From: Anthoceros angustus
Lineage: Eukaryota; Plantae; Anthocerotophyta
Assembly: GCA_010909165.1 (NCBI GenBank)
Contig: MU008165.1
Location: 930,001 to 994,000 of the forward strand
Direction of reading: 5' to 3'
Length of the DNA stretch: 64,000 nucleotides
Shown: piece by piece, positions 1 to 64,000 of the stretch
Position numbering within the stretch: position 1 is the first letter of the stretch
Layout: each line of letters opens with the position of its first letter
Program-made: the position numbers and the translations under genes
Notes under the pieces: model-generated
The model's input: only the letters and a program-made list of their open reading frames with translations
The model's database searches: none
Told to the model about the DNA's origin: nothing

Positions 1-390
1 GTCATACTAGCAGACTTTGGTTTGTCTGTTCCATGTCTCCAAAACGAACATGAATTATTGTACAGGGGAGCTGCAGGAACCCCATGTTACATGGCTCCGG
101 AGGTATTGGAGTCGGAAGACGATGTAAACATAAGCTATACTTCAAAAGCCGATATTTGGAGCGCAGGAGTCATTTTGTATGAAGTTTTAACCGGAAATCG
201 TCCTTATATAGGATATGAGTTCGACGCCGAAAAAGAAGAATGGATAACTCAATTGGACCTAGATGAGTGGCCCAACATCTCACACGAAGTGAAAGATCTA
301 CTACACTCAATGTTACATTTAGAACAAGAGTGTAGACCGGATGCGCAAGTTCTAAACCATTCTTGGTTTTGCTCGCTATCTTATATATGA
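1..390 (+). CDS. Ser/Thr protein kinase (CAMK group, CDPK/PPCK-like), C-terminal half, copy 1, cut by window start
   Basis: LADFGL at ~7-24, then GTPCYMAPE, KADIWSAGVILY and LNHSWF, stop at 390; same sequence as 11063-11879 and 37411-38227. Confidence 0.9.
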   Translation, partial: VILADFGLSVPCLQNEHELLYRGAAGTPCYMAPEVLESEDDVNISYTSKADIWSAGVILYEVLTGNRPYIGYEFDAEKEEWITQLDLDEWPNISHEVKDLLHSMLHLEQECRPDAQVLNHSWFCSLSYI

Positions 391-669
391 AAGATAGTAA
401 TTTTATTATATAAGAACTTTTATTTGTATTATATATTTTTAATATAATGATTTTTATTTTAACTTTATTCATAATTTCATTAAACCACTCTTGGCCTCTT
501 TCTTGTGAGAAAGTCTTCAAGCCATGCAAGCGGCATGAAAATTGATGTAGTGAAGAGATTGGAGTATATCGCTATGTGTTTAGCCGTGAGTCTTTTGGTC
601 ATTGTCATAGCATGGCATAATAGCATCGGACAATTTCTTCTTCTATAGCTACATATTATAGTTACTAAA

Positions 670-1786
670 TCGCATGTTAGAATCTTGACGGGTTCGCAAA
701 CCCCGATTCTGCGGCTCTAAGCGGGCTCAACGTGCTTGGGACGACCACACCAAGGGTGTGCGAATGTTTTGAATCATGAGCCGAGCAAGGTAACGTGGCC
801 GAGGCGGAGTGTGAAGATGGCGGCGTAGAAGGAAAATTGGCATTTATGGAAACGGCTATTGTTGAAGTCCCACCTTGCAGCCACGAGAGAACTCCTGCAC
901 AGGCAATGGACACCCGTTACGAAAAGCCATCACACAAGAAAGGGGTGGTAGGCTTTAGCACAGCCTTGATGAACTGGAGAAATCCTTGCCCATGGCCCCG
1001 TGAGTCTCGATGGCAAGGGGATGAAGGCGTGGCCCTTCTTGCATGGGCGAGTACTTGTGAACGCTCGTTGTCGCGCATCTCTCCGCCACCCAACCCGGAG
1101 GGTTGATGATGGCGTGCTTGCGGTGTCCCGCAAGGTCATTGTAGCCACATCCACACCGAAACGGTCCCCTCGGCCGAGAACATGGCGTCGCGGACGGCGT
1201 GATGCGTAGCAATGCGCTGCCCGCCACCGGAGAGCGAGGGCTACGGCGAGTCTAAAGAGAGCGCCAAAGGTTGGACCAAACCAAAGTGAACCTCATCGGT
1301 AGAAAAGAAGCCGGTGCGACTAAAATACCTTGATGCAAGGTCGGGCTAGAAGCCATGAACTGCTCCTTCCCGAGCAAGAGCGGAGGCGAGCTCGAGTGGT
1401 CAAGGAATGGAGGAATCGAGGAGCAAAGCCCGCGTGCCCATACAAGTTTCTTCTCATGGAGGGAGGCCAAAGCCCCACGCCGTCCAGAGAACGAGGACGA
1501 ATGCGGCATGACCGCCTAGCCTCAGAGGATAGGACACCCCTAGCCAATCTTAAGGACAAGCATGCAGGAAGGCGCCTCCTCGGCCGAGACGAAGGCCTTG
1601 AAGATGCGGTAATCCCTGGGGATTAGGAAATGGGAGGCCTAGATGCGGGTTGAGAGGACCAAGCTCAAGCGTCAGGCCATGCTCAGGCGACTCTAAGGGC
1701 CGCTCTTGAGGTAAGCAATTGCATTCATGTGAGCACTTCCTCAACGGACAACCAAGCAAAACAAGTCTAATATGCAAATACCAATT
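670..1786 (-). mobile_element. Internally deleted LTR-retroelement internal region
   Basis: 780-1050 matches 12280-12570; ~1515-1786 matches 40004-40283 in reverse complement; lies directly after the LTR-like end and a TGGTAT motif. Confidence 0.5.
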
Positions 1787-2308
1787 TGTAACACTAGGAG
1801 AGAGTAGCTTGCGTTGTGGTTTTCCTCCCACACTCTCCCCACGAACAACACGCAAATTCGCACATGGCTCTGAGTGATAGCTTTGGCCTCCTCACAACTC
1901 TCTTGCATTGCATATGTAGAGGACAAGTTATGATGTGAGCTTGTCCTTTGTGAAAGGGTCTATATATCTAGGCCTTGGCATTGGCATATTCCTAAGATAT
2001 CCTATTGGCATGATGTAAATATCCAAAGAATACACCATAATATGCAAGGAATATGCTAAAGCATATAACTTGTGTTTATCCACTTAGTTATTGCTAACCG
2101 TGTTTAAGTAACAGTAATCGATGCTTAATTAACATAACCACTTCATATTAATTAATTAATACTAATAACTTACTTAATGATAAGTCATTAGATTAATTAA
2201 TGCTAGATATAAATGAATTTAACCACTTCATATTAATTAATTAATACTAATTACTTACTTAATGATAAGTCATTAGATTAATTAATGCTAGATATAAATG
2301 AATTTAAC
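1787..2308 (-). mobile_element. LTR-like segment (U3/R/U5); left end defined, right end uncertain
   Basis: Minus strand has TATATAGA, then ...CTCTCCTAGTGTTACA-AAT-TGGTAT (LTR end followed by a PBS-like start). Second copy ends at 40003. AT-rich part has an ~85-bp duplication (2137-2308). Confidence 0.5.
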
Positions 2309-2426
2309 ATAAATCAGCAGCACTATCTCTTTCTAAAATAGATGCCAATATACCAATCGACACACGTAGTTGAAAATTTACCAATTTACTAGTTGCCAAT
2401 ATGAAGCCCGGTAGTTTCTCATGGGG

Positions 2427-2433
2427 TATAAAT
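2427..2433 (+). promoter_or_regulatory. Putative TATA box of the kinase cassette transcript
   Basis: TATAAAT ~110 nt upstream of the first AAG|GT donor-like site (2539); conserved at 39418-39424 on the minus strand in copy 3. Confidence 0.45.
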
Positions 2434-2454
2434 GGGCGAGACTTAAAATCAAAG

Positions 2455-4075
2455 CTGGCTCGGACTCGAACTTCAAATCTTGTTATCCATTCTTCTTGCA
2501 TGTAACTTTTCATAATTCTATGATCTACGGTTGTTAAGGTTTGTTCAATGAAGATTGATGTTCTCCTTACGGAGGGATGAGTTTATGCATGTATATTCCT
2601 ATGTGTGCTAACCTAATTCATTCTCTACTTGTTCTCTGTTTCCCTAGAGGGCACGTAAATTACCCAAAGGCGAGACCTAAACCGAAAGATTTCGCCATGA
2701 ACTTAAAAATCTCACATTCTTGCAAATATCTTTTAATAATCGTGTGATCTACGGTTGTTAAGGTTTGTTCAATGAAGATTCATGTTCTCCTTTATAGAGA
2801 TTCATGTTCTCTATCTTTATAGAGGATGGGTGTATGCATGTGTATTCCGTGTTAACGAATTCATTCTTTCTACTTGTTCCCTACAGGTTTCCCTAGAGGG
2901 CACGTAAATTACCCAAAGGGCGAGACCTAAACCGAAAGATTTCCTCCGCACCATGAACTTAAAAATCTCACATTCTTGCAAATATCTTTTAATAATCGTG
3001 TGATCTACGGTTGTTAAGGTTTGTTCAATGAAGATTGATGTTCTCCTTTACGGAGGGATGAGTTTATGCATGTATATTCCTATGTGCTAACGAATTCATT
3101 CTCTCTACTTGTTCCTTACAGGTTTCCCTAGAGGGCACGTAAATTACCCAAAGGAGACCTAAACCGAAAGATTTCCTCCGCCATGAACTTAAAAATCTCA
3201 CATTCTTGCAAATATCTTTTAATAATCGTGTGATCTACTTGTTAAGGTATGTTCCATGAAGATTCATGTTCTCCTTTATAGAGGATGGGTGTATGCATGT
3301 ATATTCCTATGTGCTAGCAATTCATTCTTTCTACTTGTTCCCTGGTTTTCCTAGAGGGCACGTAAATTACCCAAAGGCGAGACCTAAACCGAAAGATTTC
3401 CTCACCATGAACTTAAAAATCTCACATTCTTGCAAATATCTTTTAATAATCGTGTGATCTACGGTTGTTAAGGTTTGTTCAATGAAGATTGATGTTCTCC
3501 TTTACGGAGGGATGAGTTTATGCATGTATATTCCTATGTGCTAACGAATTCATTCTCTCTACTTGTTCTCTGGGTTTCCCTAGAGGGCACGTAAATTACC
3601 CAAAGGAGACCTAAACCGAAAGATTTCCTCCGCCATGAACTTAAAAATCTCACATTCTTGCAAATATCTTTTAATAATCGTGTGATCTACTTGTTAAGGT
3701 ATGTTCCATGAAGATTCATGTTCTCCTTTATAGAGGATGGGTGTATGCATGTATTCAAGTTACAATTCATTCTTTCTACTTGTTCCCTGGTTTTCCTAGA
3801 GGGCACGTAAATTACCCAAAGGCGAGACCTAAACCGAAAGATTTCCTCCGCACCATGAACTTAAAAATCTCACATTCTTGCAAATATCTTTTAATAATCG
3901 TGTGATCTACTTGTTAAGGTTTGTTCAATGAAGATTCATGTTCTCCTTTACGGAGGGATGAGTTTATGCATGTATATGTTCCTATGTGCTAACTCATTCT
4001 CTCTACTTGTTCTCTGAGTTTCCCTAGAGGGCACGTAAATTACCCAAAGGCGAGACCTAAACCGAAAGATTTTCT
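2455..4075 (+). repeat. ~228-bp tandem array (exon+intron-like unit), left part
   Basis: CCATGAACTTAAAAATCTCAC recurs at ~2696, 2952, 3181, 3405, 3633 and 3852. Confidence 0.95.
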
Positions 4076-4094
4076 CACAGCCCAACTCAACATA

Positions 4095-7000
4095 CAGCAG
4101 GCTCGTGATGTGCTCGAATCGACGATGCTTTCATTTCTGAGGTTTTATACATGTGCTTGAAAGAACATCACATTGGGCGATGCAGTTGTTAAGGTTTGTT
4201 CAATGAAGATTCATGTTCTCTATCTCATGAATTAGCACCTAACGGGTGGGAAAAACAGGATATTGAACATTTACTGGGCTATGTCAGGCCTAATCTAACG
4301 AGGTCTGCAAATATTGTCAAACCTCTCAGAGGCGTTGTGGCATGTTGTGGCCTCCTTACGTCGGTGTGGGGTCTTAGGCTTCTTGCATCGGATCCTTGCG
4401 TGACATTCTCTCCCCAGAGGTGGTCGTCCTCCGACCATTGGTGCAGGCGAAACGATTGCAAAGCTTGTCTCCCATGTGCGGGTACATCGGGCTCGTTAGC
4501 CCAACCGAGAAATCTGATGTCGAGGCCGAACTGGCGCTTAGCTGAGATGCGTCAATCGGTTGTGAGAAGTGAGGACCGTGATGGACGGCCCGGATGAAGA
4601 GGGTTAGGGCGGTGATGAGGCCGGTCTTCTGTCAGGTCCCTTATGTCGAGGAGATGCAAATGATTTATTGTGTCCTCTGGAGGTGGCGGGCGGGAACCAT
4701 TTGAGCATAGAGACATGGAGCGTCCCACATCTTCGGTCTGTGAGCAAGCCAAGCTGACCGGTTGATCACATGGGTGATGGGAAAGGACCCTGGCCGATGC
4801 TTGCTTCTTGCACGAGAGGATACCTATGGGGCTTCATGCTGAACACACCATCTATACTGGTAAGAGATGGGCGGGCGTCCTTGTCGACTCGCTACATCTG
4901 TCACTAAGCACTTCTTGCATGCCTCATGAACCCGTGAAACACATCCTCCGTGAGTTACGGCGCTTTGCCATTGGCGTTGGGAGGAGGGCGAGGCGGTGGT
5001 GGGCATTCACCATACAAGAGCTTGAAGGCGACTCGGTTGCGGCATGCTTGGAGGAGTTATCGCATACTCCATAAGAGGTAAAAGCTCCTCCCGTCCTTGT
5101 TTTCTGGCGAAGTGGCGCGGCTGTCTTGAGACTTGGTTGTGCTTCTCCGTCAGCCGTCTCTCTCGGGGTGGCGGTGTGGACATGAGTTACGGATCCAGGG
5201 ATTACGTGAGCGTCTTCAGGCGAGATGTGAACTTGTGTCTCTGTCGGACACGATACTTTCCAGGCGCCATGCGGTAGAAACACTTCCGGATAAACATCGG
5301 GCGGTTCTTGGCAGCGTATGGTGGGGACTAGGTGGCAAACCTTGGACAATCGATCGACAATCACCGGATCTTTGTCCAGGCGTGTCAGGTAGGTGAGTGA
5401 TGAAGTCCATGGAGATGGTGAAATCGCAGCGGATCTGTAAGGGTTGCGCACTGTGGAGTTTCGATGCTCGGGTTTGACTGTTGGCGAGGTGCGAGGCGGA
5501 CCCATGCTATGACATCTGCGCATGTCCTCCCAATGGTAATCTTGCTTGACCCTCGCATAAGTTTTGTCGATCTTAGGGTGTCCGAGATCTCGTCGGAGTG
5601 TAGGATATCGTCGGTGTTGGGTCATGGGTGGTGACCAAAACGGCCCTTCCGCTGATTTTGCGTCCTTGATAGAGTAGACTGCGAGGCTAGTGGGTATGCC
5701 GGCTTGCGTGTACACTGCTGTTGATAAACCGACCACCATTTTGGGTCCTTTGGCGAGGCTGCGAACTTGGCGGAGGTTTCCGGTATGTCACCATCAAGGT
5801 GCAGCCCCTCCTGGGTAGCGTCAGCCACGGCGTTGGAGGTCCGTCACGTATTTGATGTCCATATCATAATCGACTAAGTGTTCGGACCGGTAGCCCGGTA
5901 CGTGCGTTAGTGAAATGGTTGAAAAGTGTTGTGAATGGTGGTCGATGAAGCAAGTGAAATGTTGGCCGAGTAGGTAGTGGCGCCATACCTTGGTGGCGTG
6001 TATGATGGCTAACATTTGTTGGCATGCGTAATTCGTTGTGCACCACAGCTCTAGGACTCGTGGCGATGACCTGCCGTTTTGGGACAACACAATCGATCGG
6101 GCGTCGTGTGCCTTTGTGTACTGTGGTCCGCCAGCTGGGGGGGCGGTCTTGAGGCCGTTCGAGAGAGAAGGCCTCTTGGCGTCTTTCCCCAAGCGTGATG
6201 GCCTTACCGTGGATGCTTTGAGGGCCTCTATGGCATGGCAATTATTTAGATCAGGCGAACTGCGGTAGAAACACGCCATGCCGAGGAAGCCTCGCGGTGA
6301 TCACGTGTCTGGAAGGGCCACTCCATAATCGCCTTGATTTTGCGGGTGTCGTGAGATACGTCGGCCGAGATGATGTGCCCAGTCGCATTTTTCGCATAAA
6401 AGGCGCACTTGCTTCTTTGCGGAGATTATGCTTAGAAGGAGTTCCATGACTCCGGAATAAGCGATAGTGTTCCTCACCGTAGATTAGGATGTCGTCGAAA
6501 GACCTCCACCGTGGCGGCGGCCTCGGGATCTCTTGCATGAGACCTTTGGAAGGTGGCGGGGCGTTAGTGAGCCAGGCATGACCCACTCAGTGGCGTGCCT
6601 TGTCGGAAGGCGGTCTTGTGTTCATCGCCTTCCGGATTCGATCGGTAAAACCACGACCTCGGTCGATCTTGGTGAAATGCTTGTCCCATGGGTTGGTCAG
6701 AATCTCGATTACGGGCATCGACGTTCGATGGTTGCCTTATTCGAGGCGGTAATCAACACACAACCTCCAGTGCCCGTCGGGTTTGGCCACATCACGGGTG
6801 CCAAGGCGACCGAGCGAGCAAGCCTGCATGAGTTCATCCACGCCTCTTGATTTCTTCGCAGCACGTGCGATAAGGCGGTATACTAACGGTTTGTGCGGGC
6901 GAAGCTCGATGGCGTGGTCCACGGCATGAGTGGGAAGTTGGCGGCTCGAGATGGCGAGTGCAGATCCTTCATGGCTGCTTGAGTGCACCTCCGTGTCGGC

Positions 7001-9360
7001 TGGCGGACTGCCGTACCCTCAGGTAAGACTCTCTTGGGCAGGCGATGTACATAATTGCAGGCGGCTTTATTGAGGGCCGATCGCACAACAATTTGTCGGG
7101 GATGTATCATCATGACATATTAGGTGCAGCACAACCTAAGATGTTGTGTGCCCGGTCAATTTGCGAGTGCTTGGAGTGGTGGGCAAGCCACGGTTTGGAT
7201 GAGATCGTGGCAAAGGCGGGCACGGTGAACATTCCTCTTGGTACCCTCCGGGAAAAACACGGTGGCGGTGGCGCTCGCTCCTTGTCGGTCTCCTTGCCGT
7301 TGTGACCACGTCGACACTCGTCCGTGTCACGATGAGGATTCTGCGGTTGGCCGCTGCGAGATGAAATGGTGGCTGGCTCTGAGTCCACATTGCCGCTCTC
7401 CTCGATGCTTCATCTTGATCGGTATGTGGGACGGGTTGGGGGGTCAGGCGTGAGGTTTGGCCGACTGCCCAGCGGTGATTTCGGGGTTCCTCGATCTCCT
7501 CGATCTTGACCCCTGGTTGCTCTTGGGCTTACCTCCATCCCCACGGGTGGTCAGTCTCTTTGAGCCGATTGATGAAGTCCCGACGGTGTGGGCATGACTT
7601 GACCCGTGGTCGGTGGAGGCACATGTGAAGCACATGTGTTTGTCTGATACTTCTTCGCTCCTCCTCGGTCAAGAGCTTGAAGGTCGGTTTCTTTTCCATC
7701 GCGTTTGCTTGTCCCCATTTGGGCTTAGCAGTTGGGTGTTGGCATGCTTGTACTTATTATTGCCGTAATTAATCATTGCTTTCATTGCTTGACGGTGTGC
7801 AATCGGTTGTGTCCCTAAGTGAATTTTCCATCGATGAAGCGCTCGATTTTTGTTCCTCGTGGGCGGGGCATGTCCAACTGATTATGAGATTCTTACAGAC
7901 CTTGGTGAATCTTCGAGCGGTGATCTGATTCCTGATGGTTGTGGCGGGAAGTGTTAATTTGGCGGAAGGAGGGCCGAGGGAGTAGATGGGGCTTCCATGC
8001 CCAATTCTGCTTTCATTGCCTCCACCAGCAGTGCGTACCCTTCAGCGACATCACGGTGTATCTTCTGGAGTGGGTCCTTCTCCGTGCCCGGCTTGTCCAG
8101 GGGTCATGAACCGCTTGTGCATCTTTTCGTTTCCATTGAAGGTCGTGGTTACGATCTTACTGTAATTCTTTATCGGTAGTGAGGACAGTCCTCTTGGGAC
8201 TCGAGTTGCTCTGGTAGGCCCGACCCTTCCGGGCCTCCCGCCTCGCATCAGAGCCGCCTCCTTACCGGCTCGGATGTCCTTGTTGTTGTTTTCACGGGGA
8301 GGTTTCTGGTAGTATAGGTTGCTCCTCGCTTTCGTCGCCACATGACCACCGATGCCGCTTCTTTCACATCGACCGGCGGTTCTTGGGCGGGATCCGGAGT
8401 ACCTCTTGGCGGCTCCGTCGGCTCGTGGCCGGTGATGGCATGGGAGGCGGGATCCACCGTCGCCGCTTCTCGCGCAGAGGACTGCCCCATGGCCTCGCAA
8501 GCCCAATCACCGCCCAGCCGACCTTCGACCATCGAGATTCGACGCGGGTGAGGGCCGACTCCATGGCTCGACCGGCTTTCCGGCCGGCGCGACGTTTCGT
8601 GCACGGCCCACCCCGTCTTCCGCCTGTGGGGCCGGGAGTGGGCGGCCTCTGGCGCGTCCAGGATGTCAGGCCTCGGCGTCCTTGGCCGGCGGTCTTTGCG
8701 GGAGGAGCTCGGGCGGTGGGCTCGGGAGCTTTCCGAGGTCGGCCCCGACGCAGGGCCGGGTTCGTGGTACGCCCACCGGATGGTGGGATCACTGGATCCG
8801 GCGTTCGGACGGGCGGCCGCAGGCCACGCACTGGGATTGTCCCGGCCGGGAGAGGGAGTATCCGACGCTGGTGGCGTCCGGCTGGGTGGTGAACTGAGGC
8901 CGCCACGCACCGAGCGATTGGCTCCTCGCCGCGGCCGCTGAGCGATCGGTGTCCGCCATAGCCGACCGACGGCACGGCCTCCAGCCGATGCGGGCCGTTG
9001 AAGATCGCGGCTCATACTAAGATGCTACGAAAGCCGAATGCGACAAACTAGGCTCCGTGATGTGCTCGAATCGACATGCTTTCATTTACGTTGGGTTTTA
9101 TACACCTCGGTCCTTACGGACCAAGAACATCGACTTATAGCCGGTGACACCTTATTTACATGATGGTTAGTAACGGTTTTTCTCTACGGACGTGGGCATT
9201 TAACGTGGGGTAACGGATGGCGATTCGACATTGACATTACGTACGACGCGGCTGGGGCCGCAATGATCGCGAGGTGGGTACCGTGAGTGTCTGCCCTTTA
9301 TGTGAGGCTGTAATACCCTCTTTACGCTTAGGGGTCTTGGTTTGCCGGTGCCACGGGTCA
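4095..9360 (-). mobile_element. Degenerate Ty3/gypsy LTR retrotransposon nested in the array
   Basis: Minus-strand order: gag zinc-knuckle remnant CFTCASTDH (~7610-7635), protease-like DS(G)A region (~7380), RT (DHAIEL, WRLCVDYR, FDDILIY), RNase H (LAIIHATKVWRHYLLG), integrase (HPKIDKTYARVKQDYHW). PPT GGGGAGAGAA at 4406-4415 precedes TGTCAC. PBS-like TTAGTATGAGC at 9010-9020. Confidence 0.9.
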
Positions 9361-9364
9361 CCAT

Positions 9365-11035
9365 GATTGCACTATGAACTTAAAATCTCACATTCTTGCA
9401 AATATCTTTTAATAATCGTGTGATCTACTTGTTAAGGTTTGTTCAATGAAGATTCATGTTCTCCTTACGGAGGATGAGTTTATGCATGTGTATTCCTAGT
9501 GTTAACGAATTCATTCTCTCTACTTGTTCTCTATAGGTTTCCCTAGAGACGTAAATTACCCAAAGGCGAGACCTAAACCGAAGATTTCCTCAGCCATGAA
9601 CTTAAAATCTCACATTCTTGCAAATATCTTTTAATAATCGTGTGATCTACGGTTGTTAAGGTATGTTCCATGAAGATTCATCCTTTATAGAGGGATGGGT
9701 GTATGTAGCATGGTGTTACAATTCATTCTTTCTACTTGTTCCCTGGTTTCCCTAGAGCGTAAATTACCCAAAGGCGAGACCTAAACCGAAAGATTTCCTC
9801 CGCACCATGAACTTAAAATCTCACATTCTTGCAAATATCTTTTAATAATCGTGTGATCTCACGGTTGTTAAGGTATGTTCCATGAAGATTCATGTTCTCC
9901 TTTATAGAGGGATGGGTGTATGCATGTGTATTCGTGTTAGCAATTCATTCTTTCTACTTGTTCTCTGAGGTTTCCCTAGAGACACGTAAATTACCCAAAG
10001 GCGAGACCTAAACGAAAGATTTCCTCCGCACCATGAACTTAAAAATCTCACATTCTTGCAAATATCTTTTAATAATCGTGTGATCTCTACGGTTGTTAAG
10101 GTTTGTTCAATGAAGATTCATGTTCTCCTTTACGGAGGGATGAGTTTATGCATGTATGTTCTATGTGTGCTAACGAATTCATTCTCTCTACTTGTTCTCT
10201 GAGGTTTCCCTAGAGCACGTAAATTACCCAAAGGCGAGACCTAAACCGAAAGATTCCCTCACCATGAACTTAAAAATCTCACATTCTTGCAAATATCTTT
10301 TAATAATCGTGTGATCTCTGTTGTTAAGGTATGTTCCATGAAGATTCATGTTAATGATGACTCATCTTGTTATCCATTCTTCTTGCATGTAACTTTTCAT
10401 AATTCTATGATCTACGTTGTTAAGGTTTGTTCAATGAAGATTGATGTTCTCCTTTACGGAGGGATGAGTTTATGCATGTATGTTCTTATGTGTGCTCTAT
10501 TCATTCTCTCTACTTGTTCTCTGGGTTTCCCTAGAGGGCACGTAAATTACCCAAAGGCGAGACCTAAACCGAAAGATTTCCTCCGCCATGAACTTAAAAA
10601 TCTCACATTCTTGCAAATATCTTTTAATAATCGTGTGATCTACGTTGTTAAGGTATGTTCCATGAAGATTCATGTTCTCCTTTATAGAGGGATGGGTGTA
10701 TGCATGTGTATTCCTAGTGTTAACGAATTCATTCTTTCTACTTGTTCCCTCGGGTTTCCCTAGAGGGCACGTAAATTACCCAAAGGCGAGACCTAAACCG
10801 AAGATTTCCTCCGCACCATGAACTTAAAAATCTCACATTCTTGCAAATATCTTTTAATAATCGTGTGATCTGTTGTTAAGGTTTGTTCAATGAAGATTGA
10901 TGTTCTCTCCTTTAGAGGATGAGTTTATGCATGTATGTTCTGTGTGTGCTAGCAATTCATTCTCTCTACTTGTTCCTGCGGGTTTCCCTAGAGGCACGTA
11001 AATTACCCAAAGGCGGGACCTAAACCGAAAGAAAT
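9365..11035 (+). repeat. ~228-bp tandem array, right part, running into the kinase
   Basis: Seven more uORF-bearing units (~9375 to ~10817). The last partial unit continues straight into the kinase ATG at 11063. Confidence 0.95.
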
Positions 11036-11062
11036 ACTCCTATTTATCAATCTTTTAAAATT

Positions 11063-11879
11063 ATGGAGTCCACAATGAAAATTGAAGTGAGAATGTTTGA
11101 AGAAAGATACATATGTGGAAAATGTATCGGTGAAGGAGGTTTTTCAAAGTCTATGAATGCTATGACAAATATACGGAAAGATATTTGCCTGCAAAATTAT
11201 GAAAAATCTAAAGACATAAATGATGCAATATGTAGAGAGATCAACACTCTTGATCTCTTCCAAAATATTCTCATATTATTAACACAAAAGTGTTCATGAG
11301 GATATTGAACATATTTATATTGTGATGGAGCTATGTACCAATGGTACACTAAAGGATGAACTAAAAAGGGGAGCTTATTGTGAAGAGGATGCAAAATACT
11401 TATGTTTAACCTAATGGAGGCAATCAATTTTGCCACAGGCATAATGTTATGCATCGCGATTTGAAACCGGCTAATATACTATTACTTAGCCGTCTCAAAG
11501 TCATACTAGCGAGACTTTGGTTTATACATTCCATGTCTCCAAAGCGAACATGAATTATTATGCTGCGGGAACCCCATGTTACATGGCTCGGAGGTATTGG
11601 AGTCGGAAGGCGATGTAAACATAAGCTATACTTCAAAAGCCGATATTTGGAGCGCAGAGTCATTTTGTATGAAGTTTTAACCGAAATCGTCCTTATATAG
11701 GATATGAGTTCGACACGAAAAAGAAGAATGGATAACTCAATTGGACCTAGATGAGTGGCCCAACATGTCACACAGTGAAAGATCTACTACACTCAATGTT
11801 ACATTTAGAACAAGAGTGTAGACCGGATCTGTGACAAGTTCTAAACCATTCTTGGTTTTGCTCGCTATCTTATATATGA
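11063..11879 (+). CDS. Minimal Ser/Thr kinase (~272 aa), copy 2, frameshifted as assembled
   Basis: IGEGGFSK, FACKIMKK, YIVMELC, HRDLKPANILL (~11450-11485), DFG, YMA(P)E and KADIWS spread across frames; intronless; AT-rich. Confidence 0.85.
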
Positions 11880-12169
11880 AAGATAGTAATTTTATTATAT
11901 AAGAACTTTTATTTGTATTATATATTTTTAATATAATGATTTTTATTTTTAACTTTATTCATAATTTCATTAAACCACTCTTGATTGCCTCTTTCTTGTG
12001 AGAAAGTCTTCAAGCCATGCAAGCGGTCATGAAATTGATGTAGTGGTGAGATTGGAGTATATCGCTATGTGTTTAGCTAGTGAGTCTTTGTTTTGGTCAT
12101 TGTCATAGCATGGCATAATAGCATCGGGACAATTTCTTCTTCTATATTTCATATTATAGTTACTAAATC

Positions 12170-14090
12170 GCATGTTAGAATCTTGACGGGTTCGCAAACC
12201 ACGATTCTGCGCTCTAAGCTGCTCAACGTGCTTGTGGAAGACCACACCAAGGGTGTGCGAATGTTTTGAATCATGAGCGAGCAAGGTGAGCGTGGCACAG
12301 GCGGAGTGTGAAGATGGCGGCGTGCGAGAAGGAAAATTGGCATTTAGGGTGGAAGCGACTATTGTTGAAGTCCCACCTTGCGGCGCCGTCCACGAGAGAA
12401 CTCCTGCGGGGCAATGGACACCGTTGCACGAAAAGCCATCACACAAGAAAAGGGGCGGTTGTGGTAGGCTTTATACGAGCCTTGATGAACCTGGAGAAAT
12501 CCTTGCCCATGGCCCCGTGAGTCTCGATGGCAAGGGGGATGAAGGCGTGGCCCTTCTTGCATGGGCGAGTTTGTGGAGGTCTGACCTCCCACTGTCTTTC
12601 GCAATGCAAAAGGCAAAGGCCTTTCCAAACTCGGCTGGAGATGGATGACCTTAAAGGGATGCCACGCATCTTCAAGCTCCTTGCTTGTGAGGAGTCCCTC
12701 AGTTTCCCATAAATGCACCAAGTAGGTGCTGAGATAGCATGGCCTGGGCCCTTCCTCATCCACTGAATTTGGCTTGAGGAGCTTCTCTCGATGGTGTATG
12801 TACGCTTCATACATGATAGTCCCCCAATCCGGCTTGGCTCCCATGGAAATCTTCCACAAAAATTGGAGGAAGTTGGTCTTTGAAATAAGAGTGCGTTGGT
12901 AATTTACCAACCCCAGCACAATCTTGCGAAGAGCCTCCACTTGACTCCTTGATGCTCTCGGTCTTCCACCCATTCTTGGCGTGGGCCTTCACTCCTCCAT
13001 CCATCATGTCAAGGAACTCCTGCGGGATGTCGGTGTCCTCTTCCCTCCATTGGACCTTTCGAGAAGAGCAATTCCGGTGCTCTCTTCCTCCGGTCTTCCA
13101 TACACACCGAATGCTTTTGTCCAAGCGTGGATCCGTTCTAGCATTCCTTCCGTGGTGCGGCAAGGCGGCTTCCGATTGATGGAGGTTGATGTAACACTCC
13201 TCAATCAATTCCAAATTGGTGTAGGCCCATTGGCGGCCATACACCCAGTGATTGGATGTTGTCTTCCTTACGCCTTGCACGAAATCCACTAAATCTCGGG
13301 GTTGAGGTCATCCGGCAAAGCAAGTGAATTGGGGCATCACAAGTTCACCTCCTCTGGCGCGTAGCCCTGCTTTCTTTCTTTCCTTTTTCTCCTCGCGAGG
13401 AGGAGCCCTTGCCAGGCGGCTCCTTTCCCTTGCCTTTCCCAGCTCGAGGCATGGCGCCTGGCTTTCCTCCAAGTTCTTGGAAGGAAGGAAATTACTCCCC
13501 AATTTGGCAGTCTCGAGGCCTCGCTTCCAACACTCCTTCTTCTCGAGACCGAAAACAAAACCACTTCCAACACACAATTCCAACGTTAGGCTCGGTGACG
13601 CGCCTCCGCCTCACAATCTTTCCAGGGCAGGGCGCCGCCGGTGGGTGGTCGTGATCCTTCCTTTTTCACTCTCAATTTCTTCAACTTTGTGCCGCTCCTA
13701 GCGCCCCAACCTCGCGCCTCCTGCCCTTGACAGCTCTCAGCACTCGAAATGTGCCCCTCTGCTGTTCACAGCGTCCGAGGAGCCTCTCGATGCTCAGCGC
13801 CTGCCTCCTTTTCTTCTCGCCTAGGGTTTTCTCCTTTGCTCCTGATCGCGCGCCCAGCTCTCCGTCGCACTCGACTCGGCCGCAGTGGGGTGGTGGCGGC
13901 TTTCTCGTCTCCTCTTGCTCTTACGCTCCAGCGCCAGTCTCAGCTCCTCGCGAAGTGAGTTTACCTCAGTTCGAAGGAAGTTGGCGCTGCCCAAAACTTC
14001 ACTTCGCCCTCTTTGGATGACCGCCACCTGGAGGCCGCGCAACCCTAGATTGGGTTCATCATTCCAAAATCCTCATTCTATCTAAACTAC
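12170..14090 (-). mobile_element. Retroelement-associated extra ORF (non-gag/pol), fragmented
   Basis: Minus-strand ORF pieces 13821-14042, 12807-13289 and 12359-12973. The motif PDWGTIMYEAY...PCYLSTYLVHLW..EGLL resembles accessory ORFs of plant LTR elements (recalled, not searched). Confidence 0.5.
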
Positions 14091-14519
14091 CTATTTTCCT
14101 ATTCTGTCCGCTATCCTATTTAACCGCTTTCTAATTACTATATATATTTATTCCCCTATTGGTGAGCATATATAGTGGATATCCCTCCTCTATTCTAAAT
14201 TTCCTTTTTAGCCGAGATTTGTCAGTCTACATGATGATACACTTGCATGATGATCTGCTCCTTACTCGGGCTACGGCGTGGTGTGTGACCTCGGTGGTAG
14301 TCTGCCGACCTACCAACCTTCGGTGCCTCACGCACCAAATGCGGGGTCGCCGACCCGTTTTCCTCTGGGATATCCTTTTGCCTTCCTAACAATATTCTCG
14401 ACTCTAGTTCCAAGATCTTCAGAAGTTTTTCTTGCATGTTCCTCTTCAATCGGTCTTAGCCAAAAAAAATCAAACTTGTTCGTCCTCTGGCCCGTTTGGA
14501 CTGGTTGCCCAAACTTTTA

Positions 14520-15125
14520 CGTTCCACAACCACAGAGGCCGAGTATGTTGCAGCAACTAAGGCTTGCAAGGAAGCCAAATGGCTTGCTCGTTTAGTGGGA
14601 GACTTGGGGATCAAGGTTGAGCTGCCACTGTTGCATTGTGATAGCCAGAGTGCTATCCGATTGGCAAAGAATCCAGTGTTTCATGCGAAGACTAAACATG
14701 TGGATGTGAAGTATCACTTCATTCGAGAGGTGTTGGACGACAAGAGGTGCAACTTGTCAAGGTTCACACCACCCGAACCCTGCAGATATTCTTACCAAGG
14801 ACTCTCTGAGCAATTTGCACCCTGGCTTCGGACGATGGGCATGAGGTAGTCCATTCTTCTCTGAAGGTAAATTGGCCTTTAAGTGGGAGGTTGTAAGGGT
14901 ATTAAAGCCCAATGTACTTAGACTAATACACTTAGTCTAAGTTGGGTGTCGATTAAGTATCATTAGTTTAGCTGAAGCTAATCACTAGGAAGCTTCTTGT
15001 GCTCCTTCCTAGTGGCTTCTTGTGGAGCTTCCTAGGGAGCCCTGTTGGAGGGTATAAATACCCGTCAAGCCTCATCTCAATATGAGAGAGTTACACTTGC
15101 CTCCTCCTCTCCTCTCCTCTTTCCA
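14520..15125 (+). mobile_element. Ty1/copia 3' fragment: RNase H end, PPT, truncated 3' LTR
   Basis: STTEAEYVAA...CDSQSAIRLAKNPVFHAKTKHVDVKYHFIRE, stop at 14849; PPT GTGGGAGG, then TGTAAGGG at 14892; TATAAATA at ~15054. Confidence 0.9.
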
Positions 15126-15129
15126 CCAT

Positions 15130-15850
15130 CATGGGCTGCCATACGATCCTTCACGTCACCCATCCCGGAGAATTGAGGATAACACGCTCACAAACATTGT
15201 CCAAGGTGGGATATGTTACAACCACATCAGCAATAGGAACCTGGTCCGCCGGGTCAAAAATAAGTCACCATTGAGAAATGCCGTTGAACAGGCTGTAAGG
15301 GCGCTCTCTATAGGGAACAAACCCGCTCTCTTCAGGCGGGAAGAACATGACGTCCCGGACGGTGTCATGCATGCATGTGTGCCGATGGTTGAACCATGCT
15401 ACGGTGGCGTCTTCCACGGTGGTGGGTTTGGGTAGGGTAGTGGATAAGGTGGGGTAGTGATCGACGGGGTAAGTCTAGAATCCATAGTTTTAGAACATCT
15501 TGACACAAAACCATTCCCTTGGGATCGAATCCTAGGACTATAACGACATAGAGGGTAAATGTGGCCTCTTTGCGTCATCGGACGCAAAAACCCCATTCCA
15601 CACTGAGGTATTGTGTCACTACAGGTAGCGATTGTTTCCCCAGAACCCGATCGTTCACACAAGTCTCATGGGACGAAACCCAACGTATGAAGCGACAGTG
15701 GGATAAGTGTGGCCGCTAGAGGGGCCGCATGAAGCCTCGGAAGCCCCGGGGTTTTCCCTCCCACACCCGCGAACAGGAAAGTGAGACACAAGCCCACCAC
15801 TGACTACCGAGAATTCGTATTCAATCCGCAGTCCTGACACATGGCTTATG
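15130..15850 (-). mobile_element. Possible non-LTR retrotransposon C-terminal fragment with restriction-like endonuclease (CRE/R2-type)
   Basis: Frameshifted minus-strand reading RHTCMHDTVRDVMF..EESGFVPYRE...DP.DQVPIADVVVTYP resembles the RHD..RD / E / D..V pattern of RLE LINEs. Confidence 0.45.
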
Positions 15851-17517
15851 CCATGTGCCGATGTTATATATCGTTCACTCTCACGTCCTTTCCACTTTAT
15901 CCCTGTGTCGAATTGGCATGGTCCACATTGTCACTAGAGCGCCGAGTAGGAGCAAGATTTCGCCGATTCTAGGCCATGATTTGTAGAGATCAAACTTGCT
16001 GAAAGCGATAGGATATATTTAAGACTTAGAAGATGGGAGTATATATAAGACTTAGACGATGGACGTGTGTAGGGGAGGGAGGCATAATCCCTCCCCCCGG
16101 CACCAATCCATGCTTAAAAACCTATTTCTAAGAAACCCATCAAATCTCATGATTAACCAAATAGAAAAGTGGCATCAAATTAAAATAGATGAATTAAAAT
16201 AAAAATTTGTATAACACTAAATCTAATCCCATAAGAATAGATAGTCTAATCATAATTCTTGCTAGAGGCTTCATGTAACATGTATTCACTCCAACATCAA
16301 CACCCCCAAGTAAGGCAAATACTCATATAGTCAGCTCCTATAAATTAGGTGTTTTCCAAATCGCCTAAACACTACTCACCTTTCTCTTTATCCCCAAATA
16401 GCATTTTTTTTATTTTTTTCCTTGCGGTCACCATATACCCCTGTTTCCACTTGATTAGCCCTGCTCATCACTGCAATTTGATATAAATATCATCATTTTC
16501 TGACCCCAATAATATCTAGAAAAGGCAAGTTTATTTTCCCTACATACCTTTAGGAAAAACAGGTATATACACAAATAAGTGTATGCTCCAATGGTATGTT
16601 ATAAGTATACAAAAGCATGGGCATCATGGACGGGATGACAGGTGAACCAACAAGAGGCTTAAAAACAAGTTACAAGGACATGCTGAAAACAAAGTCTGAA
16701 GATGGAGGAGCCGGCATCTAATTCTCATGTTTAGGCACTGGTACGGTGACAACCCCTTCAACGCCCCGGAACCAATGCAGGGCTTTGGACTCTTCGATCT
16801 GCAGCTACAGCAAGCGCGGCGTGTGCACAGCCTCCTCCTAGCACCGACAACGAGGGCGTTTTAATGCACTCAGATTAGTGGCGATGACAGCAAGATGGGC
16901 ATGTGCAGGCACAGCAGGCGCGGTGGATGTGCATCCCTTCCAGCCAGCAGCAGCGGCTGAGGTGGATGCCCCTTGCTCCTCCATCTCAAAGACCAATTCC
17001 ATTCTACGGGCTTTTATGGTTTAAGGTTGTTTGTTAAGAATGGCCTTAGCTTCTTGAAATTTCGGACCAGATCTGGAGGTCGGGGTGTAGGTGTGGGCAC
17101 ACTTCCTCTCGGCGCGCAACAATCGCGACGATGGAGAAGCAGCCGCGCATGTCCCTCTTGGTGATCAGATCCCTGTTCCTTTTGATGCTTCTGGTGCACT
17201 GATCCTCTGACACCTACTTGTCTCTAAGCCCTTACCATCGCGATGGTGATAGGCCGGCAACCGGATGCCTGTGTTTTTGGGGCGTAAAGATAAGGCGGCC
17301 ATTTTCTTGTTTCCTTTAATGGAAATCTCCCGATTATTCCCATTTTGGAAAATTTCCATTATTAATTTTCTTTGATTAAATCAATCTGCTTAAATGACTT
17401 AAATTTGATTAACTTATGGGCTGCCTAACTTCCTACCTAGTGGGAGTTTTAATCCGATTCTTAGCTCATTAATTATTTAGATTTCATCCTACTTCATAGT
17501 GAGTGGGAGAATGGGAG

Positions 17518-17755
17518 TGATGAAATACCTTACTAATTATGATACTATTCATTACGGCTCCTATAAATCATAGAATTAATGATTAATTAATTCTTATGGC
17601 AATAAGTAGTTTCTTAGGTAGTTCCTTATAAGTGGTTACATCGGTTATATTAGTTACAACCACCTATAACCACCTACCCTTTATAAACACTTGTACTTTT
17701 TATCATAATTAATGCCACAAGCTCTTGTGCAAGTGTGTGTGCGTGATTTTCATCA
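17518..17755 (+). mobile_element. Copia-type 3' LTR preceded by PPT
   Basis: TGATGAAA...TTTCATCA terminal inverted repeat; purine tract GAGTGGGAGAATGGGAG immediately upstream; similar to the LTR at 62748-63017. Confidence 0.8.
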
Positions 17756-17945
17756 ATAAGCAAAGAAGGGAACCAACATGAATTTGCAAAAGTACCTCAC
17801 TTGGTCATTGGCTGCCCCCAGGATCAACGGACTTGGTGACAAGCCTGCCATAAGAGTCCTTTCCGGCAACAACAATACCCATTACTAGCAGTAGTCCCGA
17901 TGATATCATTTTCATCATAATAATCTCATAAAAATAATAATAACC

Positions 17946-20515
17946 CCCATTTTAGCCTACTTACTTATAACATCGTTAGGCAAACTCCACGCGTAGGAGA
18001 AGCTTTAGGCATGGTCCATGGTTCGTCTTGTTTCTCTCCCTTTTTATTCTTGGGGTCGGGTTTGTGCTTCATGTTCATCCAAGCTTTGTTCGTTGCTCTA
18101 GTAGTTCATGCCCTTCTGTTAATGGTGCTGGGCCTGTGCTCTATCTTCCAAATTTTGGTAGTTGGTCCTTGTAGCTACCTTTAGTTTGCAGTCCTGTGCT
18201 ATTTTGTGCACACCCTTGCATGATACTTCATTGTAAGATATCTTCTATATCAACGGCATGCAGATATGATTTTGCAAGAAAAACAACTCCGCACCTCAAA
18301 AACGGTTAGAAGTTCAACAATTTAGCTATTGCTGCAACTTTGCCATTTGTGATTTCGTTCCAGATTGAATTGAAAGCCAGGCATCTGCAACAATCGCAAT
18401 CAAATATTTATTGCAATCACAAAGGAAGACTAGCTTAAAGCTACGTCTTCAAAATGTGTACCACTTGAAATAGCCATGCGTTCCTGCTGCGCCTCCATGA
18501 GAGAATAGATGCTTGTTGGGCGATCTAGCTTACTTTACAAAATGAAGCTATTTGTAGATAAGTCCACCTTGAAAAAGATGCCCTTAACTTACTTGAGTAA
18601 ATTTACTTAGCTTAATAACTCAAATAATTAAATTATTAAGTATTTTGGACGGCAGGCAAAGTGTATGTGACACATGCCTCGTACAATGTATTTGATACCA
18701 AAATGCTTGTTCGCTGCCCCAATGAGATAAATAGATGCCTAACACATAAGGTCATTTTATAGTAGAACACCTCGACGATTCGGAGAATTGATGGTAAGCT
18801 TGCTATATTACAGTCCTTGCCAACATGAGGAACTGCTTGAACTACTTGAATCTATATCTTAATCGCCTATCCCAATTTTCCACAAAGACTTGTCGTAATC
18901 TTGGTGTTTTACTAAGCCTCGAATTAAATAAGCCACGTTCCATAAACTTGCCACAAACATAAAAACTCAAACGTGGATCAAGTTCCGAGACCGCTATATT
19001 GTACTTTTTTCCTAGCAACCTTTAGCCATGAAACAATTGATTTTCTCTTTTTTAGATTCATGAGGTTTGTCATTGGTCTAAACCTTTATACCAAACCTTG
19101 GTGGTCATAACTACTATAGTCTCGATTAATAGAAATATGTACATCAAGATATTTCAATAAACTTGAAAATTCATTAGTAGATCATAAGCTCACGAAGATC
19201 TTGGAGAATGGATACCAATCCAATGATGTCCCCATTTTAGCCTACTTACTTATAACATCGTTAGGCAAACTCCACGCGTAGGAGAAGCTTTAGGCATGGT
19301 CCATGGTTCGTCTTGTTTCTCTCCTTTTTATTCTTGGGGTCGGGTTTGTGCTTCATGTTCATCCAAGCTTTGTTCGTTGCTCTAGTAGTTCATGCCCTTC
19401 CAATGGTCGGGCTCTATCTTCCAAATTTTGGTAGTTGGTCCTTGTAGCTACCTTTAGTTTGCGATCCTGCTATTTTGTGCACACCCTTGCATGATACTTC
19501 ATTGTAAGATATCTTCTATATCAACGGCATGCAGATATGATTTTGCAAGAAAAACAACTCCGCACCTCAAAACGGTTAGAAGTTCAACAATTTAGCTATT
19601 GCTGCAACTTGCCATTTGTGATTTCGTTCAGTTGAATTGAAAGCCGCATGCAACAATCGCAATCAAATATTTATTGCAATCACAAAGGAAGACTAGCTTA
19701 AAGCTACGCCTTCAAAATGTGTACCACTTGAAATAGCCATGCGTTCTGCTGCGCCTCCATGAGAGAATAGATGCTTGTTGGGCGATCTAGCTTACTTTAC
19801 AAAATGAAGCTATTTGTAGATAAGTCCACCTTGAAAAAGATGCCCTTAACTTACTTGAGTAAATTTACTTAGCTTAATAACTCAAATAATTAAATTATTA
19901 AGTATTTTGGACGGCAGGCAAAGTGTATGTGACACATGCCTCGTACAATGTATTTGATACCAAAAATGCTTGTTCGCTGCCCCAATGAGATAAATAGATG
20001 CCTAACACATAAGGCTGTTTTATAGTAGAACACCTCAGCTTCAGGATTCGGAGAATTGATGGTAAGCTTGCTATATTACAGTCCTTGCCAACATGAGGAA
20101 CTGTTTGAACTACTTGAATCTATATCTTAATCTGCCTATCCCAATTTTCCACAGCACTTGTCGTAATCTTGGTGTTTTACTAAGCCTCAGTAATTAAATA
20201 AGCCACGTTCCATAAACTTGCCACAAACATAAAAACTCAAACGTGGATCAAGTTCCAGAGACCTGCTATATTGTACTTTTTTTCCCTAGCAACCTTTAGC
20301 CATGAAACAATTGATTTTCTCTTTTTTTTAGCCCGATTCATGAGGTTTGTCATTGGTCTAAACCTTTATACCAAACCTTGGTGGTCATAACTACTATAGT
20401 CTCGATTAATAGAAATATGTACATCAAGATATTTCAATAAACTTGAAAATTCATTAGTAGATCATAAGCTCACGAAGATCTTGGAGAATGGATACCAATC
20501 CAATGATGTCCCCCA
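17946..20515. repeat. Direct tandem duplication of a ~1.29-kb AT-rich unit
   Basis: CCCATTTTAGCCTACTTAC at ~17946 and 19231; both units end GGATACCAATCCAATGATGTCCCC; differences are mostly small indels. Confidence 0.95.
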
Positions 20516-20677
20516 TTTTATATCCATGATTTTGTTGCCGGAAATCTTTACGGTAAGAGAAGCAATATTTGGGCGTTTTGGCAATTTCATATAATGCTTG
20601 TAAGTTTGACTTTAACATAATATCACATTTTGTTCATACGAAAATTTTAAAAGTAGAAAGACTTGATGATTTACAAT

Positions 20678-22190
20678 TCAAAATCTTTTACATATAACTC
20701 CTCTTGAAATTGCTAAACTATTGTTATTAAGATTAAATTGAAATATATGATTCATTTGCAATATATTTCCAATCACATTACTGTTACTTTCATCTGAAAT
20801 CAAAGCATAACAAAAGACATCTCTCTTATCTGTCACAGGTATAAAATAGTTGTAATGATGTAACTTCCAATCAAAATCGCCAAAATGCAATGTTAATGAT
20901 GGAATAGAATAATTCTTTTGTACGTTATAGCAAAGAGGAAATCTTGCTTGTTGTTCCATAATCAAATTTCGGTTCAAATTTGTAGCCGTCGTTAGTGTAG
21001 AGATGACAATCTCATATATATGTGGATGTAATGTAATATATGGAGTACCGGAATCCACAATTGTACCTCCTGATCCATTTGTTTGTATCATGAAAAAATT
21101 AGGATCAATAGTTGACAAACGGTGATTGTTTATGCTAATTCCATCGAGGCCAATGTAGTAAAAATTAGGCCATATTGCATTATTTATCAATGATACGTAC
21201 TGTACACCATACATATATTAAAAAGAGGATATAAGTATCAAACATCAAATGAAAAATATAAGAAATTACAATACACTAAAATCAACCCCCAAACATAAAC
21301 ATCTTACATGGAAAGAAACATTCGCAAAACGAGGGTTTCGGACAATTTGACCAAATTGGATGTATCCTTGAGATGAATAATGTTTCTTGTCGAATCGATT
21401 TGGGAGACAATAAGCAAATGAGTTGACCCCTTGTTGACGTGCTAATTGACTAATGAAAGAGTTATTTCCTTTATCAAGACCCAGCACACCAGATTGTCCC
21501 TCAGGAATCATATTACTTTGATTATGTCCACATCCGAATTGCAAAGAGAGACCTTTATTTTTTGTTTTAGATTTGTGTGTGGAAATAACCCTTGAGACAT
21601 CGGTAGCAAGGTAACCTGTGCTACTTCTACTCCCATTGCCATAAGTAGTTGTATACTCACACAAATTGTTTTGGAAATTGTATATGATCCCTTGAGGACA
21701 ACTAGAAGATTTCACGTGAGTCAAAGTATTAGATATAGAACTATTAAATATATGTAGTGAACGGTGGGAGTTTGGAGGATCTTCTCTTGGAGGATCCTGA
21801 GAGAAACAATTATGCTCATCACAAGGCACACATTGAAACCAGACTAATTCGCTACCTGTATCCAATACCAAACGTACAATTTGTGAAGGCTGTCCAATCT
21901 ACAAAGCATCAAGATTATTCGTAAGGAACGAATGTTAGATAAACGTTCTAGTGAGCGGTGGAGTTTGGAGGATCTTCTCTTGGAGGATCCAGAGAAACAA
22001 TTATGCTCATCACAAGGCACACATTGAGCAGACGCGCACTGTCCAATACCAAACGTACAATTTGTGAAGGCTGTCCAATCTACAAAGCATCAAGATTATT
22101 CGTAAGGAACGAATGTTAGATAAACGTTCTAGTGAGCCCGATGCAGAAAAATAAATATTAATAAGAAGTATAAAGGAGGAATAAGAACAT
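20678..22190 (-). CDS. Family A1 aspartic protease (nepenthesin/CDR1-like); one intron (21200-21307); 5' end duplicated and frameshifted
   Basis: IGQPSQIVRLVLDTGSELVWFQC, FGCGH, GVLGL, FAYCLP, FYYIGLDGISI, IVDSGT and VIGNILQ; GT-AG intron joins ...VSFH|YVSLINN. Confidence 0.9.
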
Positions 22191-22799
22191 TAAAATACCT
22201 TCAATAGCACAAAGTACTGAGGACATCTGTGGCCCATACTTATTATCTTGCCAATTTGTGCTGTAGTTTCTGAGACTAGTAACAAAATCAAGAATGATAA
22301 CAACTTCATTGCCGATATCGTGATTTGGATGGCTCAATGCGGACTCGTAGATGGTTTTAAATATATGTTAAGAATTTACGGAACTGTAAAGGAAGAAGGC
22401 CTAGTACATCAAACACGTGAAAATCATTGCAACAAGGGAGAAAGTGGGTTAAATGTAAGGTATCGGAAACATAAAAATCAACATGCAAATTAACCTGTGG
22501 TGTCCAAGTCTATTTGTGCTAGAAAATAGAGTAATGTCGTGACTCTCTTTTGATACGATGACTCCTATCAAGACCAAATCAAATGAAAAATTAAAAAACA
22601 TTATGAAATAGGGTTGCAACCTTAAATATACCTCAACGAGTACATCTAATAGGAAGGTTCCTGAAATTGGAGAATGCTTTAAACAACTATTTTTTGAATA
22701 CAATCTTTAATTATGAGTATGTCTCAAGGAAGAGAAATTATAGAAGGAAAGTAAGTTATTAGCCTCTGAAAATGCTTCAGCTATTAAAAGGGCTGTTTT

Positions 22800-23135
22800 T
22801 ATAAAGATGAACATATCCAAATGACTTAGGCCAAATGGACACACCTTTATAAAAATATCTTATCTCTTAGATTGCTACTTAGATGGGGTGCCTAGAGGGA
22901 GAGGGTGTCCTTGTTATAAGTAGCTTAGGGACACCATGGTGCAAGTTGTCAGCTATGGCACATCATGGTGCAAGTTGTTGGCTACTAGCTCCTTACATTG
23001 TTGGCTACTTAGATGGGGTGCTTAGATGGAGAGGGTGCCCAGTAGCGAAGGCACACCATCGTGCAAGTTGTTAGCCACCATGTCCTATGACTAGAAATGC
23101 CATTCTTAGTGGACTAGAAGAGAATTCTTCTCTTC
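22800..23135 (+). mobile_element. Diverged copy of the short structured repeat family
   Basis: ACTTAGATGGGGTGCC...GCTTAGGGACACCATGGTGCAAGTTG...CTTAGTGGACT followed by a TTC-rich tail. Confidence 0.6.
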
Positions 23136-23479
23136 TACTATGTTGAAAACTGGAGAGGTAGATAGGAAAGTCTTTTTAATTAGAAATTTTGTATATGAAC
23201 ATCAAAAAATAAAAATATGAGTGTATTAAGTTATTGTAGTCGAGATGCACGTCGACCATCTATCTAAAATTTTTCCAATTGAGGTTCAATCCCATGTCAA
23301 ATTGGGCCATCTATCTAACTTTTCAAATCGAGGTCTAATTTTGAAAGATATTAGATAGTTAATTATACAACTATTTACAATCTAGAGTTTTTTCATGTTG
23401 AGGCCTTTTATGAGTAGGTATCTTGTGGTGTTTTCAACCGATTTGTTCTTACTTGAACAAAATAAAGTTATTTAAATAT

Positions 23480-24135
23480 AACTTATTCCCCTTTTTTGGT
23501 CACGCGTGCGATTGTTTTTCCATCTTGCATGAGACTGTGCGATTCCTTGAATGAGTCTTTCCATCTTGCATGAGATTGTGCGATTCCTTGAATGAGTTTT
23601 TTCATCTTGCATGAGATTGCGCCTCATGCGATTTCTTGAATGAGTTCTTCCGTCTTGCATGAGATTGCCCCTTGAATGAGTTCTTCCGTCTTGCATGAGA
23701 TTGCCCCTTGAATGAGTTCTTCCGTCTTGCATGAGATTGCCCCTTAAATGAGTTCTTCCGCCTTGCATGATAATGTCCCTTAAATGAATTCTTCCGTCTT
23801 GCATAAGACTGCGCCTTGAATGAGTTCTTCCAATAGTGTCCCTCAAATGAATTCTTCCGTCTTGCATAAGACTGCGCCTTGAATGAGTTCTTCCATAAGA
23901 CTGCGCCTTGAATGAGTTCTTCCGTCTTGCATGAAACTACCCCTTGTATACGGGAATGAGTTCTTCAGTCTCCTTGAATGAGTTCTTCCGTCTTGCATGA
24001 GACTTGCCTTTCATGTACCATGAATGAGTTCTTCTGTCTCCTTGTATCTTGCATGAGACTGTCCCTCATGTACCATGAATGAGTTCTTCTGTCTCCTTCC
24101 TTCTATCTTGCATGAGACTTGTCCCTCATGTACGG
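23480..24135. repeat. 36-bp minisatellite
   Basis: Unit TGAATGAGTTCTTCCGTCTTGCATGAGATTGCCCCT repeated head to tail, degrading at both ends. Confidence 0.95.
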
Positions 24136-25011
24136 ATAGTCGACTTAGTATATCATTCTTAAAAAAACTGTGTGTTCAATACGGAACATATTTAATACAT
24201 GTGTGATTCGAAAATAAATCGAGTCTTGCGGGCAGCTAGTTTAGGTGTTGGTAGGTACAGTACCTAGGTAGTCGCAAGAAAATATTGCATGGGCGGAGCG
24301 TCGGAATTTGGCAGTGATGAGAAAAGCGGTCCGTAGGGAGTCACATGGACGGGACAAAGTGACCGGTAAGTGCCGGTGGGCACGTGGTGCTAACTGCCGG
24401 TGGTGGGCTGGGTGTGGGGACTGGGGAGTCCAATGGCGAGGAGGCAGTTACCGACGCGCCGTGCGATGCGGCTGCTGTCCACTTGCCGTCCGTTGGATCC
24501 GGATCGGTTGGCCGCGAGCCTTGGGGCGGGAAGCTCGTCTTGCCTTGCAACCTGGCCGGCCTTGTGTGGCCTCTGCCTTTGCCTTTGCCGTTGCCTTGTG
24601 TGCATCCAGGAGGCTTGGCGAACGTGCCCGCTTGGCTGTGCAAGCCCAAGCCCAAGACCAAGCCCAAGCCGACTCGGAAGAAGATGAACTTCTTGAGCCC
24701 ATCATGGGTCCAGCAATTCACCCTTCTTTTCCCCTCCAGCCTCGGAGTCCCGGGCTCCTCCTTCTTGGACCGCCGCTAACACAAGACCGTCACAAAATCC
24801 TGCACGCCCCGCCACCGGCACCGGCCCCCTTCCCCTTCCCCTTCCCCTTTCCCCATTCCCTTTCCCTGCACATGCGCCCCGGCCGCACCATCCATGTGGC
24901 TGCCGCCCCCATCCCCCGATCTTGATCCAGCCCATGGCTCTGGATTTCAGACGCCGGCTCCCGGAGCCCAGGCGCATTCGCACCCGCACCCCGCTCTAGC
25001 GCACGCAGCAT

Positions 25012-27140
25012 GTGGGCACCATGGAGAACACTAATGCGGCAGCAGCAGGATCGGCCGCGTCTGGCTCCGCCTCCGCCTCCGCTGCAGGCCCGACTCCCGT
25101 GCCCCCGGGAGCTCCCGGCCTAGGACCGCCCTCGCTCAAGAAGCTCAAGAGGGAGGCTGCCCAGCGGCGGAAGGCGCAGGCCCGCTCCCTCAAGCTCCGT
25201 GCCGAAGAGCAAGAGCGCTTGCAACGACTGGTTAATCATTTCCCCCACCTTCCTGCCCTTTCTGTCTTCTTCCCTGACACCCGCGTGTGAAGATTGCTCC
25301 TCCCTCTCGTCGCTTCCTGCTCCCTTCTTGCTTGCTCGTCGCCCACTTCAAGATCGTCGCACTGCATGCCTGCATTTCTTGCTTCCGGTTCTTGCAACTT
25401 CTGAGCAGCGTGCGCGTACCTGGGCTGGGCTGGGCTGGGCTGGGCTGGGATTGTTGTGTGTTGGTGGTGTGCGCGCCACTGACGTTCAGGAGATTGATGC
25501 GCTGGTGGAGCAGCAGCGGTTGCAGCGGCTGGAACGGCAGCGCTGCGAGGAGGACGCCAGGCAGTTGCAGCAGCTATCGTCTGCCGGAAGCTCGCACCCG
25601 GGGCATGGATCTTTGCCCCTGTAGCAGCGGCGGTGGCCTCGGCGCAGCACGGGGCCGACCACGGCGGGGAGCGCGGGGGCAGCGCTCAGGATCCTGCCCA
25701 CAAGCTCAAGGGCTCGCCGGGGCCAAGACCGGGGATGCCGTGGTCGGGCCGTGGCCGGGGCCGTGGCCGGGGCCGGGGTCGGCTCCGGCTGCTGCTGCCG
25801 CCGGGGACGCTCCGGCCCCGCCTCCGGGGAAGAATCCAGGCAAGGGAGGCAAGGACGGCGGAGGAGGATGGAGGGGGAACAAGGAGGCGCAGAGGGCGAA
25901 GCAGGCGCAGCAGCAGAGCATGAGGGCTGCGGTTGAGAGCAGAAGACGCCTCGCCAGAGGCCCAAGAAGCGGGGTTGTGGCGGAATCGCACGCCATGCTG
26001 CCGTCTGAGGATCACCGGGTGGTCGCCACCGAGTACCAGGCCGCGGGTACTCAGGCGCTCATGCGAGTCACGCTTCTTGCTGCGGGTTTTGTGATAGGTG
26101 CCCGGGGGATCTCGGCACGGCTCATCGGACAGGTCGGGCGGCGCCGTAGCCATATCCGTAGCCATAGCCAACCGAGCTCTGAAACTCTGCTTATTCTTCT
26201 TCTTGCTTGTTTTGATGGAATGAAGGAATTCCTGGATTTGTGCGCGACGCGTTTCTCTTTGTTTGTTTGTTTGTAGGTTACGGGAGCAATCGTGCAATCC
26301 TGGACGGAGTCGTGTCGCTCGGACTCGGTGCCCATTCGGCTGTTCCGGATCCAGGGCAAGAAGGCTGTTGTGCAGGCCGCCGTGTCTCTCATCGAGCAGG
26401 CGGTGGCCAAGTACAAGGATTTGTGCGACTGCAAGCGGAGGGGGGAATTTGTGCAGAGAGAGCATGTCATCAGCGGGGTTGAGTTCTACTACCAGCCTCC
26501 GCCAAGGAAGGCGTTTGCCGTGGCTGGAGATGGTGCATGTGCTGCCGGGGCAGCGGGAGGTGCTGCTGCGAGCGGCTCTAAGGCAGGCTCTGGCGGTGTT
26601 GTTGATGGAGGGAGTCTGGTGGACGCGGTGGCCCAGGCTCAGGCCCAGGCGCAGCTTTCGTTCACCACGCACCATGTCTGGCTGCAGCATTTGCACGCTC
26701 AGCAGCAGCAGGCGGCTCACCAGCAGCAACAGGCTGTGGTGGCGGCGGCGGCCGTGGCTGCTGCAGCGTGCCAGCAGCAGCAGGCTGCTCAGCAGCAACA
26801 GGTGCATAAGTCCATGAAACAGCTCGCTCATGATGTGTCGGCAGCCGGCCATGGCCAGCAGCCGAATGATGCTCTCAAGGCTGCCGTGATTGCTGCTCAG
26901 TCGCTGCATAGTCCGGGGCAGGGATTGGGGCAGACGCAGGCATTGCACAGCTCGGTCTCAACGTTGCATGGGCTTGAGGTGGGGCAGAATCAAGGGGGAA
27001 ACCGCTCGCCCATGGTTCAGAGAGCTGGAGGGGCGCCGCTGCAGAGTAATGGCTTGTTTGATTGGCAGCATCAAGGTCAGCAGCAGCAGCAGCAGCAAAC
27101 TGCAGCTCAAGTGGTAGCAGCTCAGCCTCCACAGCCACAA

Positions 27141-27196
<56 letters not shown>

Positions 27197-28513
27197 ACAG
27201 CAGCAGCAGCAGCAGCAGCCACAGCAGCAGCAGCAGCAGCAGAAGCAGCAACCAGATCCTCATGATTCGAAACTGGATAAGACTACTGTAAGGTGTGCGG
27301 CTGAGCTAGAGCTGATTGATCAGGGGTTGCAACAATCTGTGGCCTCGTTGGAACAAGCCCTCCACCAAGTCCGCTTGGAGCAAAGGCTATTACAGTATAA
27401 TCGTGGTGTAGGTGCTGCTGAGACTGACAGACTGAATGTGAAGCAGTGTGCGAGTGGGAATGCCATGAACGGGGCGGGGCCCCCTTTGTTATCATCGGGG
27501 CTGGTATCTGCAGCTGGTAACCCGGCGGGGGGAGTAAGCTTATGGTCCGATGTTCTCGGCGGGCATACCAGCAGCACCCACAGCTCCGGCCACACGAACG
27601 GGCATGGCGTTGTTGCAGTTGGCAAAGGCTCCGAATCTGGATCCTTCCAGCTAAGTTCCAGCCTCTTCAGTATTTTTGGGAATGGAGGGCTGCCAAATCC
27701 TATCAGCACCAGCAGTCAGCTTGACTGCCGCTTGGATACAGGTTCCGCTGTTGGTGGGTTGTTGAGTTCAGGTGTATCTAACGGCGGCGGACTATCGGCT
27801 GCCGTTGGTCCTTTTGACTTTCCGAGGAATGACTTTCTGAGAGAGAGCTTGCCAGCATTTCCATTTGCAGCACCACCTCATAGGGATGTTGGACCTAGCT
27901 CCATGTTGCCTGACTTCAGCCTCTATGGACACAATCAGATTGATCCGGAGGACCTTTGTGTTGTTTGTCTTAATCAGCCTGCAGGAGTGCGCCTCATGGT
28001 ACCAACTCATTCATTCATTTGCTCAGATAGGATGGTGGTTGTCGTGTAATGTCTAGGTGGGCAGAAAGGGTTCAAAGGATCAAGGACTAGACAGGATAAA
28101 CAGAAAGGTGAATGAGAGAGAGGGAGAGAGCGTCATGGTAAGCTGAACGTCACCGTACTTTCTGGAAAGAGCCCCTTAAAAGCATTTGTGCTCCGACATC
28201 TTGTAACAACTTGGCAGATCATACTAACACATGCAGTGTTTTGGGTTCTTTTGGCCAGGCATGTGGGCATACGTCGCTTTGTTTGAAGTGTGCCCCGGGG
28301 CTAGTCAATTGCCCCCTGTGCCAGGAAAAGATTGTGGGTTTGCAGCATTTTGGTAACAACGGCAATGCATCGCGAGGGGTGAGCGGAGGGCCACTTTCAG
28401 CTGCCAATGGCGTTTCCGGTGCAGGAGGAGCAAGTCGTCCTCCGGTACCGGCCAAGCTCAACGGCTCCTCTTCCTACCATTTGTGGAATTGGGTTCCAGG
28501 GGCGTCTGTCTGA
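25012..28513 (+). CDS. KH-domain, polyQ, C-terminal C3HC4 RING protein. Exons 25012-25230, 25490-26132, 26277-27998, 28259-28513; one frameshift in exon 2
   Basis: KH GxxG loop AGFVIGARGISARLIGQ|VTGAIVQSW joined across a GT-AG intron; RING CVVC-x11-CGH-x3-CLKC-x6-CPLC joined across intron 3; Q/A-rich linker. Confidence 0.8.
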
Positions 28514-29401
28514 CAGAGCCCCGCATCAACCTCACATTCCTTTCCTGTTGGCCCCTGTGTACTGATGATGGCTCTGTACACTTTGATTTATGCCATTGGA
28601 GTTGATGTATGGACGATTGTTATGATATTGTTGGTGCGGAGTTGTGATTTCTACTGATGTGGTTTGTCAAGGAGAAAGCTCATGAGAGTCTATATTGACA
28701 CACCCTTCATATTGACAGAAAGCTCATCTTAGCTGGGACATTGCCAGGATCCCTGGTAACTTGTTTGATTGTAAAAGTTGCAATGAATGTATTGGTCTAT
28801 GTGAGCGTGAACCTCAATTGTGGTTCCTATGAAGCACGTCTCCCGGATGCTCACTTTCTTGACTCAAGAAGTTGGGTCCTTGTTTCTTTTGAGGAAGAGG
28901 GCTGGCAGGAAGTTGGTGCCAGTTGTCTGTGTTGGCAACCAGTTGGTATCTTGATTTGGATGGCATCTGCAGCAAAGTGTTGGTACATTCAATTGGAGGG
29001 AACCTGGAGCAAAGCTTTCCTGCAGAAGGAATCCATTGTCTGATCGACTTATTGTAGAAGAGCAGCTTACTTTGAAGACTGTTTCTAGATGCTGGCAACA
29101 GTAATTATCTCCACCCAGCCTCTCTTTTCCGGGCCTGAAAAGAGATCTGTAGAAAGTTTATGCTTGAGAGCGGTACTTGGTTGCGGATGGTCTCTACCGA
29201 GTCTGTAACATTGAATTGGCTTGTAGAAATTTCCCTCCATAGAAGCGGAGGGAAGCAGCACAAGTGGTCTCAGAAACCCTGGTGGCCTTCTATCCGAAAA
29301 ATCTGCTCTTTGTCTGTGAGCAGTCTGCACACTAGGTGTAGACATCTAGTTTGTGAAACGACTTCCGAAACAATTGTGGAACAACAGTACTACTATCTAG
29401 G

Positions 29402-31641
29402 CTAGTACTCCTGAATGGCCTCAATCCTAATGGGAACGCCGTTGTTGGGGCATGGCAGTCCTGAAAAGTCTCGCCCGCTGTCCGGCTCCGCGACTGACCA
29501 ACTGATCCAACGTTTCCACACGAACATCTTAAGTCAGTCACGCTTGGCAAGCAGAAGGGTCATTTCCAGCGAGATCACTTGCTAAGAAATGCAGCTCACC
29601 TGAACTTGAGCATCATGTGATGAAGAAAGACTTTTATTTCCATGAGCGCCAGGTCTTTACCGAGACACATCCTCTGTCCGCTTCCGAAGGGAAGCAGCGT
29701 GAAGGGCTTCGGGGGCGCCTGCCAGTCAGCAAGTAGAGGCAAACAAGATGAGTTTCTCCACCAAGCTTGAACGTTCTGTGAATTCATAGGTGAATTCCAA
29801 CTTTGACCAGGACCAGAAATGCTTACATCGAAACGAGAAGGGTTGAACTTCTCCGGGTCTTCAAAGGTCTCTCCGCTGTGGTGCAAGTTGTGGGTGTCGT
29901 GCACAAGATTCCAGCCCTTAGGGATGTGATAGCCTGCACCATAATGCCCAATTTAATGAGGTTGCCGCACGCCTAGCCCGAAAGAATTGATGTACAAGTC
30001 TTTCTGGCAAACAGCATCTTCAACTACGCAGGTTGCAGTTGGTTAGCATACACACCGTTGAAGGTGAAGTCCTCCTTGACTTGTCTGTGCCACCAGAATG
30101 TAAGAGAGGAAATTCGGAGTGCCTCATTGATTACCTGCACAGGACGGCTCAATGCTCAGTTCCTCTGTGCATGCGTCGTGGACTACGGATGCATCCCGAT
30201 TGTCAAATCAGTAGTCGATCACTTACTTTGAGACTGTAGCTCATTGGCTGGCCGAGGTCCGCCCATGTGAGGGACTCTCCAGCTTGCTTACCACTTCGGA
30301 TTGCCTTGTTCTCAGCCTGCGCAACCCATTACCCGGAAGGCGGAAAATGTGAGGTAATGCAGGGAGTGTACTTGTAACGAGGGGAACGAAGGGAGTGAAA
30401 GAGTACTGACGATGAGCTTCTCTCTGACGTCGGGATTCTCATGGAGCAGTTTGGCTAGCCAGGTGAGGGTGTTGGTGGATGTTTCGTGCCCGGCAATGAT
30501 CATGGTGAACAGGTTATCTCTCAGCTCGCCGTCTCCCAGGGCAGGCTTGGTGCTAGACGATTCCGGGTCCACAGCATTCATCATGTCCGTCAAGAGGTCC
30601 TGCCGCACAACCTGACCGCTCCTCCTGAGCGCAAACTCAGTGTCGAACATTTTTCCCAGCTCCTTCCTCGCCTGCAGGCCAACCCACATCAAAATGTCCA
30701 CATTGTTGTCAAAGAGTGCCGGAGGATCATGCGCAGCTACCTGGCTGTCCGATGGAAAAACATACTATTGCTTGCAAGCAACAGCACATAGTACTATTAC
30801 CGTATAATAGTACTACCTGCATGGCCTTGTGATAGGCGAATCCTGGAAGATTGATGGGAACTCTGAACAGATTGGTGCTCAGGATTCTGCTCAGCTCCAA
30901 GCTCCTCTCACGCTCAGGACCGGGCCCCCAGCTCAGCACGACGCCCACAATCACGTTGTATGTGAACTGCAGCAGGGAGCACCCATACTAAGAATTTGTG
31001 CTAGCTAGCACACAGGCTACAGAGATGACCATCATTTCATCAGTGAAAAATGCTCTGACTGCAGCAATGTAGAATAGTACAGTCTAGCGCACCCTGGTGG
31101 ACTCATCTTTGACGCTGGGAACATCCCCCACTTTCCAGCCGTTCAGCGTCTCCAGAGCGATCTGCTCCACCACCGGCAGGTACTTCCTGATGCTCTCTCC
31201 CATGAAGGTCTCGTTGAACATCCTCCGGTAGCGCTTGTGCTTGGCGCCGTGCAGGTTGAGCAACGACTCCTCGCCCAGCAGCTTGATGGTAGGCAAGAAC
31301 TGGTGCGCCTGCACCAGCTTGTCCTCGCTGCTGCTCAGCAGCTTGGCCGCCTCCACGCCCCGGAAAAACACGTACGGAGTCCCGAAGATGTGCGACTTGA
31401 ACACGTTTCCATACCTCCGGAATCGCTTCAGCCCGAATTGCTCCACGGCGCCGTCCTTGAAGTGGCCCAGCACCTCCAGCGTCTCGCCCAGCAGCGGCCA
31501 GCCCATGCTCCCCGGCAGCTGCTTCGACCCTTTGGGCGAATACTTCCCTCTCCGTTCCCAGTATCTCCACACTGGCCACGCCACAGCCAGCAGCACTATC
31601 GCCACCGCAATCTCCACACCCAACACTGCTGTGGCGTCCAT
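29402..31641 (-). CDS. Cytochrome P450, CYP85 clan, copy 1 (8 exons)
   Basis: LPGSMGWPLLGET, MIIAGHETS, NEALR, FNPSRF and FGSGQRMCLG; exon 1 is 549 nt as in copy 2; ends ...AIQEY-stop. Confidence 0.93.
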
Positions 31642-32043
31642 GGTGGAAATAGCCCAACCAATGCTGCCCAATGCAGGCCCCGGCAAGTGCGTCCTGCGTG
31701 AATGCGCAACAACCAAGTTCCAGCCTTCAAGTCAGAATCGATCGACTGAAGATGCCTGTCGACTCGATTGCGGTTGCAATGGATCTCGAGTCGATTCCCT
31801 TTTCTAGTGGAATGGCCCCCGGCAGTTCTACGGCACCGGCTGGCCGGTGAGCAGATCGGGTGACAGCTTTGACGCTCGGCTGCCGGGTCACCTCGTCTCC
31901 GACTTCGGTGAAGTTGTGCAGACACTTCCATGAACTTCAAGTTGTCGTTGCCAGAGTCGAGGCTATTTTTAGTGTATGTCGGACTTCAGTTAAGCCCAGT
32001 GACAAACTACAAAAGCCTTCCATGGAAAGTTGTCTCCCAGCCT

Positions 32044-32240
32044 GATGAAGAAAAAGAAGAAAAATTTTATTGAAGTCCACTAAGGACGGATTTCCGTTAT
32101 TGGACTTGGTACTTAACAACTTGTACCATGGTGTGCCTAAGCTACTTGCACCAAGGGCATCCACTTCCTTTAGGGACCCCATCTAAGTACCGATCTAGGC
32201 TCAGGATGCTTGCGTTCTTATAAATGTGTGTCCATGAGCT
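32044..32240 (-). mobile_element. Short structured retroposon-like repeat with AATAAA and (TTC)n tail
   Basis: Reverse complement matches 40690-40872. Confidence 0.65.
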
Positions 32241-32586
32241 TCCACCCATAACGAATGGCGAGCGAAGTGGTTGATTATCAAGCCTTGTTCCAGCAGCACC
32301 TTGATTAGCAAGCATCAAAACTTGTGCAAGCAGCGACTTGATTATCAAAACTGGTTCAAGCAGTACAACATCGCTTTCATGCCACACGGTGGTAGCAATG
32401 CTCGAAGTTTCACGATGCATGTCGAATGAGCTGATAAGTGGCATTTGACATGTAAGCTGCAACTCACTATATGTATGTAAGCATGGTGTAATGTGCATCG
32501 TGAAAAAATGAGGCCTGGCCTTAGATGCGAAGAAGGCTTAAGCTTCATCGGGATGCTCCCTCCGTGGCTCACTTGCTTTCCTGCTT

Positions 32587-35500
32587 CTAGTTCTTAGGTT
32601 GAAAAACTTTCGTCCTTAGGGGGCGCCTATTGATCTTCTTCTGAAGGGTTTTGCTGATATCAGCAACAGGCTCGGCCTGCTTGGGAGCTTCATTGCCTGC
32701 TCGCTTCCTTTTGGCCGGTGGCTGGTAAGTGACCTGCAGCAGCTCTTCTACAGAGACAGGCTTGGTGAGCTCCTCCACAAGCGGAGGGTCCCTAGACAGC
32801 AGGCTCAGTGGCGGGAACACTTTGAGCCAATGATGTGCCTGATCGCCATCAGCACTGGGCAGAAGCTTCTTCCTGTCCAGGTAGGCGATCTCTGCTGACA
32901 GACGGTCACCGAAGGACAAGTTGTGGTTGTCTGCGTGTGAAGAAGGGAAGTCACCCTGCCCATGCAAACGGCTGCTCTGCTCCAGATAGTCAAACATGCA
33001 AGCTACAATATGGGATGAGAGCTCTTGTCCGTAGAGTTGGCCACCCTTTGGGAAACGCCTGAAGTAGGCCAGCACCTGGAGCAGCATGTTCCGAGTAGGT
33101 GCCTTAGGCGAGGAATCCAAGGGCTCCAAAAGCGGCAGCAGAGTAGTAGAGACAGCCCGGTGACGATTACTGTGGCCTGAAGTCAAGTCTACCATGCCTG
33201 AAGACGAATCAGAGCAGAAGACATCCCTAAAATGCTGGCACCGGCGGCTTTTCACAGTCACTGCCATCCTCTCCTTCGCCTCCATGCCAGCAGCTAGGTA
33301 CTCCCGGATCTCTTCCTGGTGCATGAAAGCAAGCCCGCAGGAGCCACAGCAAACCACGGCAGGGCTCAACATGTGCGCAGGGGAGAAGCAGGGCACCACC
33401 TCCCTGTGCACCCGTTCCTCAATGCTGCGAACATGCTGGTTGAGCTGTGCCAACAACTCAAGCACGTCTTCCTTCCCGATTGCCCTGGGGAGGCAAACGC
33501 CTTCCAAACCAGAGGATGCTTGCCGGCCAGGTCCCGGATGAAAGCCTCAGTAGAGTGCTGGTAGTCCAGGTCAGTCAGCAGCGAGTACATCAACACCGTC
33601 ACCATCCCCAACGAAACCCCAACCACACTAGCAGGCTCCTGACCCAAAATCCACATCAACCGCTCGAAACCCACTATCCTGAAGACAGTGCGGAGAAACC
33701 TGGACCCCGCCACAGATCCAAGCACCCGCCCGTCCCTTCACAGGAACCCCGATGGGGTATCATATAAATCCGACTCCAAAATCCGAGGCAGATGCTCCAC
33801 AATCTCGTGCTTCCTCTTCTCCCTATCCTTGCACCACCCCAAAACCCGCCCCACCACGGTCTTGAACAGCATCCTGTTCACGACATTCCCCACATCCTCA
33901 ACCTGAAAGCTCCTCTCCTCATCCCCAACTGAGCCAGAGCAGAGATGGACACCAAGCTTTTGTTCCGCAGCGGAACCAGCAGCCCTTCCAACTCCTCAAA
34001 CCCCTCCCCCTCAGCCTGGAACAAATCCGAGATAGCCTCCAACAGCGGCTTGCTCCGGAACCCAACACCCTGAAAATTGACACGAACCTTAGGAACATAC
34101 TCCGCCTCCAAAAAATCCAACGCCTCCACTCCACTCCATCCTCGCCCTCTCACGTCATCGAAAACTGCCAACAGCGCCTGCAACTCGATCCCCAGCTCCT
34201 TCCCATCAAACAGCCAGTGGCTCACATTGGCCGCCAGCCTCGCCGCATTCACCGTGCTGTACTTCACTACCGGCAAGACGGTAGCAATCTTCTGCCGGCT
34301 GTAAGGGCAGGGAGCACCGCTGGACGCCAGGAAGGATGCGCAGAAAACGCAAAGAGACGAATTCGGGAGGTACGTCCTGTTCGTGCTCCCCAATGAGAAG
34401 GCATCGTTCAGAGCCGCATCGCTGGTGTTGCTGGCAACCACCTCATCCGGGATGGCGCAAGACAGCAGCCCTTGCGGCTTCGTCTCCGTGCAAACATCGC
34501 ATTCCACTTCATGAGCTCCATCAAACTCCCACGCCGCCTCGTCATAGCTCTGCGTCTTGGCTCCCTTCGCCCTTCTCGCTCTGTTGGAGTTGAGGGCCTT
34601 CGAGAGGCTCTGCAAAGAGTAGTCCGTGCGGTGATCCCCGTCCGCCAGCCTCGATGCCAGGGAGTTGTACCTGGCTTCCACAGCGCGGGAAGCCTGCTGC
34701 ACCGCCCGCCGGTGCTGATCCTCGTGGTGGAACAGCTGGGTCGTGATCCCAGCCAGCTCCTGCTGGACGGGCCTCCGCCTTGCCGGGTCCTGCTCCTGGA
34801 TCAGGAGCTGGTAAAGCTCGTCCGCCCTCCGCCTGCTGTGCTGGATCCCCGCCTCCTCTCCCCGCAGCTGCCTCAGCCGGTTCGTGCTCTGCTCCAACGC
34901 GCGGGCGTGCCAGAGGCCCAGCATCTCCCGGAACAGCCCGCTCTGGGTCCTGTTCTGCACCTCGCCCACTACCTCCTCCAGGAAACCCGCGGTTCCGTCC
35001 AGGAAGCTCCCGCACTCGGGGTCATCTGCCGGCAAGGACGCCAGCTTCTCCGCAAATGCGGCTCGGACTCTGTCCAGGCTGAAGCTGCGGCCTCCGGCAA
35101 CCACCACAGGGCTGGCCTCCGCCGCGGCCTGCCACAGGGCGCTGCGGGCCTCCACCCGCCTGGGGAGGGACATCTTGCGCAGATCTTGAGGCTGGACGAT
35201 GGGAAAATCCTCCCAGCAAGACTCCGGCCCGATCTCCAAGGGGGGATCCGGGAGGGCTCCGTCCTGCGCGGAGGGATCTCCTTTGCACTGCTTGAGCAGC
35301 AGGCGGAGGGAAGTGCCATCCCAGTGGAAGATGGCGACCCGGCCGAACACCCGGAACATGAAGGGGGCGAAGACGGGGAGATTCAATTCCGCTGGCACCT
35401 TTGATGCCGACACATACACCGCCACCACGTTCACCAGGCCCGATCTGGTGACATTCTCCTTCAGGTTTGACACCTCCCACGGGGTGATCTCCCCATCCGT

Positions 35501-35845
35501 GGTGATGAAGAGGGTCTTGCATGCCCTGCTCTTGTCCTCGAGCAGGAGGGGGAAGATGCAGGAGGGAGAGGTGCCGCCTTCGGAGTCGATGCTTCCCAGC
35601 CGCTGCCGCTCTGCGACCGAGTTCCATGCGATCACCTCCGCATCTTCCCCCCAGATGGAGGCCACCAGGCTCTTGCTGACCTCCAGCACCGACCTGTCCG
35701 ATGGGAGACGGGAGCACGTAGATCCGGAATTGTCTATGGCCACTTGGCAGAATCCATCCTCCAGCACCGGCACCAGATCGTCGTCTTGGGCAACTTGCCT
35801 CTCCTCCTCCCTCTCCGGCTCTGCCAAGAGCTGGAAGAACTCCAT
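32587..35845 (-). CDS. Intronless ~1,080-aa VWA-domain / Cys-rich protein, copy 1 (homopolymer frameshifts)
   Basis: MIDAS-like DNSGST...GGTSP...ITTDGE; coiled-coil-like middle; CDVC, CVFC and CPYSR; C-terminal CCGSCG and HFRDVF...TSGHSNRHRAV. ORF pieces 33878-35845, 33366-33725 and 32587-33507. Confidence 0.75.
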
Positions 35846-35914
35846 GGCGCCTGAATCAGACGCCCACACCACTTCCAGCTCCTGAGCCCAGCTGAATTCC
35901 TGCGAGAGAGAACA

Positions 35915-36265
35915 GGCAAGCTTAGGAGGCGCCAAGCAAGCAGGCTTAGGAGGCGCCAAGCGAGCAAGCAGGCAAGCAAGCTTAGGAGGCGGCAAGCGAG
36001 CAAGCAGGCAAGCAAGCTTAGGAGGCGCCAAGCGAGCAAGCAGGCAAGCAAGCTTAGGAGGCGCCAAGCGAGCAAGCAGGCAAGCAAGCTTAGGAGGCGC
36101 CAAGCGAGCAAGCAGGCAAGCAAGCCTAGGAGGCGCCAAGGAAGCAAGCAGGCAAGCAGGCAAGCAGGCAAGCAAGCTTAGGAGGCGCCAAGCAAGCAGG
36201 CAAGCAAGCTTAGGAGGCGCCAAGCAAGCAGGCAAGCAAGCTTAGGAGGCGCCAAGCAAGCAAGC
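35915..36265. repeat. Minisatellite (GCAAGCAAGCTTAGGAGGCGCCAAG core, ~27-35 bp units)
   Basis: About 11 tandem copies, ~70-420 bp upstream of the copy-1 VWA start codon; absent upstream of copy 2. Confidence 0.9.
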
Positions 36266-36699
36266 CATATGTCATGGAGAGCAAGCCACACGTCAGCAAA
36301 TCACCATGGTTCGAACCATCCTTTACGTGCCTGGTTCCAACTTCCAACTGTGTTGTAGTGTTGAACGAATTGTAAGTTGCTGACCGGCACCGTCGACCTC
36401 CGACTTGATTGCTGGATTGCTGGGCAAGACAAGACCGAGTAAAACAGTCTCAGGGGAATGTTCTATATTGCACCGATATACAGAAGGAGAGCCTCTAGAG
36501 AAAAGCTTTTAAAATCCACCGTTCGTTACTGGGGCGTTATACAAGCTAACCAAAAACTTTCCTTCTTCTCCTAACTAATTTCAGTTTGTCTATGAAATGA
36601 GTACCTAACAGGCGCTTGCATTCCTTGCATCTTGCATGTGGCGGTTCTTGTGGGGCGGGCTTGCTGCCAAAGCCAAAGCCTTCTGCATGTCAATATAGG

Positions 36700-37001
36700 G
36701 ACCTTCTTATACATGTGTGTCCAAATGGCTCAGGCCATATGGATACACAAGTATACATAAATTTTTTTATTTATTTATCTATAAAAATATGGCTTCTAAG
36801 CATCCTAGGCTTAGATCGGTACTGAGATGGGGTACCAAGAGGGAGTGGAGGCCCTTGGTGCAATTAGGCACACCATGGTTAAGTACCAAATCCCATAGTC
36901 CGTCCAAGTGGACTGTAATACATATGTACAAATGGGTGTCCAAATGGCTTAGGCCAAAATGGACACACATTTATAAGAACGAACGTCGTTATTAAGCATC
37001 T
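36700..37001 (+). mobile_element. Short structured repeat family, left of kinase cassette copy 3
   Basis: GTGTCCAAATGGCTTAGGCCAAAATGGACAC hairpin and CTTAGATCGGTAC..AGATGGGG core; the family resumes at 40284. Confidence 0.65.
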
Positions 37002-37410
37002 GGCTCATGATTCAAAACATTCGCACACCCTTGGTGTGGTCGTCCCACAAGCACGTTGAGCAGCCCGCTTAGAGCCAGCAGAAATCAGGGTTTGCGAACC
37101 CGTCAAGATTCTAACATGTGATTTAGTAACTATAATATGCGTAGCTATAGAATAAGAAATTGTCCCGATGCTATTATGCCATGCTATGACAATGACCAAA
37201 ACAGCACTCACAGGCTAAACACGTAGCGATATACTCCAATCTCAGCTTCACTACATCAATTTTCATGACCGCTTGCATGGCTTGAAGACTTTCACAAGAA
37301 AGAGGCCAAGAGTGGTTTAATGAAATTATGAATAAAGTTAAAATAAAAAATCATTATATTAAAAATATATAATACAAATAAAAGTTCCTATATAATAAAA
37401 TTACTATCTT

Positions 37411-38227
37411 TCATATATAAGATAGCGAGCAAAACCAAGAATGGTTTAGAACTTGCTGCATCCGGTCTACACTCTTGTTCTAAATGTAACATTGAGTGTA
37501 GTAGATCTTTCACTGTGACATGTTGGGCCACTCATCTAGGTCCAATTGAGTTATCCATTCTTCTTTTTGTGTCGAACTCATATCCTATATAAGGACGATT
37601 TCGGTTAAAACTTCATACAAAATGACTCCTGCGCTCCAAATATCGGCTTTTGAAGTATAGCTTATGTTTACATCGTCTTGACTCCAATACCTCCGAGCCA
37701 TGTAACATGGGGTTCCTGCAGCTCCCACAACAATAATTCATGTTCGTTTTGGAGACATGGAATGACAAACCAAAGTCTGCTAGTATGACTTTGAGACGGC
37801 TAAGTAATAGTATATTAGCGGTTTCAAATCGCGATGCATAACATTATGCCTGTGGCAAAATTGATTGCCTCCATTAGGTTAAACATAAGTATTTTTGCAT
37901 CCTCTTCACAATAAGCTCCCCTTTTTAGTTCATCCTTTAGTGTACCATTGGTACATAGCTCCATCACAATATAAATATGTTCAATATCCTCATGAACACT
38001 TTTGTGTTAATAATATGAGAATATTTTGGAAGAGATCAAGAGTGTTGATCTCTCTACATATTGCATCATTTATGTCTTTAGATTTTTCATAATTTTGCAG
38101 GCAAATATCTTTCCGTATATTTGTCATAGCATTCATAGACTTTGGAAAAACCTCCTTCACCGATACATTTTCCACATATGTATCTTTCTTCAAACATTCT
38201 CACTTCAATTTTCATTGTGGACTCCAT
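37411..38227 (-). CDS. Minimal Ser/Thr kinase, copy 3, frameshifted as assembled
   Basis: MESTMKIEVRMFEERYICGKCIGEGGFSKVYECYDKY; HRDLKP, DFG and GTPCYM motifs on the minus strand. Confidence 0.85.
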
Positions 38228-38254
38228 AATTTTAAAGATTGATAAATAGGAGTA

Positions 38255-39400
38255 TTTCTTCGGTTTAGGTCCCGCCTTTGGGTAATTTACGTGCCCTCTA
38301 GGGAAACCTGAGGGAACAAGTAGAGAGAATGAATTCGTTAGCACACAGGAACATACATGCATAAACTCATCCCTCTATAAAGGAGAACATGAATCTTCAT
38401 TGAACAAACCTTAACAAGTAGATCACACGATTATTAAAAGATATTTGCAAGAATGTGAGATTTTTAAGTTCATGGCGGAGGAATCTTTCGGTTTAGGTCT
38501 CGCCCTTTGGGTAATTTACGTGCCCTCTAGGGAAACCCAAGGAACAAGTAGAAAGAATGAATTGCACACACGGAATATACACATGCATACACCCATCCCT
38601 CTATAAAGGAGAACATGAATCTTCATGGAACATACCTTAACAACCGTAGATCACACGATTATTAAAAGATATTTGCAAGAATGTGAGATTTTTAAGTTCA
38701 TGGTGCGGAGGAATCTTTCGGTTTAGGTCTCGCCTTTGGGTAATTTACGTGCCCTCTAGGGAAACAGAGAACAAGTAGAGAGAATGAATTCATTAGCACA
38801 CACAGGAATATACATGCATAAACTCATCCCTCTAAAGGAGAACATGAATCTTCATTGAACAAACCTTAACAAGTAGATCACACGATTATTAAAAGATATT
38901 TGCAAGAATGTGAGATTTTTAAGTTCATGGTGCGGAGGAAATCTTTCGGTTTAGGTCTCGCCCTTTGGGTAATTCGTGCCCTCTAGGGAAACACAGAGGA
39001 ACAAGTAGAAAGAATGAATTCGTTAGCACACGGAATACACATGCATACACCCATCCTCTATAAAGGAGAACATGAATCTTCATGGAACATACCTTAACAA
39101 GTAGATCACACGATTATTAAAAGATATTTGCAAGAATGTGAGATTTTTAAGTTCATGGTGCGGAGGAAATCTTTCGGTTTAGGTCTCGCCTTTGGGTAAT
39201 TACGTGCCCTCTAGGAAAACTGAGAGAACAAGTATAGAGAATGAATTCGTTAGCACATAGGAATATACATGCATAAACTCATCCCTCTAAGGAGAACATC
39301 AATCTTCATTGAACAAACCTTAACAAGATCATAGAATTATGAAAAGTTACATGCAAGAAGAATGGATAACAAGATTTGAAGTTCATGGCGGAGGAATCTT
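38255..39400 (-). repeat. ~228-bp array of cassette copy 3
   Basis: Four full uORF units plus a first-exon variant. Confidence 0.95.
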
Positions 39401-40283
39401 TCGGTTTAGGTCTAGCCATTTATACCCATGAGAAACTACAAATTTGGTAGGTTTTCACCAGGCTTCATGTTGGCAACTAGTAAATTGGTAATTTCTCAAC
39501 GGCTGTGTGTGGATTGCTATATTGGCATCTGTTCTAGAAAGAGATAATGCTGCTGATTTATGTTAAATTCATTTATATCTAGCATTGATTAATCTAATGA
39601 CCTATCATTAAGTAAGTAATTAGTATTAATGAATTAATATGAAGTGGTTATGTTAATTAAGCATCGATTACTGTTAATTAAACATGGTTAGCATTAACTA
39701 AGTGGATAAACACAAGTTATATGCTTTAGCATATTCCTTGCATATTATAGTGTATTCTTTGGATATTTCAGCCACGCCAATAGGATATCTTAGGAATATG
39801 CCAATGCGAGGCCTAAATATCTATATAGACCCTTTCACAGGACAAGCTCACATCATAGCTTGTCCTCTACATATGCAATGCAAGAGTGTGAGGAGGCCAA
39901 AGCTATCACTCCGAGAGCCATGTGCCAACAATTTGCGTGTTGTTCTCGTGGGGAGAGTGTGGGAGGAAAACCACAACGCAAGCTACTCTCTCCTAGTGTT
40001 ACAAATTGGTTTGCGCATATTGCATATTAGACTTGTTTTGCTTGGTTGTCAGTTGAGGAAGTGCTCACATGAATGCAATTGCTTACCTCGTAGGCGGCCT
40101 AGAGTGTCATAAGGCATCTGGCCTTGACAGGCTTGGTCCTCTCAACCCGCATCTAGGCCTCTTATTTCCTAATCCCCTAGGAATTACCGCATCTTCAAGG
40201 CCTTCGTCTCGGGCATCGAAGAGGGCGACTTCCCCTTGCATGCTTGTCCTTAAGATTGGCTAGGGGTGTCCTATCCTCTGAGG

Positions 40284-40872
40284 TGCCTAAGCATCCTGCG
40301 CTTAGATCGGTACTTAGATGGGGAGCCTATGCATCTTGCGCTTAGATCAATACTTAGATGGGGTGCCTAAGCATCCTGCACTTAGATGGGTACTTCGATG
40401 GGGTGCCTAAAGGGAGTGGATGCCCTTGGTGCAAGTAGCTTAGGCACACCATCCTGCGCTTAGATCGGTACTTAGATGTGGTGCCTAAAGAGAGTGGATG
40501 CCCTTGGTGCAAGTAGCTTAGGCACACCATCCTGCGCTTAGATCGGTACTTAGATGGGGTGCCTAAAGCGAGTGGATGCTCTTGGTGCAAGTAGCTTAGG
40601 CACACTATCCTGCACTTAGATCGGTACTTAGATGGGGTGCTTAAAGGGAGTGAATGTCCTTGGTGCAAGTAGCTTAGGCACACCATAGACGTATTTATAA
40701 GAACATCTTCATTAAGCATCCTGCGCTTAAATCGGTACTTAGATGGGGTGCTTAAAAAGAGTGGATGCCCTTGGTGCAAGTAGCTTAGGCACACCATGGT
40801 ACAAGTTGTTAAGTACCAAGTCCATGGCGGAAATCCGGCCTTAGTGGACTTCAATAAAATTTTCTTCTTCTT
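40284..40872 (+). mobile_element. Short structured repeat family with internal ~76-bp tandem subunits, AATAAA and (TTC)n tail
   Basis: CTTAGATCGGTACTTAGATGGGGTGCCTAAA...GTGCAAGTAGCTTAGGCACACC repeated; ends GTGGACTTCAATAAAATTTTCTTCTTCTT. Confidence 0.7.
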
Positions 40873-41190
40873 TGTTGTACAGTGCTGGTAAAAGCGTGTG
40901 CCCCGCAAGCAGCAAGAAGGCAAGAAGTTCGTGGAAGTGTCCACCCGAGTTCGCCAACAGGAAGGAGCCCGTCAGCGTCAAGTTACCGTCAATGGTGCGC
41001 TCACCGGCCATCCGAGCTCTTGCATTACAAAATGGAGTCGACTCGAGACGCTTTGGAACACAGTCGAGTGAGTCGACGAGAAAGCGAGTGACGCTCCCTT
41101 GATGCGCAAGCTCTTCTTGTTCGGAGAGGTCGATCCGCCGAATTCGCAGCCTGACAGACAGAAATTCCTGGCAGTCTAGGAACGATCGGA

Positions 41191-43549
41191 ATGGACGCCG
41201 CGGCAGTTTTGGGTGTGGAGGTTGCGGTGGCGGTAGTGGTGCTGGCTGTAGCGTGGCCAGTGTGGAGATACTGGGAACGGAGAGGAAAGCATGCGCCCAA
41301 AGGGTCGAAGCCGCTGCCGGGGAGCATGGGCTGGCCGCTGCTGGGAGAGACGATGGAGGTGCTGGGCCACTTCAAGGACGGCGCCGTGGAGCAATTCGGG
41401 TTGAAGCGGTTCCGGAAGTATGGCAACGTGTTCAAGTCGCACATGTTCGGGAGTCCGTACGTGTTTTTCCGGGGCGTGGAGGCGGCCAAGCTGCTGAGCA
41501 GCAACGAGGACAAGCTGGTGCAGGCGCACCAGTTCCTGCCGCCCAGGAAACTGCTGGGCGAGGAGGCGCTGCTCAATCTCCACGGCGCCAAGCACAAGCG
41601 CTACAGGAAGATGTTCAACGACACCTTCATGGGAGAGAGCATGAGGAAGTACCTCCCGGTGGTGGAGCAGATCGCCCTGGACACGCTGAGTGGTTGGAAG
41701 GTCGGCGATGTTCCCATCGTCAGAGATGAGGCCACCAGGGTGAGCCCAGAGCTGACAGTGGGGTGCTATACTATATACAATTCTACTCTGCTGCCAGTCA
41801 GTGCACTGTGCTTTCATGATCTGCCCCGTCTCTGATAATTGCGCCTTGCTGCAGTTCACATACAACGTGATTGTGGGCGTCGTGCTGAGCTGGGGGCCCG
41901 GCCCAGTGCGTGAGAGGAGCCTGGAGCTTACCAGAATCCTGGGCACCAATCTCTTCAGGGTGCCCATCAACCTTCCGGGATTCGCCTATCACAAGGCCAT
42001 GCAGGTATTCAAGGTTTTGCAACAGGCAGAGCCTTTTATGCATGACATCGGGCACTCTGTGGTGGACAATCGATTGTTGCTGCTCAGTGTCGTCACATTT
42101 CATTTAGCGTCACTCGATGACAATGTGGAGTCTGGACATGACATTTTGATGTGGATTGGGTTGCAGGCGAGGAAGGAGCTGGCCAAAATGTTCGACACCG
42201 AGTTTGCGCTCCGGAGGAGCGGCAAGATTGTGCGCCAAGATCTCTTGACGGACATGATGAATGCCGTCGACCCGGATTCTTCCAGCACCAAGCCCGCCCT
42301 GGGAGACGGCGAGCTGAGAGACAACCTGTTCACCATGATCATTGCTGGTCACGAGACTTCCACCAACACCCTCACTTGGCTTGCCAAGCTGCTCCATGAG
42401 AACCCCGACGTCAAACAGAAGCTCATCGTGAGTACTCTTCCTCTCTCTTTGCTCCACTAATCCTTCACACACCGAACGAGTTCGCGCCTGGAGGCTGAAT
42501 TCTCACCTCTTCCTGTTGGTGCGCAGGCTGAGAACATGGCGATCAGAAGTGGGAAGCGAGCTGGAGAGCCGCTCACATGGGCCGACCTCGGCCAGCCAAT
42601 GACCTACACACTCAAAGTAAGTAGTGAGTCCACTAGTTTATAATCTGGTATCTGGATGAACCCGTGGACCTTATAGGACGCACAGTGGCTGAGGTAGTTG
42701 GGATTCATCCTGCTTTGCCATTTGTCCCTGTGCCGTCCAGGTAATCAATGAGGCACTCCGGGTTTCCTCCCTCACGTTCTGGTGGCACAGACAGGTCAAG
42801 GAGGACTTCACCTTCAACGGTATGTCTGCTAGCTAGCCAACAATTTGCGTCATTGGAGATGCTGTTTGCAACATGAACTCAGGCTAGTCGTGCTGATATC
42901 AATCCACTAACTAAGTTGGGCATTGTGGTGCAGGATACCACATCCCTAAGGGCTGGAATCTTGTGCACGACACCCACAACCTGCACCACAGCGCAGAGAC
43001 CTTTGAAGACCCGGAGAAGTTCAACCCTTCTCGTTTTGACGTAAGAGATGTTCCTACTGGAAATTACAACCAGTCTGTGAATTCATTAGATCGGTGGAGG
43101 ATATTCATCTTATCCGCTGGCTGTCATTGATGTCTCACAGGTGCTCCCCAAGCCCTTCACACTGCTTCCTTTCGGAAGCGGACAGAGGATGTGCCTCGGC
43201 AAAGACCTGGCGCTCATGGAGATCAAGGTTATGCTACATCACATGATGCTCAAGTTTAGGTGAGTTGAAAATCATATGTCCTAACAATTATCTCGCAACT
43301 ATGAAGAAGAAGAAGAAGAAGAATTTTATTTAAGTCCACTAAGGACGGATTTCCGTCATGGGACTTGGTACTTAACAACTTCTACGGCTGTGGGGTTTCC
43401 AACTCCCCAAGCATATGCATGTCTGATTTTGATGTCGGTTCTGAAACAGATGGTCAGTAGCAGAACCGGACAGTGGGCGAGACTTTTCAGGATTGCCATG
43501 CCCCGACAACGGCATTCCCATCAAAATTGTGGCCATTCAGGAGTACTAG
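41191..43549 (+). CDS. Cytochrome P450, CYP85 clan, copy 2, intact 484 aa
   Basis: Exons 41191-41739, 41855-42004, 42167-42427, 42527-42616, 42741-42819, 42934-43040, 43141-43259 and 43450-43549 total 1455 nt. The 150/90/79/107-nt exons are typical of CYP85-clan genes. Heme motif FGSGQRMCLG. Confidence 0.95.
43303..43381 (-). mobile_element. 5'-truncated copy of the (TTC)n-tailed repeat in the last intron of P450 copy 2
   Basis: Only the last ~60 nt plus the tail are present; absent from the orthologous intron of copy 1. Confidence 0.7.
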
Positions 43550-44123
43550 ATAAAACATCGTCATCCCATTGTATTCATGTCACAGATTCTCTCAGACTGT
43601 GAAGTCTAGCGAAGCAAGAAGCGTTGTAGATAAGGCGTTGGCCAAGAACAGGAAGCTTGCCCACTGGCCCAGCTTTCCTCTAAAGCCTTTCCTCCTCTAG
43701 ATCGGTGCTAAATGCATATGAACATTCTCCTGGAGACTTGGAACACTGTTTTTCTCGGGAGTAGGGATCTACCTTGCCCGCAGTGAAATTCTGTCTTGCC
43801 CAGCACTCAAGGTCGAGCGAGTTCACAGTTCTACGTGTGAAGGAAGGTCAAAGTAGAAGTAAAGGTCGGAGTTCTGCTGGGGCCGATACAGTAAGCTACA
43901 ATCGGACCAATACAGTTGGAAGTTGGACTTGCTAACGTGCTCTCCACGCTTGCTTGGGGCTTGATAAGGTTGCCTCTTCCTCTCTCGTAGGAAGAAGAAG
44001 AGGAAGAATCTATCATAGCCCAATTAGGACGGCAAGCTCTTTGGCAGGAGATTCAGCTGCTTGGTCGGAGATTCCGCTCTTCGGCAGGAACTGGAAGTGG
44101 TGTGGGCGTCTGATTCAGGCGCC

Positions 44124-47100
44124 ATGGAGTTCTTCCAGCTCTTGGCAGAGCCGGAGAGGGAGGAGGAGAGGCAAGTTGCCCAAGACGACGATCTGGTGCC
44201 GGTGCTGGAGGATGGATTCTGCCAAGTGGCCCTAGACAATTCCGGATCTACGTGGTCCCGTCTCCCATCGGACAGGTCGGTGCTGGAGGTCAGCAAGAGC
44301 TTGGTGGCCTCCATCTGGGGGGAAGATGCGGAGGTGATCAAGTGGAACTCGGTCGCAGATCGGCAGCGGCTGGGAAGCATCCACCCCGAAGGCGGCACCT
44401 CTCCCTCCTGCATCTTCCCCCTCCTGCTCGAGGACAAGAGCAGGGCATGCAAGACCCTCTTCATCACCACGGATGGAGAGATCGACGACTCGGAGGTGAT
44501 GCAGCTGAAGGAGAATGTCACCAGATCGGGCCTGGTGAACGTGGTGGCGGTATATGTGTCGGCATCGGAGAAGCCAGCGGAATTGAATCTCCCCGTGTTC
44601 GCCCCCTTCATGTTCGGGGTGTTCGGCCGGGTCGCCATCTTCCACTGGGATGGCACTTCCCTCCGCCTGCTGCTCAAGCAGTGCAAAGGAGATCCCTCCG
44701 CGCAGGACTCGGCCCTCCCGGATCCCCCCTTGGAGATCGGGCCGGAGTCTTGCTGGGAGGATTTTCCCATCGTCCAGCCTCAGGATCTGCGCAAGATGTC
44801 CCTCCCCAGGCGGGTGGAGGCCCGCAGCGCCCTGTGGCAGGCCGCAGCGGAGGCCAGCCCTGTGGTGGTTGCCGGAGGCCGCAGCTTCAGCCTGGACAGA
44901 GTCCGAGCCGCATTTGCGGAGAAGCTGGCGTCCTTGCCGGCAGACGACCCCGAGTGCGGGAGCTTCCTGGACGGAACCGCGGATTTCCTGGAGGAGGTGG
45001 TGGGCGAGGTGCAGAACAGGACCCAGAGCAGGCTGTTCCGGGAGATGCTGGGCCTCTGGCACGCCCGCGCGCTGGAGCAGAGCACGAATAGGCTAAGGCA
45101 GCTGCGGGGAGAGGAGGCGGGGATCCAGCACAGCAGGCGGAGGGCGGACGAGCTTTACCAGCTCCTGATCCAGGAGCAGGACCCGGCAAGGCGGAGGCCC
45201 GTCCAGCAGGAGCTGGCTGGGATCACGACCCAGCTGTTCCACCACGAGGATCAACACCGGCGGGCGGTGCAGCAGGGTTCCCGCGCTGTGGAAGCCAGGT
45301 ACAACGCCCTGGCATCGAGGCTGGCGGACGGGGATCACCGCACGGACTACTCTTTGCAGAGCCTCTCGAAGGCCCTCAACTCCAACAGAGCGAGAAGGGC
45401 GAAGGGAGCCAAGACGCAGAGCTATGACGAGGCGGCGTGGGAGTTTGATGGAGCTCATGAAGTGGAATGCGATGTTTGCACGGAGACGAAGCCGCAAGGG
45501 CTGCTGGCTTGCGCCATCCCGGATGAGGTGGTTGCCAGCAACACCAGCGATGCGGCTCTGAACGATGCCTTCTCGTTGGGGAGCACGAACAGGACGTACC
45601 TCCCGAATTCGTCTCTTTGCGTTTTCTGCGCATCCTTCCTGGCGTCCAGCGGTGCTCCCTGCCCTTACAGCCGGCAGAAGATTGCTACCGTCTTGCCGGT
45701 AGTGAAGTACAGCAGGGTGAATGCGGCGAGGCTGGCGGCCAATGTGAGCCACTGGCTGTTTGATGGGAAGGAGCTGGGGATCGAGTTGCAGGCGCTGTTG
45801 GCGGTTTTTGATGACGTGAGAGGGCGAGGATGGAGTGGAGTGGAGGCGTTGGATTTTTTGGAGGCGGAGTATGTTCCTAAGGTTCGTGTCAATTTTCAGG
45901 GTGTTGGGTTCCGGAGCAAGCCGCTGTTGGAGGCTATCTCGGATTTGTTCCAGGCTGAGGGGAGGGGTTTGAGGAGTTGGAAGGGCTGCTGGTTCCGCTG
46001 CGGAACAAAAGCTTGGTGTCCATCTCTGCTCTGGCTCAGTTGGGGATGAGGAGAGGGAGCTTTCAGGTTGAGGATGTGGGGAATGTCGTGAACAGGATGC
46101 TGTTCAAGACCGTGGTGGGGCAGGTTTTGGGGTGGTGCAAGGATAGGGAGAAGAGGAAGCACGAGATTGTGGAGCATCTGCCTCGGATTTTGGAGTCGGA
46201 TTTATATGATACCCCATCAGGGTTCCAGTGAAGGGACAGGGCGGGTGCTTGGATCTGTGGCGGGGTCCAGGTTTCTCCGCACTGTCTTCAGGATAGTGGG
46301 TTTCGAGCGGTTGATGTGGATTTTGGGTCAGGAGCCTGCTAGTGTGGTTGGGGTTTCGTTGGGGATGGTGACGGTGTTGATGTACTCGCTGCTGACTGAC
46401 CTGGACTACCAGCACTCTACTGAGGCTTTCATCCGGGACCTGGCCGGCAAGCATCCTCTGGTTTGGAAGGCGTTTGCCTCCCCAGGGCAATCAGGAAGGA
46501 AGACGTGCTTGAGTTGTTGGCACAGCTCAACCAGCATGTTCGCAGCATTGAGGAACAGGTGCACAGGAGGTGGTGCCCTGCTTCTCCCCTGCGCACATGT
46601 TGAGCCCTGCCGTGGTTTGCTGTGGCTCATGCGGGCTTGCTTTCATGCACCAGGAAGAGATCCGGGAGTACCTAGCTGCTGGCATGGAGGCGAAGGAGAG
46701 GATGGCAGTGACTGTGAAAAGCCGCCGGTGCCAGCATTTTAGGGATGTCTTCTGCTCTGATTCGTCCTCAGGCATGGTAGACTTGACTTCAGGCCACAGT
46801 AATCGTCACCGGGCTGTGTCTACTGCTCTGCTGCCGCTTTTGGAGCCCTTGGATTCCTCGCCTAAGGCACCTACTCGGAACATGCTGCTCCAGGTGCTGG
46901 CCTACTTCAGGCGTTTCCCAAAGGGTGGCCAACTCTACGGACAAGAGCTCTCATCCCATATTGTAGCTTGCATGTTCGACTATCTGGAGCAGAGCAGCCG
47001 TTTGCATGGGCAGGGTGACTTCCCTTCTTCACACGCAGACAACCACAACTTGTCCTTCGGTGACCGTCTGTCAGCAGAGATCGCCTACCTGGACAGGAAG

Positions 47101-47373
47101 AAGCTTCTGCCCAGTGCTGATGGCGGTCAGGCTCATCATTGGCTCAAAGTGTTCCCGCCACTGAGCCTGCTGTCTCGGGACCCTGCGCTTGTGGAGGAGC
47201 TCACCAAGCCTGTCTCTGTAGAAGAGCTGCTTCAGGTCACTTACCAGCCACCGGCCAAAAGGAAGCGAGCAGGCAATGGAGCTCCCAAGCAGGCCGAGCC
47301 TGTTGCTTATATCAGCAAAACCCTTCAGAAGAAGATCAATAGGCGCCCCCCAAAAAGATATTTGTTCAACTAA
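44124..47373 (+). CDS. Intronless VWA-domain / Cys-rich protein, copy 2 (homopolymer frameshifts)
   Basis: Near-identical to 32587-35845; ORF pieces 44124-46049, 45977-46231, 46167-46742 and 46570-47373. Confidence 0.75.
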
Positions 47374-47475
47374 GAACTAGAAGGAGGAAATCAAGTGATT
47401 CACGGATGGAGCATTCAGATGAAGCTTGAAGCCATCTTCGATGTCGAATGCCACTTATCAGCTCATGTGTCCGAG

Positions 47476-48085
47476 CCGCATTTGCGGAGAAGCTGTCGTC
47501 CTTGCCGACAGACGACCCGAGAGCCGGAGCTTCCTGGACGGAACCGCGGATTTCCTGGAGGAGGTGGTGGGCGAGGTGCAGAACAGGACCCAGAGCGGGC
47601 TGTTCCGGGAGATGCTGGGCCTCTGGCACGCCCGCGCGTTGGAGCAGAGCACAAACAGTCTGAGGCAGCTGCGGGGAGAGGAGGCGGGGATCCAGCACAG
47701 CAGGCGGAGGGCGGACGAGCTTTACCAGCTCCTGATCCAGGAGCAGGACCCGGCAAGGCGGAGGCCTGTCCAGCAGGAGCTGGCTGGGATCACGACCCAG
47801 CTGTTCCACCACGAGGATCTGCACCGGCGGGCGGTGCAGCAGGGTTCCCGCGCTGTGGAAGCCAGGTACAACGCCTTGGCATCGAGGCTGGCGGACGGGG
47901 ATCACCGCACGGACTACTCTTTGCAGAGCCTCTCAAAGGCCCTCAACTCCAACAGAGCGAGAAGGGCGATGGGAGCCAGGACACAGAGCTATGACGAGGC
48001 GGCGTGGGAGTTTGATGGAGCCCATGAAGTGGAATGCGATGTTTGCACGGAGACGAAGCCGCAAGGGCTGCTTGCGCCATCCCGG
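47476..48085 (+). pseudogene. Partial internal duplicate of the VWA gene
   Basis: Copies ~44903-45520 (RAAFAEKL...ETKPQGLL); fused to the 3' UTR of copy 2; lacks the VWA motifs and C-terminus. Confidence 0.85.
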
Positions 48086-48159
48086 ATGAGGTGATTGTCA
48101 GCAACACCGGATACCAAGGTCGCTATATTGCAACAATCAGAGTTCATCGCACTCACTTA

Positions 48160-48510
48160 CAACCCAAAGTTCCATGCCAAAGTTCCATGCCGAAGTTCCA
48201 TGCCAGAACCAAGCATAGAACCGAGCATATAGAAGTCCAATTCCCACTTTATCTGAAAAGTGATATCTGAAAATTTATCTTCTAGAAGATAAATTTGAAG
48301 TTTTGAAGTATTATGAAGTTTTAAAATATTATATTTGCCAACATATGACGGCCGACGTACTAACCAAAGCACTTCCTGTTATCAACAGCATGCGGCCGAC
48401 GTACTAACCAAGGCGCTTTCTGCCATCAACAGCATGCGGTCCATGTACTAACCAAGGCACTGCCATCAAACATTAAGAGCATTATGCCGACGTACTAACC
48501 AAGATATTTA
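48160..48510. repeat. Short tandem motifs (AAGTTCCATGCC x3; CGACGTACTAACCAA-like x4)
   Basis: Visible at 48166-48205 and about 48350, 48395, 48443 and 48487. Confidence 0.75.
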
Positions 48511-49336
48511 CTACCACCAAACATCAACACGATCGGCATGGGACTACCATACCATGAGGGGTGGTTTAACAAGATAATATCGAAATAATTATTTTTTGAA
48601 AAAAATAAGGTTCAACATAGATATTTATACTTTTTAAATTTTCAAAATTTACGAAAAATAATTTTATCAAATTTTAACATTTATTAAAATATATAGGTAT
48701 ATATATAATTAATGGATATGTATAGACCTATGGCATACCAAAGGGGACAGAGGGGATGGGACATTTTTTTTTTGCGAAACCCATGCAAGGCGCAGGGATC
48801 TTGCAAAATATACCCTAGATTCCAGTACGGTTTCTTTTTTCACAGCACATGGTCACATGGCCGCTTTGGCGCCCTAACCAAGAGCGGCCAAGCACCAAAG
48901 GGGACACACACGCTTTCTCGTCGAAAAGGGTTTAGGGTTCAAAATGTTTTTGTGCTTGCAACTTTCAAAACAAAGAGCCGGGACACATTGTTTTCGATCT
49001 TACTTCTATACGCCATAAAGTTTTCTTCCATGGTTTGCCATGGGCAAACTCAACTGCGCCGCCGCGGCCGTACCAATGTGGTTGCGAACCCTACTCGGTA
49101 GCGGGCATGATGCGAAGGCAATGATGGCTGTGGCCCCCGGCGCGGCCATCGTCTTCTTCATTCCAGCATGCTCTTTCTTCTTACTGTGGCGAGCAGGATC
49201 GTGCTTCTTAATGTTTCCAGCATCATAGGCTCCCCCACAAAATAACGATTCCATTATCCCTGGCTAAGAAGATGCGGACACAGCCGCGGGCGTGTGGAGG
49301 GTTCGAAATGTTGCTGGAACATAGAAGCCGCCTTCA

Positions 49337-52300
49337 GTTGCCTCAAGAAACCGGGTGCATGTGGCAGACTCTGTTCGTGGTAGGATTTGGGGAATCCTGT
49401 GCTTAAATTTGTTCTACCACTCCTCCGATCCCAGCGCTTTACGGGAGTAGCAGAGATCCTTCTCATGCTGCTTTCCTCAAATGCGAAGATGGCAATCAAA
49501 ACGATCAGCAAGGCGATTGAGAACATGTCCAGCGCCTACGGTGTCGACACTCACCAACAAAGTTTACTATCCCTCCAATGAGCCGTTCACATGAAAAGGG
49601 TGTCATTCCATTGATCAAAAAAGGATGTCCACTACACACATCGCAAAATTGCACAGCTAGCATCAAACCCTATCTCCTACTGCGGCCTTCCTACGGCGCA
49701 TGCTCCGGCCCCCTATGCAAAAAACCAAAAAGCGTTGCTAATGCATCTCTCAGCACAAGGGATGACGACGACGCCTACTTCTCCTCGTCGTCCATGCGCT
49801 TGATCATCTGCCGGAGAACCTTAATTGTGCCCTCAATGGCCTCGGCCGGCATTCCGCTGACTCATTGCTCTCTGTCGGTCGGCGTCCTCCTAGCGCATCC
49901 GGGCATTGGGCGTCGGAGGCACCCGCCTTGCGCTTCCGCCGGACACCGTGGTTCTGACCAGGTCGCTTCCTCCCCTTGTGCTCGCCCTCCAGGAGTTGGG
50001 GTGAACTCCACTCCATCCTTCTTCTTCCGACATGGCCTCCGCCTCCGCCACCGGCCGCCGCTGCTCCTCCTCCTCCTCCTCGGTGTGCCGGATCTGGCCT
50101 CCACCGCCGTGAGCTCGCAGAACGCCTCCGCCTCCCCTCCTCCTCCTCCTCCTCGGTGTCGCGGATCTTTGGCCTCCACCGCCGTGAGCTCGCCTTGACA
50201 GCGCCTCCGCCTCCGCCTCCGCCTCCGCCTCCGCCTCCGCCTCCGCCCTGTCTGCTTAGCTCACGTCGAGATGCCGATGGGCGGTTATTCCTCCATACAC
50301 GGCCTTCCTACAGGCGCGTACTCCCCTATGCAAAAACCAAAAGCGTTGCTAATGCATCTCTCTCGGCAAGGATGGCGGCGCCTACTTCTCCTCGTCGTCC
50401 ATGCGCTTGATCATCTGTAGGAGAACCTTAATTGTGCCCTCAATGGCCTCGGCCGGCATTCCGCTGACTCATTGCTCTCTGTCGGTCGGCGTCCTCCTAG
50501 CGCATCCGGGCATTGGGCGTCGGAGGCACCCGCCTTGCGCTTCCGCCGGACACCGTGGTTCTGACCAGGTCGCTTCCTCCCCTTGTGCTCGCCCCTCCAG
50601 GAGTTGGGGTGAACTCCACTCCATCCTTCTTCTTCCGACATGGCCTCCGCCTCCGCCACCGCCTCCGCTCCTCCTCCTCCTCCTCCTCGGTGTGCCGGAT
50701 GCTGCCTCCACCGCCGTGAGCTCGCAGAACGCCTCCGCTCCTCCCCTCCGCCTCCATGGCCTCGCCTCCCCAGAGCCTCCGCCTAATCTGCTTCCGCTCC
50801 ACGCCGAGATGCCGCCACCGATGGAACTGGTTATTCCTCCATACACGGCCTTCCTCAGCGGCTGGCGCTCGGTCCACTCCCTGCCCGCGATCGCCCGCTG
50901 CGCGTTGGCTCGCCGTCAGCTCCAGCCTGGCGTCGCCCCTCCGCCTTCCGCATCCCGCCTCGTTCCCGCCGCCGGGCCCTCGTCGGCCTCGGTCTCGGCG
51001 GCGATCATCGCCATCCGCCACCATGGCGACCTCGGGCTCGGGCATGGCGGCGGCGACATATAATCGCCACCGCCATGCAGGCTCGGCCTCCGCCTCGGCG
51101 CGGCGCGTCGGCGACCATCCGCCATCTGTCCATCCCCTCGGTCTCGGCGGCGGCGATCGCCGCCATGGCGCCCGCCTCCACCCCACCGTCCCGACCTCTT
51201 CCATGTTGCCTTCCTCCTCGAGGATGGCAGCTCCGCCGGCAACCGAGGCGGGCTGCGCCCGCCATCGCTGGGGGCAAAGTGACCTCCCCACAGGGAGGTC
51301 GGAGGCCCTCCGCCCAATGTCGCCCCTCCTCCATAGCCATGGGGAGAGGCGAATGCCCTCCCCTCCTCCTCCTCCCCTCCGCCATGGCGGAGGACAATCC
51401 CCTCCGCCTCCGCCTCCGCCTCCGCCATGCAGGCTCGGCCTCCGCCTCCATCACCAGGGAGGCAAGGTGCCCTCCCCTTGATTGGGGCGACGTCCTCTCC
51501 CGCCGCCTTGATTGCCTCAAGAAACCGGGTGCATGTGGCGGAGACTACTGTGGTAGGATTTGGGGAATCCTGTGCTTAAATTTGTTCTACCACTCCTCCG
51601 ATCCCAGCGCTTTACGGGAGTAGCAGAGATCCTTCTCCGTTGCGCGTTTCCTCAAATGCACAGAAGATGGCAATCAAGAACAGTCAGGCAAGGCCAGTTC
51701 AGAACATGTCCAGGCCAGTTCACAGGTCGATACCTCACCAACAAAGTTTACGGTCCCTCCAATGAGCCGTTCACATGAAAAGGGTGTCATTCCATTGATC
51801 AAAAAAGGATGTCCACTACACACATCGCAAAATTGCACAGCTAGCATCAAACCCTATCTCCCTCTGCGGCCTTCCTACAGGCGCCCCCCTATGCAAAAAC
51901 CAAAAGCGTTGCTAATGCATCTCTCGGCAAGGATGGCGCGCCTACTTCTCCTCGTCGTCCAACGATCATCTGTAGGAGAACCTTAATTGTGCCCTCAATG
52001 GCCTCACGGTCGAGCATTCCAGCGGCTCATTGCTCTCCCCGGTCGGCGTCCTCTCCGGCGCATCCGGGCATTGGGCGTCGGAGGCACCGCCTTGGCCGCG
52101 CTTCCGCCGGACAGTGTCGACTCCTCGTGGTCGCGCTTCCTCCCCTTGTGCTCGCCCCTCAGGAGTTGGGGTGCTCCACTCCTCCTTCTTCTTCCGACAT
52201 GGCCTCCGCTCCTCCCCTTGATTGCCTCCCCCCCCTCCTCCTCCTCCTCGGTGTGCCGGATCTTTGGCCTCCACCGTGAGCTCGCGCGAACGCCTCCGCT

Positions 52301-55300
52301 CCTCCCTCCGCGGCCACGCCTCCCCAGAGCCTCCGCCCTAATCTGCTTCCGCTCCACGTCGAGATGCCGCCACCGATGGGCCCAGTTATTCCTCCATACA
52401 CGGCCTTCCTCAGCGGCTGGCGCTCGGTCCACTCCCCACCAGCGATCGCCGCCCGGCGCGCGTTGGCTCGCCGTCGCTCCAGGCGTCGCCCCTCCGCCTT
52501 CCGCATCCCGCCTCCGCTCCGCCACCGCCATGCCGCGAGCCTCCGTCGGCCTCGGTCTCGGCGGCGGCGCCATCGCCACCATGGCGACCTCGGGCTCGGG
52601 CATGGCGGCGGCGACATGGCCGCGCCATGCAGGCTCGGCCTCCGCCTCGGCGCGGCGCGTCGGCGACCATCCGCCATCCCCCATCCCCTCGGTCTCGGCG
52701 GCGACATGGCCTCCGCCTCGGCGTCGCCCCTCCGCCACCGCCTCCGCCTCTTCCATGTTGCCTTCCTCCTCGGGATGGCAGCTCCCTCCAGGCGGGCTCT
52801 GCCCGCCATCGCCGGTGGGGAGGCAAAGTGACCTCCCCACGAGGAGGTCGGGCGGCTCCCTTGTCTCCTCCATAGCCATGGGGAGAGGCGAATGCCCTCC
52901 CCTTGTGCCTCACCGCCTCCATGGCGGGGAGGCAGGCCTCCCCTCCCCGCTCCCCGGCCCCGGCCACCTGGCGCCTCCGCCATGGCGGGGAGGCGGCCTC
53001 CGCCTCCCCTTGATTGGAGGCGCATCCCCTCCGCCTTGTCTCCATCGACATGGGGAGGCGGTCAACCTCCCACCTCTGCCCTCACCCGCCATGGCGGGGA
53101 GGCAGTCTCCCGCTGCGGCCCGGACTCCGCCTTGCCTGGCGCCTTCGCCATGCGGGCGAGGCCAGCCTCCCCTTGCTTGGAGGCGGCGTCTCCGCCCTCC
53201 TCGCCCCGCCTCAGCGACATGGGGAGGCAAGGTGCCCTCCCACCTCTGCCCTCACCGCCATGGCGACCTCGGGCATGCCAAGGGGAGGCAAGGTGCCCTC
53301 CCCTCCTCCTCCTCCCCTCCCCATGTCCCCCTCTTCCTCCGCCTCCATCACCAGGGAGGCAAGGTGCCCTCCCCTCCGCCATGGCGGAGGACAATCCCCT
53401 CCGCCATGGCGCTCTTCCTCCGCCTCCATCACCAGGGAGGCAAGGTGCCCTCCCCTCCTCCTCCTCCTCCTCCTCCCCTCCGCCATGGCGGAGGACAATC
53501 CCCTCCGCCATGGCGCTCTTCCTCCGCCTCCATCACCAGGGAGGAGAGTCCCCTCCCGTTGCGCCCCGCCTCAATCGCCATCGCCATGGTCAAGGAGGAG
53601 GGGCGTAGCTCTCCCGCCTCCTCCCCTCTGCGCGCCCGCCGCCATGGGGAGGCAGGTGCCCTCCCCTCCGCCATGGCGGAGGACAATCCCCTCCGCCATG
53701 GCGCTCTACTTCCTCCGCCACCGGTAGTTGCTCCCCTCCTCCTCCTCCCTCGGTGTCGCGGATCTTTGGCCTCCACCGCGTGAGCTCGCCTTGACAGCGC
53801 CTCCGCTCCTCCCCTCCGCCTCCGCCTCCCGAGCCTCCGCCCCTGTCTGCTTAGCTCACGTCGAGATGCCGATGGGCGGTTATTCCTCCATACACGGCCT
53901 TCCTCAGCCGGCTGGCGCTCGGTCCACTCCCTGCCCGATCGCCGCCCCGCTGCGCGTTGGCTCGCCGTCGCTCCAATGGCGTCGCCCCTCCACGCCTTCC
54001 GCATCCCCTCGTTCCATCGCCGAGCCTCCGTCGGCCTCGGTCTCGGCGGCGATCATCGCCATCGCCATCCCGCCACCATGGCGACCTCGGGCTCGGGCAT
54101 GGCGGCGTGAACATGTACTGCCCGCGCCATGCGCTCGGCCTCCGCCTCGGCGCGGCGGCGGCCATCGCCATCCCGCCATCTGTCCATCCCCTCGGTTTCG
54201 TCGTGGCATCGCCCCTGCGTCGGCGTCCTCCACCCCACCGTCCCGACCTCTTCCATGTTGCCTTCCTCCTCGAGGATGGCAGCTCCGCCCGCCGAGGCCA
54301 AGGCGGGCTGCGCCCCGCCGCCATGGGGAGGCAGGTGCCCTCCCCTTGCTTGGAGGCGGCGTCTCCGCCTCCGCCCAATGTCGCCCCTCCTCCATAGCCA
54401 TGGGGAGAGGCGAATGCCCTCCCCTGTGCCCTCACCGCGCGCCTCCATGGCCGGGGAGGCCAGTGCCCTCCCCTCCTCCGCCTCCACGCCTTCCGGACTG
54501 CGGACCCAGCGCCTCCACGCCCCTGCCCTCCCCTTGATTGGGCGCGGGCGTCTCTGCCCTCCGCCTTGTCTCCATCGACATGGGGAGGCGGTCAACCTCC
54601 CACCTCTGCCCTCACCCGCCATGGCGGGGAGGCAAGGTGCCCTCCCGCTGCGGCCGGACTCACCCCTGCCCCTGGCGCCTCCATCGCCGGGGCGAGGCCA
54701 GGCCGCCTCCCCTTGCTTGGAGGCGGCGTCTCCGCCCTCCGCCCCGCCTCAGCGACATGGGGAGGCAAGGTGCCCTCCCCTCCTCCTCCCCTCCGCCATG
54801 GCGCTCTTCCTCCCGCCTCCATGGCGGGGAGGCAAGGTGCCCTCCCCTCCTCCTCCCCTCCGCCATGGCGCTCTTCCTCCCGCCTCCATCACCAGGGGAG
54901 GCCGCCCCTCATGGCGCCCCGCTGAAGCCCACCGATCTCTGCATGAGGCCACAGTGCCCATTGCTCCCGCTGCGCCCGCCGCCCCTCACCTCCTACCCAT
55001 GCCGCCGGGGATGGCAGTGCCCGCCACGCGCTTTTGCCGCCGCCCCTCGTGGCAGCCTCCATCACCGGGGAGGAGAGTCCCCTCCCGTTGCGCCCCGCCC
55101 CAATCACCGCCGCGCATGGTCAAGGAGGAGGGGCGTAGCTCTCCCGCCTCCTCCTCGCGCGCGCCGCCGCCACGCCTCCGGCCGTGCCGCCATGGCGGCG
55201 GGACAATCCCCTCCGCCATGGCGCTCGCCCCCCACTCCCGCCACCGCCATGGCCGCCGCCATGGTCAGGAGGAGGGGCGTGGCCTCCACCATGGCTCCGG

Positions 55301-55480
55301 CCCGGCCGCCTCCGCCTCCCGCTTCCCGCCACCATCCCCGCTCCTCCTCCATCGCTCTTTGCCCTTCCACGCCCGAGGTGCCCTTTTCTTCACTCCCCTT
55401 GCGCCTTCTCGCTCCCTACTTTCCTATTGCGTGCACTTCCTCGGCGCCTCGGTGTCGGCGTTGGCGACTCCTCGCAAGCT
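49337..55480. repeat. Hierarchical GC-rich low-complexity repeat block, probably TE-derived
   Basis: ~530-bp module at 49337 recurs at 51511; GCAAAAACCAAAAGCGTTGCTAATGCATCTCTC-like motif at ~49716, 50330 and 51893; dense CCTCCG and CCATGG motifs. Confidence 0.8.
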
Positions 55481-56769
55481 AGGGTTCAATTGCACGCCCC
55501 GTGTCTCAGAATGGCCGCCGCCCATTTCGCTCCCAATTTCCCTCCATGCGGTGTCTGAAATGGGTAGCTGCGGCGTGCCCGCCACACCGCCGACCATGAA
55601 CTCCATCCACCACCCTCAGTGACAGAACCGGATGGCAACCAAAAATTATGTCTCCGCTATTTGTCAACCCTTTGGCCTTCCTTACATTACGTGTATGTAG
55701 CCAACTCCTTTCCTCTTCACATGACATTCGCGATGGGCGTATCTTGGGCCCAAAACACGGCACTATTAGAATCATTATTTGGGGTTTCTACCAATTGCAT
55801 ATCATCACTTTATCCGGGTTAGTCTCGGTCCATAAGCAGTGCGGCTGCCACCGCCACTATTACTACCATTGCCACTACTGCACAGCATGGCAAGCTCATA
55901 ACTGTGGCTGCATAGCAAGCTAAAAAAACAACAGCAAAAGTGTAGCTTCTGCTAGACCCCTTCCCGCTCGCGTCGCACCGAAGACACCTCGTCCCAACGT
56001 TCTCCCCGTCTTCCATGGCACTCCCCGCCTCCTCCACCGCCTTCCGTTCCACAACGGCCATCCCCGCTTGGGCCACCACTCGTCCTCCCCCGATTCCTTG
56101 CCCTTTGTCCCACCGGTGCTTCACCTCCTTGGCCACGAGCATGTGACGGACAACAACCTGCTTTGCATCTGTGTGTGTTGTGATCGTTAAGCCGCACTGT
56201 AAGTCCTCCTTCAGCCTTCGCACCACCTCCTTGGCGTTTCCACTAGCCACTCGCACCTCCTCGCCCGAACCACGATGTGCAGCGCGGAGCGGCAACCACC
56301 GTTCTATGCGATCGTCGCCGCCTGTCTCCGCCCCTTCCGCCATTCTTCGTCGGCCGCTTCCTGCTCCTCTTTCCCTTGGTATGGCCAAGTTCGTTCTACC
56401 CATCTCAGCAAGTTCTGGCTTCACGTTCACCCCGTTGTGGAACCAGTAGTGAGACGGGTTCTTGCCGTTCCTTGCATGACTTGGACTCCACAACCTTGAG
56501 AACAATTGTCATGTACTTGCAACGCGTGGTGCGGTGATAGTGTCGCCGCTTCATTCAGCTATTCGGTGATTTATACACCACCCGATCCCCGTATGTCCTT
56601 TCGCCATGGCGGAAATCGCATTGGAAATGCCGCAGGTAACCTACCCTCATCACAAAGCTATGGCAACCTGCAGTTCCCTGCAGTTAAAACCTAGTTAACA
56701 AGCCCACACAGCCTTAGCTCGTCTCCACTTTGATTCAAAGATGCAACAACCCAAGTGCAGTCATGCAGG

Positions 56770-58420
56770 ACAACGTATTGGCATGCATCCTGGAAAAACG
56801 TCCTTCGCCATAGGCCAAGGATTTTTGTCCACGATGCATGCAAACATTGCCATTGGGCTAGGATAGCGGAGGGAAAAACCGGAAACCAACTTTGCAAGCA
56901 CCATGTTGGTTTTTCACGTTATTCCTACATATATAGACATGTATGATATAACTATTTCAAAGACCAGGTCATGAACAATGACTTCTACCATAGGCCAAGG
57001 ACCCTTTTCAATGATGCATAGAAAAAAAATTCCATTGGCCAAGCATACAGAAAGGGAAAAAATAGAAGGCAAATTTTCAATGCATCCTGGAAAAAGTTCA
57101 TTCGCCATGGGCCAAGGAACTTTGTCGAGGATGCATGGAAAAAATTGCCACGGGCGAAGAATAGAAGAAGACAAAACCAGAACAGAACTTCACACATAAC
57201 ATGCAGGTTTACGGTGTTATTCCTGCACATATATAGACATACATGATATACCTCAGTTCAAAGACGAAAACATTAATAGTCACATGTACCAAAGGCCAAG
57301 GACCCTTTTCCCACATGCATGGAAAGAAAATTTCATTCGCCAAGCGAACAAAAGGGAAAAAATGAAAAGTATTTTTCAATGCATCCTGGGAAAAGTTTCT
57401 TCGCCATAGGCCAAGGAACTCTGTCCAGGATGCATGGAAAAAATGCGATGGGCGAAGGCTACAGGAAGAAAAAACTACAACACAACGTCTCACATATCAT
57501 GCAGGTTAACGGTGTTATTCCTGCATATATAGACATACATAATATACCTTAGTTCAAAGATGAAGACATTACCAATCACTTCTACCAAAGGCCAAGGACC
57601 CTTTTCAATGATGCTTCGAAAGAAAAACCCATTTGCGAAGCATACACAGGGGCAAAAGCAATAGGCATTTTTCGCATGCATCATGGACAAAGTTCATTCG
57701 CCATGGGCCAAGGAACTTTGTTAATGATGCATGGAAAACATTGCCATGGACGAAGGATAGAAGAAGGCAAAACCAACACAACTCATATCATGCGAGTTAA
57801 CGGTGTTATTCATTCGCATATATAGACATACATAATATACCTTAGTTCAAAGATGAAGACATTAATCACTTCTACCAAGGCCAAGGACCATTTTCAATGA
57901 TGCTTCGAAAGAAAAACCCATTTGCGAAGCATACACAGGGGCAAAAGCAATAGGCATTTTTCGCATGCATCATGGACAAAGTTCATTCGCCATGGGCCAA
58001 GGAACTTTATTAATGATGCATGGAAAACATTGCCATGGGCGAAGGATAGAAGAAGACAAAACCAGAACACAACTTGTCACATATCATGCAGGTATACGGT
58101 GTTATTCCTGCATACATAGACATACATAATATACCTCATTTCCAAGACGAAGACATGAACAGTCACTTCTACCAAAGGCCAAGGACCCTTTTCATTGATG
58201 CATGGAAAGAAAAACCCATTCGCGAAGCATACAAAAGGGCAAAAAAAAAAGGCAGTTTTTCATTGCATCCTGCACAAAAGTTCCTTAGCCATAGGCCAAG
58301 GAACTTTGTCGAGGATGCATGGAAAATTTGCCTTTTGGCAAGGATAGAGGAAGAAAAAACTTGAGCACATCTTGTGAAGCAGCATGATCGGTTTCCTCCT
58401 TATTCCTACATATATATCCA
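56770..58420. repeat. ~295-bp tandem repeat, ~5.5 copies
   Basis: GTTATTCC-TGCA-TATATAGACATAC motif at ~56915, 57212, 57512, 57802, 58099 and (degenerate) 58400. Confidence 0.9.
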
Positions 58421-59609
58421 TATATTATATACCTACCTTTCTATGACGCAAGCATGTCCTATCACTCCTACTATAGGCCAAAGGCCAAGGAACTAGACAT
58501 ATATGTTATTTATGTCTATATATGCAGGAATATAGGCATATGTGCACATGCTCTACACGCCCCTTCGCTAAACCAAAGATGTTTTACCTTTAAATCTACT
58601 ACCATCCAACTACTGACATGCACATATGGGAAGGGCATGCCTAGCTATAGTATATGTACCACTAACTTCCTTTGCTTTGGCGATTGAAACATCATGCATG
58701 ATGTTCCATTCTGTGAAAAATCCCGAAGGCCAAGGATGTCATGTCTTTTGTAGTGTATGTCTCACTACCTTCCTTGGCCTTTGCCATCCAAACATCATGC
58801 ATGATGTTTCCTTCTTTCAAATATCCCAAAGGCCAAGGATGTCATGTCTTCTGTAGTATATGTACCACTATCTTCCTTGGCGTATGCAGATTGGAACATC
58901 ATGCATGATGTTACCATCTTTTTTGGGCCTTATAGTATGGCCCAAAAACTGGCCATACTATACATGTGTGAACAAAAAAATATCATACTTAAAATCCATC
59001 TGTTTATTCCGCCATCCATTCAAGTTCTCATATGCCAGGGACAAATTCACTATATATGCTTGGGTTCGGGGCTGTAGACTGTATGGAAGAAGTGATATGA
59101 CATAAACCGCAATTCGTTACGACGAAAACGGGGCCGTCCGTGATCATGTCAGAATCCCGCGTTCATATGAAAAGACCGATATTTTGAAGAGCAGGCGACG
59201 CAAACCGCCAGTTCACGACCGTGAGCGGTGCATGTATCATGGCCCCTGTTTGCTGAAGATGTGAACCGCGTCCTCCCCAAGCGTCGCGCGGGCCGCATTC
59301 CTGTCTACGGCCTCCTGTCGCGGTCCCTCTGCACCAGATTACTTCAAACATAAAAAACGCGTCTTCTAGAAGGGCGCGTTTAAAGCAGCATGTCCTGATC
59401 TCTAGCGTCTGGCCTTAAACAATGCGGACATCCGACGAGGTGCATGCTGGAGACGGCGGCACGAGCGGCGCGTCCAGCTCCGTCTTTCCGTTCTAATGAA
59501 TGTCCCATGTCCCCGTACAGCGCACAGAGGCGGGCATTTGCTGTTAATGCTAAGCGGGGTTTGAGGCGTTTGGGGGCGCGACTCACGAAATAATGGCCCT
59601 CTGCACTCT

Positions 59610-62600
59610 TGTCATGCAGAAAGATTGTGAAGATGGGGAGACGGCGCTCCGTATCTTCCTTCAGCCTCCGCCGGCGGCTGGTCCTCCATCAGCAGACGGA
59701 CTTCGCCCTCCGCCTCGCACCACTCGGAAATCGCGGAGCCGGAGGCCGGACCAGGCACCCATCTAATTCGTGGATCGCACCAATCCAAGTGAAAACATGG
59801 CGAACGAGGAGAGGCCGAGCGCCGGCCCCGAATGCCGTCGATGGCGGTGGCGACATTCTCGAGATTGGGTGAACTCCGACGAGAGGATGCAAATGTCTTC
59901 CAAACAAATCTAACGCCAAGGTCGTCCTCATCGCGTTTGCAAGCGTCCTGCACGCCTGCTAGATTTCTCAGTGCGCGAGGCAATCCGCAAGGCCCCTCCG
60001 GTGTTGCGGACATCCGGCGAGGTGCATCTTTGGAGGCGGCGGCGCGGCGGCGGCGGCGGCGGCGGCGCGGCGCGAAGGTACCTTCCGGACAAGTGAGGGG
60101 CGGTGAGGCGGTGCATCTTCCCTCCACGGCGCCGGAACCTGCAATGGTGCGGGCGGCGATGGGAAACATCCCCCTCACACAACGCCGCAATCACCCGATT
60201 ATGGTTCCTGGCGGGGGAAGACGGCAGAGAGGGCGCGCGTCTGGGAGTGCGCAGGGCCGCATGCACATGAAGAAGCTCGCTATCACTGTTCCGCAGAACC
60301 GCATTTACGAGGCCATCCACTTGGGACCAGAGGCTGATGGGGTGAGGCGGTGCATCTTCCCTCCGCGGCGGTGGTCCTCCATCAGCAGACGGACTTGGCC
60401 CCTCGCCCTCTCGCACTTTGTCATGCGAAATCGGAGCTGAGGCCGTCCAGGCACCCATCTAATTTACGGTGCACCAATCCAAGTGAAAACATGGCGAGGA
60501 GAGGCCGAGTGCCGCCCAATGTCGTACGGCGATGGCGACGACATTCTCGGAGATTGGGTGAACTCCGACGAGAGGATGCAAATGTCTTCCAAACAAATCC
60601 CCCGCCAAGGTCGTCCTCGCCAGCGTTTGCAAGCCCCCGCACGCTAGAATTCTCGGCGCGAGGCAATCCGCAAGGCCCCTCGGTGTTGCCGACACCGCCA
60701 CCGGCGCGGACCGCCGTGGCGTGTCGATTGCGAGCTCGGCGTCGCGGGCGCGAGCGTGGCGTACCTTCCGGGGCGGTGAGGCGGTGCATCTTCCTCCACG
60801 GCCGAACTCGCAACGCGGCGGCGATGGAACATCCTCACACAACGCCGCAATCACCCGATTATGGTTCTGGCGGGGAAGGCGGCGAGGCGGAGGCGGCGCA
60901 GGGCGCATGCACATGAAGAAGCTCGCTATCACTGTTCCGCAGAACCGCATTTACGAGGCCATCCACTTGGGACGAGGCGATGGGAGGCGGTATGTCGGAG
61001 GTTGCTGTGCGGTGCAGTGGTTGAGTTGCACGTACCGGCTGCCATGCTTATGGGAGCGAGGTATGATGGTTCCGAGTTTGATCCGGGGGTGGCGGCGCAC
61101 TGCGTGGACGGTGGCGCCTCTTCCGCCTTCCCCGCAGACTTTGGGCCTGGTTGCTTCATCGGCGGTCGAGGTGCAAGCCCGCGATTCTGCGGTCCTCACA
61201 GATGACCCGCTCACTTTCCGGGAAACACTGCATCACAGGCGCTCACGTTTTGCAAGGTGCGCCGTTGTATGTCTGGGATCCTGTATCCCAGATGATGCCG
61301 TTCATGGTCCGCAACTACCGAGAAAAAGCAGGGGTCTTGGAAGAGGAGGATGGAGCCTGCGGCGTGGAAGTGGATGTCGACGGAGATGATGTACACTGCG
61401 TGGAGCGACATGATCGATCTCGCGGCCGGACGCCAGATCCGACACCAAGTGGCTTCAGGCGACATCACGACCTCGAGGCACAGGCACCGCAGGGGCCTTC
61501 GTGGTGATTGACGATTCCGCAGATGAAAGGACGGCGGCGCCCACCGCTGGGCGATGGACGTCATTGGAGCCTCCAAAGGCAACGCCGCACGCGCCATCCG
61601 CCATCGGCATCAATTGCAGAAACTTACGAGCGGCTGGTTGCGGCGTGGCAGTCTACTTCCGTTCTCCTAGAGGCTGCGAAGAAAGTTGCCAGACATCTCC
61701 CCTTCGCGAAATGGAATGCTCGAGCGCGTGAGGCCAAAATGCCGACATCCCGCGGCGCGAGAGGAGTGCGGATGGGGAATCCGGACCACGCTGTGGTGTT
61801 GACCGAATTGCACTCGATTATGGAGAAGGCGACAGGGACATCGGATAGACACGGGAGGGGGTTGGTGCGACAGCTGGTCGGTGTCCCGGGGTTGGAGCTT
61901 TAGATGTGGGGACAATAGAAAGCTTCATCGCTGATCGCACTTCGCCCGCGGCGAGGCTCCTGAAGCTGCTGGAAGACGTGGACCTGGCCCTGGATCTAGG
62001 GGCCATAGAGCCTGAGGACTTGCTGGAGACATGGGCCTCAACCAACCTGCGCCACTCTGTTTGCCCGAGGCGGAGACGGTTGGGGGGGCCGACTCGCCGC
62101 TGCATCGGCCAGGCATGGCGGCAATTATGGCAGAATCCCATGTTCATGAACTGCGTGTTCGAGGCGAGGGACAACCCCGGGGGCTCGGGGACACTGCACC
62201 ACATCAAAAAGGGGAAGTCCATCTTGCGGATGAGCGAATGTGTGGTGAGTCGCGTGTGTTTGGAGTGTTCATCATAACCTGCAGACCTTTCATTCTAACA
62301 CATAGGCCTCGACTCACAGGCACGGTTCTTTGGCTACCTTGTGTACATGGTCTTGTGACCGTGCGTAAGTGTCATGCCCCATGGCCAGTGGCCACAATTA
62401 CTGCCCGCCCAGCGGCCCGGATGGGCCAGGCGTGCACAAGGTGTGGCAAGATGCGCTGGGCTCATCGTTCTTGAGGAAGGCCTTCAAGTCGGACATGAAA
62501 GCCTGCTACTCGGAGGTGATGGGTGTGTTGTCTTTGCTGAAGAAGGCCTCGTGGGCAAGTGCAGACCGTCAACATGCGGCCATCAAGGAGGCGGTTGCCC

Positions 62601-62747
62601 TCATCACGGCTGGGGACTCGGAGTTTTTTCGACATTTTGCACGGCTTCGTCCTGGACCGCAGTTGGGCATGGAGGTGAGCATGGTGGAGGAGAGGCTAAC
62701 TGAGGAGCTCTTGTTTAAAAAGTGCTTGCATGTTGGAGGGCTTGTCG
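59610..62747 (+). other. Fragmented uncharacterised coding region with a ~700-bp internal duplication, interrupted by a copia LTR
   Basis: 59610-60340 is repeated at 60340-60970 (GRMHMKKLAITVPQNRIYEAIHLG twice). Long plus-strand ORF pieces 61906-62277 and 62369-62747, with GTGAGT/GTAAGT donor-like sites between them. Confidence 0.35.
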
Positions 62748-64000
62748 TGATGAAATATATTAGGTATAGGGCACTATTCACTAGGGCACCTTTACTTAAT
62801 GATTATTATATGCCTAGGGCACTAAGTAGTTTTCTTTAGGTGGTTATTTAGGTAGTTAGTTGTTATAACCACTTATGGTTACAACCACTTATAGTTACAA
62901 CAACTTATGGTTGTAACCACCGACTCTACCTACTATTTAAACACTCTTGTATTTTCTATTATGTAATGCAACTCTACAAGACTCTTTTGCAAGTGCGTTT
63001 GTGCGTGATTCTCATCATGGTATCGAGCTTGGCTCTAGATGCTTGAGCACCTTGCTTGCCTCTTCTTTAGGCATGAATTCTTTTGTGCATTACTAATTTT
63101 GCAGCATGGAATTTTGGCTTGGAGGCAACTTTACAGTTATGCTCAACATCATATTTTTATGATGCACAAATTGTGCATCACTTTCTTGACTCCTTCTCAT
63201 GGGGCAAGGAAGTAGGAGGAGATTGAAGGCTGCATCAAGGAGAATGCATCAAATTATAATAATTCGATAAATTTATAGATCCAATTGAAAGAGATTCTAA
63301 ATTTATTAGCAATTTTATTGGTGCAATCCTTATAAAATCGAGAATCAAGGAGAGTTGATTGAGGTTGCTAAGAGAGATTTACTTACTTGTTTTAGTTTAT
63401 CACAAGTAGAATCTCTAGTTTTAGCACTCCAACACATTCCTAATCTACATCTTTGGTCTGTTGTGATTAGTAGCATGATTCTCTGACCTCTCCTTAAATC
63501 TATCAAAATAGATTCGAACTTAGACATGATGTCATTAGTAGACAATTGTCGTCTTTGGCTCATGCCTTCAATCATTTAGATGGATGCATTGAAGACTTAG
63601 ATACTAAAATGTCTAAAAGTTCCCTGCAGAAATTCACATTTTTACCTGCAGATTCTGTTTTTGATATGATTGGAGCATCGTCTGGTGAAATCTCCTCCAA
63701 GACGCACACGACGTAGTCGTGGTCTTTAAACATCACCGCCATGGCTAGTCGGGAAGATGAGGGAGAGCAACTTGACGAAGAAGTCAACATCAACAAGGAC
63801 CTTATTGAGACCAAATCAATGGTTGTCAATAATTATGGAGACTTCAAAGAAAAGGATGATTCAATGGCAAGGACTACGGCGTCGCGCTGCGAATGAGGGA
63901 GTATTATGAACCGTGACCTATGGGATATTGTCGGAGCCTTAGAGCGCCCAAGATGGGGTCGACAAAACGCACTGGATGCGAAGGATGAGAGAGCCAGGAT
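62748..64000 (+). mobile_element. Ty1/copia element 5' end: LTR 62748-63017, PBS(Met), start of gag
   Basis: TGATGAAA...CTCATCA followed by TGGTATCGAGC (63018-63028); frameshifted FNGKDYGV..RM...MNRDLWDIV...DAKDERAR at ~63860-64000 fits a copia gag N-terminus. Confidence 0.85.

Follow-up and report, generated by a model that had tools for sequence, protein, structure and literature searches.

A 228-bp tandem repeat with intron-like signals lies directly 5′ of frame-broken protein kinase copies in Anthoceros angustus

Organization of the locus

The window analysed here is a 64-kb stretch of the Anthoceros angustus genome. It contains three tandem arrays with a period of 228 bp, two on the forward strand and one on the reverse strand, and three copies of the cassette to which they belong (Table 1). 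The cassette copies have sharp common ends and differing flanks, and in each copy that is seen whole the array immediately precedes the kinase. Copies 2 and 3 share a sharp 5′ boundary (positions 1520-2223 match 40283-39562 of the minus strand at 90%), while copies 1 and 2 have a further 290 bp of flank in common (to 1052 and 12570, respectively). Past the 3′ end of copy 3 we found an extra 40-bp motif (36840-36800), as though another monomer began there.

Table 1. Positions of the cassette copies, their parts and the insertion in the 64-kb window
Feature	Positions	Strand	Remarks
Cassette copy 1	1-782	+	kinase C-terminal half and tail; truncated by window start
Kinase copy 1, C-terminal half	1-390	+	open for 128 codons; truncated by window start
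Cassette copy 2, upstream part	1520-2426	+	AT-rich; 85-bp tandem duplication at 2135-2308
TATAAAT, copy 2	2427-2433	+	read directly; faces CGTAAAT of the regular unit in alignment
Array A	2434-4076	+	about 7 units, 6 uORF ATGs
Insertion between arrays A and B	4077-9368	-	5,292 bp; degenerate Ty3/gypsy fragment
Array B	9369-11032	+	about 7.5 units, 7 uORF ATGs; last unit truncated at ...AAACCGAAAGA
Kinase copy 2	11063-11879	+	intronless, AT-rich, CAMK-type; several frame breaks
Cassette copy 2, tail	11880-12281	+	common to all three copies; sharp end at ...GAATCATGAGC
Cassette copy 3	37002-40283	-	uninterrupted: upstream part, TATAAAT, array C, kinase, tail
Kinase copy 3	38227-37411	-	frame-broken
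Array C	39417-38259	-	about 5 units; belongs to cassette copy 3
TATAAAT, copy 3	39424-39418	-	read directly; upstream of array C
Hairpin-forming 40/78-bp tandem repeats	40282-40686		adjoin 5′ end of copy 3

Copy number was estimated from k-mer depth rather than counted. For this we used X1, a DNA-like run whose read type is unrecorded and which is perhaps the very sample behind the assembly. Word depth was 190-1,130 across the kinase and array, compared with 6-12 for variant contigs. These depths point to a block present in tens of copies.

Besides the 228-bp period, the arrays show a second one of 455 bp. Units of two subtypes, 1 and 2, alternate strictly and form a higher-order dimer of 455/456 bp, so that the head-to-tail units and the recurring multi-unit period of a higher-order satellite are both present. 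Copy 2 has three proximal units against five in copy 3, and the lengths of the arrays differ by whole dimers. The first unit of array A is a divergent ‘start variant’ (2478-2536), and a second start variant, lacking a TATA box, lies inside array B (10364-10422). We also saw an antisense match of 16 nt that links a start-variant unit (39355-39379) to the kinase (37541-37565); it was set aside as chance, an equally good match being found in 18 of 200 random sequences.

The insertion that splits copy 2 carries Ty3/gypsy domains, namely an integrase zinc domain in the ORF 4924-5739 and an RNase H in the ORF 5821-6279, as well as a 55-bp direct repeat (4099-4151 and 9050-9104). Inside it we also found an orphan 36-bp stretch of the repeat unit that includes a donor (4185-4220).

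Intron-like signals in the repeat unit

An earlier note on this DNA had read each unit as an amplified intron with flanking exon sequence. The donor-like AAG/GTTTGT or AAG/GTATGT (AAG/GTWTGT) that it described occurs in 21 of 21 units, those at 3019 and 3247 included, although these are 21 copies of a single sequence and not independent observations. The CTAAC at 3087 and the TACAG ending at 3121 were likewise read directly and are as described. Branch-like CTAAC, TTAAC or CTAAT was found 13 times over the three arrays, two of these occurrences being 5 nt apart in one unit.

The acceptor was only partly as proposed. At the named position, 8 of 19 units have an AG; this is the most indel-variable column of the unit, and its letters come from an assembly rich in errors. 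Most units thus lack an AG at that column, which the note itself had listed as an outcome that would speak against splicing, although an alternative exists: an invariant CCCTAG/AG lies 9 nt downstream in all 19 units. In the kinase-proximal unit, the CAG (G at 38308) is retained in about 80% of the X1 depth.

When one unit was shuffled 20,000 times (dinucleotide-type shuffles), donor, branch point, pyrimidine tract and YAG occurred together in only 9 cases, with a pattern set after the data had been seen; the unit is therefore likely to contain a genuine ancestral intron. Together with this signal set far beyond chance, the T-richness of the intron-like half (41%, compared with 30%) and its greater variation back the view of the unit as an amplified intron and flanking exon. 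The intron-like half is about 2.5 times more variable than the exon-like half (pi 0.141 and 0.057, respectively). Within the latter, conservation is highest over the uORF, with 40 or more invariant columns, and the subtype-diagnostic sites are skewed, six lying in the intron-like half against one elsewhere (p = 0.036). The conservation of the exon-like half and this skew hint at either constraint or biased homogenisation.

Tandem small-RNA genes (5S, snRNA or spliced-leader RNA) found no support: Rfam gave no family at gathering score and only chance-level hits (E 6.6 to 9.4), and the conserved exon-like half showed no stable fold relative to shuffles (z = +0.99), being unstructured on both strands. 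No tRNAs were found by the tRNA search. The intron-like half can form a hairpin (z = -1.63); 13 of 200 shuffles fold equally well.

uORFs and the approach to the kinase start

Each unit was also said to hold the same uORF. The ATGs themselves agree with this, being retained at 18 of 18 sites; copy 2 has 6 + 7 = 13 of them, and copy 3 has four plus one variant. The peptide, in contrast, is not uniform: 14 uORFs encode MNLKISHSCKYLLIIV, three a different peptide and one is a variant. The three altered peptides are among the 13 of copy 2 and result from a one-base difference (an A-run of 4 rather than 5). The uORFs show zero substitutions able to separate coding constraint from repeat homogenisation.

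A TATAAAT is indeed present upstream of array A, and another upstream of array C. As its place in the alignment is that of CGTAAAT in regular units, it is probably a degenerate edge unit of the array. At the other end, the last, truncated unit leads to the kinase ATG, found about 30 nt further on at 11063 and 38227, and in copy 3 the frame ...GHVNYPKAGPKPK... stays open into this ATG, both in line with the earlier description.

The kinase copies are frame-broken

The kinase was identified by a Pfam match to Pkinase on 1-384 of copy 1 (E = 4e-23), and its best solved relatives are CDPK and CaMKII. HRDLKP, DFG and APE are legible across frames; the assignment to the CAMK group is that of a sequence relic only. 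A word search for relatives gave one match of 38%, and an exhaustive protein search gave no homologue above about 50% identity. The nearest named relatives are streptophyte proteins, from Adiantum, Closterium and Ranunculus.

Frame breaks are present in the kinase of all three copies. Copies 2 and 3 have two of them in common, which lie at about 38105 and 38083 in copy 3 and at 11185 and 11207 in copy 2. Both are covered by a gap-free match to an X1 contig (38000-38114, depth 210). These shared breaks sit in or close to short homopolymers. Because single-base indels abound in the assembly and account for almost all differences between the copies, part of the frame breaks are assembly errors. 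Intact kinase copies may exist.

A second run, X2, is RNA by guess only. None of its contigs fell on array units or on the kinase 5′ half, contigs revealing presence and not absence. One contig of 1,055 nt matched 161 nt of the cassette (37514-37674, 11 mismatches) and was otherwise unlike it; as evidence of expression, this match gives nothing firm.

A satellite probably derived from the 5′ region of a kinase gene

We consider the probable account to be that of a two-subtype, intron-derived satellite within a kinase cassette that is itself repeated and largely dead, with a unit number that is neutral. A segment of the 5′ region of the kinase gene, made up of an intron of about 100 nt and flanking leader sequence, would have been tandemly amplified, giving rise to a satellite of two alternating subtypes (the 455/456-bp dimer). 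The 228-bp array is a sub-repeat nested in a cassette of about 3.3-4 kb, in the order hairpin repeats, AT-rich upstream part, array, intronless CAMK-type kinase and tail. This cassette, with three copies in the window and tens by k-mer depth, would act as a macrosatellite monomer or segmental repeat. Its kinase copies in the window would be pseudogenes, or mostly so, the number of units would shift by dimer steps via unequal exchange, and a retroelement has disrupted one array. Repeat number is most likely a neutral by-product rather than a tuned control. The origin from an intron segment, the neutrality and the macrosatellite membership we infer from the sequence; the fixed 5′ position and the intron signals argue for an origin that is genic, and not transposon-derived or anonymous.

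If this account is true, the locus would be a clear case of the birth of a satellite from a gene's own leader and intron, the satellite then being carried along with a dead gene copy as part of a larger repeat. This would aid repeat annotation in the A. angustus genome. It also calls for caution, as a motif counted in every unit of a tandem repeat amounts to a single observation multiplied by copying.

Alternative readings of the array

The units could instead be promoter or enhancer sub-repeats in the style of ribosomal DNA spacers, multiplying a putative TATA-like CGTAAAT and a putative ACGT-core site (GGGCACGTAAAT), with the splice-like signals as leftovers. The alignment of the real TATAAAT with CGTAAAT would suit such a role, as would the place of the array immediately 5′ of the gene in every copy and that of the CACGTA site in the conserved half. 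However, invariance peaks over the uORF region and not over the CACGTA site, and the downstream kinase is broken. We regard this possibility as unlikely.

It appears quite unlikely that the arrays were brought by a retroelement, as tandem repeats of its LTR or untranslated region with the kinase as a captured antisense gene. In plant LTR elements, tandem repeats in untranslated regions are a known source of satellites, and a gypsy-type pol fragment does separate array A from array B, in the opposite orientation. Nevertheless, the left flank of this fragment (kinase, tail, upstream part and array) and its right flank (array, kinase and tail) are not colinear, which leaves neither the cassette nor the pol fragment with an LTR pair; the 55-bp direct repeat was the only one found. 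Terminal inverted repeats around the cassette are absent as well, and copy 3 has its array and kinase in surroundings free of pol. Pfam gave no support for a ‘CRE retrotransposon tail’ in the ORFs of 780-1860 and 12027-13700.

The model put forward in the earlier note was that of a spliced leader, in which a TATA-driven array would be transcribed, introns of about 103 nt removed and exons of about 125 nt joined, with one uORF per unit. As a predicted consequence, the number of units would grade translation of the kinase, or exon skipping would act as a switch. We find both the model and this consequence very unlikely. Several features are consistent with them: donors are invariant and a usable AG is available in every unit, each unit has an ATG in good context, the TATAAAT lies upstream and the last unit continues to the kinase ATG, the intron-signal set is beyond chance and the exon-like half is the better conserved one. 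A spliced leader nevertheless requires an intact downstream gene, and all three kinase copies are broken, assembly errors being possible. In addition, the 13 units that were taken as a single leader in copy 2 are two arrays, parted by the 5.3-kb opposite-strand retroelement fragment, and the ‘first exon’ recurs in the middle of an array. The acceptor AG is lacking at the named column in most units, three uORFs encode another peptide, the block is multi-copy and the array has no RNA contig in X2 (RNA by guess, from contigs that cannot show absence). Moreover, with reinitiation and nonsense-mediated decay, 4 to 13 uORFs in series are expected to nearly abolish translation, and not to grade it. 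The broken kinase, the retroelement in the leader and an AG in 8 of 19 units thus speak against a working uORF-loaded leader, and with it against a translational rheostat or an exon-skipping switch.

There is only a very slight chance that some cassette copies are intact, with transcription from the array edge and (recursive) splicing of the units, such that leader length, uORF load and sensitivity to decay would follow the number of units.

Finally, we attach next to no weight to the units being coding, as 76-residue repeats (228 bp being 76 codons) joined to the kinase N-terminus: the unit length is divisible by three, the ORF 10287-10763 spans units B5-B6 in phase with the kinase ATG and the corresponding frame of copy 3 is open into the kinase, but the subtype consensus has stops in all frames (the usual CTAAC yields an in-frame TAA), Pfam gave no family, ubiquitin included, zero homologues were found in 5.8 billion proteins over the length range seen, and AlphaFold2 gave an all-helical model of low confidence (pLDDT 47), which together speak against a polyubiquitin-like repeat protein, while the differences between subtypes (about five synonymous and about five non-synonymous, by eye) are too few to decide.

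Comparison with known systems

Human D4Z4 with DUX4 is a macrosatellite with an embedded intronless gene, and Drosophila Stellate/Su(Ste) are multi-copy arrays derived from a kinase subunit gene. The cassette resembles macrosatellites in its kilobase unit, its many copies as estimated from k-mer depth, the mostly degenerate intronless gene in each of them and the shorter repeats nested inside. It differs in that the cassettes are not head-to-tail within the window, where two copies are 11.5 kb apart and one is inverted. At the level of the 228-bp unit, the likeness is to higher-order satellites, with head-to-tail units, alternating subtypes, degenerate edges, changes in number by whole dimers and interruption by a retroelement. 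In contrast to an ordinary satellite, each monomer here carries full intron signals and the array has a fixed place 5′ of a gene copy.

In the intergenic spacer of ribosomal DNA, short sub-repeats lie directly upstream of the gene, and promoter-like pieces are duplicated. Our arrays, too, are tandem sub-repeats placed immediately upstream of the gene that each monomer of the larger repeat contains, whereas the gene here is a protein kinase relic, and a promoter or enhancer role is putative. Control by multiple uORFs is known from yeast GCN4, with four uORFs, and from mammalian ATF4; these leaders are unique sequence, with uORFs of differing roles proven by mutation. Here too, several short ORFs with usable start contexts precede a main ORF, but these are identical copies of a repeat in a hypothetical leader, and the main ORF behind them is broken.

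In the internal repeat 1 (IR1) of Epstein-Barr virus (BamHI-W; exons W1/W2, promoter Wp, EBNA-LP), the number or skipping of units alters the product (PMC5834210). By analogy, it is a working precedent for a leader of spliced repeat units, and the claim that no named feature type would cover the present arrangement was conceptually wrong. In both cases, each repeat unit would give splice sites and short exons joining the 5′ part of downstream transcripts. The viral unit, however, spans about 3 kb and carries in-frame coding exons, and experiments have shown that it is transcribed and spliced. Our unit measures 228 bp, joining its exons would not keep the frame (125 or 116 nt), and the downstream gene is broken. 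To our knowledge, control by copy number through reiterated leader exons is documented so far mainly in a herpesvirus. If some cassette copies were intact and spliced, such control would extend to a cellular gene, as a plant counterpart of the IR1 principle in which the copy number of a satellite sets the output of a cellular kinase.

Organization of the 228-bp arrays

Three arrays were defined by mapping one unit onto the window and aligning 19 units (Table). Tandem Repeats Finder placed 228-bp arrays at 2798-4076, 9369-10352, 10380-11029 and 38259-39327, the last also with a 455-bp period. Two unit subtypes, starting with AGGTTTGTTCAATG... and AGGTATGTTCCATG..., alternate, and the arrays are thus dimeric higher-order repeats. 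The kinase-adjoining unit and the first full unit belong in every case to subtype 1. Cassette copy 3 exceeds copy 2 by one dimer in the kinase-proximal run, with 5 units against 3.

Table. Cassette copies and 228-bp arrays
Feature	Positions	Strand	Remarks
Cassette copy 1	1-782	+	cut by window start
Cassette copy 2	1520-12281	+	self-comparison
Cassette copy 3	40283-37002	minus	self-comparison
Array A (copy 2)	~2434-4076	+	~7 units
Array B (copy 2)	9369-11032	+	~7.5 units
Array C (copy 3)	39417-38259	minus	~5 units

Intron-like signals in the unit

The earlier note read each unit as an exon plus an intron. The donor-like AAG|GTWTGT that it proposed was present in every unit (21/21); since the unit is a tandem repeat, these 21 instances are copies of a single donor and do not count as separate observations. 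The weakness lies in the proposed acceptor. An AG stood at this site in 8 of 19 units and was absent from the remaining ones, and the site falls in the most indel-variable column of the unit, between CTTGTTCYCT and GTTTCCC. An invariant CCCTAG|AG lies 9 nt downstream (19/19 units), and 13 branch-like motifs (CTAAC, TTAAC or CTAAT) were counted across the three arrays. A script requiring a donor, a branch point, a pyrimidine tract and a YAG, correctly ordered and spaced, found the set in the real unit yet in just 9 of 20,000 shuffles, a rough figure because the pattern was defined post hoc, with the data already seen. The intron-like part differed from the exon-like part in T content (41% versus 30%), pi (0.141 versus 0.057) and gap share (9.5% versus 3.7%), and subtype-diagnostic sites fell 6 to 1 within it (p = 0.036). 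Very probably, the unit includes a genuine intron, even if only an ancestral one, together with adjoining leader sequence. A ~55-nt hairpin is also predicted in the intron-like half, at 3053-3107 and the equivalent part of other units (GGAGGGAUGAGUUU… with …GAAUUCAUUCUCUC, z = -1.63); subtype differences within it are mostly transitions keeping wobble pairs.

uORFs and array edges

The uORF numbers put forward previously were recovered, with 13 uORF ATGs in copy 2 (6 + 7) and 4, plus one variant, in copy 3. The single peptide proposed for them held only in part: 14 uORFs read MNLKISHSCKYLLIIV-stop and 3 read another peptide (4 As, not 5). The last unit does run up to the kinase, ending at AAACCGAAAGA with the kinase ATG ~30 nt on (11063; 38227).

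The TATAAAT at 2427-2433 and 39424-39418 aligns with CGTAAAT of the regular unit and the bases preceding it, GTTTCTCATGGGG, align with GTTTCCCTAGAGGG, so that this 'promoter' is probably a decayed edge unit of the array. The 'first exon' variant (…CTTGTTATCCATTCTTCTTGCATG…) represents a diverged portion of a unit and occurs twice in copy 2, at 2478-2536 and at 10364-10422, the latter inside array B with no preceding TATA box.

The kinase

In copy 1, the C-terminal 128 kinase codons are open (Pkinase, E = 4e-23) and match solved CDPK/CaMKII domains at E around 1e-15; HRDLKP, DFG and APE are readable across frames. An exhaustive search of 1.84 billion representatives returned no relative above ~50% identity, the nearest named ones being streptophyte (Adiantum, Closterium, Ranunculus). 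It is a divergent kinase of CAMK type from the plant lineage, and nothing points to a viral source.

The kinase reads as frame-broken in all three copies. When aligned, the copies show hardly any differences other than single-base indels, which fall at differing positions. Such scattered indels are the signature of an unpolished long-read assembly, and these errors bound every statement on frames and on the acceptor column. Several breaks are common to copies 2 and 3 (about 11185/38105, 11207/38083, 11290/38000 and 11430/37858). Of these, the first two fall within a contig (38000-38114, depth 210) of X1, one of two public sequencing runs compared with the window, and this contig is gapless against the assembly. 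Elsewhere X1 corrects the assembly; two letters inserted at 37457, for instance, restore the frame. These observations favour real shared frameshifts and thus an amplified pseudogene, with two reservations: short homopolymers occur at or near the breaks, and the window may have been assembled from the X1 sample itself. In another X1 contig (381 nt, depth 42), 37919 is joined to 38115, so that 195 nt of the kinase are missing, and 17 other letters differ; it represents a cassette variant at another genomic location that has diverged and carries this deletion.

Copy number and putative RNA in public runs

X1 is DNA-like, its library not on record, with 32% of sampled words and short contigs on the stretch; the second run, X2, is RNA only by guess. 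X1 word depth was 190-1,130 over kinase and array versus 6-12 for variant contigs, which gives, as a rough k-mer depth estimate, tens of cassette copies. Of 30 bins, 3 had any X2 depth; neither the array nor the upstream part nor the kinase 5′ half was covered. Since contigs show presence and not absence, this is weak evidence against expression, and there is none for splicing. Over 161 nt (37514-37674; 93%, with 11 mismatches and 3 gaps), one X2 contig of 1,055 nt matches the kinase C-lobe and is otherwise unlike the cassette; it represents a piece of kinase embedded in a different transcript or locus.

Cassette copies and their surroundings

Self-comparison found three occurrences in the window of a block made up of an upstream part, an array, the kinase and a tail. 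Copies 2 and 3 have a sharp 5′ end in common (…CCTCAGAGGATAGG…), and all three copies a sharp 3′ end (…GAATCATGAGC), set in different flanks. Copies 1 and 2 have a further 290 bp in common and are therefore related by a larger duplication. Hairpin-forming repeats of 40/78 bp (40282-40686) precede copy 3, and one further 40-bp motif lies ~160 nt past its end (36840-36800); with these repeats, copy 3 would look like one monomer of a ~3.9-kb head-to-tail repeat. No terminal inverted repeats were found at the cassette, and transposon ends were rejected on this ground.

Just past the cassette 3′ end, 36704-36979 carries two copies of a ~45-nt motif containing a palindrome (…TGTCCA…GCCATTTGGACAC…); the 20-nt arms are 95% complementary and separated by 236 nt. 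Given an X1 word depth of ~4,500, this appears to be a small element of very high copy number. In the AT-rich upstream part, 39636-39863 (matching about 2040-2260) reaches X1 depths of 6,000-15,000, far above other cassette parts, which may reflect a separate high-copy element or low-complexity words; an 85-bp piece of this stretch is duplicated in copy 2 (2135-2308). Copy 3 lies between the arms of a 3.36-kb inverted duplication (32528-35884 and 47440-44085, 97.4% identity) with ORFs of 785 aa (33878-36235, minus) and 662 aa (44061-46049, plus); the former had no homologues at E <= 1e-20. Further away, a 1.29-kb segment is tandemly duplicated at 17945-20520 (95.8% identity), and a TAXi-type aspartyl protease gene (20678-21871, minus; TAXi_N E = 2e-30, TAXi_C E = 6e-34) reads as two ORFs 52 nt apart, probably through a frameshift error or a short intron. 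Very GC-rich (64-72%), internally repeated blocks with CCGCCATGGCG motifs occupy 49300-55000 and 56783-58360, and after them comes a 298-bp tandem repeat (5.3 copies).

Origin of the array

A historical rather than regulatory account of the array is best supported, and we lean towards it. A kinase 5′-region segment spanning an intron would have undergone tandem duplication, become homogenised as a satellite with two subtypes and travelled with the cassette as it multiplied; unit number would now drift via unequal exchange, and one array has received a retroelement insertion.

Among the alternatives, a role of the sub-repeats as promoter or enhancer appears unlikely. That the array was borne by a retroelement is quite unlikely. 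The copy 2 array is split by 5,292 bp (4077-9368) carrying Ty3/gypsy integrase and RNase H remnants on the opposite strand, and the split is not a clean insertion: an isolated 36-bp remnant of the unit lies at 4185-4220, and the sole direct repeat spans 55 bp. Sequences flanking the pol fragment lack colinearity, and the arrays are therefore not its long terminal repeats. Separately, by visual inspection, an ORF at 14496-14849 (plus) carries a typical Ty1/copia polyprotein C-terminal tail (…HCDSQSAI…AKNPVFHAKTKHVDVKYHF…); this fragment had no Pfam match.

The working translational rheostat of the earlier note, in which repeat number sets the output, is in our view very unlikely. If a copy were transcribed through the array, intact donors and available acceptors could well be used, and the spliced product would carry many uORFs. 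Reinitiation and nonsense-mediated decay lead one to expect that many uORFs silence the main ORF rather than grade its output. The effect is moot for the copies seen here, because their main ORF is broken.

A coding repeat (228 bp = 76 codons) is scarcely credible: one frame is open through the array B units B5-B6 (10287-10763) and extends open into the kinase in copy 3, but consensus units have stops in all frames, Pfam gave no family, a homologue search no match, and the fold model a pLDDT of 47. A small-RNA gene array was rejected: searches returned neither an Rfam family nor a tRNA, and the conserved half does not fold stably. Explanations outside these readings take the remaining probability.

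Comparison with known systems

The earlier note knew of no named feature type for its model; the Epstein-Barr virus IR1 repeat is a named precedent, with promoter Wp and exons W1/W2 in each unit, units joined by splicing or skipped, and lower function with fewer than five units (PMC5834210). The locus itself is read here as an ordinary higher-order satellite nested in a gene-bearing, macrosatellite-like cassette, unusual only in the clearly genic, intron-bearing origin of its monomer. As such, it is comparable to D4Z4/DUX4 or Stellate/Su(Ste).
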